DNA of 64,000 nt. Source: Kofleriaceae bacterium. GTDB taxonomy: Bacteria > Myxococcota_A > Polyangia > Haliangiales > Haliangiaceae. Of this stretch, positions 1 through 64,000 are shown in pieces. The stretch lies in NCBI GenBank assembly GCA_035539815.1, contig DATLHR010000146.1, positions 8,063 to 72,062 on the forward strand. Reading direction: 5' to 3'. Below the pieces are notes generated by a model that was not told the DNA's origin, did not search any database, and was given only the letters and a program-made list of their open reading frames with translations. Made by a program: the position numbers and the translations under genes. Positions within the stretch are counted from its first letter, which is position 1. Every line of letters starts with the position of its first letter.

Positions 1-1
1 T

Positions 2-643
2 GCCGAGACGATCCGCAGCTTCGAGACGGTGCTGTGGGCGCGTCCGACGACCGGACTGTCGACGCGCCTCTCCGGGTTCTACTGGAAGGCCAGCGACGTG
101 ATCGAGCAGCGGCCATCCCCAGATCCGACGCTGCTGCAGTTCCAGAACGTCGGTGAGTACGTCACGCAGGGCGTCGAGCTCGAGGGGAGCTATCGCAATG
201 CCGCCGGCTGGTATGCGTTCGCGGGCGCCACGATCGCCAAGATCGGTGCGTCCGAGGGTGGCGGCGAGATCGTGTTCGACAGCGTCGTCAACGCGCCGAA
301 GGTCACGGCGGCAGGTGGTGTGTCGACGCCGCTCTTGATGGATCACGCGCACCTGTCGCTGCAGGGCACGTTCATCAGCCGCCGGCTGACGCGCATCAAC
401 GAGGAGACCGGCGAGCGCGGCCCGGCGACGCCGGGCTGGTTCGGCCTCGACGCGACGGTCTACGTGCCGAACCTGCGCCGCTTCGATGTCACCGCGGGCG
501 TGCGCAACATCCTCGGCAAGCGCGACCTGCAGCCCGCGGTCGGCGACTACGATCGGTTCCCCGAGATGGAGCCGGCGGTGTTCGTCGCGCGCCTGCCTGC
601 GGAGGGGCGCGAGGTGTTCGTGAAAGTGGGGTACTCCTACTGA
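2..643 (+). CDS. TonB-dependent outer-membrane receptor, C-terminal part (gene begins left of window)
   Basis: The frame is open from nt 2 (AETIRSFETVLWARP...). The C-terminus ...AEGREVFVKVGYSY has the amphipathic beta-strand pattern and terminal aromatic residue typical of TonB-dependent receptor barrels. The stop overlaps the next start (TGATG at 641-645). Confidence 0.65.
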   Translation, partial: AETIRSFETVLWARPTTGLSTRLSGFYWKASDVIEQRPSPDPTLLQFQNVGEYVTQGVELEGSYRNAAGWYAFAGATIAKIGASEGGGEIVFDSVVNAPKVTAAGGVSTPLLMDHAHLSLQGTFISRRLTRINEETGERGPATPGWFGLDATVYVPNLRRFDVTAGVRNILGKRDLQPAVGDYDRFPEMEPAVFVARLPAEGREVFVKVGYSY

Positions 644-3060
644 TGCGGACGCGGATCGCACTGGCAGCGTTGCTCGCGTGCGCGCAGACGGCGTCCGCGC
701 AGCGACCCAACGAGGGCGAGGACGAGAGCGCCGCGCTGGTCGCCGAGGGCCGCGAAGCGCTCAAGAACGGCGACCTCGAAGACGCGGCCAAGGCCCTCGA
801 TCAGGCGCTCGCGCTGAACCCGCGGCGCGTCGAGGCGTACGTCCTGCGCTCGGCGGTGTTCGCGGCGCGCAAGCAGTACAAGCAAGGCATCGCGCTGATG
901 CGGCGCGCGCAGGAGCTCGCGCCGGGCGACGAGGAAGTGCTGACCGCGCTCGGCTCGCAGCTGGTGCTGTCCGGCGACACGGCGGCCGGCGTGCCGATCC
1001 TCGAGCAGGTCACGAAGAAGAACCCGAAGCGCTACGACGCGCAGCTCTTGCTCGGGCACCACTTCCACACCACGGGCAAGTGGCCCGATGCCGTCGCGGC
1101 GTACGAGGCGTACTTCAAGGACCGCCCGGGCGCGCTCGCCGGCGAGGATGCGCGGCATCGCATCGAGCTCGCCGACGCGTATCTCCGGTTCCGCCAGCCC
1201 CAGAAGGCGCTCGCGATGTTCAAGGACGCCGCGGCGGAGCGGAAGACGGATCTGCGCGCCAAGATCGGCGTGGCATGGGCGACGGCCGCGATCGACTGCA
1301 AGCGCGCGCGCCCGCTGCTGCGCGCGCTCGAGCCGATCGCGGAGACGCACCCCGAGGTGTGGCTCGTCGACGGGCAGTGCGCGATCGCGCTCGGCGATAT
1401 CAAGGGAGCGCTCGTGCTCGGCCGGCAATATCTCGAGCGCGCGCAAGACGCGCGGGGGCTCGACAAGGCGCCCGCGAGCGTCGCGGCGGGGCACGCGCTC
1501 GTCGGAGAAGCGCAGGCGTCGCGCGGCAACCTGGCCGAGGCGCGCAAGGAGCTCGAGACGGCACGCAAGCTCGATCCGGAGCGCCGCCGCTGGACGGTGC
1601 GACTCGCGGTGGTGCTGCGACGGGCGAACGATGCGAAGGGCGCGCTCGCCGCGCTCGAGCAGCTCGGGCCGCCGGCGTCGGCGTCGATCGACCCGGACTG
1701 GTGGACCGAGCTCGGCGAGGCGCTGCTCGCGACCGGTGAGGCCAAGACGGCGGTGGCGCGGCTCGTCCCGGTGCTGTCCGAGGTCCCGCGAGATGCGGGG
1801 CTGCGCGTGGTCGCGGGCGCGGCGCAGCTGCAGGCAGGGCAGCCCGACGAGGCGATCCAGTCGCTGACCGAGGCCGAGGCGATCGTGTCGACGCCGCGCT
1901 CGCGCAAGCTGCTCGTCGAGGCGCTGACGCAGGTCGCGGTGGGCAAGCTCGCCGGCGGAGATGCCGCAGGCGCGGAGCCGATGCTCGCGCGCGCCGATGC
2001 GCTCGAGGGAACGCCGGCTGTTTGGCGCAACCTCGGCATCGCGCGCCTCGCGCTCGACAAGGCGAGCGAGGCACAGCCGGTGCTCGACAAGGCCGCGAAA
2101 GCGGATCCGAGTGGGACGACGTTGATGCTCGCGGGCCGCGCGCACGCGCTCGCGGGCGACCTCTCCGGTGCGCGCCAGCTGTACGAGCGCGCGCTCGCCG
2201 TCGAGAAGGAGCAGCCGGTCGAGGTCGCACTCGACTGGGCGGCGACGGAAGTGCAGGGCGGCGACCCCGCGCTCGCGGTGGCCGCGCTCGAGAAGACCGC
2301 GGGCGCGGCGAAGGGAACGCCGCTCGCCGCGCGTCACAAGTCGGCGCTCGCGGTCGCGCGTCACGCCGCCGGTGTCGCTGCGCTGCGCGCGGGCAACGGT
2401 GGCAAGGCCGTCGACCTGCTGCGCGCCTCGGTCGCCGGGGAGTCGGCGCTCTCGACGAAGTGCGATCTCGCGCTCGCCGCCGTCGTGGCGAACGACGCGT
2501 CGGAGGCGCTGCGCGCGCTGCGCGCCGTGAGCGGCCAGACGTGTCCGTTCCCGCCGCCCGCCGACACGCAAGCCGCCGCGATCCTCATCGCCTTCACGGA
2601 GGGTCGCAATCCGAAGCGCGCGGCCAGGGCGCTCGATCGCCTCACGGCGCTCTCCGGCAAGTCGAGTGGGCCGGCGGCATTTCTCTTGAACACCTCGATC
2701 CGCGTCGTCGCGCTCGAGGCGGCGCAAGACGCCTATCGCAACGGCAAGCTCTCGCAGGCGCGCAAGTACCTCGGCTCGGCGAAGAACGCGAGCTCGCGCA
2801 TCGGCACCGACGAGGTGGCGCACAACCTCGCCGTCATCGATCTCGCCGACGGCAACGTCGACGCGGCGATCGCCGGCCTCGAGCGCGTGGCGGCGAAGGT
2901 GCCCGAGGCGTACGTCAACCTCGGCATCGCGTACGAGCGCAAGGGCGATCCGCTCAAGGCCCTCGACGCGTGGCGGCGCGCCAAGCGCGCGGGCGTCCGC
3001 TTCGGGCCGCTCAACGATTGGATCGAATCGAAAGAGCGCATCTACGGAGGTGGCCAGTGA
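643..3060 (+). CDS. secreted tetratricopeptide-repeat (TPR) protein
   Basis: 805-aa ORF with signal peptide MRTRIALAALLACAQTASAQ. It contains many ~34-aa helical repeats, e.g. EAYVLRSAVFAARKQYKQGIALMRRAQELAPGD and AYVNLGIAYERKGDPLKALDAWRRA. Confidence 0.8.
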   Translation: MRTRIALAALLACAQTASAQRPNEGEDESAALVAEGREALKNGDLEDAAKALDQALALNPRRVEAYVLRSAVFAARKQYKQGIALMRRAQELAPGDEEVLTALGSQLVLSGDTAAGVPILEQVTKKNPKRYDAQLLLGHHFHTTGKWPDAVAAYEAYFKDRPGALAGEDARHRIELADAYLRFRQPQKALAMFKDAAAERKTDLRAKIGVAWATAAIDCKRARPLLRALEPIAETHPEVWLVDGQCAIALGDIKGALVLGRQYLERAQDARGLDKAPASVAAGHALVGEAQASRGNLAEARKELETARKLDPERRRWTVRLAVVLRRANDAKGALAALEQLGPPASASIDPDWWTELGEALLATGEAKTAVARLVPVLSEVPRDAGLRVVAGAAQLQAGQPDEAIQSLTEAEAIVSTPRSRKLLVEALTQVAVGKLAGGDAAGAEPMLARADALEGTPAVWRNLGIARLALDKASEAQPVLDKAAKADPSGTTLMLAGRAHALAGDLSGARQLYERALAVEKEQPVEVALDWAATEVQGGDPALAVAALEKTAGAAKGTPLAARHKSALAVARHAAGVAALRAGNGGKAVDLLRASVAGESALSTKCDLALAAVVANDASEALRALRAVSGQTCPFPPPADTQAAAILIAFTEGRNPKRAARALDRLTALSGKSSGPAAFLLNTSIRVVALEAAQDAYRNGKLSQARKYLGSAKNASSRIGTDEVAHNLAVIDLADGNVDAAIAGLERVAAKVPEAYVNLGIAYERKGDPLKALDAWRRAKRAGVRFGPLNDWIESKERIYGGGQ

Positions 3061-3929
3061 CCCGCGTCGTGCTCGCGCTCCTGCTCCTGTGCGCCCTCGC
3101 CGCCGCCGCCGTCGCGCAGAACGTCACCGTCGGCCTCTACGCGCCGACCGCACCGTTCCCGTCGTCCGCGGCTCGCGTCGAGCTCGCCACCCGCCTGGGC
3201 GCTCACCTCGGCAAGGCGCTCGGCGGTGCGGGCGCCGGTCGCAACTACGCCCGCGCCGGCGACTTCTCCGCCGCCGTGAAGAAGGGCGATGTCACCGTCG
3301 CGCTCGTCGACTCCACGTACCTCGCGAGCGCCGGTGGTAACTACACCGTCCTCGCCGCCGCCGTTCGCAACGGCGACACCTCGCACGGCTGGCAGCTCGT
3401 CGCGCGCGGCGCCGACAAGATCGGCCAGCTCCGGGGCAAGCGCATCCTCGTCCCCAGCATCGGCGGGCGCGAGACCGACTTCGTCGTCAACGCGCTCCTC
3501 GGCGGCGACATCGCGCGCGACTACTTCGGCAAGGTCGAGGCCGCCCCCGACACCGCGTCCGCGCTCGCCGCCCTCGGCCTCGGCAAGGCCGAAGCCGCGG
3601 TCGTCCCCACGGGTGTCGACCTCCCGAGCGGCACCAGCGTGGTCCTCTCGCTGCCTTCGCTCCCCGGCCCCGTCCTCGTCGCCTACGGCGCCACCGCCCA
3701 GCAGCGCGCGGCGCTCGTCGCCGCCGCCACTAGCTTCCGCGGTGACGCCACGGTCAACAGCTTCCGCGCCGCCGATGCCGACGCCGTCCGCGGCGTCGCG
3801 CGCCGCTTCACCGTTCCGGCGAAGCGCGGCCCCCACGCCGTCCCCAACGTGCGCCTCGTCGTCGGTGACCTCGTCGACAACCGCACGTTCACGATCGAGC
3901 GCACGCCGGCGACGACGTTCGCGAAGTAG
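3057..3929 (+). CDS. periplasmic substrate-binding-like protein (PhnD/type-2 SBP-like)
   Basis: In-frame GTG at 3057 overlaps the TPR stop (GTGA). Signal peptide VTRVVLALLLLCALAAAAVAQ. The VGLYAP...ALVDSTYLA...GKRILVPSIGGRETDFV pattern resembles phosphonate-type SBPs. The family call is by eye only. Confidence 0.55.
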   Translation: MTRVVLALLLLCALAAAAVAQNVTVGLYAPTAPFPSSAARVELATRLGAHLGKALGGAGAGRNYARAGDFSAAVKKGDVTVALVDSTYLASAGGNYTVLAAAVRNGDTSHGWQLVARGADKIGQLRGKRILVPSIGGRETDFVVNALLGGDIARDYFGKVEAAPDTASALAALGLGKAEAAVVPTGVDLPSGTSVVLSLPSLPGPVLVAYGATAQQRAALVAAATSFRGDATVNSFRAADADAVRGVARRFTVPAKRGPHAVPNVRLVVGDLVDNRTFTIERTPATTFAK

Positions 3930-3945
3930 CGTCCACGTTGGGAGC

Positions 3946-6876
3946 TCAGGAGCGGCGGCGGCGGCGGCGGAGCACGAGGCCGCCGACCAGGGTCGAGAGG
4001 GCGAGGGCGGCGGGCGCGTCGGGGCTCGCGGAGCAGCAGCCACCCAGGGTGGGGAGCTCGACGATCTTGCAGGAGGGCGAGCAGGTCGCGTCGCCCGAGC
4101 CGTGGTCGCACTCCTCGTTGCTGTCGACGATGTGGTCACCGCACGCGGGGCGCAGGCAGTAGGAGCGGCAGTGATCGGGCTCGTCGGCGTTCTCGGCGCC
4201 TTCGTCGCAGCCCTCGGTCGGTGACTTGGTGCCGTCACCGCAGATCGAGTTGACGTTCGCGACGATGCAGACGTCGTCGAGGTGCCAGCCGCCGAGCTCG
4301 AGGCCCATGTCGGTGGTGATGTCCCAGCCGACGGTGTAGACGCTGGAAGGCGAGTAGCCCGAGAGCGCGACGTCGTGGAAGCGCCACTCGCGATCGATGT
4401 GATGGGTCGCGCTCGAGTCGCCGAGGTTCGCCGTGAAGTTGAGCCACGCGCGCTGGTCGTTGACGGTGACGCGCGCCTGGTCGAAGTGGCTGTCTTCGAC
4501 CGCGAGCCAGCGCCGGTACTGGAGGTGCACGTCGGTCCAGCGGCCGACGTCGATCGGCGGGGACTTGATCCAGCTAGTGACGCCCTTGCCGTAGTCACCG
4601 CCGAGCTTCTGCGCGAGCACCTGGGTGCCGGAGTAGGCGAACGGCGGGTCGGTGGCGCCGCCGCTCGGCACGCCCCACTCCCACTCGGATGGGATGTTCT
4701 CGTTGGAGGTGCCGGTGGTCCAGCCCTCGAGGAAGGGGTCGCCGTCCTCGAAGTCGGTGCAGTAGAGCGGGACGGTGTGGCCCTGATAGAGCTGGTAGTA
4801 CGGGTCGGCGAGGTTGTCGGCGAGCGTGAGGAGCGAGCCGTCGACGAACTGCACGCGCGCGCGGTAGAAGATCTTGCCTTCGATCGCGAGCGGCAGCTGG
4901 ACGAAGAAGATGCCGGGCGCGGCGAGGGTCGCCGTGGTGCTGCCGGCGGCGGGCTCGGTGGTGACGGACGGGCGCCAGTCGACGGTGACGCTCTCGATCT
5001 CGTCTCCGTCGCAGCGATCGGTGAGGCCGCTGATCTCGACCCGCACGAGCGTCGACTTCGCCTGCTGCACGAGCGGGCTCGGTGCGACGATGTTGCCGCT
5101 CGCGGTGCGCAGACCGTGGCGGCCGTACGCATTGCGGATCGCGCACTCGTGCGGCGTGCCGTTGTCGAGGTTGCCGTCGTCGTCATCCTCGACGAGCGCC
5201 TCGATCAGGCTGGTCGGGATGTTGGTCGAGCGGCGCAGCGTTCCGACGTAGAGCTTCTGCACGATGCGGATGCCCTCGGCCTCTCCGAGCTGCGCGATCA
5301 GGTCCTTGCGGAGGTCCCACAGGGCGCCGCCGTAGATCATGCCGGTGTGGTGGATCTCGAGGATGTCCTCGGGCCACCGGTACTCCTTGTCGGGCGGATC
5401 GAGCTCGCGCAGCGGCGTGTCGACGTAGAAGAAGCCACGGCCCATGCCCGAGTCGTTGCTCATGCTCGCCGCGAGGAAGTCCGCCGCGCCCTCGCTCATC
5501 GCGCCGTCGAACGAGCCGACGCCTTCGATGATCTCCGCGGTGTGCAGCGCGTGCCCGAACTCGTGGACGATCACGTCCTCGACCAGGCCGGTGTTCTCGC
5601 ACATCTGGCTCGAGCGAAAGAAGTTGATCGACTTCCCGTCGAAGAACGCGTTGCACTCCTGATTGATGTTGACGTTGGCGATCATCTGCGCCGGGAGGAG
5701 CGGCAGCGCGGGATCGAGGTGCTCGAGCACGAACGCCTTCGCGCGGTTCGCGTGGATGAACACGTTGACCTGAGCGTCCTCGGCGGGGTTCGCGGTCGCA
5801 TCCCACACCGCGGTGCCATCGGGCGCGAGCGAGAGTGCGGTGGAGGCGAGCACGCCGCTCGCATCGACCTTGTTCACGATCGTGATGAGGTCGCCGACGA
5901 CCGCGGTCGCGACCGTCTGCGGAACGTTCGAGCCCCAGGTCACGAGGCCGGCCGGCGTGGTGGTCTGGGGCGCTCCTCCGACCAGGACCTGCGCGCGCGC
6001 GGCCGGTCGATCGATGCGCGGCCGCTGCGGATAGCGGTCGACCGCGCGGTAGAGCAGCGTGCCCGAGGCGTAGGCGTTGAGCTGGTGGACCGCGAGGACC
6101 TCGCCGGTCGCGACATCGGCGTAGGCGAGGTAGCGCCCATCGGCGCCGCCGTCGATGTGGAGCGGCCGTGCGATGCGATACCCGAGCACGGCATCGTCGG
6201 CGATCAGCGGCAACACGACTTCGTCACCTGGCTCCGTGACCGGCGCGGCGGGCAAGGCGAGGTCGCGGCGCAGCGCCGTGGTCGCGCGCGTATGGATCGC
6301 CGCGCGTGTCATCCGCGTCCGCGGCTTCGGCACCGAAGCATCCACGTTCGGCAGGGCCTCGCTGCCGATCGCGATCAGCCGATCGCGCTTGAACCGGAAG
6401 CTGACCTGCCCGCCGACGACGCGCCGGCCGCCCACGCGCTGCACGAAGCCGACGGAGCGGATCTCGCCGTCGCTGTGGTTCGACGCGAGCTCGAAGTCGG
6501 AGGCCGTCGCGCCGGGCGCGACGAGGTCGACGTGATCGACCAGCCATTGCCGCGTGAAGGTCTCCGCGATCGCCGCGGACGCGACCGAGCCGAACACGAG
6601 GACGCCGGTGCCCCAGATGCGGCTCGGCACCCCGGTGGCGCGGTCGTACGAGGCGCGCCACGTGCCGCCGGCGGCCGCGGTGAACGCCTTCCATGCCGGG
6701 CTCGCGACGGTCGTGTACCTGACCTCGGCGTGCGCGCGCAGCGGCTTGGTCGTGCCCGCGGCGGGCATCGCCGTCAGGTGTGGCGCCGCGAGCCGCGGAC
6801 CCGTGCGCGGAACGACGGCGTTCGCGGGCACCGACACGAGCATCAAGGTGGCGCCCACGAGCGCCGCGCGAAGCAT
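3946..6876 (-). CDS. secreted thermolysin-clan zinc metalloprotease (M36/M4-like) with Cys-rich repeats and MYXO-CTERM-like tail
   Basis: 976 aa with signal peptide MLRAALVGATLMLVSVPANA. It has HExxH (VIVHEFGHALH) followed by GAMSEGAADF (third-ligand Glu region). The C-terminus carries two CGDG..EGCDEG / CGDH..EECDHG Cys-rich repeats, then GGCCSASPDAPAALALSTLVGGLVLRRRRRRS. Confidence 0.85.
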   Translation of the reverse strand: MLRAALVGATLMLVSVPANAVVPRTGPRLAAPHLTAMPAAGTTKPLRAHAEVRYTTVASPAWKAFTAAAGGTWRASYDRATGVPSRIWGTGVLVFGSVASAAIAETFTRQWLVDHVDLVAPGATASDFELASNHSDGEIRSVGFVQRVGGRRVVGGQVSFRFKRDRLIAIGSEALPNVDASVPKPRTRMTRAAIHTRATTALRRDLALPAAPVTEPGDEVVLPLIADDAVLGYRIARPLHIDGGADGRYLAYADVATGEVLAVHQLNAYASGTLLYRAVDRYPQRPRIDRPAARAQVLVGGAPQTTTPAGLVTWGSNVPQTVATAVVGDLITIVNKVDASGVLASTALSLAPDGTAVWDATANPAEDAQVNVFIHANRAKAFVLEHLDPALPLLPAQMIANVNINQECNAFFDGKSINFFRSSQMCENTGLVEDVIVHEFGHALHTAEIIEGVGSFDGAMSEGAADFLAASMSNDSGMGRGFFYVDTPLRELDPPDKEYRWPEDILEIHHTGMIYGGALWDLRKDLIAQLGEAEGIRIVQKLYVGTLRRSTNIPTSLIEALVEDDDDGNLDNGTPHECAIRNAYGRHGLRTASGNIVAPSPLVQQAKSTLVRVEISGLTDRCDGDEIESVTVDWRPSVTTEPAAGSTTATLAAPGIFFVQLPLAIEGKIFYRARVQFVDGSLLTLADNLADPYYQLYQGHTVPLYCTDFEDGDPFLEGWTTGTSNENIPSEWEWGVPSGGATDPPFAYSGTQVLAQKLGGDYGKGVTSWIKSPPIDVGRWTDVHLQYRRWLAVEDSHFDQARVTVNDQRAWLNFTANLGDSSATHHIDREWRFHDVALSGYSPSSVYTVGWDITTDMGLELGGWHLDDVCIVANVNSICGDGTKSPTEGCDEGAENADEPDHCRSYCLRPACGDHIVDSNEECDHGSGDATCSPSCKIVELPTLGGCCSASPDAPAALALSTLVGGLVLRRRRRRS

Positions 6877-6937
6877 GGCGGCGATTAGAGCGCATGTCCG
6901 ACGGAGGCGCCCCTAGAAAACGCACGTTCTTCGTAGC

Positions 6938-6953
6938 GGGCACATGGCTTGCT
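6938..6953 (+). promoter_or_regulatory. candidate sigma-54 (-24/-12) promoter
   Basis: GGGCAC-ATGGC-TTGCT matches the TGGCAC-N5-TTGC spacing exactly. It lies about 15 nt upstream of the ATG at 6968. The resulting leader would be very short, so confidence is low. Confidence 0.3.
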
Positions 6954-6967
6954 CGAGACGGTTGTCG

Positions 6968-7564
6968 ATGGCGGACAACACGAAACCACAGACCGCCGAG
7001 CAGGAGACGAAGCCGTCTGCGGCACCCGGAGCTCCGGTGAGCGACGCCCGCCGACCCCTCGAGCGTGTTCCCGGTGGGCCCGCTGGGCTCGACCGGATTC
7101 GCGACATTCTGTTCGGAGAAATCCTCAACGACCTCGACAAACGCCTCGCGCGGATCGACCACAGCGTCGCGAGTCGGAGCAGCGAGCTGGCGCAGGATGC
7201 GCGCCGGCGCACGGACGTCCTCGAGGCGCACGTCCGCAAGGAGCTGGAGGCGCAGTCGACCAAGACCTCGCACGACGTCGGGGAGGTCTCCTCCGCAGTT
7301 CGCACCTCACGCCAGGAGCACCGCGAAGCGCTGACCCAGATCGAGCAGCGGCTCGCTCGTCTCGACGAGCGCATCGAGGCCTCGATCTCTCGTATCGAGC
7401 GCGACGTGCGCCAGCAGCTGCTCGATCAAGCGAAGTCGTTCCAGGACGAGATCGCGCGGATGCGCAACGAGCTCCGCTGGGAGCTGGTGCGCGAGCTCGG
7501 GATCGAGCTGGAACCATCGCAGGGGGACGAGCGTGGTGCTGGGCCTTGGGCATCGCACCATTAG
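6968..7564 (+). CDS. coiled-coil protein, first gene of the GTPase/two-component cluster
   Basis: ATG at 6968 (MADNTKPQTAEQ...) is in frame with ORF 6944-7564. After a Pro/Ala-rich N-terminus the sequence is heptad-like and rich in E/R/L/Q (RLARLDERIEASISRIERDVRQQLLDQAKSFQDEIARMRNEL). Confidence 0.6.
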   Translation: MADNTKPQTAEQETKPSAAPGAPVSDARRPLERVPGGPAGLDRIRDILFGEILNDLDKRLARIDHSVASRSSELAQDARRRTDVLEAHVRKELEAQSTKTSHDVGEVSSAVRTSRQEHREALTQIEQRLARLDERIEASISRIERDVRQQLLDQAKSFQDEIARMRNELRWELVRELGIELEPSQGDERGAGPWASHH

Positions 7565-9062
7565 GCGGCGGCCGTCGGAGAGTGACGAAGTGGCGGCGCT
7601 CGAGGCGCTCCGCGAGGTGATCGTCGGGCCCGTCCACGTGGCCGCGGTGCTTCCGGATGCCGTCGCCGAAGCTTCGCGCAGGCGTTCGCGCGAGCTCGGT
7701 GCCGCGCTCGAACCGGCGATGACGCGTGCCGTGCGTGACGTCGCGCGCCGCGAGCCCGCGATGTTCGGCGAGATCCTGGCTCCGACGATCGGCACCGCCG
7801 TTCGCCGCGCGGTGGCCGATGCGGTCGCCGCGATGCTCCAGCGCCTCAACGAGGCGCTCGATCACAGCTTCACCTTGCGCGGCCTGTCCTGGCGGCTCGA
7901 GGCTCGACGCAGTGGACGCGCCATGTCCGAGATCGTGCTCGCGCACACGCTCGTGTATCGCGTCGAATGGGTCATGCTGATCGACACCGAGCGCAGCCTC
8001 ATGCTCGAGGAGGTCTCGCTGCCCGAGGTGGGCGCCAAGGCGCCCGATCAAGTTTCGGCGATGCTGAGTGCGATCCAGGCGTTCGTCAGCGAGGCCTTCC
8101 AACCCACGGCACCGGGTGGAGCTCTGCGCACCGTCGAGGTGGGAGACATCACGCTGTGGATCGACCACGATCCGCAGCTCACGGTCGCGGCGGCGGTGCG
8201 TGGCATCGCACCCCGCGAGCTGCGCGAGATGTTGTACGCCACGCGTCAGAGCATCCACACCGAGCATGCGAGCGCGCTCGTGGACCTTCACTCCAGTGAT
8301 CGCACGTCCAGCTTTGCCGCCGCGCGTCCGCTGCTCGAGGATTGCCTGCGGTGCGTGGTGAAGCCGACGCCGCGCCGCGCGCAGCGTCTGCTCGCGATCG
8401 TCGGGATCGTCGGACTTACCGCCGCCGCGGTGCTCTCGCTGCGCGCGTGCGAGACCTCGCGCGCCGACGCCTCACTCCAGCGTACGTACCGCCAGCTGCT
8501 CGAAGACCGGCCCGGGATCGCCGTGCTGTCGATCGCACGCGACGACGGCGGCCACCGGATCTCGGCGCTCGTCGATCCACGCAGCCCGTCGCTCTCGACG
8601 CTGACCGCGCTGACCCACGTCCTGCCGCTGACGCTCGAGACGCGGCCGTTCAGGTCCTCCGATCCGCGGCTCGGGCCGCCGCTCGCCGCGGTCGACGCCG
8701 CGATCCACGAGCTCGAGACCCTGCAGTTCGAGTTCGCGCGTGGCGCGTCGACGGTGGCGCCCACCGAGGTCGCGCGCGCCGCGGAGCTGTTCGAGCGCGT
8801 GCGCGCCGCGAGCGCGCTGCACGGGATGCAGCCGTGCGTCGATGCGATCGGATACTCCGACGAGACCGGCAGTGCGGTGCGCAACGCCGGCCTGCGCGCG
8901 CAGCGTGCTCAGAACGTGGCGGAGGCCCTGGTCGCCGCCGGCGTGCCACGAGGCCTGGTGTCGAGTCGGCCGGCGACGACCTCCGCAGACGGCACGCGGG
9001 CGGTGCGCTTGCGTGCGAGCCTGCGGCCGCTCGCCCACGTGCGAGAGGAGTGTGGCGCGTGA
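7533..9062 (+). CDS. membrane protein: cytoplasmic Roadblock/LC7-like segment, one TM helix, C-terminal OmpA/MotB-type peptidoglycan-binding domain
   Basis: 509-aa ORF. The start is uncertain (GTG 7533/7536 or GTG 7590). TM helix LLAIVGIVGLTAAAVLSL. The OmpA_C-like signature is FEFARGAST...IGYSDETGSAVRNAGLRAQRAQNVAEALVAAGV. Residues ~133-240 show an alpha-beta-beta-alpha-beta-beta pattern (see findings). Confidence 0.65.
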   Translation: MVLGLGHRTIRRRPSESDEVAALEALREVIVGPVHVAAVLPDAVAEASRRRSRELGAALEPAMTRAVRDVARREPAMFGEILAPTIGTAVRRAVADAVAAMLQRLNEALDHSFTLRGLSWRLEARRSGRAMSEIVLAHTLVYRVEWVMLIDTERSLMLEEVSLPEVGAKAPDQVSAMLSAIQAFVSEAFQPTAPGGALRTVEVGDITLWIDHDPQLTVAAAVRGIAPRELREMLYATRQSIHTEHASALVDLHSSDRTSSFAAARPLLEDCLRCVVKPTPRRAQRLLAIVGIVGLTAAAVLSLRACETSRADASLQRTYRQLLEDRPGIAVLSIARDDGGHRISALVDPRSPSLSTLTALTHVLPLTLETRPFRSSDPRLGPPLAAVDAAIHELETLQFEFARGASTVAPTEVARAAELFERVRAASALHGMQPCVDAIGYSDETGSAVRNAGLRAQRAQNVAEALVAAGVPRGLVSSRPATTSADGTRAVRLRASLRPLAHVREECGA

Positions 9063-9568
9063 GGCGAAAGCTCAAGGTCTGCTTGATCGGCGCCACCGGC
9101 GTGGGCAAGACCAGCCTCGTCGGACGGCTCGTGCACAGCGTGTTCTCCGACCGCTACCGGACGACGATCGGCGTGAAGATCGAGACGATGACGCTCACCC
9201 GCGGCGACGATGAGGTGCAGCTGGTGATCTGGGACCTCAGCGGAGAGGACGAGTTCCAGAGCGTGCAGCCCGCGTACCTGGCGGGTGCGGCGGGCTACGT
9301 CGTGGTCATCGACGGGACGCGGCGAGAGACGGCGGATACCGCAGCGGCCCTGCTCGATCGCATGCGGCCGATCGTCGGCCACGTGCCCTACATCGTCGCC
9401 GTGAACAAGTCCGACCTCGTCGCATCGTGGGACCTGGACCACGCCGCGATCGAGAGGTTCGAGGCGGGTGCCGCCAAGGTCGTGAACACCAGCGCACGCA
9501 GCGGAGCCTTCGTCGCCGAGGCGTTCGAGGCCCTGGTCGATGCGATCCTCTCGGAGGCGACGCCGTGA
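9059..9568 (+). CDS. Rab/Ras-like small GTPase
   Basis: GTG at 9059 overlaps the upstream stop (GTGA). Motifs: G1 GATGVGKTS, G2 YRTTIGV, G3 WDLSGEDEF, G4 NKSD, G5 TSARSG. Length is 169 aa. Confidence 0.85.
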   Translation: MRRKLKVCLIGATGVGKTSLVGRLVHSVFSDRYRTTIGVKIETMTLTRGDDEVQLVIWDLSGEDEFQSVQPAYLAGAAGYVVVIDGTRRETADTAAALLDRMRPIVGHVPYIVAVNKSDLVASWDLDHAAIERFEAGAAKVVNTSARSGAFVAEAFEALVDAILSEATP

Positions 9569-10665
9569 GCGACCTCGCGCACGTGTTCACCTCGCTCGGC
9601 GCGCTCGTGTTCGCGCGTGGTGAGGACGGGCAATTCTCGCCCTGCAACGCGCCACCTGCGTGGTGCCACGAGCTCGGCCGCGAGGACCTGCAGCCCGGGC
9701 AGGCGCTCGCGCTCGAGGAGCTGTTCCCCTTCCTGACCTCGTTCCTGCCAGAGGCGCAGCGCGTGTGGAGCGATCCGGCCGCCGGGGTGCTCAGCTCGGA
9801 CTTCTGGGTCGAGACTGGAGCGGCGGGCGAAGAGCTGCACCTCAAGGCGCGAGCGGTCCGCTCGAACGGCCGCGGGGTGCTCGTGATCGTGCGCGACGAG
9901 AGCTCCTATCGCGAGCAGCAGCTGCGCCTGCAGAAGGCGCGCGATCTGCGGATGACGCACGACGCGCTGATGCGCGAGCTGGAGCGCAAGGACATCTTGC
10001 TGCACGCGATCGTCCATGACCTCGCGGCGCCGCTGCACAGCATCGTCGGCTCGCTGTCCTTGTTGCACGAGGCCAAGCTGCCTGCCCCGGAGGCGCGCTG
10101 GATCACGATCGCGATCGACGCCGCCGCGCGGCAGCGCGAGCTCGTCGACAGCATCCTCGACGTCTTCATCGCCGACCACGATGCGCCGACCGACACCTCG
10201 CCGCGCGCGGCGCTCCAGCGCGCCGTCGAGCGTGCGCTGCTCGAGCGCGAGCCGGTGGCGAATCGCTCGCGCGTCGCGCTGCGCGTTCACGGCGTGGCCC
10301 CGGTGGACGTGATCGCGGAGGACACACGCCTCGTGCGCGTGCTCACGAACCTGCTCGATAATGCACTTCGCCACGCCCCGGCGGGCAGTGCGGTGGAGGT
10401 CGAGATCACGCGCGAGGAGACGAGCGTGTGCATCGCCGTCGAGGATCGCGGACCGGGCCTGTCGCCGGAGCACCTGCCGCGGCTGTTCCACCAGCTCTCT
10501 CGCGTGCCGGGCGACCCGACGAGCCACGGGTTGGGGCTGTACTTCTGCCGGATCACCGTCGAACGCTGGGGCGGTGGCATCGGCTACGAGCCGCGCGAGG
10601 GCGGAGGCGCGCGGTTCTGGATCCGCCTGCGCGTCGCGGCGCCCGATCGCCGCGGGGAGGGATGA
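9565..10665 (+). CDS. soluble sensor histidine kinase
   Basis: GTG at 9565 overlaps the GTPase stop. H-box LLHAIVHDLAAPLHSI, N-box VLTNLLDNALRHAP, G-boxes EDRGPGL and GLGLYFCR. No TM segment. The N-terminal ~130 aa look PAS-like. Confidence 0.85.
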   Translation: MSDLAHVFTSLGALVFARGEDGQFSPCNAPPAWCHELGREDLQPGQALALEELFPFLTSFLPEAQRVWSDPAAGVLSSDFWVETGAAGEELHLKARAVRSNGRGVLVIVRDESSYREQQLRLQKARDLRMTHDALMRELERKDILLHAIVHDLAAPLHSIVGSLSLLHEAKLPAPEARWITIAIDAAARQRELVDSILDVFIADHDAPTDTSPRAALQRAVERALLEREPVANRSRVALRVHGVAPVDVIAEDTRLVRVLTNLLDNALRHAPAGSAVEVEITREETSVCIAVEDRGPGLSPEHLPRLFHQLSRVPGDPTSHGLGLYFCRITVERWGGGIGYEPREGGGARFWIRLRVAAPDRRGEG

Positions 10666-11399
10666 TCGTGGCCAAGCTACTTCTTCTCGACGATGAAGCG
10701 GAGGCCCTCGAGTGGATGACCGCGGCGCTCACCAGCCGTGGCCACGAGGTCCGTGCGTACCAGTCGGGCCGCGCGGCGCTGGCCGATCTCGATCAGTGGC
10801 GACCCGACCTGGTGATCTGCGACATCCTGATGCCGGAGATGGATGGTCTGGCCTTCGCGCGGCTCGTGCGCGCACACGGCGGACCGCCGGTGCTGTTCGT
10901 CTCCATCGCCGTCAAGCAGGCCGAGGCGGTGCTCGCCGGCGCGATCGGATTCGTGCAGAAGCCGGCGACCGCGGACGAGGTGCGGGCCGCCGTCGAGGAT
11001 GCCCTGCAGCGCCCCGGGCGCGCGACGGTGCTCGTCGTCGATGACGAGATGGACTCCCTCGAGCTGTACCAGGGCTACCTCGAGTCACGCTTCGACGTGG
11101 AGGTCGCGGTGCATGGTGCGCAGGCGCTCGCGGTCCTGCGGCGCAAGCGGATCGATCTCGTGATCACCGACGTCCACATGCCGGTGATGAACGGCATCGA
11201 GCTGATCCGCGCGATGCGCGCCGACCCCGCGCTGGCGCGCCTCCCCGTCCTCGTGCAGACAGCGGATCGCCACGCGCTCGCGTGCCCCGTGTGGCGCGAG
11301 CTCGGGGTCTCGCATCGCATCGACAAGCTCGACTTCTTGCGCTGGATCGACCACCAGGTGGCGGTCCGCGGTCACGACAACCGGCCGAGCGCCAGCTGA
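10662..11399 (+). CDS. response regulator consisting of two tandem receiver domains, no output domain
   Basis: ATG at 10662 overlaps the kinase stop (ATGA). REC1: LLLLDDE...DLVICDILMPEMDG...FVQKP. REC2: VLVVDDE...DLVITDVHMPVMNG...VLVQTAD. Both keep the acidic pocket and the phospho-acceptor Asp. Confidence 0.85.
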   Translation: MIVAKLLLLDDEAEALEWMTAALTSRGHEVRAYQSGRAALADLDQWRPDLVICDILMPEMDGLAFARLVRAHGGPPVLFVSIAVKQAEAVLAGAIGFVQKPATADEVRAAVEDALQRPGRATVLVVDDEMDSLELYQGYLESRFDVEVAVHGAQALAVLRRKRIDLVITDVHMPVMNGIELIRAMRADPALARLPVLVQTADRHALACPVWRELGVSHRIDKLDFLRWIDHQVAVRGHDNRPSAS

Positions 11400-12358
11400 C
11401 CGCGGGCGCGCACCAGGTTGTGCGCGCGCCGCGACGGAAAGCGCGTCTGGTCCCAGCCGAAGTACTCGTCGCGAAACACGTCGACGCAGAACCGCGCGGC
11501 GAGCTCGAGGCACACCGTCTGACGCCCGAGCGAGATGGCGTCGTACTCGACCTCCGAGATGACGTCGCCCGCACTGCGGCGGAACCCGCGGATCGCCGCG
11601 TCGAAGATCGGGCGGTCGAACACGACGCTGCCCGCGTCCTCGCCGCTCGGGTTGCACCACGAACGCATCGCGTCGCCGAGCTCGTACGCGATCGTGCTGA
11701 GGCCGAGCGTGTCGAGGTCGACGAGGCACACCGCGCGCAACGGCGTGCGCGCGAACAGCACGTTCGAGATCTTGAGGTCGCCGTGGCAGTGACGGCGCGG
11801 CAGCGCGGGCAGCGGCGGCAAGAGCGCGGCCGCGTCGAGGATCTCGCGCGCGAGCTCGACGCCCTCGGCATCGCCGGCGTGCACGCGCGCGTGCTCGGCG
11901 AGGCGGCCGAGGTGCGCCGCCGTGTCGTGGACACCGGCGCGCGCGAACGCGTAGTCGTGCCGGAGCTCCGCCACCGCGCGGTGGAACCGGCCGACGAGCT
12001 CGCCCGCGGCCTCGGCCCAGCTCGCGTCGGGGACGCGATGCACCGTCTCGCCGTCGACCCAGGTCAGCGCGCGCCACGTGCGGCCATCCTCTTCGACCCA
12101 GGCGCGATCGTCGCGCGTGCGGAGGAGGCGCGGCGTGACGAGCCCATGCGCGGCGAGGTGCGCGGTCACCGCGTCGATGTCGAGGTTGACGTGAGGGCCG
12201 AACACCGGGTGCAGCCGCTGCAGCACCGCCACCGGCTCGCCTCCACGAGAGATCCGGTACGTCGCGTTGATCAACCCGCCGGTGAGCGCCGTGACGTCCG
12301 CGTCCTCCCAGCCCCAGGCGGCGAGGACGCCATGCGGTGGAAGCGGTGCGGCGTTCAC
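11372..12358 (-). CDS. APH/choline-kinase-family phosphotransferase
   Basis: GTG at 12358 overlaps the FKBP stop (GTGA). Catalytic motif HCHGDLKISNVLF followed by LVDLDT. 328 aa. The upstream part of the 667-aa ORF overlaps the FKBP gene out of frame and is rejected. Confidence 0.8.
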   Translation of the reverse strand: MNAAPLPPHGVLAAWGWEDADVTALTGGLINATYRISRGGEPVAVLQRLHPVFGPHVNLDIDAVTAHLAAHGLVTPRLLRTRDDRAWVEEDGRTWRALTWVDGETVHRVPDASWAEAAGELVGRFHRAVAELRHDYAFARAGVHDTAAHLGRLAEHARVHAGDAEGVELAREILDAAALLPPLPALPRRHCHGDLKISNVLFARTPLRAVCLVDLDTLGLSTIAYELGDAMRSWCNPSGEDAGSVVFDRPIFDAAIRGFRRSAGDVISEVEYDAISLGRQTVCLELAARFCVDVFRDEYFGWDQTRFPSRRAHNLVRARGQLALGRLS

Positions 12359-14028
12359 TGTGGGTTGATGGCGAGCATCTCGACGTCGAACACCAGCATA
12401 CCCTGCGGGCCGCCGCCGTTCGGATACGCGAGCTCCTGCGGGATCCACAGCCGCGCCGTCTCGCCCACGCCGATGAGCGGGATCCCGTCGACCCAGCCGG
12501 GGATCACGCGCTGGAGCGAGAACGTCGCCGGCATGCCGGTCTTGCGCGACGAATCGAACTCCTGCCCGTCGGTCGTCCAGCCCGTGTAGTGCACGCGCAC
12601 CGTGTCCGTGGGCTTCGCGTGCGGCGCGCCTTTGACCGCCTTGAGGATCTTGTACGCGACCCCCTTGGGGCTCTTCTTCGCGTCCGCAGGTGGCGCCGCT
12701 ACATCCGGCGGCGGAGGCGTCGCCGTCGGTGCGTGCCCGCCGTGCGGGTCGGAGGGGGCCGTGGGGCGCGCCTTGATCTCGATCAGCTCGACGTCGTAGA
12801 CGAGCATGCCCTGCGGCTTGCCGGGCGCGCCGTTGTAGGCGAGCTCGCCGGGGATCCAGAACCGCATCTTGTCGCCGACCGACATCAGCGGGATGCCGTC
12901 GCTCCATCCCTGGATCACGCCGCCGAGCGAGAACTCGGCGGGCTCGCCCTTCACCGCCGACGAGTCGAACATGCGGCCGTCGGTCGTCCACCCCGTGTAG
13001 TGCACGCGCACCGTATCCTGTGGTGTCGGCTTGGTGCCGCCCTTGCCCTTCGCGAGCAGGCGATACGACACGCCCTTGTCGGTCTTGCTCGTGTTCGCGG
13101 GCGGCGCGGCGACGTCGGCCGGCGTCTTCGGCGGCTCCTTGCCCTTCGCGATCGTGATCAGCTCGACCTCGTAGGTCAGCGTGCCCGTCGGCATCCCGGG
13201 CACCGGCTTGCCGCCGGTGGTCATGCGCGACGCGTCGACCCAGAACCGCGTGCGCTCGCCGGGCGTCAGCGACGTCAGCATCTCCTCCATCGCGGCCGAC
13301 TGCCGGTACGGCGGCACGATCGCCGGGCGCTTGCGCAGCTCCGTCGAGTCGAACATGCGCCCCTCGGTGTCCCACGCCGAGTAGTTGAAGGTGACCGTGT
13401 CGTAGAACTTCGGCTTCTCGGTGCCGGTGCCCGGCTTCACGACCAGGTACTTCGTCCCCGACGGCAGCGCCTTCGCGGCCGGCGGCGGCGTCGCGAGATC
13501 CGGGGGCACCGGCGGCGCGGCGACCACGTCGACGATCTCGACCTCGTAGACCAGCGTCTCCGGCGCGGTACCGGAGGGCGCCTGGCCCTTGTAGCCGATC
13601 TCCGGCGGGATCCAGAGCACGACCTTCTCGCCCTTCTTCATCAGCTGCATCGCCTCGGTGAACCCCGGCGCGGCGTTCGCGAGCGGCAGCGGCAGCGGCT
13701 GCTTGTCACCCTTGTTGGTGAAGAACGTCTCGCCCGTCGCCTGGCGCCAGCCCGTGTAGTTGATGAGGACGGTGTCGTTGCGCTTGATGGCCGCCTCGTC
13801 ACCGACGGCGGCGAGCTTCTTGTAGATGAGGCCGCTCGGCGTCTTCACGGCGTCGGCGGGTGGCGACTTGAGGTCGACCGGTGGTGCGACCTGCTCGACG
13901 CCGGTGGGCGGCTTCGCGACCTCCGAGCCGGAGCCCGTCGAGGTGACCGGCGGGACCTTCTGCTTGTCGTCGGAGCGCTGGCAGCCGTACGCGAACAGGA
14001 CGAGGGAGAGAACGACGGCGAGACGCAT
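12355..14028 (-). CDS. lipoprotein with four tandem FKBP-type peptidyl-prolyl isomerase domains
   Basis: ATG at 14028 gives MRLAVVLSLVLFAYGC (lipobox). There are four copies of the FKBP pattern, e.g. DTVRVHYTGWTTDGRMFDSS...FSLGGVIQGWSDGIPLMSVGDKMRFWIPGELAY...LVYDVELIEI. Confidence 0.85.
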   Translation of the reverse strand: MRLAVVLSLVLFAYGCQRSDDKQKVPPVTSTGSGSEVAKPPTGVEQVAPPVDLKSPPADAVKTPSGLIYKKLAAVGDEAAIKRNDTVLINYTGWRQATGETFFTNKGDKQPLPLPLANAAPGFTEAMQLMKKGEKVVLWIPPEIGYKGQAPSGTAPETLVYEVEIVDVVAAPPVPPDLATPPPAAKALPSGTKYLVVKPGTGTEKPKFYDTVTFNYSAWDTEGRMFDSTELRKRPAIVPPYRQSAAMEEMLTSLTPGERTRFWVDASRMTTGGKPVPGMPTGTLTYEVELITIAKGKEPPKTPADVAAPPANTSKTDKGVSYRLLAKGKGGTKPTPQDTVRVHYTGWTTDGRMFDSSAVKGEPAEFSLGGVIQGWSDGIPLMSVGDKMRFWIPGELAYNGAPGKPQGMLVYDVELIEIKARPTAPSDPHGGHAPTATPPPPDVAAPPADAKKSPKGVAYKILKAVKGAPHAKPTDTVRVHYTGWTTDGQEFDSSRKTGMPATFSLQRVIPGWVDGIPLIGVGETARLWIPQELAYPNGGGPQGMLVFDVEMLAINPQ

Positions 14029-14044
14029 TGCGCCGGAAGATACG

Positions 14045-15346
14045 TCAGCGCGCGGCGGCCGCAAACGCCTCGCGTGTCAGGTTGCGCGTACCGTTCGCCT
14101 CCACGACGATGTTGTCCTCGATCCGGATCCCACCGAACGCGCGCAGGTTTGCGATCGCCGACCAATCGATCAGATCCCTGCGGCCGTCCTGCTGCAAGGG
14201 CTTCAACAAGCCGTCGATCACGTAGATTCCCGGCTCGATCGTGAAGACCTGCCCGGGTTCGATCACCGACGTGTTGCGCAGGAACTTGTTCTCCGGGCGG
14301 GGGGGCCGCAGCTTCAGGCCCGCGTCGTGCACCGTGATGCCCAGTGAGTGGCCGAGCCCGTGCGGGAACAGCGCGCGCGTGACGCCGCGGTCGACGAGCT
14401 CCTCGACGCTGCCGCGGCCGATGCCGAGCTCGCGCAGTGCGGCGGCGAGCAGCCGGTGCGCCGCATCGTGGAGCTCCTCGTAGGGCAGGCCCGGGCGGAT
14501 CTGGCGGATCACCTCGAGCTGGAGCCGCTCCATGTGGTCGAGCAGGTCCCGGAACCGGCGCGCCGCGCTGCCCTCACCTCGGACGTGCGTGCGCGTGATG
14601 TCGCTGCCGTAGCCGAGGACCTTGGCGCCGGCGTCGAGCAGAAACGACGTGTCGCCGGCGACGCGCTCGCGCTGATACGCGACGTAGTGCAGCACCGCCG
14701 CATGCGCACCGAGCGCGACGATGTTCTGGTAGGGAGCGCGCGCCTCGTCTTGCTCCGAGCCCTCGAGGAACGCGAGGTGGAGCTCGAGCTCCGACGGCGT
14801 CCCCGTCGCGAACCGCTGCCGTGCCCGCTCGTGCCCGGCGACGGCGCGCGCGGTCGCCGCCGCGAGGCACTCGATCTCGTACGCGGTCTTCCTCGTGCGC
14901 GCCTGATCGAGCGCCGCGATCAGCTCGGCGGGATTCACGGCGCCCGCCGGTGCCGTGCCCTGATCGCGCGTGATCACCGCGACCCGCCCGCCGGGTAGCG
15001 CATCGCCCGCGAGCCCGGGCTTGACCTCGACGACCTCGAAGCCGGTCCAGAAGTGATCGCTCTCCGGCGGCGCGGCCATCTCCCAGAAGTCGTCGGTCAC
15101 CGTGCGTACCAGGCGCGGCTTGTGGCTCGGCCGCACGACGACGAACGCGTCCGCCTCGACGAGCGGACACCAGTGCGAGTACGCGGGCGTCGGCGACAAC
15201 GGCCACGCCTGATCGTCGAACCGGTTCTTCATCGTCGCCGCGCCGCTGCACAGCACGATGGCATCGAAGCCGTGCGCGGCCATCGCCGCCTCGTAGGCTT
15301 GCTGTAGATACGCGAGGTGCTGGGGATAGGTCGCGGCGTAGCTCAC
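14045..15346 (-). CDS. pepQ: Xaa-Pro dipeptidase (M24B)
   Basis: 433 aa. M24 metal-ligand context: FLLDAGAKVLGYGSDITRT, HGLGHSLGITVHD, TIEPGIY, GGIRIEDN. The N-terminus MSYAATYPQHLAYLQQAYE is PepQ-like. Confidence 0.8.
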   Translation of the reverse strand: MSYAATYPQHLAYLQQAYEAAMAAHGFDAIVLCSGAATMKNRFDDQAWPLSPTPAYSHWCPLVEADAFVVVRPSHKPRLVRTVTDDFWEMAAPPESDHFWTGFEVVEVKPGLAGDALPGGRVAVITRDQGTAPAGAVNPAELIAALDQARTRKTAYEIECLAAATARAVAGHERARQRFATGTPSELELHLAFLEGSEQDEARAPYQNIVALGAHAAVLHYVAYQRERVAGDTSFLLDAGAKVLGYGSDITRTHVRGEGSAARRFRDLLDHMERLQLEVIRQIRPGLPYEELHDAAHRLLAAALRELGIGRGSVEELVDRGVTRALFPHGLGHSLGITVHDAGLKLRPPRPENKFLRNTSVIEPGQVFTIEPGIYVIDGLLKPLQQDGRRDLIDWSAIANLRAFGGIRIEDNIVVEANGTRNLTREAFAAAAR

Positions 15347-15392
15347 GCGCGCAAGCCTAGCACCGTGCGAATGGCAGTATCATGGCCTCTCC

Positions 15393-16016
15393 ATGGGCTG
15401 GGCCTGGGTTATCGCCGTTGTCGTCGGTCTGCCGCTCTCGTACCTCATCGGCCCCTGGCGCCGACGCTCGGCGATCGAGAAGCGCATCGCGTCTGGATCC
15501 CGGACCATCGCGGATCGCACCAGCGTCACCGTGGTCGGGACCATCCGCGTGGGCGTGAACGACCTGCTCCAAGCCCCGCTATCGGGCCGGCGCGGCGTCA
15601 TCGTGTACGCGCACGCCGAGCTGCCCGAGGTCGACGGCCGCGTCGGCTCGACGGAGAACGTGACGCTGGTGACCAAGCGCATGCAGCCGTTCGAGCTCGA
15701 CACCGACGCCGGCGTCGTCCTCGTCGACGGCACGGAGCTCGACCTCGCGATCGACCCACTGCGCGTGCCCAGACGCTCCGCCGAGCGCGAGCGCGAGTTC
15801 GTCACCTCGCACGGCCGGGGGGACTCCGTCGCCGCGGTCGCCACCTTCCGCGAGCTCGTCATCACGCCGGGGATGTGCATCGCCGTGCACGGGATGGCGA
15901 TCATCGATACGAGCGAGCAGGGCACCGAGCGCGGGTATCGCGATGCGCCGCCGGCCAGGATCAGGATCGTCGCCCCGGCGGACTCTCGGATCGCGATCGG
16001 CGCGCCGCGGAGCTAA
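15393..16016 (+). CDS. hypothetical N-terminally membrane-anchored protein
   Basis: ATG start with one N-terminal TM helix (WAWVIAVVVGLPLSYLIGPW). No recognisable catalytic motif. Confidence 0.45.
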   Translation: MGWAWVIAVVVGLPLSYLIGPWRRRSAIEKRIASGSRTIADRTSVTVVGTIRVGVNDLLQAPLSGRRGVIVYAHAELPEVDGRVGSTENVTLVTKRMQPFELDTDAGVVLVDGTELDLAIDPLRVPRRSAEREREFVTSHGRGDSVAAVATFRELVITPGMCIAVHGMAIIDTSEQGTERGYRDAPPARIRIVAPADSRIAIGAPRS

Positions 16017-16018
16017 GG

Positions 16019-17986
16019 TCACGGGCACGGATCGGTGAGGGCGCCCGGCGCCGGCACGGTGGGGACGCCGTCGCGTAGGTACGAGGCGAGGAAGCAGCCG
16101 TACTGGTGCTTCACCGCCTCGAGCTGGCGATAGATGTAGTGCGAGTTGATGATGCCGTCGCCCTCGAACTGCACGACCACGCGCGTCTTGCCGTCGCGGT
16201 TGCCCTTGACGGGATACGTGATCAAGCCGCCGAGACCGTCGAGCGCGAGCGCGGCTTGCATCGATGGCCACACGTTGGTGCCCGCCTGCCCGTTGCCGTA
16301 GGCGAGGGCGGCGGCGTCGTAGATGTTGATCGGGAAGTACTCGTCACCCGCGGCGGCCGGCTGGTAGACGTTGCGCGGAGCGGCGCCGGGCAGCGGCCGG
16401 TGCGCGATGCGCGCCATGTAGGCCATGGGCTCGGCGATCTCCCAGCCGAGCGCCATCGTGTCGAGCGCGGGGTGCACGAACGCGAGCTGCTCGCCGTCGA
16501 TGCCGAGGGCCGCGCCGAGGATGTTGCGCGCGCCGGGCACGGTCGCGGTGTCGAGGATCATCAGGTTCCAGAAGCCGCCTGCGCCCGTGGGGACGAGGGC
16601 GCCGAACCGAGCCTCGAGCGCGCCGACCATGTTGGTGTACATGCCGCCCATCGACTGGCCGCCCGCGACGAGCTTCTGCGGATCGAAGCGATGCGTGCCC
16701 GCCGCACCGCAGCCCGCGAGCGTCGCGCCGGGGATCTCGAGCGCGAGCAGGGCGTCGAGGAGCAGGCGCTGCTCGAACACACCTTGCTGGAACGTGAACG
16801 GGAACGCGGCGAGGTTGTCGAGGTTGAGGTACGCGGTGTCGCCCGCGTTGCTCAGCCGCTCGGGATTGACGGGCATCGCGGACGACGCGGCGGCTATCCC
16901 GTGCTGCGCGACGACGTAGCCGGGGCCCTTGCCGGGCTCGGGCATGTCGTCGGGCGTGGGCGAGTACCCGAGATCGACGAGGCCCGTCGAGACGCCGCCC
17001 GAGCCGTGGAAGAACTGATAGAGCGGCCAGCCGGCCGCGGGCATCGTGCCCTTCGGGATCGTGATCGTGACGGGAATGGTCATGTCGCCCTGCTTGCGCG
17101 GGACGTCGTCGGCATCGACGTCGAAGCGACCCTCGGTGTCGAACGGCTGCGTGCCGCGCTGGAACTGCGGCATCGTGATCGTGCCGCGCAACATGCAGAA
17201 GCCGTCGTAGGTGTCGCCGCCCGCGAGCGCGAGCCCCTCGATCGTCGGGTGATACGCGGCGCGCACCGCCTCGGAGCGCGCGAACGCCCGCGCGATCTCG
17301 TCGCCGGTCGTGAACACGGTGGCGACGAGGACGTCGTCCGTGTCGATGCCCCTGGCCTCGAGCGCAGGCCACAGCGGCGCGTACAGCTCGGCGGCCGCGG
17401 CGCCGCGCGCACCACCCGGTGTCCTGCCGGCGGCGAGGGCGGTGAAGGCGGTCGGTGGTTCGAATCCGGGTGCGAACGCGCGGCGCACGACGTACGCGTA
17501 GCGCGTGGTGGCGCGCAGCACGATGCCGGGCCATGGCGCGAGCGCGACGAGGCCTTCGGGCGCGAACGGATCCGGCGTCAGCGTCGCCGCGACGAGCGGA
17601 TAGGTGGTGCCGACCTCGGGTGAGCTCGGATCGATATCGATCAGCATCGCGAGGTCGCTGTCGGCGGGGATGACATCGGTGACGGCGCGCGCGGGCACCG
17701 CCTCGGTGAATCGGATGTATGCGGTCGGCATCGTCGGCCACCCGCGCCGCTCGCCGACCACGGAGATCAACGTGGTCAGGATCGGAACGTTGCGCGGGTT
17801 CGGGAACCCCGTCATCTCGGGCGCGCCGTTGGCGTCGAGCCGCAGATCGGACGGGAAGGGAAGGTCCCAGAACGTGGCGGCCTCCCCGAGCGAGCCGTCG
17901 AGGTCGAAGTAGATGGTCTTGCCGCTAGTGGCTCCATCGTCGCCGCAGGCAACGAACAGCACGGCCGCGATCAGGCACACACGCAT
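16019..17986 (-). CDS. lipoprotein, alpha/beta-hydrolase-like (GQSMG nucleophile elbow)
   Basis: 655 aa. Lipobox MRVCLIAAVLFVACG. GxSxG-type motif in LVAGGQSMGGMYTN. Confidence 0.6.
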   Translation of the reverse strand: MRVCLIAAVLFVACGDDGATSGKTIYFDLDGSLGEAATFWDLPFPSDLRLDANGAPEMTGFPNPRNVPILTTLISVVGERRGWPTMPTAYIRFTEAVPARAVTDVIPADSDLAMLIDIDPSSPEVGTTYPLVAATLTPDPFAPEGLVALAPWPGIVLRATTRYAYVVRRAFAPGFEPPTAFTALAAGRTPGGARGAAAAELYAPLWPALEARGIDTDDVLVATVFTTGDEIARAFARSEAVRAAYHPTIEGLALAGGDTYDGFCMLRGTITMPQFQRGTQPFDTEGRFDVDADDVPRKQGDMTIPVTITIPKGTMPAAGWPLYQFFHGSGGVSTGLVDLGYSPTPDDMPEPGKGPGYVVAQHGIAAASSAMPVNPERLSNAGDTAYLNLDNLAAFPFTFQQGVFEQRLLLDALLALEIPGATLAGCGAAGTHRFDPQKLVAGGQSMGGMYTNMVGALEARFGALVPTGAGGFWNLMILDTATVPGARNILGAALGIDGEQLAFVHPALDTMALGWEIAEPMAYMARIAHRPLPGAAPRNVYQPAAAGDEYFPINIYDAAALAYGNGQAGTNVWPSMQAALALDGLGGLITYPVKGNRDGKTRVVVQFEGDGIINSHYIYRQLEAVKHQYGCFLASYLRDGVPTVPAPGALTDPCP

Positions 17987-18004
17987 CGCGCGAGTATAGA
18001 GGCG

Positions 18005-18472
18005 TCACCTCACGACGGTGTAGACGAAGTCTCGCGGTGCGCCGGCGTGGCAGTCGGTGCACGTGTCGTCACCCTCGCCGTTGGCGACGGTGTCGCCGCG
18101 GCTGCCCTCGTACCAGTACCAGCTGTCGCCGCCACCTTCGCCGGAGACCTTGCGATAGACGGCGAACAGCGCGATCCGGCCGCCGCTGTCGTAGATCTCT
18201 TTCACGGCCGCGGCGCCGACCGGGTACGGGCCATCGCCGGTCGAATCGCGGAGCAGGTCGTTGCTGCAGATCCGATTCGTGCCGTGGCCCGAGCCCAGGC
18301 GCCGCGGGTGGGGCGCCGGTTCGCATGTCCACGTCAGGTAGTGCCCGGCCTCCAGCCAATCGTGGATGTCCGACGACCCTCGCGGGGGAACCTGGGGATC
18401 GGTCGTGACGTCACCGTAGCTGGCCTTGTCGCAGGCCGCGGTCGCGAGCAGGAAGAAGGCGAGCCAGCGCAT
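18005..18472 (-). CDS. cytochrome P460 / cytochrome c'-beta-like haem lipoprotein
   Basis: 155 aa. Lipobox LLATAAC. Single C-terminal CxxCH (DDTCTDCHAGAPRDFVYTV) preceded by GGDSWYWYEG. This arrangement is typical of the P460 family. Confidence 0.5.
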   Translation of the reverse strand: MRWLAFFLLATAACDKASYGDVTTDPQVPPRGSSDIHDWLEAGHYLTWTCEPAPHPRRLGSGHGTNRICSNDLLRDSTGDGPYPVGAAAVKEIYDSGGRIALFAVYRKVSGEGGGDSWYWYEGSRGDTVANGEGDDTCTDCHAGAPRDFVYTVVR

Positions 18473-18509
18473 GCTGCAATCTACGCACGAGACGCGGTCC
18501 GGTTACAGG

Positions 18510-19730
18510 TCAGCCGGAGACAGTCCTGCGCGGACGGCGGCGCCGGCTCGGCGTTGATGCGGTCTGGCGCACTCGCTCGATCACCGCGAGCGCGAGCTTC
18601 GCGTCGTCGGGGATGAACGTGATCGACGGGGCCGCGAGCAGCGCGCGATCGTGCGACGACACCGCGCCGATGATCGCGAGCTGGGTCGCGTTCTCGGTCT
18701 CGAGGCCGCGCGCGTACATGCACAGCTCGAGCGCGTTCATCACGCCGCGCAGCCGCGCGCTGACGAACACGAGCTCCGGGTGGTCGCGGTTGAGCTTGTG
18801 CGCGGCGTCGGTGCCCTCGCTCGCGATCTCGATGGCCGCGGCGGCATACGCGCGGCGGGCGAGGCTACACATCCAGCGCGCGCGCGCGGTGTCGTCCTCG
18901 ACCACGAGGACGCGGATCGTGCGCGTCTGCTTGCCTTCGCGCTCGAGGATCGCATCGAGCTGCGCGAGCGCTTCCTTCGCCGACGGCGGGCGCAGCGCCG
19001 CCTGCTTGGCCAGCAGCCACTCGACGAGGTCCGACAGATCGACGGGGAGGTCCTCGCGCAGATCGACGAGGCGCGGCGGCGGCGCGTGGCCGTGACCGCG
19101 CAGCTGCGCGGCGGTGTCCTCGCCGGCAAACGGCGGACTGCCGCACGCGAGCTCGATCGCGATGCAGCCGAGCCCGTACAGATCGATCGCCTGGGCGGCG
19201 CCGGGATCCGAAGCGTCGACCTCGCCGCGCACGACCTCGGGCGCGAGGATGCGGCCGAGCGGGCCGGCGGCGGGCACCTGCGAGAGCGAGAGCCGGCCGA
19301 AGAGGACGCGATCGTCGGCGCCGAGCAGCGTCGTCGCGCAAGAGATGTCACCGACGGCGACGCCGGCCGCGTGCGCGCTCGCGACCGCGGCGAACACGCC
19401 GCGCAGCAGCGCGAGGTAGCGCGGCGCCGGCAGCGTCTCGCCGAGGAGATCGCGGAGCAGCGTGCCGGTGAGTCGCTCGGCCACGACGTACTCGCGCCCT
19501 TCGTGGCGGCCCATGCCGAAGATCGCGGCGGCGCACGGAGCGCGGACCGTGGCGCACCGCCGCGCCTCGAGGATCATCGACGGGGCCGACGGGTCCTCGG
19601 GCGCGAGCTTCAGCGCGACGAGGCGATCGAGCAGCATGTCGCGCGCCTCGAACACCACACCCGTCTCGGTGCGCGCGAGCTCGTCACGGAGCGTGTACGC
19701 GCCGGCGATGAGGTCACCACGCTCCGCCAT
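18510..19730 (-). CDS. Ser/Thr protein-kinase-like pseudokinase fused to a degenerate receiver domain
   Basis: VALK Lys and APE are present. However, HRDLKPxN is replaced by VGDISCAT, DFG by FGR, and the Gly-loop is degenerate. The C-terminal REC-like fold (IRVLVVEDD...) has ELVFVSARL instead of the DxxxxD phospho-acceptor. Confidence 0.7.
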   Translation of the reverse strand: MAERGDLIAGAYTLRDELARTETGVVFEARDMLLDRLVALKLAPEDPSAPSMILEARRCATVRAPCAAAIFGMGRHEGREYVVAERLTGTLLRDLLGETLPAPRYLALLRGVFAAVASAHAAGVAVGDISCATTLLGADDRVLFGRLSLSQVPAAGPLGRILAPEVVRGEVDASDPGAAQAIDLYGLGCIAIELACGSPPFAGEDTAAQLRGHGHAPPPRLVDLREDLPVDLSDLVEWLLAKQAALRPPSAKEALAQLDAILEREGKQTRTIRVLVVEDDTARARWMCSLARRAYAAAAIEIASEGTDAAHKLNRDHPELVFVSARLRGVMNALELCMYARGLETENATQLAIIGAVSSHDRALLAAPSITFIPDDAKLALAVIERVRQTASTPSRRRRPRRTVSG

Positions 19731-19751
19731 CCGTCCGTTGTCGCACGGCTC

Positions 19752-20366
<615 letters not shown>

Positions 20367-20416
20367 GCGCCGGCGAGCTTGCCATGCGCTCGCGGGCCTG
20401 GCTTGCACGCGCTTGC

Positions 20417-21265
20417 TTAGGTGGACATCAGCACCGCACCGGCCGCGACCAGCGCGGCGCCGATCAGCTCGATCCGCCGCGGCCGCTCCCCGAGCAGCCA
20501 GGCAAGCCCCGCCGCGAACAGCACGGACGTGTTGCGCAGCGTCAGCACGTAGCCCGAGCCTCCCCGCGCGAGGGCTTCCATGAGGATGAGGAACGAGCCG
20601 CCGCAGACGAGGCCCATCAGCGCGATGCGCGGCCCGCGCGCGCGGAGGAGATCCGCGAGGCGAGCGCGTCCATCGCCGCCGATGCGGATCACGTTGATCA
20701 GCGCGGAGAGCCCGAGCGACAGCGCGAACGTCGCCGATGGATTCGCCGCCTCGCGCAGCGCCGCCTTGTACGCGAGGTGATAGCCGGCGATCGACCCCGC
20801 ACACGCGATCGCCCACAGGATGCCCGCCCGATGCCGTGCGTCACCGCCGCCCCACGAGCCCAGGCTCGTCAGCGTCAGCCCGAGCAGGACGCACACGCTG
20901 CCCGCCGTCGACGACGCGGTCACCGCCTCGGCGAACAGCGCGATCGACATCGGCCACACCACGAGCACCGCACCGCCGCGCGAGACCGTGTACACGGCGC
21001 CGAGCCTGCCGAGCTCGATCGCACGCGCGAGCGTCGCGAAATACACCGCCTCGAACAGACCCGCGAGCGCGGTGTAGCCCACGCCTTCCCAGGTCGCGAA
21101 CGGCACCTCGCCGAGCGCCCACCGGACCGCGGCGATCACGCTGGCGAACGTCGCCGCCACCGCGATCGCACCGACGAGCCCGCGGTCCTTGTCTGGCTCG
21201 ATGCGCAGCAGCGCGTTCCACCCCGCATGGAGGAACGCGGACAGCAGCACGAGCGCGACGATCAC
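20417..21265 (-). CDS. EamA/DMT-family transporter
   Basis: 282 aa with about 10 predicted hydrophobic helices. The N-terminus MIVALVLLSAFLHAGWNALLR is typical of EamA repeats. Confidence 0.75.
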   Translation of the reverse strand: MIVALVLLSAFLHAGWNALLRIEPDKDRGLVGAIAVAATFASVIAAVRWALGEVPFATWEGVGYTALAGLFEAVYFATLARAIELGRLGAVYTVSRGGAVLVVWPMSIALFAEAVTASSTAGSVCVLLGLTLTSLGSWGGGDARHRAGILWAIACAGSIAGYHLAYKAALREAANPSATFALSLGLSALINVIRIGGDGRARLADLLRARGPRIALMGLVCGGSFLILMEALARGGSGYVLTLRNTSVLFAAGLAWLLGERPRRIELIGAALVAAGAVLMST

Positions 21266-21272
21266 GCGCCGC

Positions 21273-22982
21273 TTAGCGTCGAACGGAGAACACCTTGAGC
21301 GGCTTCTCCTTGCCCTTGAGGCTGGCGTCGGGCAGCGCCTCGAGGCGGAACCGTCCGCCGAGCTGCGCCGCCGTCGCCTCCGAGATGATGATCTGCCCGC
21401 CCGCCGCGATGCCGCACAGGCGCGCGCTGGTGTTCACGGTGTCACCGATCACCGTGTACGAGAGCGACTTCGAGCTGCCGACGTAGCCCGAGATCAGCGG
21501 GCCGGTGTGGATGCCGATGCCGGTCGCGAGCGGCTTCTCTCCCATCGACACGCGGTGCGCGTTGAGGGATTCGAGGATCTCCATCTGCTCGAGTGCGCAC
21601 TGCACGCTGCGCACGGCGTCGTCGGCTTGAACGGCGGGGGCGCCCCAGAACGCCATGATGCCGTCGCCCATGAACTTGTCGAGCGTGCCTTCGTACTTGA
21701 AGATCGCCTCGACCATCAGCTCGAAGTACTCGTTGAGGATCTCGACCATCTTCTCGGCGGTCGTCTCCTCGCTCATGCGCGTGAAGCCGCGCAAGTCGCT
21801 GTTGAACACCGTCGCGTTGGGGACGCGAACGCCGCCCTTCTTGATGTCGAGCTTGCCCGAGACGACCTGCTCGGCGACGTTGGGCGACAGCAGGCGCGAG
21901 AACCGCTCGCGGGTCGCGACCTCCTTCTGCACCTTCGTCGCGAGGATCGTGTTGGAGATCAACACGGCCACCTGATTGCCGACGGCGGTCAGCAGCTCGA
22001 GATCCTTCTTGCTGAACGACGCGATCGTCTCCGAGTCGAGCCACAGCACGCCGATGATCGCGCGCTCGTGCAGCAGCGGGACGACGATCGCGCTCGAGAT
22101 GCGGTTCAGGAACATCGACTTGCCGCCCGACGCGGCGAAGTCGGAGCCGGCGTCGTGGCTCAGCACGCCGGCGCGCTCCTTGATGACGTGATTGAGGATC
22201 GTCGACGACAGGTTGATCGGCTCGTTCTTGCCGTCGCGCCGGCGATGGGCGCGCGGCACGAGGTCGCCGCGCTCCTCGAGCAGGATCACCCCGCGATCGG
22301 CGGACACGAACCGGAACAACGCGACGAGGATCTTGTCGAGCAGCCGGTCGATGTCGCGCTCCTGCCCGATCTCGCGCAGCAGCTCCCACGTGATGCGCAG
22401 GCGTTCGTAGTCGAGGCGAAGCGCCGCGGCATCACGCGACGCCTCGTCGAACGGCAAGAACTCCTTGGCCTGCGCCGAGACCTGCACGCCGATCGCGCGC
22501 TTCTCGTTGTTCACGTTGACCGAGCTCAGCGCCGCCTGTGGCTGCGGTTGTTGCAGCAGCTGCTCCGGCACGATCGGCGTCGCGATCGGCGTGGTGCTGC
22601 GCTGGACCCAGCCGGGCTTGGGCGCAGGCTTCTGCGCGATCATGCCCTGGCACGGCGGCGGCAGCTCGAAGTGGAAGGGGTTGACGCCGTCGTCGTACAT
22701 GAACGCCGTCGTGCCCATGTAGATCATGTCGCCGTGGTGCAAAGGCCGTACACCGGCGACGCGCTCGCCGTTGACGTACGTGCCGTTCATGCTGCCGAGA
22801 TCGCGCAGCACGGCCATGTGGCCTTGCCGCTCGATCACGCAGTGCTCCTTGCTCACGATCGTGTCGAGCACCTGGATCGTGTTGTCGGGGTGGCGACCCA
22901 GGCGTGTCGCGGCGTCGAGCTCGATCGCCTGCCGTCCCTGTGCATCCTGATAGACCAGCCGAGCCATCGAGCTGTCGAGCAT
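21273..22982 (-). CDS. FHA - GAF - class III adenylate/guanylate cyclase
   Basis: FHA: TRLGRHPDNTIQVLDTIVSKEHCVIER...NGTYVNGERV. The central region is GAF-like. Cyclase: ATVFNSDLRGFTRMSE...GTLDKFMGDGIMAFWGAP...GIHTGPLISGYVGS...YTVIGDTVNTSARL. Confidence 0.85.
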   Translation of the reverse strand: MLDSSMARLVYQDAQGRQAIELDAATRLGRHPDNTIQVLDTIVSKEHCVIERQGHMAVLRDLGSMNGTYVNGERVAGVRPLHHGDMIYMGTTAFMYDDGVNPFHFELPPPCQGMIAQKPAPKPGWVQRSTTPIATPIVPEQLLQQPQPQAALSSVNVNNEKRAIGVQVSAQAKEFLPFDEASRDAAALRLDYERLRITWELLREIGQERDIDRLLDKILVALFRFVSADRGVILLEERGDLVPRAHRRRDGKNEPINLSSTILNHVIKERAGVLSHDAGSDFAASGGKSMFLNRISSAIVVPLLHERAIIGVLWLDSETIASFSKKDLELLTAVGNQVAVLISNTILATKVQKEVATRERFSRLLSPNVAEQVVSGKLDIKKGGVRVPNATVFNSDLRGFTRMSEETTAEKMVEILNEYFELMVEAIFKYEGTLDKFMGDGIMAFWGAPAVQADDAVRSVQCALEQMEILESLNAHRVSMGEKPLATGIGIHTGPLISGYVGSSKSLSYTVIGDTVNTSARLCGIAAGGQIIISEATAAQLGGRFRLEALPDASLKGKEKPLKVFSVRR

Positions 22983-23024
22983 ACCGCGACTCGGGGTACG
23001 TACGTCACATCGACGGCGACCGGA

Positions 23025-24893
23025 TCATCGCGTGTGTACCGTCCACACGTGTGCGATCACCGCGGCGGCGAGACCCTTGATCGGAACCTCGACGCGCTGG
23101 AGGGTACTCGCATGCTCGGCGAGGTAGGCCTGCACGCTCGGCGTCGCGAACGTTTGGGCCGAGAGCGCGACCTGGCCGCTCGCTGCGACGGACTGGAGCT
23201 TGGCCGCGAGGTTCACGGCGTGACCGAAGTAGTCGATGTTCGTCGCGAGCCGCACCGCGATGCACTTGTCGGTGTTCAGCGAGATCCGCACGCGTAGACC
23301 ATCGGGTGTGGTGAACGCGTGCTGGATGGCGCCGGCGGCGCGCACGGCGGCGGCGGGATCATGGAACGCGGCCATCACGGCGTCGCCGATCGTCTTCACC
23401 AGCGCGCCACCGTGCGCGGCGATGATCGCGAAGATGTCGGTGAAGTGACGCTTCACCGCCGCGAACGCCGCGGCGTCCCCGCGCGTCGCGTACATCGCGG
23501 TCGAGCCGACGAGGTCGGTGAACAGGATCGTCTGCTGTCCGACCTCGATGCGAACGTCGGTGCCGAGGAACTCCTCGGCGAACAGGTCACGGAACTCGGG
23601 ATGGCTGAACAGCCGCCCCGGCCGCAGCGCGAGATCGATCGGTCGCGCGGCCTCGATGATGAACGTCTGCGACGTCGGCAGGTCGTTGACGAGCGTCAGG
23701 GCCGCGTGCGGCTCGGCGGGTCGCTCGCCGAGGGGAGCGCTCGCGCGCCACGCCAACGCGGGTCCCGGTTCGCTCGCAGCGGCCCCGACCTCGAGCCAAC
23801 CGGCGACCGTGTTCCGGCCGCGCTTGCGCAGGCGATAGCGTCCCGGCTGCAGGTCGACGTCGACGGCGGCATCCGCGCCGGGCGGCACCGCACGCTGCAC
23901 CTGGATGTGCGGCTTGGTCGCCGGCTCGGCGCTGCAGTACAGGCGCTCCGCGATCGGCCGGAGCGAGGCGTGGACGCGGAACGTGATCTCGAGCGCCGCC
24001 TCGGTGCCGAACGTCACATCGCACACCTCGCACGCACCCGATCGCGGGACCTCGGCGAGCCGATCTTGCGAGGCGCGCACGCCGCGGCAGTGTGGGCACA
24101 CGACGTCCCACGCCATGTCGAGCAGGCCCGCGCGCGTCGCGTGGAGGAACACGCGCAGCAGCGCGTCCTCGTCGAGTCCCCACGCCCGCGCGCGCTCGCG
24201 GACCTGGATGCGATGCAGGTCGAGCTCGTCGCCGTCGCGCACGTAGGCCACGAGCCGATCGATCGCCGTGGCGTCGAGCTCGCGGCCACGCAGGTCGCGT
24301 TCGATCGCGGCGAGCCGCTGTGCCCCCACCGGCGTGAGCGCGGCGGGCGGCGGGACGTACACCGGCGGCAACCGATCGCGGTGCTCGGCCGCGAGCGCGG
24401 GCAAGGTCTTGCGCAGCCGGCGGCCGATCTGCGCGAAGCTGAGCTTGAGCGGTGGGACGAAGATCGCCCACCGCGGCACCGCGCCGAAGTACTGGTGCAC
24501 GCGCGTGGTCGACGTTCCCGCGGGCTCGAGGTGCAGCACGCTGTAGAACGCGCGCATCGCGCCCTTGGTGTAGATGCGCACGAACGAGAACCAGCGATTC
24601 GCGACCCAGTCCCACGGCACCTCGCGCCACACGTGCCGGACGCCGTTGTAGCGCGCGCGCCCCCACCGCTCGCCGCTGCGCTCCTCGAAATCCATCTCGG
24701 GGTTACCGAGCGCGCGGTTGAGCCGCGACACGTCCGACACCAGCGGCCACAGCTCCGCGGGCGCGAGCGGCACGTCGATCTGCCAGAGCCACTCGAGCCG
24801 TCGCGCGCCGGCGTACTCGGTGGGCCACGGGTGCGCCTCGAGCAGCTCGCCGATGGTCAGTGACCTGCCGCCACACGCGAGCTCGGATCCCAC
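23025..24893 (-). CDS. class III adenylate/guanylate cyclase with N-terminal SRPBCC-like and Cys4 domains
   Basis: C-terminal cyclase core ILFTDLVGSTAMYATRGD...KTIGDAVMAAF...YFGHAVNLAAKL. Internal CPHC...CEVC motif. Confidence 0.8.
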   Translation of the reverse strand: MGSELACGGRSLTIGELLEAHPWPTEYAGARRLEWLWQIDVPLAPAELWPLVSDVSRLNRALGNPEMDFEERSGERWGRARYNGVRHVWREVPWDWVANRWFSFVRIYTKGAMRAFYSVLHLEPAGTSTTRVHQYFGAVPRWAIFVPPLKLSFAQIGRRLRKTLPALAAEHRDRLPPVYVPPPAALTPVGAQRLAAIERDLRGRELDATAIDRLVAYVRDGDELDLHRIQVRERARAWGLDEDALLRVFLHATRAGLLDMAWDVVCPHCRGVRASQDRLAEVPRSGACEVCDVTFGTEAALEITFRVHASLRPIAERLYCSAEPATKPHIQVQRAVPPGADAAVDVDLQPGRYRLRKRGRNTVAGWLEVGAAASEPGPALAWRASAPLGERPAEPHAALTLVNDLPTSQTFIIEAARPIDLALRPGRLFSHPEFRDLFAEEFLGTDVRIEVGQQTILFTDLVGSTAMYATRGDAAAFAAVKRHFTDIFAIIAAHGGALVKTIGDAVMAAFHDPAAAVRAAGAIQHAFTTPDGLRVRISLNTDKCIAVRLATNIDYFGHAVNLAAKLQSVAASGQVALSAQTFATPSVQAYLAEHASTLQRVEVPIKGLAAAVIAHVWTVHTR

Positions 24894-24923
24894 GCCCGCG
24901 AGTATGCCCGACGAGACGGGTGC

Positions 24924-25985
24924 TCAGAGCACGAAGCGAAACCCAAACGACGCCCCGTAGGTGAACCCACCGAGCTGCCACGTCTCGGTCACGGTGGGCT
25001 CGCAGCGCGCCGTGCAGTACATGACCTTGGCGTCGACGTCGTGCGCGGGGCTGCCATCGACGCGCAACGCGAGGCGCGCTTCGATCGTGTCGGACAGGCG
25101 CCACGCGGCCCCGAGCTCGGCGGCGCCGGCCGGCGTCCAGAACAGGAGGAGGTCAGCGCCCGGGCGCGTCGCGCGGACCGCCGTGGCCGAGATGCGCTGC
25201 GCACCGACCTCGAGCGCGATCTCGAGATCGAGCTGCGGGTGTGGTGAGGCCAGCCCGAGCGCGATGTTCATGCCGGCGGTGGTGCTGCGGTAGCCGCTCG
25301 TGCCCGACAGCCGATAACCGGCGGTAGGTCCCACGCGCAGTGGTCCGAGCCGCGCGCGTGCGGTCACGCCGAGCGCGCCGAGCAACGAGGGCGACGGGTA
25401 GTACTGGTCGGCGTTGCGCGCGCCGAACGATCCCCCGCCCGCGAACGCCGCGAACGTCAGGTCGGCGCGCGGCACCGTGGGCGTGGCGGTGGCGCGCTTC
25501 TCGATCGCATCGAACGCCGACATCGAGGGCGGGACGCACGCTGCCTCGCGCAAGAGGCCGTGCTCGACGATGCCGGTGCTCGGCGCGCCGTGCTCGTCCC
25601 ACTGCGCGAAGCAGCCGATCGGGGCACCTTCCCGGAAGCGACCCAGCATCGCGCGCGCGCCGCTCGGGTGCCAGAACGCCCAGATCCCGTCGGGGACCGA
25701 GCGGCTGCCGAGATCGACGTACGTGCCATGCGCCGCCACCTTGCCGTTGGAGTGCCAGCGCGTGAACGGTCCCTCGACGCCGCTCGTCATCGTCGCGTTC
25801 GCGATCCCGAGTGCACCCTCGAAGCCGCGGCCGGGCGTGGGCAGGTTCGCCATCGTCGTCGCCTGGCTCGTGCAGTACTGCGCGTGCTTGATCGGATGCC
25901 CTTCGCTGACCAGGCGCGTCCCGGTCGGGCACACCGTGTTCACCGTCGCGCACGCCGAGCACGCCAGGACCACCACCCACTTCAT
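24924..25985 (-). CDS. secreted protein: MORN-variant repeats plus C-terminal beta-barrel-like domain
   Basis: Signal/lipobox MKWVVVLACSAC. Repeats of the form G.F..WH.NGK....G.Y.....DG.W.FWH.SG. The C-terminal half alternates hydrophobic residues and ends GFRFVL. Confidence 0.5.
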   Translation of the reverse strand: MKWVVVLACSACATVNTVCPTGTRLVSEGHPIKHAQYCTSQATTMANLPTPGRGFEGALGIANATMTSGVEGPFTRWHSNGKVAAHGTYVDLGSRSVPDGIWAFWHPSGARAMLGRFREGAPIGCFAQWDEHGAPSTGIVEHGLLREAACVPPSMSAFDAIEKRATATPTVPRADLTFAAFAGGGSFGARNADQYYPSPSLLGALGVTARARLGPLRVGPTAGYRLSGTSGYRSTTAGMNIALGLASPHPQLDLEIALEVGAQRISATAVRATRPGADLLLFWTPAGAAELGAAWRLSDTIEARLALRVDGSPAHDVDAKVMYCTARCEPTVTETWQLGGFTYGASFGFRFVL

Positions 25986-26081
25986 GCGCGCGATGCTACG
26001 CGCCCGGCGCGGCCGGACGGAGCAAACGCAGCTGGCACGCGCTCACGGCCGCGTGGGCGAGGCCGCAATCGCATGTCGCAC

Positions 26082-26459
26082 CTACTTGCCGGGCAGCAGC
26101 TCGCCGAGGCGGCGCTGGAACGTCGCCTCGTCGATGGCGTGCAGGTCATCGCGGATGCGGGCGCGTGGCGTACCGGTCGGATCGAGGAACTGCTTGTCGG
26201 TCTTGAGCGCCGTCGGCGAGACCTCGCCGCGGCCGGTGAGCGTGCCCTTGCCCGCGGGCTTGAGGTCGTAGCTCCAGCTCGTGAACTGCCAGGCCGGGCC
26301 TTCGAACGTGAGCGTGCCTTCGTACGCGCCCTTGGGATCGGCGACGGCGAACACCGCACCCTCGCGCTGGGTCATGGTCGCCGGGTGCTCCTCGCCCGGG
26401 TTGACCACGTACTCCTCGATGGTCTTCGCGGCGGGATCGATCGTCCGGCGCACGATCAC
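26082..26459 (-). CDS. hypothetical protein, possibly 5'-truncated or frameshifted
   Basis: 125-aa ORF from a GTG. The same frame stays open and coding-like for 38 more codons upstream without any start codon (see findings). Confidence 0.35.
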   Translation of the reverse strand: MIVRRTIDPAAKTIEEYVVNPGEEHPATMTQREGAVFAVADPKGAYEGTLTFEGPAWQFTSWSYDLKPAGKGTLTGRGEVSPTALKTDKQFLDPTGTPRARIRDDLHAIDEATFQRRLGELLPGK

Positions 26460-26688
26460 CGCGACGGGCGGGCCGTAGGGCGTCGCGCCGTCGGGGTACG
26501 TCGCAGGACGATCGTGAGGTAGCGCATGCGCGGACTGTAGGCGTGCTGGGAGCGCGACGTCGAGACCGAGCGATCAGCAGGGAGAGAACGCACGAGCCCA
26601 CGACTCTCGAGGCGCTGATCCGAGAGGCGCTGCGCCGATGCCCGGTTCCCCGCGTCTGAGAGAGCGAGCGGGGAGTAGTAGGAGGTTG

Positions 26689-27864
26689 TCAGCGCGTTCG
26701 GCGGCGGCGAAGGCCGGCGAGCGCGAGCCCGAGCGCGAGCCCGGTGCCGCGACCGGAGTTGCAGCCATCGTCGATGGCATAGGACTCCGCGACGCGCACG
26801 GGGCCGACCCGCTCGCCATCGAAGCGCACCAGCTCGACGCCGTGGTCCTGGCTGAACGCGAACACGTTGTCCCCGACGGGCTCGATCGCGATCATGATGT
26901 TGTCGCGAAGCTCGTGCGTGACGAGCTCCGTGGTCGGCTCGCGCAGGATGCCGGACGGATCGAGCTCCGCGATCACGTACTGGTCCTGGGCGCTGTCTTC
27001 GCGGTGCTGGATCCAGTAGACGCGTGGCCCCGCGCCGAGCAGCCGAGCGCCGTACGTCGATGCGACGCTGTGCTCGGACGTGCTGCCATCAGGAGCGATG
27101 CGCCGGAGCACGCGGCCGTAGGCGGCGAGGATCGCGCCCTCGCGATCGATCGCGAGCGACCCGAGGCCGGCCTGCCGTGCGAGCTCGATCGTCGCGCCGT
27201 TCGTCCGCGCGATGAACAGCCCTCCGTCCTGCAGGTACATCGTCGCGGCGAAGCCCGCGCCCGCGGCGGTCACGCCCTGGCGGTCGACACGGCCCGGAAA
27301 GGGGAATGGGGCGCCGACGTTGCCCTCGGCGTCGATCCAGCGCGCCTGCTGATATCGATCGTCGTACTCGACGACGAGGAAGCGGTCATCGATCGCGAAC
27401 GGTTCGAGATGGGAGTCGCCGCCGGGGCTCACGTAGCTCGGGCCGTAGCGGAACGTGTCACCGAGCGTGCTGTCGGAGCCGAGCGTGGCGCCGAACGCCT
27501 CGACACCATCGAACCAGGTCAAGTACGTGCCGTTGTCGTTGCCCGCCAGCCTGGGCACTCCCACGGTGCCTGGGACCGTCACGAGAGGACCGACGGTGCC
27601 GGTCGCGTAGTCGAGCGTCGTGATCACGACCTCGTCGAGGTCACCTTCCCGCGTCCGCATCGCGATCCGCGCGCCGCCCGCGGTCTCGATCGCGGATGGG
27701 TAGGCGTACGTTCGGTACACGGAATCGTCACCATCGGCGTCCCCGGGGGCGGGACACGTGTCCATGCCGTCGCTGATCCACGGCGGACTGTCGCGGCAGA
27801 TCCGACCGTCTGCGTCCTGCATGCAACCCGCCGCGAGCACACAGGGCAAGACGACCCAACGCAT
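26689..27864 (-). CDS. lipoprotein with MYXO-CTERM-type tail
   Basis: ATG at 27864 gives MRWVVLPCVLAAGC. The C-terminus is DDGCNSGRGTGLALGLALAGLRRRRTR (Gly-Cys, TM helix, Arg cluster). Confidence 0.6.
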   Translation of the reverse strand: MRWVVLPCVLAAGCMQDADGRICRDSPPWISDGMDTCPAPGDADGDDSVYRTYAYPSAIETAGGARIAMRTREGDLDEVVITTLDYATGTVGPLVTVPGTVGVPRLAGNDNGTYLTWFDGVEAFGATLGSDSTLGDTFRYGPSYVSPGGDSHLEPFAIDDRFLVVEYDDRYQQARWIDAEGNVGAPFPFPGRVDRQGVTAAGAGFAATMYLQDGGLFIARTNGATIELARQAGLGSLAIDREGAILAAYGRVLRRIAPDGSTSEHSVASTYGARLLGAGPRVYWIQHREDSAQDQYVIAELDPSGILREPTTELVTHELRDNIMIAIEPVGDNVFAFSQDHGVELVRFDGERVGPVRVAESYAIDDGCNSGRGTGLALGLALAGLRRRRTR

Positions 27865-28068
27865 CCCGCGACGTCCTGCATCGCGTGGGCCACTGCCGAT
27901 CGACGCGGGGAGCGTCGTCGTCGTCAGGTTCTCGACGCCGCGGGCCGCGGTCTCGCCGAGATCCTGACGAGCTGCTGTCACGATCTCGGCGCCACGCGCG
28001 GGGCGCGGCGCAGCCGAGCCTGCTGGGTCACGACAGATCGCGTGCAGACCGCGCCGTATCGCGCGCGA

Positions 28069-29100
28069 TCAGTCGCGCTGTGCCCAGAACGTCGACAGTG
28101 CGGGCCACAGGCGCTCGGCGGCCTTGCGCGAGACGACGGCGCCGACGTGGCCGCCGCGATCGACGAGGATCTGCTTGTCGCGGCCGCCCACGTGATCGAT
28201 CAGCGGTTGCGCGCTTCCGACGGGGACGATGTGATCGTCCTGGAACGCGATCGCGAGCACGGGGCAGGTGATCGAGGACAGCAGCGCCCGCTTGCCGAGC
28301 ACGGTGAACTCGCCGGTAACGAGCTTGTTGCCGCGGTACAGCTCCTCGATGTAGCGCTGGTAGCACGCGCCGGGGAACGAGACGTTGTCGTTGCCCCAGT
28401 GCTCGGTGGCGAGGAAGCCGTCGAGGAACTCGTCGTCCCACGCGCGGTCGAGCACGGCGACGGCCTTGGAGGCGCGCAGCGTCGGGCGCAGCATGTTGAA
28501 CGAGGCCTGGAGCAGCTGCCACGGCACGTTGCCGAACGCTTCGACGATCGCGCCGACGTCGAACGTGGGCGTCTGCGTCCACGTCGCCATGATGCCGGCC
28601 TGGGAGAAGTCGATCGGTGCGGCGAGCGCGGTGAGTGAGGCGACGCGCTCGGGGAACGCGGCGACGTACGCGGTGGCGAGCGTGCCGCCCAGGCAATAGC
28701 CGAGGACGTGCACGCCGCCGGTGCCCGACGTGCGCGCGGCGACGCGGACCGCGCGTCCGACGTAGCGGCCACCGATGTCATCCCACGTGAGGTAGCGATC
28801 CTCGCCGGACGGCGTGCCCCAATCGATGCAGTAGACCTCGTGACCGCGCGCGACGAGCCACTCGATCAGCGACCGCTCGGGCGCGAGGTCGAGCACGTAC
28901 CAGCGGTTGATCAGCGACGGCACCATCAGGATCGGCGTCGCGTAGCGGCGGGTCGCCGGCGCGAAGTGGAGCAGGCGCCACTTGTTCTCGCTCCACGCCA
29001 CGGTGTGCGGCGTCTGTCCCACCTTCGGCATGAAGCCGCGCGGCGCGCGCCGCAGCAGCGCGGCGACCGAGTCGAGGGGCGAGCGCTTCGGCGGCATCAT
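28069..29100 (-). CDS. phaC: poly(R)-hydroxyalkanoate synthase, class III/IV-type catalytic subunit
   Basis: 343 aa from the ATG pair at 29100. Lipase-like box with Cys ([10 protein letters not shown]). The length and the [10 protein letters not shown] / YCIDWG motifs are typical of short PhaC. The start overlaps the upstream stop. Confidence 0.85.
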
Positions 29101-30740
29101 GCGTAGAGTGCCTCGAACCGGTCGCGCAGGCGATCGTAGACCGCCTTGCGGCGCAGCTTGAGCGAAGACGTGAGCAGGCCGTCCTCGACGGTGAGCGGCA
29201 GCTCCGCGATGAAGTGGCGCTTGATGCTCTCGTAGCGCGCGAGCTCGCGGTTGACGTCCTCGACGCGCGCCGCGACGGTGCGCGCGCGCTCGTCGGGGGC
29301 GGCATCGGGCAGGGCGTCCGGGCGCAGCCACACGGCCGCGACCAGGTACGGGCGGCTGTCCCCGTAGACGACCACGCGCTCGATCACCGGATCGTCGACG
29401 AACCTCGCCTCGATGTTCGCGGGCGGGATGTTCTTGCCGCCCGCGGTGACGAGGATGTCCTTCTTGCGATCGATGATCTGGAGGAACCCGTCCTCGGTCC
29501 AGCGGCCGATGTCGCCGGTGCGGAACCAGCCGTCGTCGGTGAACGCGGCCGCGGTCGCATCCGGATCCTTGAAGTAGCCGGTGAACACGTTCTCGCCCCT
29601 GGCGAGGATCTCGCCGTCGGTATCGAGTCTGAGCTGCACCGACGGCAGCGGCGTACCGACCGCGTCGAAGCGGAAGCTGTCGGGACGGTTGAGCGTCAAG
29701 GTCGGCGACGTCTCGGTCAGGCCGTAGCCTTCGATCACGAGCAGGCCGGCCGCGTGGAGCAGCTGCTTGATCTCGAGCTTGAGGCCCGCGCCGCCCGAGA
29801 GGCAGAACCGCAGCCGGCCGCCGGTCACGCGGCGCAGCGCCTCGCTGCGAGCCTCCGTGGTGTCGGGCCCTGCCTGGATCGCGCGCGCGATCTTCTCCCA
29901 GTATGCGGGCACGCTGAAGAACACCTGCGGCGCGACCTCGGGGAGCAGGTCGAGCACGTCGGCCGGCGATGCGAGGTAGGTCTCCCAGCCGAGCGTGTTG
30001 CCGAGGCACATCTCGCCGAACCCGAAGATGTGGCTCATCGGCAGCCACAGCAGATCGCGATCGCCCTCGGCGAGCAGCGGCGCGTTGCACGCGAGCCAGT
30101 CGCAGCCGTTGCGGCCGACGTTGCGATGCGTGAGCGGGACGCCCTTCGGGTTACCGGAGGTGCCGCTCGTGTACAGCAGCTGCGCGGGCGCATCGAGCTC
30201 GATCGCGCCGAGGCGCGCGTCGACGAGCGTGGGCGCGCCCGCGTCGCGCGCGGAGGCCGCGCGGATCGACGTGTCGTCGGTCACCGGCGCGTCGGGGTGC
30301 CACGCACAGCCATCGAGGCCGACGACGTCGATCGGCCGCGCCAGCTGGCCGCGCGCCTTTTCCACGCGCGCGAGCTGCTCGGTGCCGGCGACGAACACGA
30401 CCTTCGCCTCACAGTGGTCGAGGATGTACGAGATCTGATCCGCGGTCGACGCCGGGTAGATCGGCACGAACACGCAGCCCGCGGTCTGCACGCCGAGCGC
30501 CGCGCTCGCCCACGCGACGGAGTTGGGCGCGAAGATCGCGACGCGATCGCCCGGCTCGACCTCGCGCTCGATGAGCCAGCGCGCGACGCCGCGGAGCTGC
30601 AGCGCGAACTGACCCCAGGTGACGGGGTGCCAGGCGTTGCCGGCGCGGACGTGGAACCGCACGCGATGCCGGTGCGTCGGTAGTTTGTCGAACACGGCGC
30701 GCGGCGCGGCCTGCGGAACGAGGAGCGGCGTGACGTCCAT
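29097..30740 (-). CDS. AMP-dependent acyl-CoA synthetase (long-chain fatty-acid-CoA ligase-like)
   Basis: AMP-binding motifs [22 protein letters not shown] and [23 protein letters not shown]. Confidence 0.85.
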
Positions 30741-30743
30741 GGC

Positions 30744-31016
30744 TTAGCTCCGCAGCTTCTCCTCGAGGTCATACAGCCGACTCTCGAGCTGGTTGAGCTT
30801 GTGCAGCGTGCGCTCCTGATCGCGGCGCGTCGGGAGCCCCACCGTCGACCACCACGCGCTGATCGCGCGATCGGTCGCGGCCTTGGTCTTCATCGCCGCG
30901 GTGAGCATCGCGCCCGCGGGGCCGAGCACGGACGGGTTCGACAGCACCTTCTCCATGTACTGCGTGGTCGCTCGCTCCCACGCGTTGAAGCCTTGCTTCC
31001 ACAGGTCCCAGATCAT
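30744..31016 (-). CDS. small PhaE/PhaR-like PHA synthase partner or phasin-like protein (90 aa)
   Basis: The C-terminal segment GLPTRRDQERTLHKLNQLESRLYDLEEKL resembles the conserved C-terminal box of PhaE subunits. It sits in the same overlapping operon as phaC. Confidence 0.5.
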   Translation of the reverse strand: MIWDLWKQGFNAWERATTQYMEKVLSNPSVLGPAGAMLTAAMKTKAATDRAISAWWSTVGLPTRRDQERTLHKLNQLESRLYDLEEKLRS

Positions 31017-31804
31017 GGTTCCACTCCTAGCGCGAACCGCCGCAGGTACACGGCATTGGTGAAGTCAGGCGACGGCTCGTCGACGCGGCTCTCCGCGCGG
31101 GCGACCTCGCCGAAACACTCGAACAGGAACAGCGTCGTGCGGCGCCCCACCACGGGCGTGCCCGTCGACGGGCGCCGCGTCACGTGCAGGCGCACGCGCA
31201 GCGCGGGCGTGAACTTCACGTACGGCACCTCGAGCACGCCCGACGTCACATCGACGTCGAGCTCGTCGGTGCCGATGAACGGCAGCCCCGCGATCGTGCC
31301 GTCGGGGATCTGCGCGGTGGTGCGGTAGGTCGCGCCGTCGGCGAGCGGGAACCGCAGCAGCGCGACCGGCTCGGCGTAGCGCACGAGCGTCTTCCCGGCG
31401 GCCGGCGCCGGCTCGCGCGAGGCGAGCCCGTCGAGCCACAGCGCGCGGTCGTCCTGGTGGTAGATGCCGTCGAGGCCGCCGCCCGCGTCCGTCGCGAACT
31501 GACCGGTGGGGTACGAGGGCGCGTACCACTGCGCACCGAGCTGCTGCGGCCCGAGCCCGACGACCTCGTCATCCGCGCGCTCCTCGGACAGGTCCCACGC
31601 GGTGTCGGCGGTATCGATCGTGCGCATCGCGCCGCTCGGCGAGGCGTAGTAGGCGAGGGTGGCGCCGTACGCGATCGGCAGCTCGTCGGCGGTGATCTGA
31701 CCGTCGCGGTTCGGCGTGCACTCGGGCAGCGCCGGCGGCGGCTCGGGCTGCGGCGTCTGGTTGACGCCACATCCGACGAGGAGGAGGACGAGTGCGGTGC
31801 GCAT
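31013..31804 (-). CDS. lipoprotein, paralog B of 34518-35429
   Basis: ATG at 31804 gives MRTALVLLLVGCG. It shares CTPNRDGQITADELPI, FLFECFGEVARAES and a DFTNAVYLRRFAL-type end with the upstream paralog. Confidence 0.65.
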   Translation of the reverse strand: MRTALVLLLVGCGVNQTPQPEPPPALPECTPNRDGQITADELPIAYGATLAYYASPSGAMRTIDTADTAWDLSEERADDEVVGLGPQQLGAQWYAPSYPTGQFATDAGGGLDGIYHQDDRALWLDGLASREPAPAAGKTLVRYAEPVALLRFPLADGATYRTTAQIPDGTIAGLPFIGTDELDVDVTSGVLEVPYVKFTPALRVRLHVTRRPSTGTPVVGRRTTLFLFECFGEVARAESRVDEPSPDFTNAVYLRRFALGVEP

Positions 31805-34521
31805 CAGAACACGAACCACAGGCGCGCGCGCAGCACGTGCGCGGCCTTGGCCTCCAGCGTAGTGGGTGTCAGCGCGTCGGGATTGTCGAAGGCAGCGCCG
31901 GGCAGCAGCACGCCGTAGGTGAGGGCGCCGGCGAAGCCATCGCGGCTCGTGTAGCGCAGCTCGGGATCGAGCTCGATCCCGAGGTCGCGCGCGCCGCTCG
32001 GCGTCGACGTCGGCTCGACCGCCCACGATGCGATCAGCGCGGCGCTCGCCTCGAGCCGGCCGGCGCCGACGGTGAGCAGCGTCGTGCGCAGGTGCGGGCG
32101 CACGTAGATCGCATCGGTGACCGTGCCGATGATCTCGCGGAACAAGATCTGATCGATGCGGTAGTCGGGGTTGAAGCGGAAGTTGTCGACGGTGCGATCG
32201 CGCGGCGGGTTGGCCTGCGCACCGTCGAGCGAGCCGGGACGCGGCGCCGCATCGCCGAGCCGGGGGAACGCGCCGAAGCCGGGGGCATCGTCGCCGCTCG
32301 CATACCCGCCGTCGAGGCCGAACCGTACGCGCCCGCTGCCCACCTCGGACTGCACCGCGAGCCCGAGCTGATCGCTGGTCACCGGCGTCGTGATCTCGGC
32401 GCCGGCGATCACCGACGGCTGCGCGAGCTTCGCGTGGGCGTACGCGAGCTCGCCCTCGAGGCGGAAGCCCGCGCGCGTGATGCGCAGCCATGCGCCCGCG
32501 GTCAGCGCGGAGAACCCGCGCGCCATCAGGTCGTTGCTGGTGAACGTCGCCGGCGGCGCGACCGGGAGGTAGCTCGCGGGCACGTCGGTGTCCTGCGAGC
32601 GCGTGGCGACGTAGCCGCCGTACTCGACGCTGGAGAGCCCGGCCTGTGCGCGGCGCTCGAGGGCGGCCGGCACGTGCGTCTTCAACAGCGCGAGCGTCAC
32701 GCCCGAGGCGCTGTCGGCGGGCTCGAGCGCGACCGCGTGGCCACCGTCGTGCGGGCGCGTGAACGGTCCGCGCGCCGCGACGTCCCACGCGACGGCGACG
32801 AGGTGACCGAACAGGGGCGAGATGAACGCGAGGCGATCCGCGGCGTCACCGCGATCGCAGTCGTCGCAGTCACCGCCGTTGACGGTGATGCCGAGCCCGA
32901 AGTGCGCGCCCATGCGGCCCGCGGCGAGCACGCCGAACGGCGTCAGCGCTTCTCCCCACGCGCGCTTCACGACCACCGCCGTCGGGCGCTGGCCGAGCGC
33001 GGTCGCCGGTGTGCCGCCCGCGAGCTCCGGGTCACCGCCGAGCGCGACGTTGTCGAGCCAGTCGATGCGCGCCTTCACCGCCACCCCGACGCCGGGCGCA
33101 TACACGGCGACGTCGGTCCGCGCGCGCAGGTCGCCCGCGTGCAGCTCCTGGCCGCCGCCGAGCGGCACCGGATACAAAGGCTCGCCACGCGTGTCGAGAC
33201 CACGATCGAGATCGAGGTTCCACAGGGCCTGCTCGCGGAACCGGAACCCGCCGTGGATCGCGAGCTTCACGTGCTCGCGCGAGGCGGCGTACAGCCGGGG
33301 CGTGAGCTCCGCGCCGAGCGTGGCGAGCTCCGCGCCGGCGGGCAGCGGCCGCTCGTAGATCGCGGGCAGCGGCGTGGGCGCGGCCGCGGCGATCGCCGCC
33401 TCGACGTCGTCGGTCGCGGGCGCTGCGGCGGAGCCGGGGGCCTCGCTCGCGTCGGCGACGCTTGCAGCGCCGTCGCCACCGCCCGTGCCATGACCGGCAC
33501 CACCGCCGCCGCCACCGCCCTGGCCACCGCCCGCGCGAGGGCTTTCGACATCGCTTGCGTCACCGCCTCCATCACCGCGTGCGTCATCGTGTCCAGCAGC
33601 GTCGTTGGCGTTGCGGTCGCTTCCATCCGGTCGTCCGTCCTCGGCGAGGAACGTCAACAGGTCGCGCGTCGACGGGCCGTGCGCCTCGACCATCGGCAGG
33701 TGGCCGCAGCGCGGATAGGTCTCGAGCCGCGCGTTCGGCAGCTCGGCGAGCAGGCGATGCGCGAACCGCAGCGGCGTCACGTCGTCGTCCTCGCCCCACA
33801 GCAGCAGCACCGGGCGACGGAACGAAGTCAGCTTCCGGTGCAGCGCCGCGAAGTGATGGCCGCGCACCGTCGCGAGCGCGGCGGCCACGGTGCCGGGGCG
33901 CGCCATCTCGTGCTCGACGTGCTCGACGCGCGCCTGCGTCACCCAGCGATCGTCGAAGTACGCGAGCGGAACGCGCTCTTCGATCCGCTGCCGGTAGTAC
34001 AGCGCGAACAGCGCCTCGCCGATCGCCCCGCGATCCGCCCAGCGGAAGAACGACGGCACCTGATCGTCGTAGACGTACGCGTCGTACAGCGCGACGCGCC
34101 GTACGCGCTCCGGCCGCGCCACCGCCATGGACAGCGCGACCGAGGAGCCCCACGAGTGGCCGACGATCGCGACGTCGGTGACGCCGAGCTGATCGAGCAC
34201 GCTCCACGCGAGCTGCGCCTGCGCGGCCGGGCTGTAGTCACCGCCGGGGCGGCTCGTCCAGCCGAACCCCTTGAGGTCGATCGCGATCACGCGGTGGTGC
34301 TTCGCGAGCACGGGCTGCACGGTCTGCCAGCTGTCGCTCGACGCGGCGAACCCGTGGATCAACACGACCGCCGGGCCTTGCCCCGCCTCGCGATAACGCA
34401 CCTTCACGCCGCCGACGTCGACGAACGTCGCATCGGTCGGCGCACCGGGGAGCGGCCCCGCGTGGAACTGCGGACAGCCCGCGAGCAGCGCGAGGGAGAG
34501 CGCGGCGCCGAGGAGCTTCAC
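31804..34521 (-). CDS. fusion protein: lipoprotein alpha/beta-hydrolase + Gly/Asp-rich linker + outer-membrane beta-barrel-like domain
   Basis: In-frame GTG at 34521 (VKLLGAALSLALLAGC) overlaps the upstream stop. Hydrolase motifs HGFAASSDSW and GHSWGS. Linker GGGQGGGGGGGAGHGTGGGDG. The C-terminal ~520 aa end ...LRARLWFVF (OMP-type terminal Phe). Confidence 0.65.
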   Translation of the reverse strand: MKLLGAALSLALLAGCPQFHAGPLPGAPTDATFVDVGGVKVRYREAGQGPAVVLIHGFAASSDSWQTVQPVLAKHHRVIAIDLKGFGWTSRPGGDYSPAAQAQLAWSVLDQLGVTDVAIVGHSWGSSVALSMAVARPERVRRVALYDAYVYDDQVPSFFRWADRGAIGEALFALYYRQRIEERVPLAYFDDRWVTQARVEHVEHEMARPGTVAAALATVRGHHFAALHRKLTSFRRPVLLLWGEDDDVTPLRFAHRLLAELPNARLETYPRCGHLPMVEAHGPSTRDLLTFLAEDGRPDGSDRNANDAAGHDDARGDGGGDASDVESPRAGGGQGGGGGGGAGHGTGGGDGAASVADASEAPGSAAAPATDDVEAAIAAAAPTPLPAIYERPLPAGAELATLGAELTPRLYAASREHVKLAIHGGFRFREQALWNLDLDRGLDTRGEPLYPVPLGGGQELHAGDLRARTDVAVYAPGVGVAVKARIDWLDNVALGGDPELAGGTPATALGQRPTAVVVKRAWGEALTPFGVLAAGRMGAHFGLGITVNGGDCDDCDRGDAADRLAFISPLFGHLVAVAWDVAARGPFTRPHDGGHAVALEPADSASGVTLALLKTHVPAALERRAQAGLSSVEYGGYVATRSQDTDVPASYLPVAPPATFTSNDLMARGFSALTAGAWLRITRAGFRLEGELAYAHAKLAQPSVIAGAEITTPVTSDQLGLAVQSEVGSGRVRFGLDGGYASGDDAPGFGAFPRLGDAAPRPGSLDGAQANPPRDRTVDNFRFNPDYRIDQILFREIIGTVTDAIYVRPHLRTTLLTVGAGRLEASAALIASWAVEPTSTPSGARDLGIELDPELRYTSRDGFAGALTYGVLLPGAAFDNPDALTPTTLEAKAAHVLRARLWFVF

Positions 34522-35429
34522 GGCGCGATCCTCCGCACCTCCGCCGGGTCGTTGAACTCGGCCGAGGTCTCGTAGTCCTGCGACGACACGTTCGCGACGG
34601 CGCCGAAGCACTCGCTCATCCACGCGAACGTGCGCTTGGTCAAGATCGTGAACCCGCCGCTCGTGCGCGTGAGGTCGGTGGCGACGCGGACGACGGGAAA
34701 CTCGCCGTAGGGCGTCTTCATCGTCCCGACCTTGTCGACCATCGACGCGTACTCCTCGGAGTACGCGCCGGCCACGCCCTGCACGAGGCCCGACACGATC
34801 GACTCCGACGTCCAGGTCGCGCCGTCGGTGATCGGGAACGCCAGCACCTGCGCGGGGGGATCGTACTCGAGCTCGGTGCGTGCGCCGCCCGCGGTGGGCG
34901 ACACCACGCCGAGCAGCGTCAGCCCGGTCGCGTCGACGTGGAACACGCCGAGCAGATCCGACTCCGCGGACAGCGTCGACGCGTACGACGCCGTCGGGAA
35001 CGTCGCCGCCCACCACGTGCCTGTGGGCGACAGCAGGCCGAGCGCGCGATCCGCATCGTTGGCGAGCGCGCCGCTCAGATCCCACCGCCGCGCGCCGCCG
35101 CCATCCGGCGTGCCCGCGGTGTCGAAGGTCGCGTCGAGCGCGACGCGGAACGTGGCCATCTTGCCGGCCATCAGCGGCAGCTCGGCCAGCGTCAGGCTGC
35201 CGTCGTGGTTCGGCGTGCACGCGCCCCCGCCATCGCCCGGCGCATCGTCGCCTGCCATGTCCGCGCCGCCCGCTGCATCCTCGGCCGGAGCGCAGGTGCC
35301 ATCCGCGCGGCAGAACCGCGACGGGCAGTCCTCGTCCACCATGCACGCCGCGCCGCTGTCACCTCCGCACCCGGTCATGCTGCAGAGCAACATCGCGAGC
35401 AGGGGTGCGGCCCGAAACATGGCGCGCAC
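34518..35429 (-). CDS. lipoprotein, paralog A of 31013-31804
   Basis: MFRAAPLLAMLLCSMTGCG lipobox. It has CTPNHDGSLTLAELPL, FAWMSECFGAVANVSS and an EFNDPAEVRRIAP end. Confidence 0.65.
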   Translation of the reverse strand: MRAMFRAAPLLAMLLCSMTGCGGDSGAACMVDEDCPSRFCRADGTCAPAEDAAGGADMAGDDAPGDGGGACTPNHDGSLTLAELPLMAGKMATFRVALDATFDTAGTPDGGGARRWDLSGALANDADRALGLLSPTGTWWAATFPTASYASTLSAESDLLGVFHVDATGLTLLGVVSPTAGGARTELEYDPPAQVLAFPITDGATWTSESIVSGLVQGVAGAYSEEYASMVDKVGTMKTPYGEFPVVRVATDLTRTSGGFTILTKRTFAWMSECFGAVANVSSQDYETSAEFNDPAEVRRIAP

Positions 35430-35465
35430 GCTACGACCCAGCCGGGCCGGCTGTCAACAGCTCTT

Positions 35466-35479
35466 TTGCGGCGCAGCAA
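35466..35479. promoter_or_regulatory. candidate PhaR operator (TGC-N3-GCA core) upstream of phaR
   Basis: TTGCGGCGCAGCAA, in the divergent phaR / PHA-operon intergenic region. Confidence 0.35.
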
Positions 35480-35488
35480 AAACAGCGC

Positions 35489-35502
35489 TTGCAGCGCAAC
35501 AA
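35489..35502. promoter_or_regulatory. candidate PhaR operator (TTGC-N3-GCAA)
   Basis: TTGCAGCGCAACAA, a perfect TTGC/GCAA dyad 22 nt upstream of the phaR start. Confidence 0.4.
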
Positions 35503-35523
35503 TGCCACCGGTAGGGTCCGCCC

Positions 35524-36162
35524 GTGGCCGCAGTCACGATCAAGAAGTACGGCAACCGCCGGCTCTACGACACCGGCGACAGCCGTTACGTGACCCTCGA
35601 CGAGCTAGCGACCAAGATCCGCTCCGGCGTCGACGTTCGGGTCGTCGGCGCGGAGACCGGCGAGGACCTCACGCAGGCGACGCTGACCCAGATCGTGCTC
35701 GAGACCGGCAACGCCGCGAAGTTCCTGCCGGTCCAGCTCCTCACCCAGATGATCCGGCTCTCCGACGACGCTCTCGCGGAGTTCTTCAGCCGCTACGTCA
35801 CCGGCGCGCTCGATCTGTACCTGCAGGCCAAGCGCGGCGTGCAGAACCTCGCGGCCTACAATCCGCTCACCCAGATCCCGGTCGCCGCGAGCGACGCCCT
35901 CGCGCGGATGTGGATGGGCGGCCCGTTCGCCGGGTTCCCGCAGCCGGGCTACCCCGCTTATCCCGCCGCCCCCAGCGGCAGCTTCACGCCGGCGCCGCCG
36001 CCACCCGCAGCGCACGAGCACGAGGAGCAGCCAGCGGCGGAGCCCGCGGCCGCGCGCGATGACGTCGCCGCGATGCGCCGCGAGCTCGACGAGCTCAAGG
36101 CCGCGATCCGCGAGGGCCTCGCCGCCAAGCCCGCCCGCGCGCCGCGCAAGAAGAAGAGCTGA
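35524..36162 (+). CDS. phaR: polyhydroxyalkanoate synthesis repressor PhaR
   Basis: The N-terminus VTIKKYGNRRLYDTGDSRYVTLDELATKIRSG is the hallmark PhaR DNA-binding motif. 212 aa. Confidence 0.85.
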   Translation: MAAVTIKKYGNRRLYDTGDSRYVTLDELATKIRSGVDVRVVGAETGEDLTQATLTQIVLETGNAAKFLPVQLLTQMIRLSDDALAEFFSRYVTGALDLYLQAKRGVQNLAAYNPLTQIPVAASDALARMWMGGPFAGFPQPGYPAYPAAPSGSFTPAPPPPAAHEHEEQPAAEPAAARDDVAAMRRELDELKAAIREGLAAKPARAPRKKKS

Positions 36163-36175
36163 CCGCGTCGTCGAC

Positions 36176-37510
36176 TCAACCGGCCTTCGGGCCGCTGTCG
36201 TCGACCCAATCCTTCGCCAGCGACTTCGACGCGAGAACGAACAGGATCGCGGCGATCACGTAAAACCCGAGCCCGGTGTAGATCGCATAGCGCAGCGACT
36301 GATCGCCGTAGTGCGGGCGGAGCGCGTCGGACACGGCGCCGAAGTAGTAATTGCCGACCGCGATCCCGAGCAGGTTGTTGACCATGAGGAACATCGCCGA
36401 CGCGGTCGTGCGCATGTTCCCGGGAACGAGGTGCTGGACCGCCGTCAAGATCGGTCCGAGCCACATCAGGTTCAACGCCGTCGGCACGAGGAACAGCGGG
36501 AACGCGGCAAACAGCGACGAGGTGTTGATCGCGATCAAGAAGCACGGCATCGCGATCAAGAAAGCGACGGCGGGAATCCGCGGATAGGCGGCCTTCGATC
36601 GCGCGCCCATGCGGTCGGCCAGGATGCCGCCACCCATGATCCCGAGGCAGCCGCCGAAGAACGTGATCGCGCCGTAGTACCAGGCCGTCTCCACGAGGGA
36701 GAGCCCCATGCTGCGCTGGAAGAACGACGGCAGCCAGAACGCCAGGCCATAGCCACACACCGAGCTCGATGCCGCGCCGAGCGCCATCAGCCAGAACGAA
36801 CGCTTGCTCGTGATCGTGCGGCGGACCTCGCTGAACGAGGGCGCCTTCGCCTTCGCAGCCGCTTCCGAGGTGCCGAAGCCGCCGCGCGGCGGGTCCTTGA
36901 TGGTGGCGCGGAACACCGGTGCGAGCACGACGCCGGCGGTGCCGACGATGAAGAACGCCCACCGCCAGTCGATGTTCGCGGCGATCAGGCCGCCGAACAG
37001 GATGCCGCAGCCGCTGCCGATCGGAATGCCGAGCGAATAGATCGAGAGGGCGCGCGCGCGCTGATGCTTCGGGAAGTAGTCCGAGACCATCGAGTACGCG
37101 GGCGCGACGCCACCCGCCTCACCGACGCCGACGCCGATACGCGCGAGGAATAGATGCCCGAAGCCCTGCGCGAAGCCGCAGACCGCGGTGAACAGACTCC
37201 ACAGGCCGAGCGCCCACGCCATGATCCGGCGGCGGCTCGAACGATCCGCCAACCATGCGATGGGCAGAGCTAGCGTCGAGTACAGGACCGCGAATGCGAG
37301 GCCAGCCATCAGGCCGAGCTCGGAGTCGGTGAGCGACAGCTCCTTCTTGATCGGCGCGGCGAGGATTCCGAGGATCTGCCGGTCGAGGAAGTTGAGCGTG
37401 TACACGAGCACGAGGATCGCGAGCACGTAGTAGCGATACGCGCGCGTTGGCGCTGGCTGGTTCATCTCCATCACCTCGCGGCTGAGCGGTTGCTCGGGCA
37501 GCTTCGTCAT
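36176..37510 (-). CDS. MFS transporter
   Basis: The 12-TM pattern with LNFLDRQILGILAAPI and GLWSLFTAVCGFAQ...FLARIGVGVGEAG is typical of MFS. The start is taken at the ATG at 37510 (MTKLPEQ). The ORF extends to 37573. Confidence 0.8.
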   Translation of the reverse strand: MTKLPEQPLSREVMEMNQPAPTRAYRYYVLAILVLVYTLNFLDRQILGILAAPIKKELSLTDSELGLMAGLAFAVLYSTLALPIAWLADRSSRRRIMAWALGLWSLFTAVCGFAQGFGHLFLARIGVGVGEAGGVAPAYSMVSDYFPKHQRARALSIYSLGIPIGSGCGILFGGLIAANIDWRWAFFIVGTAGVVLAPVFRATIKDPPRGGFGTSEAAAKAKAPSFSEVRRTITSKRSFWLMALGAASSSVCGYGLAFWLPSFFQRSMGLSLVETAWYYGAITFFGGCLGIMGGGILADRMGARSKAAYPRIPAVAFLIAMPCFLIAINTSSLFAAFPLFLVPTALNLMWLGPILTAVQHLVPGNMRTTASAMFLMVNNLLGIAVGNYYFGAVSDALRPHYGDQSLRYAIYTGLGFYVIAAILFVLASKSLAKDWVDDSGPKAG

Positions 37511-37537
37511 CGCGCGATGCGATAGCCCACGTCCACC

Positions 37538-37548
37538 TTGCGATGCAA
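37538..37548. promoter_or_regulatory. candidate PhaR operator (TTGC-N3-GCAA)
   Basis: TTGCGATGCAA, a perfect dyad in the MFS/phasin divergent intergenic region. Confidence 0.35.
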
Positions 37549-37623
37549 GATGAAAATATTGCGACCGCGTCATGCTTCACGAAAAATCGGAGACTTACGG
37601 CGCGCGATGCACGCGGAATCATG

Positions 37624-37637
37624 TTGCGCTGCAACAA
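37624..37637. promoter_or_regulatory. candidate PhaR operator (TTGC-N3-GCAA) abutting the phasin promoter
   Basis: TTGCGCTGCAACAA, 7 nt upstream of a TTGACA -35 box. Confidence 0.4.
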
Positions 37638-37644
37638 TTCGCGG

Positions 37645-37673
37645 TTGACAGGAGGCCACGAGGTCCTTAGGGT
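37645..37673 (+). promoter_or_regulatory. candidate sigma-70-type promoter of the phasin gene
   Basis: TTGACA (37645-37650), a 17-nt spacer, then TAGGGT (37668-37673). A GAAAGGAA Shine-Dalgarno-like stretch precedes the ATG at 37696. Confidence 0.4.
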
Positions 37674-37695
37674 GGCGCGCGAAAGGAACACAGCG

Positions 37696-38019
37696 ATGGC
37701 GAACACCGAGACCAAGACCACCCCGAAGACCGAGACCTCGAACCCGTTCATGGGGGCGTTCACGTCGTTCGACCCGACGGGTGCGTGGGCGCAGAGCCAG
37801 CAAGCGTTCTCCAAGCTGGTGGCCGACTCGGTCGCGCGCTGGCAGACGTTCGCCGAGCAGTACGCGGCGGTCGAGCAGCAGGTGGCCACGCACGCGCACG
37901 ACGCGGTGAACCAGTGGGCGCAGCTGGCGAAGGACGCGATCGCGTACGGCGCGCAGCTCTCGGGCGAAGCGCGCAAGCTCTCGATCGAGACCGCGAAGAA
38001 GCTGGGCGTCCAGGTGTGA
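37696..38019 (+). CDS. phasin-like PHA granule-associated protein
   Basis: 107 aa. The composition is helical and Ala/Gln-rich with no Cys (FDPTGAWAQSQQAFSKLVADSVARWQTFAEQYAAVEQQ). It sits beside phaR and the PHA operon and is preceded by the operator-like dyad. Confidence 0.6.
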   Translation: MANTETKTTPKTETSNPFMGAFTSFDPTGAWAQSQQAFSKLVADSVARWQTFAEQYAAVEQQVATHAHDAVNQWAQLAKDAIAYGAQLSGEARKLSIETAKKLGVQV

Positions 38020-38198
38020 TCGCGGCCGCGTGACGCACTGGCCTGCGACGACAGCACGAGAGGCGCAGCGCGCCACACCGCCCTGGCGCACGTGCAACGC
38101 GAGTAGCCACCGAGGGCGCGTGCCCCCGGCCGCGAAAGCACAGGCGACCGGAATCGCTAGCGATCGCTACGGGTCCGGCCGTTGCAGCACCGGCCAGC

Positions 38199-38735
38199 AT
38201 GCGAACGATCGCCAGGTTCTTCGTCCTCACGATGGTGGTCGCGGGGTGCGGTGCGGAATCCAGCAGCGACAACCCGGATGCCGGCGACACGCCCGACGGC
38301 GACGTCTGCTCGATGCCGGACGCCGGCGTCGGCGAGACGTGCGCCACGAGCGATGACTGCACGTGCGGCACGACGTGCTCGGGGCTGCGTTGCGTCGCGC
38401 CGGCCGCGTGCAATGAAGCGCTGCTGTCGTGGGACGGCCCGGTCGCGAACACCGATGGCAGCTGCCTGACCGATCTCGGCGGCTTCAAGGTGCGCTGGGG
38501 CACGACGATGGGCGGCCCCTACGACAACGAAGCCGACGTCATGGCCAGCTCGTGCGCGATGGGCGAAGCGATGGCGTGCGGGGACGCGGGCGAGACCGTG
38601 ACGCAGCTGAAGTGCAGCTACCGTTTGACGGACCTTCCGAACGGTACCGTCTACATCACGGTCGCGTCGTACAGCACGACCGGCGTCGAGAGTGTTCCCA
38701 CCGGCGAGGCGTCCAAGATGATCGCGTGCCCGTGA
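38199..38735 (+). CDS. lipoprotein with Cys-rich segment and fibronectin-III-like domain
   Basis: Lipobox FFVLTMVVAGCG. The LSWDGPVANTDGS...GGFKVRWGTT...YRLTDLPNGTVYITVASYSTTGVES pattern is FN3-like. Confidence 0.55.
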   Translation: MRTIARFFVLTMVVAGCGAESSSDNPDAGDTPDGDVCSMPDAGVGETCATSDDCTCGTTCSGLRCVAPAACNEALLSWDGPVANTDGSCLTDLGGFKVRWGTTMGGPYDNEADVMASSCAMGEAMACGDAGETVTQLKCSYRLTDLPNGTVYITVASYSTTGVESVPTGEASKMIACP

Positions 38736-38748
38736 TACGGTCGCGCCC

Positions 38749-41700
38749 ATGTTGCTGGCGCGCGTTCTAGGTCATTCGTTCATCGTTGCGGCGACGGTGC
38801 TGGCGGGCTGCGGAGACAACATCGTCCGGACCGGCGGCGAGAACACCGCACCCGTCGTGGAGCCTCTGTCGTTGAGCACGACGGAGGATCTGCCCGTGAC
38901 CGGGACGCTCGTGGCGACCGACGCCGACGGCGATCCGCTGACGCTCACGCTCGGCACGCCGATGCACGGCACCGTCACCAATGCGGAGCTCGCGCTGACC
39001 TATACACCCGAGGCGAACTTCAACGGCGCCGACACGTTCTCGGTCACGGTCTCCGACGGCACCACGGAGACCGTCGCGACCGTGACGGTCATCGTCACGC
39101 CCACGAACGATGGACCGGTCGCGGTCGACGACTCGTTCGCGACCCCCGAGGACACGGCGCTCGTGCTCACCGAAGCGCAGTTGGTCGCGAATGACACCGA
39201 CGTCGATGCCGGCGATACGCTCAGCGTGACCGCGGTCAGCGGCGCGACCAACGGCACCGTCGCGCTCGCGGGTACAACGATCACGTTCACACCCACGACG
39301 GACTTCGTCGGTAACGCGACGTTCACGTACACCGTCAGCGATGGCACGAGCACCGACACCGGCACGGTGACGGTCGCCGTCGGCGGCGCGAACGATGCGC
39401 CGGTCGCGGTGGACGACGACGCGACCACCGCGGAAGACACGCCGCTCGTGATCTCCGACGCGACGCTGATCAGCAACGACTCCGATCCCGACGGGCAGAC
39501 GGTGACGGTCACCGCGGTCGACAACGCGACCAACGGCACCGTCGCGCTCGCGTCTGGCGACGTGACGTTCACGCCGGACGCGAACTTCGTCGGCACCGCG
39601 ACGTTCGAGTACACGCTCTCGGACGGCACGCTCATCGACACCGGGCTCGTCACCGTCACGGTCACCCCCGTGAACGACGCGCCGGTGGCCGTCGATGACA
39701 CCGCGAACACCGACGAGGACACCGCGGTCGTGATCGACGCCGCCGATCTGCTCGCGAACGACACCGACGTCGAGAACGACGCGCTCGTGGTGACCATCGT
39801 CGACAACGCGTCGAGCGGCACGGTCGCGATCGCCGGCACCGACATCACGTACACGCCCGCCGCCAACTTCACGGGCACCGCGACGTTCGATTACACGGTG
39901 AGCGACGGCAACCTCACCGACGTCGGCACGGTCACCGTGACCGTCGGCGCGGTCGACGACGCCCCGGTCGCCGTGAACGATACGATCGACGCGGTCGAGG
40001 ACACGCCGATCATGATCGATGCGTCGGACCTGCTCGCGAACGACACCGACGGCGATGGCGACACGCTGACCATCACCGCCGTCGGCACCGCGTCGAGCGG
40101 CACGGCCTCGCTCTCCGGCACCGTCATCACCTACACCCCGGCGCCGAACGCGAACGGCACCGTGACGTTCACCTACACGATCACCGACGGCACCTCGACG
40201 GCGACCGCCACGGTCACCGTCAACGTCATGGCGGTGAACGACGCGCCGGTCGCCGTCGATGACATGCGCGCGACGGCGGTCGACACGCCGCTCGTGGTCT
40301 CCGGGACGGATCTCGCGGCCAACGACCTCGACGTCGATGGCGACACGCTGATGGTGACCGCCGTCGCCAACGCGATGAACGGCACCGTCCAGCTCGCGGG
40401 CGGCATCGTCACGTTCACGCCGGCGGCGGGCTTCGACGGCACCGCGACGTTCGAGTACACGGTCTTCGACGGCGTCCTCATGGACACCGGCACCGTCACG
40501 GTCACGGTCATCCCGAACGTGGTCCCCGTCGCCGTCGACGACACCGCCTCGACGGCGGAGGACACGGCGCTCGTGCTCGACGGAGCGACCCTGGTCGCCA
40601 ACGACGTCGATCCCGACCCCCAGACGCTCGTGGTGAGCGCCGTCGCCAACGCGACGAACGGCAGCGTGCAGCTCGCCGGCACCACCATCACGTTCACGCC
40701 GGCGGCCAACTTCGAGGGCGCGGCCACGTTCGAGTACACGGTCTCCGATGGCATCTCGACTGACGTCGGCCTCGTGACCGTCAACGTGACGGCGGCCCCG
40801 GACGCCCCGACCGCGACCGACGATACGGCCACCGTCGCCGAGGACAGCTCGGTGATGATCCCGAGCGCGACGCTCCTCGCCAACGACTCCGACCCCGACA
40901 CGGGCGCGGTGCTCAGTATCACCACCGTCGGTAACGCCTCGAACGGCACCGTCTCGTTCGCGGGCGGCATCGTCACGTACACGCCCGCCGCGAACTTCGA
41001 GGGCACCGCGACCTTCACGTACACCGTCTCCGACGGCACCCTGACCGATACCGGCACGGTCACCGTCACCGTGACGCCGGTCAACGATGCCCCCGAGGCC
41101 GTCGGTGACAGCGCGACGACGCCCGAGGATACGCAGCTCGTCTTCACCGCGGCCAACCTCGCGCTCAACGATCTCGACATCGACGTCGGCGCGACGCTCT
41201 CGGTGACGGCGGTCGGCAACGCCACCAACGGCACGGTCCAGCTCGCGGGCGGCGCGATCACGTTCATGCCGGCGGCGAACTTCAACGGCACCGCGACGTT
41301 CGAGTACACCGTGTCGGACACGATTGCGTCCGACACCGGCGTGGTCACCGTGACGGTCACGCCGGTCAATGATGCCCCCGTGGCCGGTGACGACACCGTG
41401 ACCGCGCTGGGCAACACGGACACGCTGATCGCGGAGGCCACGCTGCTCGCGAACGACAACGACATCGATGGCCCGTCGCTGTCGGTGACGGCGGTCGGCG
41501 ATGCCATGAACGGCAGCGTCTCGCTCGCGGGCGGCGTGATCACGTTCACGCCGACTACGGACTTCCTCGGCACCGCCTCGTTCACCTACACGGTGAGCGA
41601 CGGCACGGTGAGCGACACCGCGACCGTGACGGTCTCGGTGGAGTCGGCGTGTGGTGACGGCGTCGTCACGCCCGACGAGGAGTGCGACGACGGCGACCTC

Positions 41701-42789
41701 GACGATGACGACGGGTGCACCAGCCAGTGCGTTGAGGGCGTGGTGTGCGATGCGACCGCGTTCCCCGGTGGTAATCGCTTCACGGTCGATCCGTTCACCG
41801 GTCACTGCTACGTCGCCTACGACGACACGATGACGACCTACGCCGACGCGCAGACCGCATGCGTCGACGCGGGCGGTTACCTGGCCACCATCACCAGCGC
41901 CGGCGAGCAGACCATCGTCGCGTCGCTCCAGGCCGCAGACCAGTCGCCGTGGATCGGGGCGGCCGACGACGCGAACACGACGGACACCGTGTTCCAGTGG
42001 GTCACCGGCGAGACGTGGGCCTATACCAACTTCGCCACGGGCGAGCCCGACAACGACGAAGGACTCGGCGCTGCCGCGGACTGCCTGCACCTCGTCGATG
42101 GCGAGCCGACGTGGGCCGACACCAACTGCAACCTGACGACGTTCGTCGTCGGTCAGATCTGCGAGGTCGAGCCGGAGGCGTGTGGCGACAGCGTGATCCA
42201 GCCCGGCGAGACCTGCGATGACGGCAACGCGACGGATGGCGACGGCTGCAGCGCGACGTGCACGATCGAGCCGATCCTGATCAGCGAGTACGTCGAGGGC
42301 GCCAGTTTCAACAAGGCGATCGAGCTCCGCAATCCCTCGGTGACCACCCCGTACGACCTCGCGGCGAATGCGTGTGTCCTCCAGCAGCACAACAACGGCA
42401 GCATGACCGTGTCGTCCTCGTTCTCCCTTACCGGCACGATCGCGCCGAATGACGTGCGGGTGTTCTGCGATGATGCGACTACTTCGCAGCCGTTGAAGGA
42501 TGTCTGCGACGTGCTCACCAACTCTGCGGTGTTCGACTTTAATGGAGACGATGCACTGGTGCTTCGCTGCGGCGGCGTCGTTCTCGATGTCATCGGCCAA
42601 ATTGGCGTGGACCCTGGCAGCGAGTGGGGCACGGGCCTGACGTCCACGCAGGACAACACGCTCCGCCGCAAGTGCACCGTCACGCGTGGCGACACCGATG
42701 GCACCAACGCGTTCGACCCGGCCACCGAGTGGGACGGCTTCGCCGTCGATACCTTCGACGGCCTGGGCGTGAACGAGTGCGCGCCCTAG
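38749..42789 (+). CDS. giant secreted adhesin-like lipoprotein: 10 cadherin-like ~95-aa repeats, Cys-rich repeat, C-type lectin domain, Cys-rich repeat, lamin-tail domain
   Basis: 1346 aa. Lipobox VAATVLAGCG. Repeat consensus is NDAPVAVDD..T.EDT.L.I....LLANDTD.DGD.L.VTAV..A.NGTV.L.G..ITFTP.ANF.GTATF.YTVSDG...DTGTVTVTV. The lectin-like segment is WIGAADDANTTDTVFQWVTGETWAYTNFATGEPDN...CLHL....WADTNC. The LTD-like segment is ILISEYVEGASFNKAIELRNPS...GDDALVL. Confidence 0.85.
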   Translation: MLLARVLGHSFIVAATVLAGCGDNIVRTGGENTAPVVEPLSLSTTEDLPVTGTLVATDADGDPLTLTLGTPMHGTVTNAELALTYTPEANFNGADTFSVTVSDGTTETVATVTVIVTPTNDGPVAVDDSFATPEDTALVLTEAQLVANDTDVDAGDTLSVTAVSGATNGTVALAGTTITFTPTTDFVGNATFTYTVSDGTSTDTGTVTVAVGGANDAPVAVDDDATTAEDTPLVISDATLISNDSDPDGQTVTVTAVDNATNGTVALASGDVTFTPDANFVGTATFEYTLSDGTLIDTGLVTVTVTPVNDAPVAVDDTANTDEDTAVVIDAADLLANDTDVENDALVVTIVDNASSGTVAIAGTDITYTPAANFTGTATFDYTVSDGNLTDVGTVTVTVGAVDDAPVAVNDTIDAVEDTPIMIDASDLLANDTDGDGDTLTITAVGTASSGTASLSGTVITYTPAPNANGTVTFTYTITDGTSTATATVTVNVMAVNDAPVAVDDMRATAVDTPLVVSGTDLAANDLDVDGDTLMVTAVANAMNGTVQLAGGIVTFTPAAGFDGTATFEYTVFDGVLMDTGTVTVTVIPNVVPVAVDDTASTAEDTALVLDGATLVANDVDPDPQTLVVSAVANATNGSVQLAGTTITFTPAANFEGAATFEYTVSDGISTDVGLVTVNVTAAPDAPTATDDTATVAEDSSVMIPSATLLANDSDPDTGAVLSITTVGNASNGTVSFAGGIVTYTPAANFEGTATFTYTVSDGTLTDTGTVTVTVTPVNDAPEAVGDSATTPEDTQLVFTAANLALNDLDIDVGATLSVTAVGNATNGTVQLAGGAITFMPAANFNGTATFEYTVSDTIASDTGVVTVTVTPVNDAPVAGDDTVTALGNTDTLIAEATLLANDNDIDGPSLSVTAVGDAMNGSVSLAGGVITFTPTTDFLGTASFTYTVSDGTVSDTATVTVSVESACGDGVVTPDEECDDGDLDDDDGCTSQCVEGVVCDATAFPGGNRFTVDPFTGHCYVAYDDTMTTYADAQTACVDAGGYLATITSAGEQTIVASLQAADQSPWIGAADDANTTDTVFQWVTGETWAYTNFATGEPDNDEGLGAAADCLHLVDGEPTWADTNCNLTTFVVGQICEVEPEACGDSVIQPGETCDDGNATDGDGCSATCTIEPILISEYVEGASFNKAIELRNPSVTTPYDLAANACVLQQHNNGSMTVSSSFSLTGTIAPNDVRVFCDDATTSQPLKDVCDVLTNSAVFDFNGDDALVLRCGGVVLDVIGQIGVDPGSEWGTGLTSTQDNTLRRKCTVTRGDTDGTNAFDPATEWDGFAVDTFDGLGVNECAP
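38839..41640 (+). repeat. 10 tandem coding repeats (~280 nt / ~95 aa each) inside the adhesin gene
   Basis: Repeat units begin at ENTAPVV, NDGPVAV, NDAPVAV (x3), DDAPVAV, NVVPVAV, PDAPTAT, NDAPEAV and NDAPVAG. DNA-level similarity is visible (recurrent gtcgacgac...gaggacacg...aacggcaccgtc...acgttcacgcc). Confidence 0.8.
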
Positions 42790-42790
42790 G

Positions 42791-43459
42791 TCACGCGGCG
42801 TAGAGGTCGTGCATCGTCACGCATTCGAGCCCCGCGGTTCGGAGGCCGTCGACGATGCCGGGGAGGGCGTCGAGGGTCCACTGCTGGCCCTCGTGGAGGA
42901 GGAGGACGTCGCCCGGACGAACGCCTCCGCCGGCGCAGCGCGCGACGATGGCGTCGGCGTCGCGCTCGCCGTGGTCGAGGGTGTCGATCGACCACAGCGC
43001 GACGGTGTAGCGCGCGAACAGCAGCGAGAACAGGGAGCGCGCGTCGAGCGAGCCGTGCGGTGGGCGCACCCACGAGCGCCCGGTGAGCTGGCCGCCGATG
43101 GCCTCGTCGGTGCGCGCGCACTGGTCGAGGAGCTCCTGGCGCCCGAGCTGTGTGAAGCGGCGATGGTCGAAGCCGTGGCTCGCGATCTGGTGGCCGCGGC
43201 GCCGATATTCGCGCACGAGGTGTGGGTGAGCGGCGGCGCGCTGACCGACGAGGAAGAACGTCGCCGGCACGCCGAGCTTGTCGAGCAGCTCGAGGTAGCG
43301 TGGGGTCATCGCATCGGGACCGTCGTCGAACGTGAGCGCGACGCGGTTCGCGAGGGCCGGTCCTCGGCGCCGGACGCCGGGGACTCGGTCCATCACGGCA
43401 TCGCGGATGCGTGCGCGAAAGGAGGGCATCACCCCTTTGGGATACGGGGCATCCTGCAC
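42791..43459 (-). CDS. polysaccharide deacetylase (NodB homology / CE4)
   Basis: Motifs VALTFDDGPD, ATFFLVG and ASHGFDHRRF. 222 aa. Confidence 0.85.
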   Translation of the reverse strand: MQDAPYPKGVMPSFRARIRDAVMDRVPGVRRRGPALANRVALTFDDGPDAMTPRYLELLDKLGVPATFFLVGQRAAAHPHLVREYRRRGHQIASHGFDHRRFTQLGRQELLDQCARTDEAIGGQLTGRSWVRPPHGSLDARSLFSLLFARYTVALWSIDTLDHGERDADAIVARCAGGGVRPGDVLLLHEGQQWTLDALPGIVDGLRTAGLECVTMHDLYAA

Positions 43460-43567
43460 GCGGACAAGGCGCTGTGAGGCGCCCTAACCGTGCTGCTCGG
43501 TATGCGTACCCCGAGCGCGGCGGCACGGTCGTGCCTCCGGAGCACGGGGCTCGATCAGGGTTCGCGA

Positions 43568-44671
43568 TCAGGGTTCAATCGTCGAGTCGGTCACGATGAT
43601 CGGGGTGTCGTCGTGCGCGGAGATCATCGGGTACTGCGTGTACCAGCTGCCGCCGGTGTTGTGCGTGATCGTCGAGCGGTCGATCCGGACGTCGCCGGTG
43701 TGATTGTTGGAGACGAAGAAGATGGCACTGCCGTGCTGCACGACGTCGTTGTCGTGGATGAGGGTGCCGCAGACGGTCAGGGTCATCTCGTTGCCGTCGT
43801 TGTAGATCGCGCCGCCGCTGCCACCGCCCGGCGTGTCGGCCTGCGCCGGGTTACCGCCGTTGCCGATGGCGTGGTTGTGCGAGAACACGCTGTTGAGCAC
43901 CGTCCACGACACGCCGATGCTGCTGATCCCGCCGCCGTTGCTGCACGTGTTGCCGTAGCCCTCGGCGCCGCCGAACGTGGAGTCGACGACGTAGAGCGGC
44001 TCGCCGTTGAACTGGCTGAACGCGCGCACCGCGGCACCGCCGACGTCGGGACCGGTGTCGGCGCACACGTTGTTGAAGAACCTCGACTTCACGATGCGCA
44101 GCCGCCCACCGCGCGCCCAGATCGCGCCGCCGCCGTCGTACTCGGTCTCGTGCTTGGAGCTCGCGTCGATGAAGGTGAGGTTCTGGACGGTGAGGCGAGG
44201 GTGATCCTGGTCCTGACAGTGATCGGTGGTCCAGTGCTGGGCCTGGTCGCACGTGTTCATGTAGAGGATGCGCGTGCGCCCGGCGCCGCTGAGCGTGACC
44301 TTGCCGCCGCCGTCGATGACGATCTCGGGCCCGGTGTCGTTGAAGATCTTCGCCGGCCGGTCGAGCGTGATGGTCACGGGATCCGGACCGCAGTCGAACG
44401 TGATCACACCGCCCGCCGCGACCGCCGCGATGAAGGCGTCGCCCGTGCAGCTCTCGGGCGTCCCCGTGCCGACGACCGTGCGCGGGCTCGAGCTGTCGGC
44501 CAGGCCGGCGCCCGCGGGCACCGTGCAGCCGCCGTTCGGATTGCCCGCGGCGGGACCGGTCACCGGATCCGTCATCGGATCCGGTGGCGGTTGATCGTCG
44601 CCATCGCCTTCGCTGCCGCCGCAGCCGGCTGCGAGCACGAGCGCGGCGAGCATGGACTGGACGCGTGTCAT
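43568..44671 (-). CDS. lipoprotein with right-handed parallel beta-helix (pectate-lyase-fold) repeats
   Basis: ATG at 44671 gives MTRVQSMLAALVLAAGCGG. There are recurrent GGGAIW / GGGISS / GGSGGAIYNDG..... turns with N/D/G-rich ~22-aa periodicity. Confidence 0.65.
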   Translation of the reverse strand: MTRVQSMLAALVLAAGCGGSEGDGDDQPPPDPMTDPVTGPAAGNPNGGCTVPAGAGLADSSSPRTVVGTGTPESCTGDAFIAAVAAGGVITFDCGPDPVTITLDRPAKIFNDTGPEIVIDGGGKVTLSGAGRTRILYMNTCDQAQHWTTDHCQDQDHPRLTVQNLTFIDASSKHETEYDGGGAIWARGGRLRIVKSRFFNNVCADTGPDVGGAAVRAFSQFNGEPLYVVDSTFGGAEGYGNTCSNGGGISSIGVSWTVLNSVFSHNHAIGNGGNPAQADTPGGGSGGAIYNDGNEMTLTVCGTLIHDNDVVQHGSAIFFVSNNHTGDVRIDRSTITHNTGGSWYTQYPMISAHDDTPIIVTDSTIEP

Positions 44672-44702
44672 GGGGCCCTCCGCGCCCCAGTCTACGCCGC
44701 GG

Positions 44703-45722
44703 CTACTTCGCCTGATAGTTCTGATAGACGGGGGCCGCCGCGGCCGGCGCACCCTCGACCCGCTCGTCGGCGAAGTCGACCGAGGCCTTCGCCGCGTGCG
44801 GGGCCTTCTTCATCTTGGTGCTCGCCGCCTTGGTCTTGTAGCTCTCCTGCTCCGCGGCCTTGTCCACGTCGGCCATGAACGTCTTGACCTGGGTCGCCGT
44901 CGGCGGCTTCGCATCCTTCGCGGCGGCGATGTCGATCGCCTCGGTGAGGTACGACTTCACCAGCTTCTTCTGCAGCTTGTTGAACAGCTTCGGCGACGCG
45001 AACATGTCGACGGTGGCGACCTTGCCGTTGAGCGCGACGGCGTACCCGATCATCCGGTTGCGGTCCTCGGCCGGCAGCTTCGCGAGCGCCGCCTCGATCG
45101 CCTTCTCGCGCTTGGCCAGCGTGCCGTCCGACTGCTGCGTCGCCACCTTGCGGTAGGTGTCCGTCGAGCTCTTGGTCTTGCGCAGCTCGTTCTTGCGCGC
45201 GACCTCGTTCCACACGTCCTGCTGGCTCTCGTAGCTGGCCTGGTAGCGCAGGCGTCCGTGCGCGAGCGCGTTCGCCGTCGCGAACGACTTGCTCGAGTTG
45301 TCCCACCGGCCGTGCTCGACGCAGAACACGGGCACCTCCTGCGTCGTCTTGGCCGGGATGACCGTGTTCTTGCCGATGATGCGGTCCTGCTTGCCGCCGA
45401 GGATCACCTCACCGGCGAGCAGGAACACCGGGCGGTCGGCGTCGTTGCGGAACGTCAGGCTGTTGACGTTGCCCTCGTCGAACTCGGTGATGCGGACCTG
45501 CTTGCTCGCCATGCCCTCGTCGAGCACGAGCAGCTCCGGGTCCTGCTTCGGCATCCCGGTGGCGGTCGCGACGATCGGTGTGATCGTCACGCTGTCGACC
45601 TGGATCGGCGCCAGCAGGGTGGCCTGCTCCGAGAGTGCGAGCTTCGGATCCGACTTGGTGTCGGCGGCGGCGGTGATGGACAGCGTTAGGGCGATCGCGG
45701 ACAGACCAAGAGCAGGACGCAT
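44703..45722 (-). CDS. secreted hypothetical protein, Lys-rich, conserved CVEHGRW motif
   Basis: 339 aa with signal peptide MRPALGLSAIALTLSITAAA. The coding periodicity is clear. Lys content is unusually high and local GC is lower than in neighbouring genes. Confidence 0.6.
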   Translation of the reverse strand: MRPALGLSAIALTLSITAAADTKSDPKLALSEQATLLAPIQVDSVTITPIVATATGMPKQDPELLVLDEGMASKQVRITEFDEGNVNSLTFRNDADRPVFLLAGEVILGGKQDRIIGKNTVIPAKTTQEVPVFCVEHGRWDNSSKSFATANALAHGRLRYQASYESQQDVWNEVARKNELRKTKSSTDTYRKVATQQSDGTLAKREKAIEAALAKLPAEDRNRMIGYAVALNGKVATVDMFASPKLFNKLQKKLVKSYLTEAIDIAAAKDAKPPTATQVKTFMADVDKAAEQESYKTKAASTKMKKAPHAAKASVDFADERVEGAPAAAAPVYQNYQAK

Positions 45723-45811
45723 GGGGCCTCCAGGGATGTGGAACGCCCTTCCGACACATCCGATCTAACCGACGTTGCTCATCGGATGTCAGGCCTGCGT
45801 AAGGAGCCGGT

Positions 45812-46537
45812 TCATTTCGCGAAGCAGCGCGCGAGCGGACCGGCGCTCGCATCGAGGAGCGTCACCTGCACGTCATCGATCTGGTAGCAGCTGCCCCCAT
45901 CGTCGGGGCCGAAGTAGCCTGGCGGCGGGCCGCTGCACGTCGGTCGCAGCGTGAACAACGCGATCTTCCGCTGCGTCGCGCGGACGTGTGCCACGACCAC
46001 CTCGTCGCCGCGGCGGGCCTCCGCGACGACGCCGACCTCGCGTCGCAGCAGTCGCCGCTTGCCCGCGCGCACCTCGACCGCGAGCTCCGCTGCCGGGAAC
46101 CCGTTGTCCTGCTGTCCGGGCGTCGCCTTCCACGCCCCTTTGATCGTGCAGCGGTTCTTCGTCGGTCCGCGCGCGACGATCGGCGCGAACCCGTGCGCGG
46201 CGAGCGCGGTGGCGAGCTGTGCTGCGGGCACCGCCTCGAACACGCCCACCTCCTCCTCGAGCCGCTTCGCATCGTCGCCGGTCACCGCCGAGAGCGCGCC
46301 GAGCACGTTGCCGCGCACGTCGCGCAGCTCGGTGTACGCGATCGTGCCGCGCACTTCATCGATCGATCCTTCGTCCTGGCGCTCCTCGCACCACGCGAGC
46401 GTCGCCGGCACCGCGAACGCCTCCAGCGCCTCGGAGAACAGCGTGGGCGCGCCGTAGGTCGTGCCGGTGTCCTCGCAGATCCCGGTCGCGTACCCCGCGG
46501 CTGGGAGCATCAGGAGGAGGAGGCCGAGGACCCGCAT
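45812..46537 (-). CDS. secreted hypothetical protein
   Basis: ATG at 46537 gives MRVLGLLLLMLPAAGYATG. There is no recognisable domain. The upstream 53 codons of the ORF are rejected. Confidence 0.5.
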   Translation of the reverse strand: MRVLGLLLLMLPAAGYATGICEDTGTTYGAPTLFSEALEAFAVPATLAWCEERQDEGSIDEVRGTIAYTELRDVRGNVLGALSAVTGDDAKRLEEEVGVFEAVPAAQLATALAAHGFAPIVARGPTKNRCTIKGAWKATPGQQDNGFPAAELAVEVRAGKRRLLRREVGVVAEARRGDEVVVAHVRATQRKIALFTLRPTCSGPPPGYFGPDDGGSCYQIDDVQVTLLDASAGPLARCFAK

Positions 46538-46644
46538 CGTCGAGCAACGCGCCAGTGACCTCCGGTATTCCCGCCGGTGGAGCGTGGTATGCGCTCGCCG
46601 GACTCTGCCAGCTCGCCGGGACGCTTCCCGTGATACGGCATCGC

Positions 46645-48042
46645 ATGCGACTTGCCCCGCTCCTCCTGCTGCTCGCCGCATGCGGCGACGATGCACCTGC
46701 CGATGCCCCCGAGCTGCAGACGTGTGACGACGTCGAGTACGGAGACGGCACGTGCCAGCTCGAGCTCGCGTGCGGCATCCCGGACCTCGACTGCTTCCAG
46801 GAGTTCCCCGACGACGCCAGCGCGGCCGCCTTGGTCGCGGAGGTCACGTTCTCCTCGCCGCTCCCCGTCGGCGACCCGCTCTTCGTGCGCGCCCGTGCGA
46901 TCGCGGATCGCGTGTGGAGCACCTTCCCCGCGGCGCACGCGATCGACCGGCTCGCCGCCCGGCGTCTCTCCGTCGTCGTCCTCGATGATCCCTCCGAGAA
47001 TGCGTTCGTCATCCCTTCCGCAGATGGCGAGAAGTCGACCCTCGTGGTCACGTTGCTCTCCGGCCTGCTCCAACCCACGTACTCGGACGAGGCGATCGCC
47101 GGCGTCATCGCGCACGAGCTCGGGCACATCGTGAACCTCCACGTGTTCCCGGAGGTCCAGGACGGCTTCGCCACGTACTACATCGCCGCGGAAGGGGAGG
47201 AGCCGATCGGCGACCAGCAGCCGTTCGATGCCCGCTGGCACGAGCTGGGCCGTGCGTACGCCGAGATCTCGGCCGAGGTCGGCGGCGATCACCAGGCCGG
47301 TCTCGGCGACGTTCCGGATGGAGGCGTGATCGGCCTCGCGCACTACCTCTTCCTCAGCGGAGTCGCGGTCGATCTCGGCGCCTGCACGAGCGCCGCCGAC
47401 GCACTGCTCGCAGAGATCGACGGCATCGACAGCTCGCTCGCGCTCGACGACGCTGCCGTGATCTCGGCCGGGCAGGAGAGTGCGCTCGCGATCGCCGACG
47501 GCGCGTTCCGCGGCTGCATGTCGTCGTCGGGGATCACGTACCGCGCCGTCGATGCAGAGCTCGCCGAGTGGGGGTTGGCACCACGCATCCTCTCGACCGA
47601 GACGAACCTGTACGAGCTGGATGCCGCGAGCGCGTTCGCGCGACTCACGAGAGCGCGCCGCGATGACCTCGCCGCGCGCGAAGCTGCCTTCACCGCGGAG
47701 ACCGGGCAGCCATGGACGGCGATGCGCTGGTACAGCCCGGAGGAGCAGGCCGACGACACGGCGGTCCGCTACTCGCGCATCGATCCGCTCGGGATGCCCG
47801 GCAGCGCCGAGGCGCTCGGCAACCTCCTCCACGATCGCGGGCCGGCGTGCGACGCCGCGCGCGCGAGCGGCACCGTGCCGTACGGCGTGAACCTCCACGA
47901 GCCGCACCACGCCACCTGCTGGCGCATCGAGCACGCGTACCGCTACGACGCGATGCTCGATGACCGGCGCCCCCGGCGGCCGTCGCCGCGCGGCCCCGCG
48001 TTCGTACCCACGCGCCGAGCCCCGCTCGTGCCGATCTATTGA
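46645..48042 (+). CDS. lipoprotein, putative HExxH zinc metallopeptidase (M48-like)
   Basis: ATG at 46645 gives MRLAPLLLLLAACGD. HExxH occurs in AIAGVIAHELGHIVNLH. A second His-rich end is LHEPHHATCWRIEH. Confidence 0.6.
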   Translation: MRLAPLLLLLAACGDDAPADAPELQTCDDVEYGDGTCQLELACGIPDLDCFQEFPDDASAAALVAEVTFSSPLPVGDPLFVRARAIADRVWSTFPAAHAIDRLAARRLSVVVLDDPSENAFVIPSADGEKSTLVVTLLSGLLQPTYSDEAIAGVIAHELGHIVNLHVFPEVQDGFATYYIAAEGEEPIGDQQPFDARWHELGRAYAEISAEVGGDHQAGLGDVPDGGVIGLAHYLFLSGVAVDLGACTSAADALLAEIDGIDSSLALDDAAVISAGQESALAIADGAFRGCMSSSGITYRAVDAELAEWGLAPRILSTETNLYELDAASAFARLTRARRDDLAAREAAFTAETGQPWTAMRWYSPEEQADDTAVRYSRIDPLGMPGSAEALGNLLHDRGPACDAARASGTVPYGVNLHEPHHATCWRIEHAYRYDAMLDDRRPRRPSPRGPAFVPTRRAPLVPIY

Positions 48043-48157
48043 CCTCGAGCTCCTACCGGACGGTGACGCGGCCGCCGACCAGCCCGAACGCGGATCGAAC
48101 GCTCAGCTGGTATGCCCGCGGGAGCCGGCTTGCCGCGACGGCCGCGACAACCGCACT

Positions 48158-49435
48158 TCAGCGCCCGATCGTCGCCCGCAGCGTGCCGAACGCCTGCACG
48201 CCCCAGCGCGGAGCGAAATCCAGCGCCGTCACCTCGGGTGCGTAGAACGAGCGCGCGACCTCGACGAGCACCGACGCCTCCAGGTGCTTCGTCAACGTGC
48301 GCGCCGCGGTCAGCGACACGCCACCGGTCACCGCCTTCGCCGTGACGACCTCCATCTCGCCCGGCACGTGGACCTCGGTTCGTGCGAGCGCGCCGTCGAG
48401 GGTCGCGCGCGTCCTGTCCGTCATCACCTCGAGGCCCGCCGTGAGCCGCGAGTCGACCGCGACATAGCCATCGGGCACCGCCTGGGTGTCATGCAGGCCC
48501 TTCAGGTAGCCGCGCACGTGACGACCTCCGGCCTCGAGCTGCGCCATCGCGCGCGGCTTCGTCACCTCGACCTGCCGCTCGTACTCGGTCACGAGCTCGC
48601 CGGCGCCCGCCGAGCTGAGGCCGCCACCCGCGCTGGCGTAGAGCGGCCCGAGCTTCAGGTTCTCGATCCCGAGGATCCACAGATGCACGCCGCCGCCGGA
48701 GCTGTTCTCTCCCAACCCCGACTGCGCGAACGCGCCGCCTGCACGAAACGCATCCACGGTCAGGTTCCTGGGCTCGCCCCACGGCGCCACGTGGTCGCGC
48801 ACGTACCGGAACGTTGCGACGTCGACCGTCTGCAGCTGGGAGACCGCGGAGCTCGCCGACCACAAGAACACCCAGTCCGTCCACACCTCGAACAGCACCA
48901 TGTCGCCCGGTGCGAGCACCGTGTTCGGATCCGCGGGTGGCGGCGGCGGGTCATCGGGATGATGCGCGGTGAGCAACAGCCGGTGCGCGTTCATGCGCAG
49001 CGGCTGCCAGTGAAAGCTCGCCGTCTCACGCCGATTGGTGCCCGCGCGCAGCTTCAGCGGCGCCAGCAGCGAGGGTCTGACATCCCACTCGAGGTGGTGA
49101 CCGAATTCCATCACGTTGATGGGGACGCACACGCTCGCCCACTGCTCCGCGCTCGCCCGCGCGCCGCGATTCCAGCCAAGCCGACCCTGGCCGCCGACGC
49201 GAACGTAGTCGCAGCGCGCGCTCGCCACGCGAACCTCGCCGCCGACGGCGCCGCCCGCCTCGGCAGCGTCGGTGCTGCCGCCGCTCAGCTCCGCGAAGGC
49301 GTGGGCGCGGAGGCCGTGCACGGAGGTATCGCCGAACAGCCCCTTGCCTCGCTCGGACTCGAGCGTCATCGGCTCCTCGGCGAAGGCATCTGCAGCGCAC
49401 GCGGAGACGAGGACGAGGGCGACCCATCGCGGCAT
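48158..49435 (-). CDS. secreted hypothetical protein, beta-rich (possible outer-membrane protein)
   Basis: 425 aa with signal peptide MPRWVALVLVSACAADAFA. The alternating hydrophobic pattern is beta-rich. No family assignment. Confidence 0.45.
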   Translation of the reverse strand: MPRWVALVLVSACAADAFAEEPMTLESERGKGLFGDTSVHGLRAHAFAELSGGSTDAAEAGGAVGGEVRVASARCDYVRVGGQGRLGWNRGARASAEQWASVCVPINVMEFGHHLEWDVRPSLLAPLKLRAGTNRRETASFHWQPLRMNAHRLLLTAHHPDDPPPPPADPNTVLAPGDMVLFEVWTDWVFLWSASSAVSQLQTVDVATFRYVRDHVAPWGEPRNLTVDAFRAGGAFAQSGLGENSSGGGVHLWILGIENLKLGPLYASAGGGLSSAGAGELVTEYERQVEVTKPRAMAQLEAGGRHVRGYLKGLHDTQAVPDGYVAVDSRLTAGLEVMTDRTRATLDGALARTEVHVPGEMEVVTAKAVTGGVSLTAARTLTKHLEASVLVEVARSFYAPEVTALDFAPRWGVQAFGTLRATIGR

Positions 49436-49545
49436 CGCCGCACGCAGAGCAAACGGCGCTCCACGCGAAGATCGGGCAGACCCTGGCAGGACGCGGGATC
49501 GAGCTGTCGAGAACTGCGCAGATCGGGTGCCCCGCGGTGCTGCCG

Positions 49546-49582
49546 AAACGAGAAACGGCGCGCTGCCGAGGCAACGCGCCGT
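49546..49582 (-). terminator. intrinsic terminator downstream of the EF-G paralog
   Basis: On the minus strand: ACGGCGCGTTGCC-TC-GGCAGCGCGCCGT (13-bp stem with one G-U pair) followed by TTCTCGTTT. It starts 19 nt after the TAA stop. Confidence 0.5.
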
Positions 49583-49600
49583 CCCGCAGACCCGAAGCAG

Positions 49601-51781
<2,181 letters not shown>

Positions 51782-51952
51782 GGGGACGTCTCCAGCAGGC
51801 CCGAAGGCCCAGTCAAATGCCGATAAAGGCGCGGGATTGCTACCTTGTCTACGGCGGCAATGCAAGTGCCGACTGGGAGGGAGTGTCCTCGGGCGCGTGC
51901 CGGGACATTTCAACAGCTTGGACGGGCCGGTTTGATACCCTCGAGCTTCCCC

Positions 51953-53812
<1,860 letters not shown>

Positions 53813-53855
53813 TTCCTGCTGACGAGGCCGCGCCCGTATGTCCTACTGCGTTCAG

Positions 53856-55319
53856 ATGAGTCGCCCCGGTGCGCCGCGCCTGCTCGTGCTCGGAGTCGTC
53901 ATGCTGATCGGGAGGAGCGCCGCTGCCGAGCCGGTGTCCACGGCGATCCCGCCCGACGGGCGCGTGATGGTGCCGACGCCTGACTCGGCCTTCGTCACCG
54001 CCCCGCACGCGCCGATCTCCTCGACGTTGTTCCTCAACCGCTGCGCCGGCGGCTGCTCGATCGTCGGCGGCTCGGTCAACGACGCGCGCTCGAACATGTC
54101 GACGATCCCGAACCCGGGGAGGACCTACACGGTCGGCGAGTTCCGGGCGGACGGGCAGGTGGGCGCGGCGGCCGATACGGAGTGGAACGCGGTGGTGCAG
54201 TGCATCCGCGACGTCTACTCGCCGTACCAGGTCACGGTCACCGACACGCGTCCGAGCGCGGGCGCCTACCACATGGCGATCGTCGCGGGGCTGCCCGAGG
54301 AGGTCGGCTGGCCGGCGGCGACACAAGGCGTGGCGCCCGGCTCCTGCAACCCCCAGGACAACGTGATCTCGTTCTCGTTCGCGAACGCGCACCCCGGCAC
54401 GGGGACCGATCGCGTGCTCAACCTGTGCTGGACGGTCGCGCAGGAGTCGGCGCACTCGTTCGGCCTGCCCGACCACGCGTGGGAGTTCGCCGACGGCAGG
54501 TCGGCGTGTAATGACCCGATGACCTATCGCACCGACTGCGGCGGTCAGAAGTTCTTCCGCAACGCCGATGCGTCGTGCGGTGACTTCGCACCGGGGAGCT
54601 GCCGCTGCGGTTCGACGCAGAACTCGCACCGCGAGCTCATCGACGTCTTCGGCCCGGGCACGCCGAGCACCGGCGCTCCGACGTCGGTGATCACGCTGCC
54701 GCTCCCCGACACGCAGCTCGGCGCGGTGGTCGGCGTGCAGGCCGGCAGCCGCCGCGGCATCGCGAAGGTGCAGCTCCGGGTGAACGGCTTCAAGTGGGCC
54801 GAGGTGAAGGGCACCCCGTTCGGCGCCAACGGTCAGGCGAACCCGGGCACCTACGCGATCACCGTGCCCTCCAACCTGCCCGACGGGATCGTCGACCTCG
54901 TCGCGCGCGCGTGCGACGACCTCGGTGCGTGCACGGACTCCGCCGTGGTGACCGCGACCAAGGGCGTGCCGTGCACGTCGGCGGACACGTGCGCCGAGCG
55001 GCAGCACTGCGAGGCCGGCAAGTGCCTGTGGGATCCTGCGGCCGGCGAGCTCGGCGACTCGTGTTCCTTCGATCAGACGTGCCTGAGCGAGATGTGCAGC
55101 CCGACCGTCGAGAACAGGATCTGCACCCAGACCTGCTCGACCGACATGGCATGCCCGAGCGGGTTCGACTGCCTGAAGACGACCGCCGGTGACTTCTGCT
55201 ACCTCCCGGACGGCGGAGGTTGCTGTTCTGCCGGTGACCGTGCTCACCATGGTTACCTGCAAGGCGGCCTGAGCGCCCTCGTGCTCGCCCTCGTGGTGCG
55301 CCGCCGTCGCCGCCGATAA
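53856..55319 (+). CDS. secreted metzincin/snapalysin-like protein, paralog 1 (QESAHSFGLPDH), Ig-like and Cys-rich domains, GGCC...RRRRRR tail
   Basis: ATG at 53856 (the ORF opens at 53838). Signal peptide ...LLVLGVVMLIGRSAAAEP. See findings for motifs. Confidence 0.75.
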   Translation: MSRPGAPRLLVLGVVMLIGRSAAAEPVSTAIPPDGRVMVPTPDSAFVTAPHAPISSTLFLNRCAGGCSIVGGSVNDARSNMSTIPNPGRTYTVGEFRADGQVGAAADTEWNAVVQCIRDVYSPYQVTVTDTRPSAGAYHMAIVAGLPEEVGWPAATQGVAPGSCNPQDNVISFSFANAHPGTGTDRVLNLCWTVAQESAHSFGLPDHAWEFADGRSACNDPMTYRTDCGGQKFFRNADASCGDFAPGSCRCGSTQNSHRELIDVFGPGTPSTGAPTSVITLPLPDTQLGAVVGVQAGSRRGIAKVQLRVNGFKWAEVKGTPFGANGQANPGTYAITVPSNLPDGIVDLVARACDDLGACTDSAVVTATKGVPCTSADTCAERQHCEAGKCLWDPAAGELGDSCSFDQTCLSEMCSPTVENRICTQTCSTDMACPSGFDCLKTTAGDFCYLPDGGGCCSAGDRAHHGYLQGGLSALVLALVVRRRRRR

Positions 55320-55429
55320 GAGGCGCGGCGCCTCGATATCACCGCGCGATCGGAAGTCAGCGCCGCGCGCCCGCAGCGTGACGAATCCTGCTGACGGCTC
55401 CGTCGGACCTGTAGTATTTCGCCGTCTTG

Positions 55430-56959
55430 ATGATCCGTCCTCATGCGCCGTTCTTTGTTGCGGTCGGGGTCGCGGCGGCCCTGACGGGTACCGCTGCGGC
55501 CGAGCCGAGCTCGACGTCGACCTCCAGCGATCCCACGCGCGAAGCGATTCGCGCCGCCATCGCGAACGCGGAAGCCAACGGCCAGAAGACCGTCGGCGTG
55601 TTCCTCCCCGAGGCGCCGTCGGCGCTGCCGCACGCCGCGATCTCCACCGTCATGTACATGAACCGCTGCACCGGCGGTTGCGTGATCAATGGCGGCACCG
55701 CAGACGACTCGCGGACCTTCACGTCGCAGATCCCGAACGCGGGCACTCACCCGATGGGTGAGTTCCAGGAAGGCGGCATGACCGGCGCCGCCGCGGACGA
55801 CGCGTGGAACGAGCTCGTCGCCTGCGTGAAGGAGGTGTACTCGCCGTACGGCGTCCAGGTCACCGACCAGCCGCCGACCGCCGCGGCCTACCACATGGCG
55901 ATCGTCGCGGGCCTGCCCGAGGACATCGGTCTGTCGTCGAACACCGGCGGCGTCGCGATCAGCACCTGCGCCCCGCGCGAGAATGGCATCTCGTTCACGT
56001 TCGCCAACGCCGAGGGCGGCTCGGGCACCAGCCGCATGCTCAAGCTGTGCTGGTACGTGGCGCAGGAGTCCGCGCACAACTTCGGGCTCGCGTATCACGC
56101 GTGGAAGTTCACCGCCGATGGGCGCTCGGCCTGCAACGACCCGATGACGTATCGGGAGGACTGCGGCGGTCAGAAGTTCTTCCGCAACGGCAACGTGAGC
56201 TGCGGTGACTTCTCGGAGAACCAGCCCGCGTGCATGTGCGGCCCGTCGCAGAACTCGCACCTCAAGCTGCTGGCCGTGTTCGGCGAAGGGACGCCGACCT
56301 ACGGCAAGCCCAACGCCGCCGTGACGCTGCCCGTCGAGGGCGGTCAGCTCGGCGCCGTCGTCGGCGTGCAGGCGGGGAGCAAGCGCGGTATCGCGAAGCT
56401 GGAGCTGCTCGTCAACGGCTTCAAGTGGGCCGAGGTGACGGGCGCCCCGTTCGGCCCGAACGGCCAGGCGAACCCGAGCCCGTATACGATCCCCGTGCCC
56501 AGCAACCTGCCGGGCGGCGTCGTCGAGCTCGTCGCGCGCGCGTACGACGACCTCGGCGACTACGCCGACTCGCCGGTCGTGATGGCGACGAAGGGCGCCC
56601 CGTGTGCGTCCGCGGACTCGTGCGCCGCCGGTCAGAAGTGCGAGGCCGGCAAGTGCTTCTGGGATCCGCCGAGCGGCGAGATCGGTGACAGCTGCGGCTT
56701 CGATCAGGCGTGCCTCAGCGGCAAGTGCAGCCCGACCGCCGAGGATCGCATCTGCACGCAGACCTGCGCGCCCGGTGTGATGGGGAGCTGCCCCGAGAAC
56801 TTCGACTGCCTCCAGACGTCGGCGGGTAACTTCTGCTACCTCCCGCCCGAAGAAGGCGGTTGCTGCTCCGTCGGTGGCGGCCCGCAGGCGGTCTACGTGC
56901 ACGGTGCGCTGAGCGCGCTCGTGTTCGGCTTCCTCGTGTTCCGGCGGCGCCGCCGATGA
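55430..56959 (+). CDS. secreted metzincin/snapalysin-like protein, paralog 2 (QESAHNFGLAYH)
   Basis: ATG at 55430 (TTG at 55427 in the ORF track). Signal peptide FFVAVGVAAALTGTAAAEP. Tail EEGGCCSVGGGPQAVYVHGALSALVFGFLVFRRRRR. Confidence 0.75.
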   Translation: MIRPHAPFFVAVGVAAALTGTAAAEPSSTSTSSDPTREAIRAAIANAEANGQKTVGVFLPEAPSALPHAAISTVMYMNRCTGGCVINGGTADDSRTFTSQIPNAGTHPMGEFQEGGMTGAAADDAWNELVACVKEVYSPYGVQVTDQPPTAAAYHMAIVAGLPEDIGLSSNTGGVAISTCAPRENGISFTFANAEGGSGTSRMLKLCWYVAQESAHNFGLAYHAWKFTADGRSACNDPMTYREDCGGQKFFRNGNVSCGDFSENQPACMCGPSQNSHLKLLAVFGEGTPTYGKPNAAVTLPVEGGQLGAVVGVQAGSKRGIAKLELLVNGFKWAEVTGAPFGPNGQANPSPYTIPVPSNLPGGVVELVARAYDDLGDYADSPVVMATKGAPCASADSCAAGQKCEAGKCFWDPPSGEIGDSCGFDQACLSGKCSPTAEDRICTQTCAPGVMGSCPENFDCLQTSAGNFCYLPPEEGGCCSVGGGPQAVYVHGALSALVFGFLVFRRRRR

Positions 56960-58395
56960 AGTGGGCGCTCGTCGGCGTCTCGCTCTTCGGAGCGCTCGCG
57001 GTCGCGCACGCCGACAAGCGCCTCGAGACGCAGGCGGTGCCGCGGAGCGCACTCGCCCCCGCGCAACCGCACGCGACCGGCGCCGGCACGCTGTACCTCA
57101 ATCGCTGCGTCGGCGGCTGCGTGATCCACAAGGCGGGCATCAACGACGCGCGCACGCGCACGTCGTCGATCCCCAAGGGCAACGCGACCGACTACACGGT
57201 CTCGCCGTTCGCGTGGGGCGACGCCGAGTGGGACGCGATCGTGCAGTGCATGAAAGAGGTCTACTCGCCGTACAAGGTGACGGTCACCGACGAGCCTCCG
57301 GCGGCGGGCGTCGCCTACAACGAGGCGATCATCGCGGGCTCCGATGAAGAGCTCGGGGTGTCCGCGGGCGGCATCGCCCCGGTGACCGGCGACTGCATGC
57401 CGTACAACTACGTCATCAGCTTCTCGTTCGCGAATGACTACGGGCCGAACGGCCGCGTGTTCCAGCTGTGCCGCGTCGCAGCGCAGGAGAGCGGCCACGC
57501 GTACGGCCTCGACCACGCGTTCGAGTTCCTCGACGGCTCGTCGGCGTGCCGAGATCCGATGAGCTACCGCCTCGACTGCGGTGGCCAGCGGTTCTTCCGC
57601 AACGAGGCCGCCGTGTGTGGGGAGTACAACGCGCGCGACTGCGCGTGCGGGCCGACGCAGAACTCGCACCTCAAGCTGCTCGGCGCGCTCGGGGCTGCCA
57701 CCCCGATCACGCGGCCGCCCGAGGTGACCGTCACGTCGCCCGCGGACGGCGCGACGATCACCGCGGGCACGCACGTGATCTCGACCGCCTCGGCGCAGCG
57801 CGGGATCAAGACCGTCGAGCTGTGGCTCAACGGATACCTGTGGGGCACGGCCAAGGGAGCTGCGTTCGAGGCGGACGGCCAGCCCGCCGCGGCCTACAGC
57901 ATCCGCATCCCCGACGAGGTTCCGGATGGCGTCATCGACATCGTCGTCAAAGCGAAGGACGACATCGACGTCACGACCACGGCGACCCTCACGGTCACCA
58001 AGGGCGCTCCGTGCGCGTCCGCCGAGAGCTGCCTCGACGGCCAGCGCTGCGAGGAGGGCAAGTGCTTCTGGGATCCACCGTCGGTGGAGCTCGGCGAGCC
58101 GTGCTCGTTCGCGCAGGAGTGCTTGAGCGGCGTGTGCGTCGAGACGTCGGATGGCCAGTTCTGCTCGCAGAACTGCCTGCCCGGCATCGGCGACAGCTGC
58201 CCCGAGGGCCTGACCTGCGTCGAGAACACGCCGACCGCGGGCTTCTGCCTCGCCGGCGACGGCAGCTGCGACGGTGGCTGCTGCGGCTGCGCCATCGTCG
58301 ACGAGCGCGCCACGGGCACGGGCCCGGCCACGGCGCTCACGATGCTGTTTCTCGGCGGGGTCGGCTACGTCGTGTTCCGCCGCCGCCGCCGCTAA
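56956..58395 (+). CDS. secreted metzincin/snapalysin-like protein, paralog 3 (QESGHAYGLDH)
   Basis: ATG at 56956 overlaps the paralog-2 stop (ATGA). Signal peptide MKWALVGVSLFGALAVAHA. Tail CDGGCCGCAIVDE...LFLGGVGYVVFRRRRR. Confidence 0.75.
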   Translation: MKWALVGVSLFGALAVAHADKRLETQAVPRSALAPAQPHATGAGTLYLNRCVGGCVIHKAGINDARTRTSSIPKGNATDYTVSPFAWGDAEWDAIVQCMKEVYSPYKVTVTDEPPAAGVAYNEAIIAGSDEELGVSAGGIAPVTGDCMPYNYVISFSFANDYGPNGRVFQLCRVAAQESGHAYGLDHAFEFLDGSSACRDPMSYRLDCGGQRFFRNEAAVCGEYNARDCACGPTQNSHLKLLGALGAATPITRPPEVTVTSPADGATITAGTHVISTASAQRGIKTVELWLNGYLWGTAKGAAFEADGQPAAAYSIRIPDEVPDGVIDIVVKAKDDIDVTTTATLTVTKGAPCASAESCLDGQRCEEGKCFWDPPSVELGEPCSFAQECLSGVCVETSDGQFCSQNCLPGIGDSCPEGLTCVENTPTAGFCLAGDGSCDGGCCGCAIVDERATGTGPATALTMLFLGGVGYVVFRRRRR

Positions 58396-58401
58396 GACTC
58401 G

Positions 58402-59130
58402 TTACTCTTTCTTCTCTTCCGGCTTCGCCTCGTCCTTGGCCGCGGGCGACGGAGGCGTGGCGGCACCGACCGCGATCTGCGCCGGCCCGATCGAGTCACG
58501 CGCCGTCATCGCGCACTTGCGGATCGACTCGTTGTCCACGTTCGATGCGCCGCCGCGGACCTGCAGGATGCACTTCGTGTCGGCGTCGAAGAACCGGTAC
58601 ACGTAGACGTCATCGACGCCCTGCGCGACGGTCTGCCGGCACGCGTACGTGCCCATCGTCTCGTCGTCGGCGCGCTTCATCTCGGCGCATTTCGCCTTGA
58701 AGCGCTCCGGATCCTCGATCGTCCAGCAGAACGCGCTGACGTTGCACAGCTCGTCGCCGGCCAGCACGCCGAGCCGGCCTTCCTTCTTCAGCTTCGCCGC
58801 CTGCTCGGAGGCCGACAGCGGCTTGCCGCCGCGGTTCAGCGAGCACGACGCGGCCGCTTCCGCTTCATCCTTGCGCTCGGACACGCTCAGCGGCTCGGGC
58901 TCGCCGAGCGCCGTCTGGAACGCGGCCACGTCGATCAGCTGCGCGCACGGGATCTTCGCCTGGCCCGGCACGGGCGGCGAGATCTTCTTGGGCACCTCGC
59001 CCGAGGCAGCCTTCGCCTTGAGCTCGGCCTCGGCTTCCTTCCTGGCTTGCTCGGCGCCTTCGTTGGCGCCCTTGGTACACGCGGGAACGATTGCAGCGAG
59101 ACAGACGACGAGTGAGATCGATGCCCTCAT
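58402..59130 (-). CDS. lipoprotein, Lys/Glu/Ala-rich, hypothetical
   Basis: ATG at 59130 gives MRASISLVVCLAAIVPAC. There are 8 Cys in the mature part. No family call. Confidence 0.55.
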   Translation of the reverse strand: MRASISLVVCLAAIVPACTKGANEGAEQARKEAEAELKAKAASGEVPKKISPPVPGQAKIPCAQLIDVAAFQTALGEPEPLSVSERKDEAEAAASCSLNRGGKPLSASEQAAKLKKEGRLGVLAGDELCNVSAFCWTIEDPERFKAKCAEMKRADDETMGTYACRQTVAQGVDDVYVYRFFDADTKCILQVRGGASNVDNESIRKCAMTARDSIGPAQIAVGAATPPSPAAKDEAKPEEKKE

Positions 59131-59212
59131 GACGGCCCGCAACCTATCACGGGTACGTGACTTCAGAGCGATTCTGGGTACAGTGGCCGCCGCGGGGGCC
59201 GCACCCGCGATT

Positions 59213-59287
59213 GCGCCCATAGCTCAGTTGGATTAGAGCACTGACCTTCTAAGTCAGGGGCCGCAGGTTCGAGCCCTGCTGGGCGCG
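59213..59287 (+). tRNA. tRNA-Arg (anticodon TCT)
   Basis: The cloverleaf was folded by hand: acceptor GCGCCCA/TGGGCGC, D-arm GCTC-AGTTGGATTA-GAGC, anticodon arm CTGAC-CTTCTAA-GTCAG, variable GGGCC, T-arm GCAGG-TTCGAGC-CCTGC, discriminator G. No encoded CCA. Confidence 0.85.
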
Positions 59288-59446
59288 CCCCGATCGACTG
59301 ACGTGCGCCGTTGCCACACGCGCTCTACCGGCGATCACGAGCGAATCGTGATCCGAGCACTCCGTGATGAAAATCTCTGAGAGGGGTTCCTCGCGGTTCT
59401 CGGAGACATGCCTATACTCCGAACACTTTCGACTACGGAGATGGGC

Positions 59447-61906
59447 ATGCACAAACACTGGTTGATGGCGCTCGTAGCCGCTGGGCTACTCCTTGGAGCG
59501 ACGGGGTGTCCCGGTATCGATGTAGATGAGAACGAGGTCGGGACCGCGGGACCGCAGGTGGAGTTCGATCCAGCGGCGAGGATCATCCCGTTCCCGAACA
59601 ACCTCCTGATCGACCCGATGACGGGCCTGGTCAATCTGCCCGCGCAGTGCAACGAGTCGGCGACCGCGAAGGCCCTGCGCGAGCAGGTGCTGAACCAGCT
59701 CGACGGCTTCGGCACGTTCGAGGTCGCGATCACCGTGACGTTCACCGAGCCGGTGGATGAAGCGTCGCTGCAGGACCGCGTGGTCCTGTTCCAGCGCACG
59801 GCGGGCGCCAACGCGATCGATCCGGCCGCCGCGCAGGAGGTGCCGGTGATCGTGCGCCGCACTCAGACCACGCGATTCGCGCCCGACTGCGCGACGTCGT
59901 CGATGGTCGAGCAGGTCGCGATCATCCCGCTCGTCCCGCTCGAGCAGAAGTCGAACTACACGGTCGCGTTGCTGAAGGGCATCAAGACGGCGACCGGGGA
60001 GGAGTTCGGACAGTCCTTCACGTGGGCGCTGATCAGCCAGGCCAACCCGCCGGTCGTCCTCGACGACCAGGGCAACGTGATCGTCAATCGCACGCCGCTC
60101 AGCCCGGTCAATCCGGTCGACGAGAACATGAACGGCATCAGCGACGATCTCGAGTCGCTGCGCGGCATCGCGCTGCTGTGGCAGGCGCACGCGCAGGCGG
60201 TCGCGTTCCTCGTCGAGAAGGGCATCCCTCGTAGCGACATCCTGCTCGCGTGGGAGTTCAAGACGCAGACGACGACCGACCCGCTCGATCCAGCGGTCGC
60301 GGGCTCGCCGGCGGCGAACGTGTACAAGAACCCTGCGACGCAGATCGGCTCGCTGACGGCGACGATCAACCGTACGGCCGCACCGTACGTGCTGTGCGAC
60401 CCGGCGGGTGGCGGTCCTGGCACCGACAACAACACCCAGTGCTTCCTCAAGATCGCTCTCGGAGCCGCGTCCGGCGCTCCGACGAACCAGATCTACGCCA
60501 CCGGAAACGCGACTTGTGCGGCCGTCGGCTGCGCGGCCGTGGGCGATGTGCTCGGCGGCAAGTTCAATTCGAAGCAGTACCAGATCGAGACGCCGAACCC
60601 GTTCGATCCGTCCAAGCCCATCCCGGGCCCGTGGAACAACCCGCGAACCCCGACGGTGGTGAAGGATGAGGCGATCGACTTCATCGCGATCGTCCCCGCG
60701 TCGCCGGCGCCGGCCAACGGTTATCCGACCGTGGTGTTCGGCCACGGCCTCGGTAGCTCGAAGAAGACGATCTTCGCGATCGGTCCCCAGCTGAGCGCAC
60801 CGCAGGCAGCGTTCGGCTTCACCAGCGGCTTCATCACGATCGCGATCGACTTCGTCGGCCACGATAGCCGCGCGGTCCGGATCTCGAGTGACGCCGCGAT
60901 CGGCTGCGACGGCACGCCGGATCCGACGGTGAAGCCGCAGTGCTTTGCACCATTCCTCTCGCCGAACCTCGCGACGACGCGCGACGGCATCCGGCAGAGC
61001 GTGCTCGACGTGCATGGCTTGGTCGAGATGCTCAAGGCGTGCGGCAACACGACCTGCGCGACGGCCGCGACCGGGGCCGGAAACTTCCACGTCGACCCGG
61101 CGCACATCTCGTATCTCGGCATCTCGCTGGGCGGCATCATGGGCTCGACGGCGGTCGCCTCGAAGACCGACATCAAGACCGGCCTGCTCAACGTGCCCGG
61201 TGTCGGTTGGGTGGACATCCTCGAGAACACGCAGACGCTCGCGATCCGCTGCTCGCTCGTCGACGGCCTGATCGATGCCGGCATCCTCGTCGGCGACAAG
61301 TCGACGGGGCAGAACCCGCTGTGCTTCGGTGACACGTGGAAGACGCAGCCTGGCTATCGCCAGTTCGCGGCGATCGGCCGCTGGGTCCTCGACCCCGCGG
61401 ACCCCGCGAACTTCACGCAGCGCCTCGCTGCGCGTCGGTTCTTCATCCAGGAGGTCGTCGGCGACACCGTCGTGCCGAACCTCGCGACGGAGAACGAGGG
61501 CGCGCTGACGGGTGTGCTGGGGAGCGCGTTCGCAGGAGCGTGCACGCCGCAGTCCGGGACCGCGCTGCCCACCCCGGAGGTCCTCTCGATGCCGATGACG
61601 AACAAGTTCGCGCGGTACATGTCCACGACGACGCCGGGACCGTGCAACAACGCGGAGAACACGAACCCGGGCACTCCGGGCCAGGTGTTCGTCCACTCGT
61701 CGTTGCTGCGTCCGGCACCCGGTCACTGCGTGAGCATGCCGATGAATACCTGCACCTCGACGAACCAAGCCACGGGTGACGCGCAGTGCACGGCCGCCAA
61801 CGGCGGCACTGCCGACACGTGTGACATCGCCTCGGTGGCTCGTGGGCAGCTCGGTACGAAGCGGCTCCAGACGGATGCCATCACCTACCTCATCCTCAAC
61901 CGCTAA
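59447..61906 (+). CDS. secreted lipoprotein lipase/esterase (alpha/beta hydrolase, GISLG nucleophile)
   Basis: ATG at 59447 has GGAG 6 nt upstream. Lipobox LLLGATGC. The N-terminal region IIPFPNNLLIDPMTGLVNLP resembles bacterial lipase N-terminal domains. GxSxG occurs in ISYLGISLGGIMGS. Confidence 0.7.
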   Translation: MHKHWLMALVAAGLLLGATGCPGIDVDENEVGTAGPQVEFDPAARIIPFPNNLLIDPMTGLVNLPAQCNESATAKALREQVLNQLDGFGTFEVAITVTFTEPVDEASLQDRVVLFQRTAGANAIDPAAAQEVPVIVRRTQTTRFAPDCATSSMVEQVAIIPLVPLEQKSNYTVALLKGIKTATGEEFGQSFTWALISQANPPVVLDDQGNVIVNRTPLSPVNPVDENMNGISDDLESLRGIALLWQAHAQAVAFLVEKGIPRSDILLAWEFKTQTTTDPLDPAVAGSPAANVYKNPATQIGSLTATINRTAAPYVLCDPAGGGPGTDNNTQCFLKIALGAASGAPTNQIYATGNATCAAVGCAAVGDVLGGKFNSKQYQIETPNPFDPSKPIPGPWNNPRTPTVVKDEAIDFIAIVPASPAPANGYPTVVFGHGLGSSKKTIFAIGPQLSAPQAAFGFTSGFITIAIDFVGHDSRAVRISSDAAIGCDGTPDPTVKPQCFAPFLSPNLATTRDGIRQSVLDVHGLVEMLKACGNTTCATAATGAGNFHVDPAHISYLGISLGGIMGSTAVASKTDIKTGLLNVPGVGWVDILENTQTLAIRCSLVDGLIDAGILVGDKSTGQNPLCFGDTWKTQPGYRQFAAIGRWVLDPADPANFTQRLAARRFFIQEVVGDTVVPNLATENEGALTGVLGSAFAGACTPQSGTALPTPEVLSMPMTNKFARYMSTTTPGPCNNAENTNPGTPGQVFVHSSLLRPAPGHCVSMPMNTCTSTNQATGDAQCTAANGGTADTCDIASVARGQLGTKRLQTDAITYLILNR

Positions 61907-61921
61907 CCCCACGAGGAACCA

Positions 61922-63208
61922 ATGCGCACTCACATGAAGACTCTCTCTGCTGCGTTGTTCCTCGTCGCCGGCGCCGCGGGCGTCGCCTCGGGCAACGCGT
62001 TCAACATCAACGAGCACGACGCGAAGGTCACCGGTCGCGGTGGCGCGAGCGTCGCGTCCAACACCGATGCGTCGTCGGTCATCTTCAACCCGGGCGGCAT
62101 CCCGGTCGCCGAAGGGACGCAGGTCTCGGTCGGTGGTTCGCTCTACATCGCGAAGGGCTCGTACGAGCCGCCGGGCGAGGAGCGGATCAAGACCACCTCG
62201 CCCCCGACCCCGGTGCCGAACCTGTTCGTCACCTCGCGCGTCCACGACCTGGTCGCCGTCGGGTTCGGCGTGCACTTCCCGTTCGGCCTCAGCGTCTCGT
62301 GGCCGATCAACCACCCGCAGGCAGACGTCATCACGAACCAGACGCTGCGGACGTACTTCCTGACCCCAGCGGTCGGCATCAACCTCAACAAGTACGTGCC
62401 CGGTCTGTCGATCGGCGGCGGCGTCGACATCGTGCCGGCGACGGTCGAGCTCAAGCGCTCGATCTTCTTCGGTGACGTGACCGGCCAGGCCCACCTCGGC
62501 GGTGATGCGGTCGGCTTCGGTGGCCGTGCGGGCATCCAGTATCACCCCGAGGCGCTGCCGCAGCTCCGCGCCGGCCTGATGTGGCGCAGCAAGGTCGACC
62601 TCGACTTCGAGGGCCAGGCTGACTTCGACATCGCGCAGCCGTTCCGCGATCAGCTGCCGCCCGACGGCGACATCTCGACGTCGATCACGCTGCCGCAGTC
62701 GATCTCCGGCGGTGTCGCGTACAACCCGATCCGGGACCTCCAGGTCGAGCTCAACGTCGTCTGGATCAACTGGAACGTGTTCGACGAGCTGAACATCCAG
62801 CTGCCGGGCGGCGCGGAGTCGATCACGATCGAGGACTACGAGAACACGATCACGTGGCGGGTCGGCGCCGAGTACGCGCTGCCGAAGTACAAGGCGGCCG
62901 TGCGCGCGGGCTTCATCTATGACCCGACGCCGATCCCCGACACCGCGCAGACGGCGCAGCTCCCCGACGTGAACCGCAAGAACGTCACGCTCGGCGGCAG
63001 CTACTACTTCGGCGACTACTCGGCGAACCTCGGCCTGCTCTGGGTGACACCGGGCAACCGCGACACGTCCGACGAGCTCTACATGCCGGTGTTCAAGGCG
63101 AACTACGGCGTTCAGGCCTTCGTGACGTCGTTGAGCATCACCGGCACGTTCGGTGCGGGCGCTGCGAAGACGCCGGCGCCGGACCCGACGCAGACCGCCA
63201 GCCGCTGA
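61922..63208 (+). CDS. FadL/OMPP1/TodX-family outer-membrane hydrophobic-compound transporter
   Basis: Signal peptide then GNAFNINEHDAKVTGRGGASVA...ASSVIFNPGGI, the typical FadL-family N-terminus. A beta-strand pattern runs throughout. 428 aa. Confidence 0.8.
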   Translation: MRTHMKTLSAALFLVAGAAGVASGNAFNINEHDAKVTGRGGASVASNTDASSVIFNPGGIPVAEGTQVSVGGSLYIAKGSYEPPGEERIKTTSPPTPVPNLFVTSRVHDLVAVGFGVHFPFGLSVSWPINHPQADVITNQTLRTYFLTPAVGINLNKYVPGLSIGGGVDIVPATVELKRSIFFGDVTGQAHLGGDAVGFGGRAGIQYHPEALPQLRAGLMWRSKVDLDFEGQADFDIAQPFRDQLPPDGDISTSITLPQSISGGVAYNPIRDLQVELNVVWINWNVFDELNIQLPGGAESITIEDYENTITWRVGAEYALPKYKAAVRAGFIYDPTPIPDTAQTAQLPDVNRKNVTLGGSYYFGDYSANLGLLWVTPGNRDTSDELYMPVFKANYGVQAFVTSLSITGTFGAGAAKTPAPDPTQTASR

Positions 63209-63271
63209 TCGAGGAGAGCCGGCCGCGCGCCGGCGTCGTGAGCGGCCCGCATCTTGCGAGCGTCCAGCGGT

Positions 63272-64000
63272 ATGGATCGCATCGTGATCGCGGGCGCGAC
63301 CGGCTTCATCGGTCAGGCAGCGAGTGAGCGCCTGGCCGGTCGCGCGGAACCGCCCGAGGTCATCGGGCTGACCCGCGGGCGCCAGACCGCGCGCGCGGCA
63401 AGGTCGCAGCTCCTGACGTGCGACCTGTTCTCGCTCCGGGACGTCGAACGCGCCGTCGGCGGAGCTCGCTACGTCGTCTACCTAGTCCACTCGAGGTTGC
63501 CGTCGGCGCGGCTGGTCCAGGGCCGGTTCCAGGATCTCGACCTGATCTGCGCGGACAACGTCGGCCGCGCCGCGCGCGCGGCGGGTGTCGAGCAGATCGT
63601 GTATCTCGGCGGTCTGATCCCCGAGGGCGCGCTGTCGAAGCACCTCGCGAGCCGCCGCGAGGTCGAGCGCGCGCTCGGCGCGTACGATGTCGCGGTCACG
63701 ACGCTCCGCGCGGGCCTCGTGATCGGGCCCGGTGGATCCTCGTTCGAGATCCTGCGTCGCCTGGTCGAGCGCTTGCCGGCGATGATCCTTCCGGCGTGGA
63801 GCGGGCGGCGATGCCAGCCCATCGACCTCGCGACGGTCGCCGCGCTGATCGATCACTGCGTGGGTCGCCGCGAGACGTACGGGCAGACCTACGATATCGG
63901 CGGCCCCGACGTGCTTCGCTACCGCGACATGATCGCGACGACCGCCGCGCAGCTCGGCCGGCGCCGCCCGTTGATCGACCTCCCGATCGAGGCGCGCCGG
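63272..64000 (+). CDS. NAD(P)-binding NmrA/atypical-SDR-like protein (3' end beyond window)
   Basis: ATG at 63272 gives MDRIVIAGATGFIGQAA (Rossmann GxxGxxG). The frame is open to the window end. It is absent from the ORF track because no stop lies within the window. Confidence 0.7.
   Translation, partial: MDRIVIAGATGFIGQAASERLAGRAEPPEVIGLTRGRQTARAARSQLLTCDLFSLRDVERAVGGARYVVYLVHSRLPSARLVQGRFQDLDLICADNVGRAARAAGVEQIVYLGGLIPEGALSKHLASRREVERALGAYDVAVTTLRAGLVIGPGGSSFEILRRLVERLPAMILPAWSGRRCQPIDLATVAALIDHCVGRRETYGQTYDIGGPDVLRYRDMIATTAAQLGRRRPLIDLPIEARR

Follow-up and report, generated by a model that had tools for sequence, protein, structure and literature searches.

Organisation of the five-gene locus

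Within the window (the whole stretch of 64,000 nucleotides of Kofleriaceae DNA that was analysed), five genes on the + strand, called here g1 to g5, extend from 6944 or 6968 to 11399 and are joined to one another by start/stop overlaps, as judged from the open reading frames and from the sequence itself (Table 1; DUFY and DUFX are labels of the Rup1 system considered below). A sequence-only reading of this DNA had already described the five same-strand genes, and its reading frames and all four junctions were recovered as given. The g1 protein is 206 aa long from the ATG at 6944 and 198 aa long from the ATG at 6968. For an identical JGI contig, an independent gene call uses the equivalent of the latter start. 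The former description of g1 as a coiled-coil protein of about 200 aa is retained for the type of protein and left ambiguous between these two starts. The start of g2 is backed by alignment of its homologues and by an independent gene call, and an alternative GTG start is found for g5 at 10668. A purine-rich SD-like run lies 5' of each start (AGGGGGA, GAGAGGAG, GGAGG and GGGGAGGG). The GC3 values of the called frames of the five genes range from 0.82 to 0.91, as expected of real genes in a genome of about 70% GC. Neither a sigma-70-like promoter nor a clear terminator was found for the five-gene locus, a result which speaks for a fortuitous juxtaposition or a mis-annotation rather than a functional unit; the 4-nt overlaps, the SD-like sequences that precede them and the high GC3 in all called frames speak against it, as do the synteny data presented below.

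Table 1. Positions of the genes, gene junctions and predicted protein features of the locus
Feature	Position	Strand	Detail	Evidence
g1	6944..7564	+	DUFY-type cytoplasmic helical/coiled-coil protein	ORF
g1/g2 overlap	7533..7564	+	32 nt; g2 GTG at 7533, g1 stop at 7564	Sequence read
g2	7533..9062	+	DUFX:OmpA-type single-pass membrane protein, 509 aa	ORF
g2 predicted Roadblock/longin-type domain	7923..8288	+	Residues 131-252	AF2 DSSP topology, Foldseek
g2 TM helix	8388..8444	+	Residues 286-304, LLAIVGIVGLTAAAVLSLR	Kyte-Doolittle maximum 2.16
g2 OmpA-like domain	8724..9029	+	Residues 398-499, core motif GYSDETGSAVRNAGLRAQRA	Pfam below cut-off, Foldseek
g2/g3 overlap	9059..9062	+	GTGA	Sequence read; equivalent overlap in L082, L083, L084
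g3	9059..9568	+	Rab-like small GTPase, probable Rup1 type, 169 aa	ORF, Pfam
g3/g4 overlap	9565..9568	+	GTGA	Sequence read
g4	9565..10665	+	Soluble histidine kinase, predicted PAS-fold N-domain and kinase core	ORF, Pfam, AF2
g4 N-domain	9565..9999	+	Residues 1-145, predicted PAS fold and exit helix	AF2, Foldseek
g4 kinase core	9991..10665	+	HisKA residues 143-200 (H-box His151), HATPase_c residues 253-357	
g4/g5 overlap	10662..10665	+	ATGA	Sequence read
g5	10662..11399	+	Tandem receiver REC-REC protein, 245 aa	ORF, Pfam

Domains of the predicted proteins

The domain assignments proposed from the sequence for the five proteins proved essentially right when examined with Pfam and with AF2/Foldseek. 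The g1 protein has no TM segment by hydropathy, and a Pfam scan yielded weak coiled-coil/apolipoprotein-type matches only and no dedicated family; the alignment of its family contains an invariant IRDILFG motif, in which R45, F49 and G50 are invariant.

The g2 protein has a cytoplasmic N-terminus and a periplasmic C-terminus. Its TM helix, the sole such hydrophobic segment among the five proteins on the Kyte-Doolittle scale, has a K/R-rich flank on its N-terminal side and belongs to a long helix that spans residues 282-324 in the AF2 model (mean pLDDT 83). On the cytoplasmic side, residues 131-252 of this model have an alpha-beta-beta-alpha-beta-beta-beta-alpha topology by DSSP, with pLDDT values mostly of 84-97 that fall to 68-74 across residues 171-200, where helix 171-188 and the loop after it lie, and they hold the family-invariant YRVE motif (R143, V144, E145). 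With Foldseek the g2 model matched the Mon1-Ccz1 longin-domain Rab7 GEF (5ldd chains B/E; E 1.4e-4, 149 columns, TM 0.54). This call, made from one AF2 model and one family of Foldseek matches with E of about 1e-4, suggests that DUFX holds a Roadblock/longin-type domain. The previous label of g2 as Roadblock-like is therefore kept for the fold and withdrawn for the sequence, since sequence profiles gave no Robl_LC7 match.

Regarding the C-terminus of g2, the Pfam OmpA match was below threshold (6.9e-5, 23.6 bits against a cut-off of 27.2 bits). Despite this score, the OmpA-type assignment was upheld by Foldseek matches of the AF2 model to the C-domains of Pal, OmpA and YfiB (E 1e-5 to 1e-3, TM 0.55-0.72), as well as OprF, and by the presence of PF00691 in 17 of 35 g2 homologues. 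The homologue alignment shows conservation of 90% or more at G440, D443, G446, R458 and A459, and the predicted OmpA-like fold is shown, by alignment and model, to keep the Asp/Arg pair (D443, R458) by which OmpA-family domains bind peptidoglycan.

The g3 protein matches the Pfam families Ras (9e-27) and Roc (3e-24), and among solved structures it comes closest to eukaryotic Rabs (Rab31, 1.4e-20). It possesses the motifs G1 (GATGVGKTS), G2 (the threonine T36), G3 (WDLSGE), G4 (NKSD) and G5 (TSAR), and no C-terminal lipidation motif was found. E63 occupies the position of the catalytic Gln within G3. In the alignment of the g3 family, the position of Ras-Q61 is E in 54 of 79 sequences, A in 8 and R in 7, Q lying outside the five commonest residues, and that of Ras-G12 is F in 58 of the 79.

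The g4 protein contains HisKA (5e-7) and HATPase_c (6e-25) domains and no TM segment by hydropathy, as for a soluble kinase. Its N-domain has no Pfam or PDB sequence match; the top Foldseek matches of its AF2 model (pLDDT 94) are all PAS/LOV domains, including those of LOV-kinases (E from 1.4e-3, TM about 0.5), which suggests a PAS fold, in agreement at the level of fold with the PAS-like N-terminus previously put forward. The g5 protein matches Response_reg in two stretches (8.6e-40), retains the acceptor Asp of each receiver (D54 in REC1, D170 in REC2) and carries no output domain; the catalytic residues of both the kinase and the receivers are intact.

Conservation of the gene order and exchange of the fourth gene

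At 50% identity the g2 family falls into about 2,889 clusters (E<=1e-30), and relatives of g2 are present in at least 523 species genomes of many phyla. From these, 80 loci were drawn, spanning Myxococcota, Acidobacteriota, Gemmatimonadota, Cyanobacteria, Verrucomicrobiota, Desulfobacterota and others. In 77 of the 80, g1, g2 and g3 stand side by side with order and strand unchanged, and contig ends account for most of the others. The family HMM placed a g1 homologue immediately 5' of g2 in 77/80 loci, the other three being cut by contig ends, and a g3-type GTPase lies immediately 3' of g2 in 77/80; among the three loci without an adjoining GTPase, two lie on contigs that end shortly beyond the g2 match, and one (L078) has its GTPase elsewhere in the locus. 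The full five-gene form, with its overlaps and amid unrelated flanks, was found in five closer relatives (L001, L082, L083, L084 and a JGI contig), all of which have a Response_reg gene of about 242-251 aa 3' of the kinase. Co-conservation in related genomes, on which the sequence-only reading had staked its proposal, was thus observed. Since the gene order is kept across phyla and the overlaps recur in relatives, the arrangement is, from these comparisons, far beyond chance; a fortuitous juxtaposition is effectively refuted by the synteny and has next to no probability. The five genes form a co-conserved and apparently co-translated signalling unit, and the sequence comparisons support the view that this unit couples a Rab-like GTPase to a membrane protein with a predicted wall anchor and to a phosphorelay.

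The fourth gene encodes a kinase in 47 of 75 loci; elsewhere it encodes a hybrid kinase with REC/Hpt, a sigma-54 activator, an adenylate/guanylate cyclase, an HD-GYP protein or a PP2C. This exchange of output types argues for signalling by the GTPase to the fourth protein. Among the 75 proteins encoded by the fourth gene, a g4-type N-domain was detected in about 47 (kinases, GAF-kinases and HD-GYP proteins) and in no sigma-54, cyclase or PP2C protein. With 28/75 lacking a detectable N-domain of this type, the interface between GTPase and effector is not uniform. An input domain attached to exchangeable outputs would be expected to show such a distribution over varied proteins, and residues 1-145 of g4 are presumed to be the GTPase-facing input domain.

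Another role for this domain was considered, in which it acts primarily as a GAP that inserts a Gln finger in trans, a suggestion made in PMC4316618, and ends the GTPase signal, the true effector being elsewhere. The catalytic Gln is missing from g3, eukaryotic GAPs are able to supply it in trans (PMC4316618), and Q123 of g4, in the sequence LQKAR, shows no variation among 72 N-domains and 96% conservation among 45 sequences taken from the loci. In the AF2 model, however, Q123 lies about 12 residues into a long exit helix which leaves the PAS core and runs on into the kinase dimerisation helix, a position typical of a structural signalling-helix motif, so that it could equally be a structural residue of this helix and not a catalytic finger. 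Moreover, a pure GAP fused to many different outputs would have no obvious rationale, and the two roles are not exclusive, some effectors being also GAPs. We regard a primary GAP function as unlikely.

A probable Group 1 Rup system and its relation to known GTPase systems

The Group 1 Rup (Rup1) system was defined by comparative genomics (Wuichet and Sogaard-Andersen, Genome Biol Evol 2014/2015; PMC4316618). Its core consists of a coiled-coil DUFY, a DUFX-TM-OmpA protein, a Rup GTPase without the G3 Gln, and an output protein, kinase or other, with an N-terminal region containing an invariant Gln; 27 genomes were listed, including that of the deltaproteobacterium Sorangium cellulosum (sce5816), DUFX and the N-domain were given no fold assignment, and Rup GTPases were stated not to be coupled to MglB homologues (PMC4316618). 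The order DUFY > DUFX:OmpA > Rup of our locus is identical to that in Table S2 of the same paper, whose text description also matches, and every defining feature that was tested (order, absence of the G3 Gln, invariant Gln on the output N-domain) was found. We thus consider it probable, with moderate confidence, that the locus is a Rup1 member with a kinase as its output, in which REC-REC is the cognate response regulator and the GTPase gates the kinase. The proposal of an uncharacterised, new type of module has to be given up, the four-gene core having been described already; no experimental study of any Rup1 member was found in the literature. Rup1 is a widespread system, known from comparative genomics since 2014, and what is added here to PMC4316618 is the Roadblock/longin-type fold in DUFX and the PAS fold in the N-domain, both from predicted models, and the exchange of outputs at the fourth gene.

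In the mechanism that we propose for such a Rup1 system, the periplasmic OmpA-like domain would fix g2 to the cell wall and the state of the envelope would be reported across the single TM helix. The cytoplasmic Roadblock/longin-type domain, with coiled-coil g1 as a probable partner, would be a platform setting the nucleotide state of g3, either by serving as its exchange factor or by contributing to a GAP. GTP-bound g3 would bind the PAS-fold N-domain of g4 and alter autophosphorylation at His151, phosphotransfer to g5 would follow at D54 and/or D170, and g5 would act through protein-protein contacts. As g3 lacks the catalytic Gln, GTP hydrolysis would need help in trans, for which Gln123 on the exit helix is the published candidate.

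An emphasis on localisation rather than sensing would make the locus a spatial landmark or polarity module, in which peptidoglycan-immobilised g2 recruits the GTPase and the kinase to particular places in the envelope, for instance poles or septa. The OmpA-like anchor and single TM helix of g2 are consistent with this, MglA-type GTPases that control bacterial polarity offer a precedent, and the REC-REC architecture of g5 resembles that of FrzZ in the Myxococcus polarity pathway. It is opposed by the occurrence of the system in very diverse lineages, including non-motile and filamentous ones, by its coupling to transcriptional and second-messenger outputs and by flanks in which no motility or division genes were found, here or in relatives, and it appears improbable.

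MglA/MglB, taken previously as the paradigm, is not the sole relevant one, since the actinobacterial conservon is a published analogue. In Streptomyces, a G-protein-like complex associated with the membrane has been proposed for CvnA (kinase), CvnB (Roadblock/LC7), CvnC (DUF742) and CvnD (GTPase). In both systems the small GTPase is encoded alongside a histidine kinase, an element of Roadblock type and a partner that is uncharacterised. By contrast, the conservon GTPase belongs to MglA group 2 (G3 GTPGQ) whereas g3 has a DxxG of the Ras-like kind; its Roadblock element is a protein of its own, recognisable as Robl_LC7 by sequence, whereas the domain of g2 is recognised at the fold level only; its kinase sits in the membrane and carries HAMP and an LPxR motif at the C-terminus, whereas g4 is soluble; and it has neither the OmpA anchor nor a response regulator, both an OmpA-like domain and REC-REC being present here. 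A conservon-like polarity of the kind put forward for CvnA-D of Streptomyces, with the kinase upstream, the GTPase as regulated output and REC-REC as a side branch or phosphate sink, would draw on this published analogy and on the dependence of conservon interactions on the catalytic activities of kinase and GTPase. It is nonetheless distinctly unlikely: g4 lacks both a sensor TM and a HAMP domain and is accompanied by a cognate receiver gene, Robl_LC7 CvnB, DUF742 CvnC and an MglA-type GTPase are all absent, and the replacement of the fourth gene by non-kinase outputs while g1-g2-g3 stay constant is hard to fit with a kinase as input.

With the Rup1 reading retained, the locus matches published Rup1 systems in its four-gene core, the order of which is unchanged, and in eukaryote-like G1-G5 motifs without the G3 Gln. 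It differs by a further gene, for REC-REC, that is coupled translationally and is found again in the closest relatives, and by the absence of an approximately 55-aa periplasmic insert from g2 and, from g1, of the C-terminal KTDR..LF motif of its family. With MglA/MglB of Myxococcus and Thermus it has in common a Ras-superfamily GTPase, a Roadblock-fold regulator and response-regulator links; in MglA, however, G3 reads TVPGQ and an intrinsic Arg finger lies beside the G2 Thr, where g3 has WDLSGE and a Thr beside T36, and MglB is a soluble stand-alone Robl_LC7 protein whereas g2 is a membrane protein, MglA/MglB having no membrane or peptidoglycan anchor.

Eukaryotic Rabs are the closest solved sequence relatives of g3, but they retain the catalytic Gln, and g3 has neither this residue nor a prenylation motif. 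Similarly, the longin subunit of Mon1-Ccz1/Ypt7 (5ldd) is the best PDB fold match of g2 after OmpA-like domains, with no sequence homology detectable between longin proteins and g2; unlike eukaryotic longin Rab GEFs, the putative GEF platform of g2 would be membrane-tethered in cis and wall-anchored. Finally, g2 resembles the OmpA/Pal/MotB anchors in its C-terminal fold and in the core GYSD..G...N..L...RA, where the Asp and Arg are conserved. It is not a stator unit, its TM helix being devoid of Asp, and no Pfam match to MotA/ExbB/TolQ was found among the adjacent genes; its 285-aa cytoplasmic signalling region is unlike that of any OmpA/Pal/MotB-type anchor.

Layout of the operon and its flanks

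The sequence-only reading had described five plus-strand genes joined by start/stop overlaps, and ORF calls together with a reading of the sequence confirmed this arrangement. A 32-nt overlap between the genes for a coiled-coil protein (g1) and a membrane protein (g2) is followed by GTGA, GTGA and ATGA junctions that lead successively to the genes for a GTPase (g3), a histidine kinase (g4) and a protein made of two receiver domains (REC-REC; g5). Each start is preceded by a Shine-Dalgarno-like purine run. The GC content of the window is ~70%, and the GC3 values of 0.82-0.91 in the called frames of g1-g5 support these frames. For g1, the start at ATG 6968 is the one retained by an independent gene call on a JGI contig identical to the window (L081).

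Positions of the operon genes and neighbouring features in the window
Feature	Position (nt)	Strand	Length or remark
Upstream predicted secreted protein	3946-6876	-	976 aa
g1, coiled-coil protein	6944-7564	+	206 aa from 6944; 198 aa from ATG 6968
N-terminal motif of g1 (IRDILFG...)	7067-7150
3' end of g1	7500-7564		ELRxxKTDRxALAxLFxE motif missing
g2, membrane protein	7533-9062	+	509 aa
N-terminal motif of g2 (LRxLLVGPE...)	7590-7640
g3, GTPase	9059-9568	+	169 aa
g4, histidine kinase	9565-10665	+	366 aa
g5, REC-REC protein	10662-11399	+	245 aa
Stop overlap of g5 and the APH-family gene	11372-11399		28 nt; g5 stop 11399 (+), APH-family stop 11372 (-)
FKBP-domain protein	12355-14064	-	569 aa

The flanking genes are unrelated to g1-g5: a divergent gene for an HExxH protein lies upstream, and a convergent gene for an APH-family phosphotransferase (Pfam APH, 4e-23) lies downstream, followed by FKBP and PepQ genes. 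The stops of g5 and of the phosphotransferase gene overlap, leaving no intergenic room for a terminator, and a promoter and terminator scan of this high-GC region gave nothing informative. The starts of g1 and of the divergent gene are separated by 67-91 nt. The divergent gene product displayed a weak 'choice-of-anchor J' match and no match in a Pfam scan at 1e-5; it carries Cys-rich repeats at its C-terminus, and its Cys/hydrophobic/poly-Arg tail resembles a myxobacterial C-terminal sorting signal. The 569-aa protein contains at least three tandem FKBP-type peptidyl-prolyl isomerase domains.

Conservation of the gene set and membership of the Rup family

g3 is a single-domain GTPase of the Ras superfamily (Pfam Ras, 9e-27; Roc, 3e-24) whose nearest solved relatives by sequence, among the PDB entries, are eukaryotic Rabs (Rab31, 1.4e-20). 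Its G1, G2, G4 and G5 motifs are canonical, giving the eukaryote-like G1-G5 set that defines Group 1 of the Rup GTPases (Rup1), and the motifs GxxxxGKTS, T36, DxxG, NKxD and SA[KR] are kept across 79 members of the g3 family. The G3 motif reads WDLSGE, with E63 at the position of the catalytic Gln (DxxGQ). In these 79 members the position equivalent to Ras Q61 is occupied by Glu in 54, Ala in 8 and Arg in 7, Gln falling outside the five commonest residues. The position of Ras G12 is mostly Phe in the family and Thr in g3. The residue adjoining T36 is T35, and R34 is not kept by the family, other members having H, L or Q.

The Rup family and its Group 1 were defined by Wuichet and Sogaard-Andersen (PMC4316618), who reported that Group 1 rup genes accompany three conserved genes. 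The first encodes a cytoplasmic coiled-coil protein, the second a protein in which an unknown domain precedes a transmembrane helix and an OmpA domain, and the third a diguanylate cyclase/phosphodiesterase or a histidine kinase with an invariant Gln in its N-terminal region; the G3 Gln is absent from the Group 1 GTPases themselves (PMC4316618). Table S2 of that study records 27 loci with the order DUFY > DUFX:OmpA > Rup, among them Sorangium cellulosum sce5816, Nostoc punctiforme Npun_F1891 and Anabaena Ava_0879 (PMC4316618), and the order g1 > g2 > g3 in the window is that of these rows. As indirect support for a placement of g3 within the Rup1 clade, tblastn gave matches of 115-165 bits to GTPases of Nostoc/Calothrix-type loci with the Table S2 architecture. 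Later publications accept Rup1 as a eubacterial group, and published phylogenies cluster it with Rab/Ras/Rho/Ran. DUFY (g1), DUFX:OmpA (g2), their order, a Gln-less G3 motif and the invariant Gln of the output protein (Q123 of g4) are all present at the locus. The locus is therefore a Rup1 system, computationally defined and experimentally unexplored, literature searches having returned no experimental study of a Rup1 member. The envelope-linked GTPase-phosphorelay unit put forward from the sequence alone is real and co-conserved, as synteny shows, but its presentation as a new kind of module did not survive, since it is the Rup1 system of PMC4316618.

The extent of this conservation was determined by a pattern scan in which each species was represented by one genome. 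It found g2 relatives in at least 523 of these genomes, and the best 80 loci, analysed here, come from Myxococcota, Acidobacteriota, Gemmatimonadota, Cyanobacteria, Verrucomicrobiota, Desulfobacterota, Calditrichia and others. A g2 profile searched against 1.84 billion cluster representatives gave 2,889 matches at E<=1e-30. A g3 homologue is located directly downstream of g2 on the same strand in 77 of the 80 loci; in two of the exceptions the contig ends soon after the g2 match and in the third the GTPase lies elsewhere in the locus. Similarly, a g1 homologue detected with a family HMM directly precedes g2 in 77 of the 80, the three others being truncated by contig ends. The fourth gene is more variable. 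Of 75 loci, 47 have a kinase gene at this place, and in the remainder the product is a REC/Hpt hybrid kinase, sigma-54 activator, adenylate/guanylate cyclase, HD-GYP protein, PP2C phosphatase or PAS protein. An N-terminal domain of the g4 type (residues 1-145 of g4, ahead of its HisKA/HATPase_c core) could be recognised in about 47 of these 75 products, ahead of differing outputs. The complete five-gene form, with a REC-REC gene for ~245 aa and overlapping junctions, occurs in five relatives (loci L001, L082, L083 and L084 and one JGI contig), whose flanks differ among themselves and from those of the window, as well as on the identical contig L081. The prediction that these genes are kept together in related genomes was thus borne out, for g1-g2-g3 in most of the 80 loci and for the full set in these five relatives.

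The membrane protein, the coiled-coil protein and the kinase input domain

g2 has a cytoplasmic region conserved in an alignment of its homologues (A1), one transmembrane segment and an OmpA-like fold. Its single hydrophobic segment, residues 286-304 (LLAIVGIVGLTAAAVLSLR), is K/R-rich on its N-side and contains no Asp. Against Pfam OmpA (PF00691), g2 reached 23.6 bits, under the 27.2 cut-off and over profile positions 34-74 only; this family is annotated on 17 g2 homologues. The AF2 model of g2, built from a 35-sequence alignment (pLDDT 83), matches the domains of Pal, OmpA-C, OprF and YfiB (Foldseek E 1e-5 to 1e-3, TM up to 0.72). A conserved Asp/Arg pair contacts the peptide stem of peptidoglycan in OmpA/Pal structures, and the corresponding residues of g2, D443 and R458, are at least 90% conserved in A1. 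A stator of the MotB/ExbD/TolR type or a Zorya-like one was rejected on the absence of an Asp from the transmembrane helix and of a MotA-like partner: no MotA/ExbB/TolQ Pfam match was found among the neighbouring genes scanned, and the only ZorA-type matches are weak ones of g1 to the ZorA coiled-coil tail.

The periplasmic part varies in the family. The subfamily to which the g2 of the window belongs (Kofleriaceae-type) is without a ~55-residue insert (A1 columns ~520-575, g2 residues ~375-385) that in other relatives looks like a duplicate of the small alpha/beta module preceding the OmpA-like domain. Some g2 relatives (P0117-P0121) reach 900-1,500 aa and are matched in 6-11 separate stretches, which suggests repeated periplasmic modules or fusions.

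On the cytoplasmic side, the AF2 model shows residues 131-244 of g2 as an alpha-beta-beta-alpha-beta-beta-beta-alpha unit, with block pLDDT values mostly of 84-97 and a dip to 68-74 at residues 171-200. When the whole model was searched with Foldseek, chains B/E of 5ldd were matched (E 1.4e-4, 149 columns, TM 0.54). These chains are the longin subunit of the Mon1-Ccz1 Rab7 GEF, the sole non-OmpA-like family among the 50 matches listed (E<=0.001). Membership of the Roadblock/LC7 family was rejected by four sequence-level tests: Pfam gave no match of PF03259 to g2; a Robl_LC7 scan of 26 g2-family domain sequences brought 2 of the 26 to E about 0.02 and none of the rest; a profile of the region found nothing among PDB sequences; and hhalign found nothing against a manually entered sequence of human DYNLRB1. 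Since sequence methods fail to detect Roadblock/LC7 and the resemblance exists at the level of the fold alone, we name this region a Roadblock/longin-type fold and not a family member. Judging from the model, DUFX of Rup1 might be a membrane-tethered Roadblock/longin platform for the Rab/Ras-like GTPase, serving it as GEF or contributing one half of a composite GAP, a tentative assignment that we regard as possible rather than probable.

For g1, no Pfam family and no transmembrane segment were found, and its matches were weak and of coiled-coil type only. Near their N-termini, g1 and g2 carry a similar short motif (hhalign E 0.0023), which may point to a helical partner segment common to both; just past this motif, the g2 of the window carries a deletion compared with most relatives (A1). 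The C-terminal ELRxxKTDRxALAxLFxE motif is missing from g1 of the window and of Paraliomyxa (L002) in the g1 alignment (A6), although at least 70-90% of the remaining family keep most of it, and in the window the C-terminus of g1 overlaps the g2 start in place of the motif.

g4 is a soluble kinase with HisKA and HATPase_c above the Pfam cut-offs, and its H-box His is H151, within HDLAAPL. g5 comprises two receiver domains, in each of which the acidic pocket is intact and an acceptor Asp is present, D54 in the first and D170 in the second (REC1, D10/D11/D54/S81/K100; REC2, D127/D128/D170). At the sequence level, the two proteins together thus carry the classical two-component features: H-box His, HATPase_c, receiver acidic pocket and acceptor Asp. 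Residues 1-145 of g4 gave no Pfam match, not even PAS at E<=0.1, and a profile search of PDB sequences was also negative. The AF2 model of this N-domain (pLDDT 94) has a beta-beta-alpha-alpha-alpha-beta-beta-beta topology followed by a long exit helix, and its best 50 Foldseek matches are all PAS/LOV domains, including those of LOV-histidine kinases (E 1.4e-3 to 2e-2, TM about 0.5). Q123, in the LQKAR motif, is invariant in 72 N-domain sequences and 96% conserved in 45 locus-derived sequences. Possibly, as published, this Gln of the output protein completes the GTPase active site in trans, and a rival reading goes further and makes the fourth protein a pure GAP. However, the model places Q123 in the helix that leaves the PAS fold, a position at which it could just as well have a structural role.

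When the g4 N-domain was used as a single-sequence query, no homologues were found. An alignment-based repeat of this search returned mostly short proteins or fragments and is therefore of little information on output architectures. Among them, 147-aa proteins (P0041, P0043, P0049, P0050) are about the size of the PAS-fold N-domain, one cluster being found on 20 contigs. It should also be noted that most cyanobacterial Rup1 loci have a GTPase-kinase gap of ~450 nt, in which Nostoc linckia has an extra ORF of ~133 aa (L069:8112-8513); this ORF was rejected as a stand-alone N-domain, its match being weak (E 0.02) and located in the Gln-containing C-terminal helix.

Proposed signal path and comparison with known systems

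In our working model, g2 would be held on peptidoglycan and would relay the state of the envelope to its cytoplasmic Roadblock/longin-type platform, which together with g1 would set the nucleotide state of g3. GTP-bound g3 would then engage the PAS-fold N-domain of g4, and g4 would phosphorylate g5. The strongest indirect argument for a GTPase-to-output direction is the combination of a constant g1-g2-g3 core with interchangeable outputs behind a shared input domain, and it weighs against the rival in which the signal flows in reverse, as in a conservon. Another rival makes the module a spatial landmark. The GTPase-to-output model, a path from wall anchor through platform and Gln-less Rab-like switch to a PAS-fold input with interchangeable outputs, suggests concrete experiments. 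The fold assignments and the survey of output swapping are modest additions to the published definition, and they make the Rup1 system easier to test.

An anti-phage defence system was discarded, PADLOC giving weak, generic coiled-coil, P-loop and receiver matches only. GTPases of the MglA family have a TVPGQ or GTPGQ G3 motif and, in group 1, an intrinsic Arg beside the G2 Thr, whereas g3 has WDLSGE and T35 at these places and does not belong to the MglA family. Neither a stand-alone Robl_LC7 protein (MglB/CvnB) nor DUF742 was detected in g1-g5 or the three Pfam-matched flanking genes scanned. Both an MglA/MglB pair and a conservon were accordingly rejected, the grounds being the G3 motif, a missing Arg finger and the lack of Robl_LC7 and DUF742 genes.

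In published trees it is Rup1, of the bacterial groups, that falls together with eukaryotic Rab/Ras/Rho/Ran. The system is very common, relatives of g2 being present in soil Acidobacteriota, Gemmatimonadota, Myxococcota and filamentous cyanobacteria. If the tentative reading of DUFX were true, one regulator fold would serve both prokaryotic small-GTPase families, MglA and Rup, and the pairing of Rabs with longin GEFs in eukaryotic trafficking would have a counterpart in bacteria, anchored to the cell wall, that could predate eukaryotes.

Follow-up and report, generated by a model that had tools for sequence, protein, structure and literature searches.

Tandem surface-protein genes of Kofleriaceae encode predicted metzincins with glutamine at the first metal-ligand position

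Metzincins with altered or related metal sites

A zinc site formed by three His residues is treated as a defining feature of the metzincins. A natural departure from it is found in VMP3 of Volvox carteri, a metzincin and extracellular-matrix metalloproteinase of the peptidase M11/gametolysin family that has QEXXHXXGXXH in place of HEXXHXXGXXH and for which the account cited describes a catalytically active site that prefers copper (Heitzer & Hallmann 2002, via bioRxiv 10.1101/2020.06.30.165720, PMC9818292). VMP3 comes from an expanded, tandemly amplified gene family; it is eukaryotic and contains hydroxyproline-rich modules.

Among other metzincins, the adamalysins have a Met-turn of the C-I-M type, and snapalysin (M7), the neutral protease of Streptomyces caespitosus, is a protein of about 132 aa with the motif HExxHxxGLPDH. 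The Met-turn of the astacins (M12A) and serralysins (M10B) is M-x-Y, and the Tyr, two residues past the Met, is the fifth zinc ligand in a 'tyrosine switch' (PMC3427221). In Myxococcus, the NF041905 proteins (MXAN_2677/MXAN_2678) combine a metalloprotease domain with the MYXO-CTERM surface-sorting tail, and the display of MYXO-CTERM proteins at the surface via myxosortase and the T2SS has been described (PMC11980579).

A tandem array of three paralogs

Sequence analysis of the window (the whole stretch of DNA analysed, 64 kb) identified three tandem paralogs on the + strand that have one common domain order, namely a signal peptide, an N-terminal domain of about 230 aa, an Ig-like Big_7 domain, a Cys-rich module and a MYXO-CTERM-type tail. 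Paralog 1 (53856–55319, + strand; 487 aa, supported by the ORF and GC3) has an alternative ATG at 53838 (+ strand) on start-codon inspection. Its signal peptide (aa 1–24, by inspection) is followed by the metzincin-like domain (about aa 36–270), an Ig-like domain (aa 275–337) that scored 20.1 bits with Big_7 (PF17957), under the gathering threshold of 24.1, a Cys-rich module starting at aa 369 and a MYXO-CTERM-like tail (aa 454–487) that scored 15.5 bits with TIGR03901, under the cutoff of 20. Paralog 2 (55427–56959, + strand; 510 aa counted from TTG) opens with TTG-ATG, and the ATG at 55430 is the likelier true start. Its tail (aa 476–510, 23.6 bits) passes the NCBIfam cutoff, and its Ig region, undetected by Big_7, nevertheless aligns with those of paralogs 1 and 3. 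Paralog 3 (56956–58395, + strand; 479 aa), whose ATG start and the TGA stop of paralog 2 overlap in ATGA, has the same layout, with a Big_7 domain at aa 255–310 (35.9 bits) and a tail that had no HMM match. By inspection, GGCC, a hydrophobic stretch and RRRRR are found at the C-terminus of all three. The GC3 of the three frames (0.91–0.92) matches that of neighbouring genes. Paralogs 1 and 2 are 62% identical, and each is 48–49% identical to paralog 3.

An earlier reading made from the sequence alone (the sequence-only reading) had described three tandem genes sharing an architecture, with an Ig motif, a Cys-rich module and a sorting tail in each, and the ORF, motif and domain checks found all of these. 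The LNRCxGGC it reported for the N-terminal domain is present in all three as [LM]NRCxGGC, paralog 2 having M and not L. A cysteine-switch or propeptide role for this PHA / LNRCxGGC segment was considered and rejected, as the His is not conserved in homologs.

QES[AG]HxxGL(x)xH occurs in all three paralogs, with C-x-D-P-M-[TS]-Y downstream. The metal-site motif of paralog 1, AQESAHSFGLPDH / QESAHSFGLPDH, lies at aa 196–207 (54441–54476, + strand), that of paralog 2, AQESAHNFGLAYH / QESAHNFGLAYH, at aa 213–224 (56063–56098, + strand) and that of paralog 3, AQESGHAYGLDH / QESGHAYGLDH, at aa 177–187 (57484–57516, + strand). Where the metzincins have the first zinc-ligand His, the paralogs have Gln196, Gln213 and Gln177, each encoded by CAG, the same replacement as in VMP3. 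In paralog 1, Glu197, His200, Gly203 and His207 are kept, and the Glu, second His, Gly and third His of the metzincin clan (MEROPS subclan MA(M)), at +1, +4, +7 and +10, are present in all three, with the exact spacing in paralog 3. That the first His is replaced by Gln and the catalytic Glu retained in every copy, as first read from the sequence, was confirmed by the motif check. No further copies of the motif were found when the whole 64-kb window was scanned.

Only paralog 3 has the third His at the canonical +10; a one-residue insertion moves it to +11 in paralogs 1 and 2. Among 137 copies scored from genome loci, the spacing is +10 in 130 and a residue is inserted before the third His in seven, and the majority read GLDH. 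The shift of the third His by one residue in paralogs 1 and 2 may distort the metal site further.

The segment resembling a Met-turn lies 11–12 residues past the third His and reads CNDPMTY in paralog 1 (54507–54527, + strand; Met222 and Tyr224), CNDPMTY in paralog 2 (56132–56152, + strand) and CRDPMSY in paralog 3 (57547–57567, + strand). CGGQ[KR]FFRN is also found downstream of the motif in each. Recurrence of the motif in about 140 homologous copies from other genomes puts it far outside what chance would give.

A Ser/Thr protein kinase with an N-terminal zf-HC2 motif (51845–53812, + strand; Pfam Pkinase 4.2e-38, zf-HC2 5.1e-06) ends 43 nt upstream of paralog 1, and of 74 related loci 62 have a kinase homolog directly preceding the array. 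This putative sensor kinase is a conserved neighbour that may be coupled functionally to the array, or may not. The other neighbours encode a lipoprotein, a lipase-like protein, FadL, a cadherin-repeat protein and an ARPP-1 protein. A scan of 51500–59500 found no promoters or terminators.

Fold and relatives of the N-terminal domain

The N-terminal domain of the paralogs had no sequence match in Pfam, NCBIfam or the PDB, the last examined with both single sequences and a profile. AlphaFold (AF2) models were obtained for paralog 1 (pLDDT 87.3) and paralog 3 (pLDDT 89.6), each with a pTM of 0.87, and the PDB matches listed by Foldseek for both were metzincins only, comprising MMPs, serralysins, astacin, ADAMs/adamalysins and snapalysin. 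For the two models, E-values went down to 2e-3 and 5.8e-5 and probabilities up to 1.00; the targets include MMP-2 (8h78_B, 2e-3), ADAM-8 (4dd8), MMP-1 and snapalysin (4hx3). All 21 matches of the paralog 3 model at E<=1e-3 are metzincins, headed by serralysin (1om8, 5.8e-5) and astacin (6ht9_A, 1.6e-4). Target-normalised TM scores were 0.45–0.60 for single-domain targets. The order of secondary-structure elements in both models agrees with that of the metzincin catalytic domain (twisted beta-sheet, backing helix, active-site helix and C-terminal helix), and the paralog 1 model has the motif at the C-terminus of a long helix (160–179), with a Gly turn after it.

A profile search with the domain recovered 1,836 cluster representatives at E<=1e-3. 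These homologs include proteins with His at the first-ligand position (here called His-type, and those with Gln, Gln-type), and His and Gln share one column of the family alignment. The His-type homolog P0058 passes the Reprolysin_4 cutoff of 22 with 23.2 bits, and P0158 passes both this (26.1) and the Reprolysin_3 cutoff of 22.4 (25.1). It was the fold comparison and the His-type relatives alone that gave the link to the metzincins, direct sequence searches having given no peptidase family. Together they support the N-terminal domain being a metzincin-type zincin, with the fold as predicted in the models and the Met-turn as recognised in the sequence. The failure of the paralogs themselves to match Pfam, NCBIfam or PDB sequences could be taken to mean that the domain has no relation to zincins and resembles them in its motif by coincidence. 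This is scarcely credible and is effectively refuted by the exclusively metzincin matches of two models and by HMMER-level homologs that have the full HExxHxxGLxH and Met-turn and pass the Reprolysin_3/4 thresholds; that the motif closes the predicted active-site helix, with the Gly turn next, also argues against it. The sequence-only reading, which had called for structure prediction and would have fallen had the domain proved unrelated to zincins, is upheld in this respect, a metzincin fold being predicted for paralogs 1 and 3.

Through the His-type members, the nearest sequence families are Reprolysin_3 (PF13582) and Reprolysin_4 (PF13583), which are M12B-like, and Foldseek also matched ADAM and adamalysin structures. 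The paralogs themselves match neither family in Pfam at E<=1. They differ from reprolysin-like metzincins in having Gln and not His as first ligand, C-x-D-P-M-[TS]-Y instead of the C-I-M Met-turn, and the Big_7, Cys-rich and MYXO-CTERM modules. The M-x-Y of the Met-turn is nearer to the astacins and serralysins than to snapalysin. The paralogs have no sequence-level match to the astacin or serralysin families, from which they are also distinguished by the Gln, by the absence of the serralysin RTX domain and by an acidic residue that precedes the third His rather than following it. The label 'snapalysin-like' applied in the sequence-only reading holds locally, in that paralog 1, alone of the three, has GLPD, and its GLPDH is the same as in snapalysin; snapalysin structures (4hx3, 1kuh) are also among the paralog 3 matches, at E 7e-4 to 2e-3. 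It does not hold at the family level, as the paralogs have no Pfam M7 match and a domain about 100 residues longer.

The arrangement of a metalloprotease domain on a MYXO-CTERM tail in Myxococcota is shared with NF041905. However, the His-type relatives score only 12–18 bits with this model (cutoff 250), locally around HExxH, and neither the Gln-type relatives scanned nor the paralogs in the NCBIfam scan had a match, so by sequence the two are different families. No match to Peptidase_M11 was found at E<=1 for the paralogs or the His-type relatives scanned, and the His-to-Gln replacement in VMP3 and in the bacterial family is therefore most likely convergent. Predicted fold and motif together place the paralogs in a metzincin family of the Kofleriaceae/Haliangiales (Myxococcota) that had not been annotated before.

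Glutamine and histidine across the family

In 74 loci from Kofleriaceae/Haliangiales genomes, the first-ligand position is Gln in 138 of 144 copies and His in six. A set of 128 domain-complete sequences, about 45% identical, contained 105 with Gln, 22 with His and one with Met. The Gln codons, including those of the three copies in the window, are CAG (129) or CAA (12), and either is one transversion from the His codon CAC. Glu197, His200, His207 and Cys191 are conserved in all 128 sequences and the Gly of the motif in 93%. In the Met-turn, conservation is 96% for the Asp, 94% for the Pro, 94% for Met222 and 98% for Tyr224, consistent with the possible Met-turn suggested earlier for DPM(T/S)YR. 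More than 100 clusters at 50% identity with a Gln/His/His site were found among the 150 best of the 1,836 profile matches.

The two positions that follow the Glu covary with the first ligand. Of the 105 Gln-type sequences, 88 have Ser or Thr at +2 and 84 have Ala at +3; of the 22 His-type sequences, 16 show Ala at +2 and 21 show Gly at +3, giving the helix states Q-E-[ST]-A-H and H-E-A-G-H. Intermediate motifs were also found, HETGH in P0058 and HESAH in P0092 and P0148. The tight coupling of the changes at +2 and +3 suggests that the site has been rebuilt around Gln. These comparisons show Gln to be, as far as sequence can tell, the selected and family-typical state, coupled to the next two helix positions. 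Selection rather than decay had been argued for before from the three paralogs, a view that orthologs with mostly His would have refuted, and it is supported here because Gln predominates in the orthologs and the catalytic Glu and the other two His are invariant. Nei–Gojobori dN/dS values of 0.38–0.75 for the paralogs and their orthologs in locus L001 were discarded as uninformative, since synonymous divergence is held down by the high GC3 (about 0.92).

It seems that His and Gln have replaced each other on several occasions. A rough neighbour-joining tree, star-like and without support values, gave about eight Q/H changes and was used only alongside nearest-neighbour identities; for four His-type sequences the nearest neighbour is Gln-type. 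One of these is P0058, which shares 56% identity with paralog 3 in the domain and 47% along the whole protein. In most genomes the array contains Gln-type copies only, and in mixed arrays (QHQ, QH, QQH) copies of the two types adjoin.

Metal site and function

On balance, we consider it somewhat probable that the paralogs are metzincin peptidases anchored at the cell surface, with a metal site remodelled to Gln/His/His(/Tyr). They would probably be active, and their metal preference may be altered. The catalytic metal would be held by O-epsilon of the Gln, or by a water bound to it, along with the two His and perhaps the Tyr of the Met-turn, and the invariant Glu would serve as general base in an active endopeptidase. 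Metal affinity or preference would then be unlike that of canonical zinc metzincins, and by analogy with VMP3 copper would be the leading candidate. After Sec export, myxosortase would cut the MYXO-CTERM tail and the protein would come to lie on the outer surface, where the Ig-like and Cys-rich modules may act as stalk or binding parts. Tandem duplication would have led to the one to four copies per genome, at times of both types, and the mixed arrays suggest a division of labour between substrates or metals. Replacing His by Gln at a zinc ligand usually lowers zinc binding by orders of magnitude, which counts against this reading, as does the absence of copper- or other metal-handling genes among the neighbours of the array. 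Between altered metal coordination and a non-proteolytic binding function, the evidence leans towards the former.

If the Gln-type proteins had no catalytic metal, the cleft could be a surface binding or adhesion module, acting alone or as a partner or regulator of His-type copies. The combination of Ig-like domain, Cys-rich module and surface anchor would suit an adhesin, all three copies in the window lack the first metal ligand, no His-type copy is present in the array or elsewhere in the window, and some other arrays do combine the two types. Evolution is also fast, the paralogs being 63–71% identical to those of locus L001, compared with 96% for the neighbouring EF-G. Pseudoenzymes, however, usually lose the catalytic Glu, the metal-ligand His and the Met-turn residues, and here the Glu and both remaining His are invariant, and the Gly, Met and Tyr nearly so, in sequences of only about 45% identity. 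Such invariance is not easily accounted for unless a metal-dependent chemical step takes place. The Gln is fixed rather than drifting, most genomes have no His-type copy in the array, and VMP3 provides one natural QEXXH metzincin that is described as active, all of which make a pseudoprotease rather unlikely. Alternatively, the proteins could be ordinary zinc endopeptidases of unchanged function, with zinc bound by the two His together with the Met-turn Tyr, the acidic residue that comes just ahead of the third His (GL[DE]H), or both, and the Gln in the second shell only. Tyr224 does occupy the fifth-ligand position of astacins and serralysins, at Met+2, the acidic residue directly precedes the third His in Gln-type and His-type members alike, and the frequent interchange of His and Gln suggests near-equivalence. 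Yet both the Tyr and the acidic residue are found in His-type members as well, so neither is a specific compensation for loss of the His, and the coupled changes at +2 and +3 point to a site rebuilt around Gln. We know of no metzincin with a zinc site of two His and a Tyr, and regard this explanation as improbable.

A bolder version of the altered-coordination reading, which we put forward only tentatively and think doubtful, is that the Gln-type proteins are a large clade of bacterial surface metzincins independent of zinc, most plausibly using copper by analogy with VMP3 and convergent with it, and that the recurrent alternation of His, Gln and, in one case, Met, inside arrays and from one array to the next, is an evolutionary metal switch. 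If so, mixed arrays would provide isoenzymes for different metal regimes in one cell.

Because the three-His site is taken as defining, annotation by motif or HMM entirely misses the Gln-type proteins, which appear in databases as 'hypothetical', 'MYXO-CTERM' or 'Ig-like' proteins. Together with the His-type sister copies and the intermediate motifs they form an evolutionary series in which the effect of first-shell ligand identity on metal selectivity and activity in zincins can be followed, a question so far addressed by one algal enzyme and by engineered mutants. Should the Gln-type proteins be active with copper or another metal, metzincin chemistry in bacteria would be extended, and this would bear on surface proteolysis by predatory soil myxobacteria.

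Three tandem genes with an N-terminal metzincin domain

Paralogs 1 (53856–55319), 2 (55427–56959) and 3 (56956–58395) are co-directional on the forward strand, paralogs 2 and 3 overlapping by ATGA, which holds the stop of the one and the start of the other. The GC content of the window is 70 %, and the three frames are judged to be coding from their GC3 of 0.91–0.92, like that of their neighbours. The proteins are collinear end to end, with pairwise identities of 62 % between paralogs 1 and 2 and 48–49 % between each of these and paralog 3. No fourth copy was found in a scan of the whole window. All the motifs quoted for the three tandem paralogs in the sequence-only reading were recovered where it had placed them. 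[LM]NRCxGGC, AQES[AG]HxxGL(x)xH, C[NR]DPM[TS]Y, CGGQ[KR]FFRN and QNSH are common to all three, as are the Ig-like [VL]NG[FY][KL]W, the Cys-rich KGxPCxSAxxC...QxCExGKCxWDP and a GGCC-hydrophobic-RRRRR tail; a signal peptide was identified by inspection. Paralogs 1 and 2 have one extra residue ahead of the third His (GLPDH at 54468–54476 and GLAYH at 56090–56098), an insertion present in 7 of 137 family copies. It also occurs in the first array copy (GIPNH) in the closest genomes, L001 and L002; GLDH is the form found in paralog 3 and in ~95 % of the family.

The sole Pfam match was Big_7 (Ig-like), above threshold in paralog 3 (35.9 bits) and below it in paralog 1 (20.1 bits), and the sole NCBIfam match was the MYXO-CTERM sorting domain (23.6 bits against a cutoff of 20 in paralog 2, sub-threshold in paralog 1). 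The N-terminal domain of ~230 aa matched no family in either library and no PDB sequence, whether a single sequence or a profile was the query. AlphaFold2 models of this domain were obtained for paralogs 1 and 3 (pLDDT 87.3 and 89.6; pTM 0.87) and compared with the PDB using Foldseek. The matches listed for paralog 1 were exclusively metzincins (MMP-2, MMP-3, MMP-13, adamalysins, serralysins, astacin and ADAM33; best E 2e-3, probability 0.99). Paralog 3 had 21 matches at E<=1e-3, those listed again being exclusively metzincins, led by serralysin 1om8 (5.8e-5), astacin 6ht9_A, ADAM-8, MMP-1 and snapalysin 4hx3. In both models a long helix carries the motif where it ends C-terminally, and a Gly turn, the third His, a Met-containing segment and a C-terminal helix come next, which is the metzincin layout (PMC3427221).

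A profile of the domain found 1,836 representatives of 50 % identity clusters at E<=1e-3, 363 of them at E<=1e-30. Among the best 150 of these 1,836 matches, roughly one in five has a fully canonical HExxHxxGL[DE]H, with the same C-x-DPM[TS]Y after it. These His-type relatives match Pfam metzincin families, two of them above the gathering threshold (P0058 for Reprolysin_4, P0158 for Reprolysin_4 and Reprolysin_3), and their first-ligand His occupies the same alignment column as the Gln. Fold, homology and alignment are three independent lines of evidence that the domain is a metzincin. The resemblance first read from the motif is thus borne out by the two models and the Pfam-recognised relatives, while the label 'snapalysin-like' holds for the GLPD stretch of paralog 1 and not otherwise. 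Neither snapalysin (M7) nor gametolysin (M11) was matched in Pfam, the array proteins did not reach the Pfam threshold for Reprolysin_3 or Reprolysin_4, and they fall outside the Myxococcus NF041905 family of myxosortase-dependent metalloproteases.

Conservation and apparent interchange of the first-ligand residue

Across 74 related array loci from species-representative genomes, nearly all Kofleriaceae, Haliangiales or Myxococcota MAGs, 138 copies have Gln at the first-ligand position and 6 have His. Counting the three copies in the window, the Gln codon is CAG in 129 cases and CAA in 12, so it has undergone synonymous turnover, and it stays one transversion from the His codon CAC. When all searches were pooled, the column contained Gln in 105, His in 22 and Met in one of 128 domain-complete sequences. 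Glu197, His200, His207 and Cys191 (paralog 1 numbering) are 100 % conserved in this set, Tyr224 98 %, Asp220 96 %, and Pro221 and Met222 94 %. On these alignments the pattern is the opposite of decay and the Gln is no local degeneration, in agreement with the earlier proposal that it was selected. The single Met is in P0142 (1003 aa; AAMEIAHSFGLDH, at aa ~898), and may be an error or a natural variant.

The strongest covariation with Gln or His in the 128 sequences was at the next two helix positions, +2 and +3. Gln-type sequences read Q-E-[ST]-A-H (S/T at +2 in 88/105, Ala at +3 in 84/105) and His-type sequences H-E-A-G-H (Ala at +2 in 16/22, Gly at +3 in 21/22), with HETGH (P0058) and HESAH (P0092, P0148) as intermediates. 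These differences are signs of a rebuilt site. The array proteins have a metzincin-fold domain in which a selected Gln at the first-ligand position is coupled to changes in the helix. A rough neighbour-joining tree required ~8 Q/H changes and, by identities independent of the tree, four His-type proteins (P0058, P0092, P0158 and P0181) are nearer to Gln-type than to any other His-type sequence; P0058 and paralog 3 share 56 % identity within the domain and 47 % along their full length. On both counts, Gln and His appear to have been interchanged repeatedly.

Array composition and neighbouring genes

In array order, the copies are Q in 25 loci, QQ in 24, QQQ in 16 others besides this window, QHQ in three, QQQQ in two, and QH, QQH and H in one each. 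Canonical His-type copies (HEVGHAFGLQH or HEAGHxFGLEH, with DPMSY) were found beside Gln-type copies inside syntenic arrays in L020 (~10139), L027 (~10148), L033 (~9998), L050 (~4240), L053 (~7343) and L047 (~11563).

The family-wide gene order is EF-G (-), Ser/Thr kinase (+), array, lipoprotein-like ORF (-), Big_5/lipase-N-like (+) and FadL (+). The kinase here (51845–53812, forward strand) combines a zf-HC2 (anti-sigma-like) motif at the N terminus with a transmembrane segment and a C-terminal domain that contains Cys, and it stops 43 nt short of paralog 1; a scan of 51500–59500 found no promoter- or terminator-like site between kinase and array. Within the limits set by contig ends, a kinase homologue is directly upstream of the array in 62 of the 74 loci, EF-G is present at 58 loci and the lipoprotein at 51. 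A functional link between kinase and array is possible. Downstream, synteny with the array extends in many related genomes to the lipoprotein-like ORF (58402–59220, reverse strand; no Pfam match), an 832-aa Big_5/bacterial-lipase-N-terminal-like protein (59408–61906, forward) and a FadL/TodX outer-membrane transporter (61907–63208, forward). In L001, EF-G is 96 % identical but the array proteins only 63–71 %; they are fast-evolving surface proteins. Another large surface protein is probably encoded at 38722–42789 (forward; 1,355 aa, ~10 cadherin-like/Big_9 repeats, then DUF4215 repeats and a C-type lectin domain). An ARPP-1 (ARG and Rhodanese-Phosphatase-superfamily-associated) protein (44703–45764, reverse; E 2.6e-67) is adjoined by ORFs at 43568–44809 and 48158–49600 with no Pfam match.

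The putative metal site

The Met-turn of the family has a Tyr two residues past the Met. Astacins (SxMHY) and serralysins (SxMSY) are arranged in this way and use the Tyr as a fifth zinc ligand; such a ligand could ease tolerance of one lost His. This ligand is the 'tyrosine switch', which is mentioned in PMC3427221. From the conserved residues, the catalytic metal would still be bound, via the Gln O-epsilon, two His and perhaps the Tyr, with the invariant Glu as general base, and Gln-type proteins are probably active endopeptidases, possibly with changed metal affinity or preference. That they are instead pseudoproteases or adhesins would fit the ligand loss and the adhesin-like architecture, but does not explain why Glu, the two His and Met are invariant, and is rather unlikely. 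An ordinary zinc enzyme with the Gln merely in the second shell, for which the conserved Tyr and acidic residue might speak, is improbable; both residues are equally common in His-type members, and the coupled +2/+3 changes would go unexplained. Chance likeness to metzincins is ruled out by the fold and homology results and has a negligible probability. Retention of the metal site is also the setting in which repeated interchange is easiest to understand, with Gln and His both serving it.

His, Gln and Met, the first-ligand residues of this family, ligate copper in cupredoxins, including a Met/Gln alternation at the axial position, which is no more than a weak hint of copper. More stable Cu(II) coordination is also reported from quantum-chemical work on an MMP-8 H197Q model. 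The one studied natural precedent is VMP3 of Volvox carteri, whose preferred metal is copper and whose natural motif is QEXXHXXGXXH (Heitzer & Hallmann 2002, J Biol Chem 277:28280, as cited in bioRxiv 10.1101/2020.06.30.165720 and PMC9818292). Pfam detected no Peptidase_M11 similarity in the array proteins or their His-type relatives, so the resemblance is most likely convergent.

The CPBP-family myxosortase MrtX cleaves MYXO-CTERM proteins, whose display on the cell surface depends on the type II secretion system (PMC11980579), and by analogy the array proteins would be cleaved at their tails and displayed likewise. Fold and homology place the array proteins in the metzincin clan, but they break its signature at the first His. 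Their homologues are publicly named 'hypothetical protein', 'MYXO-CTERM domain-containing protein' or 'Ig-like domain-containing protein', and this previously unannotated metzincin variant, with Gln replacing the first metal-ligand His, is real, conserved and bacterial. The mixed arrays suggest a division of labour between its His and Gln isoforms.
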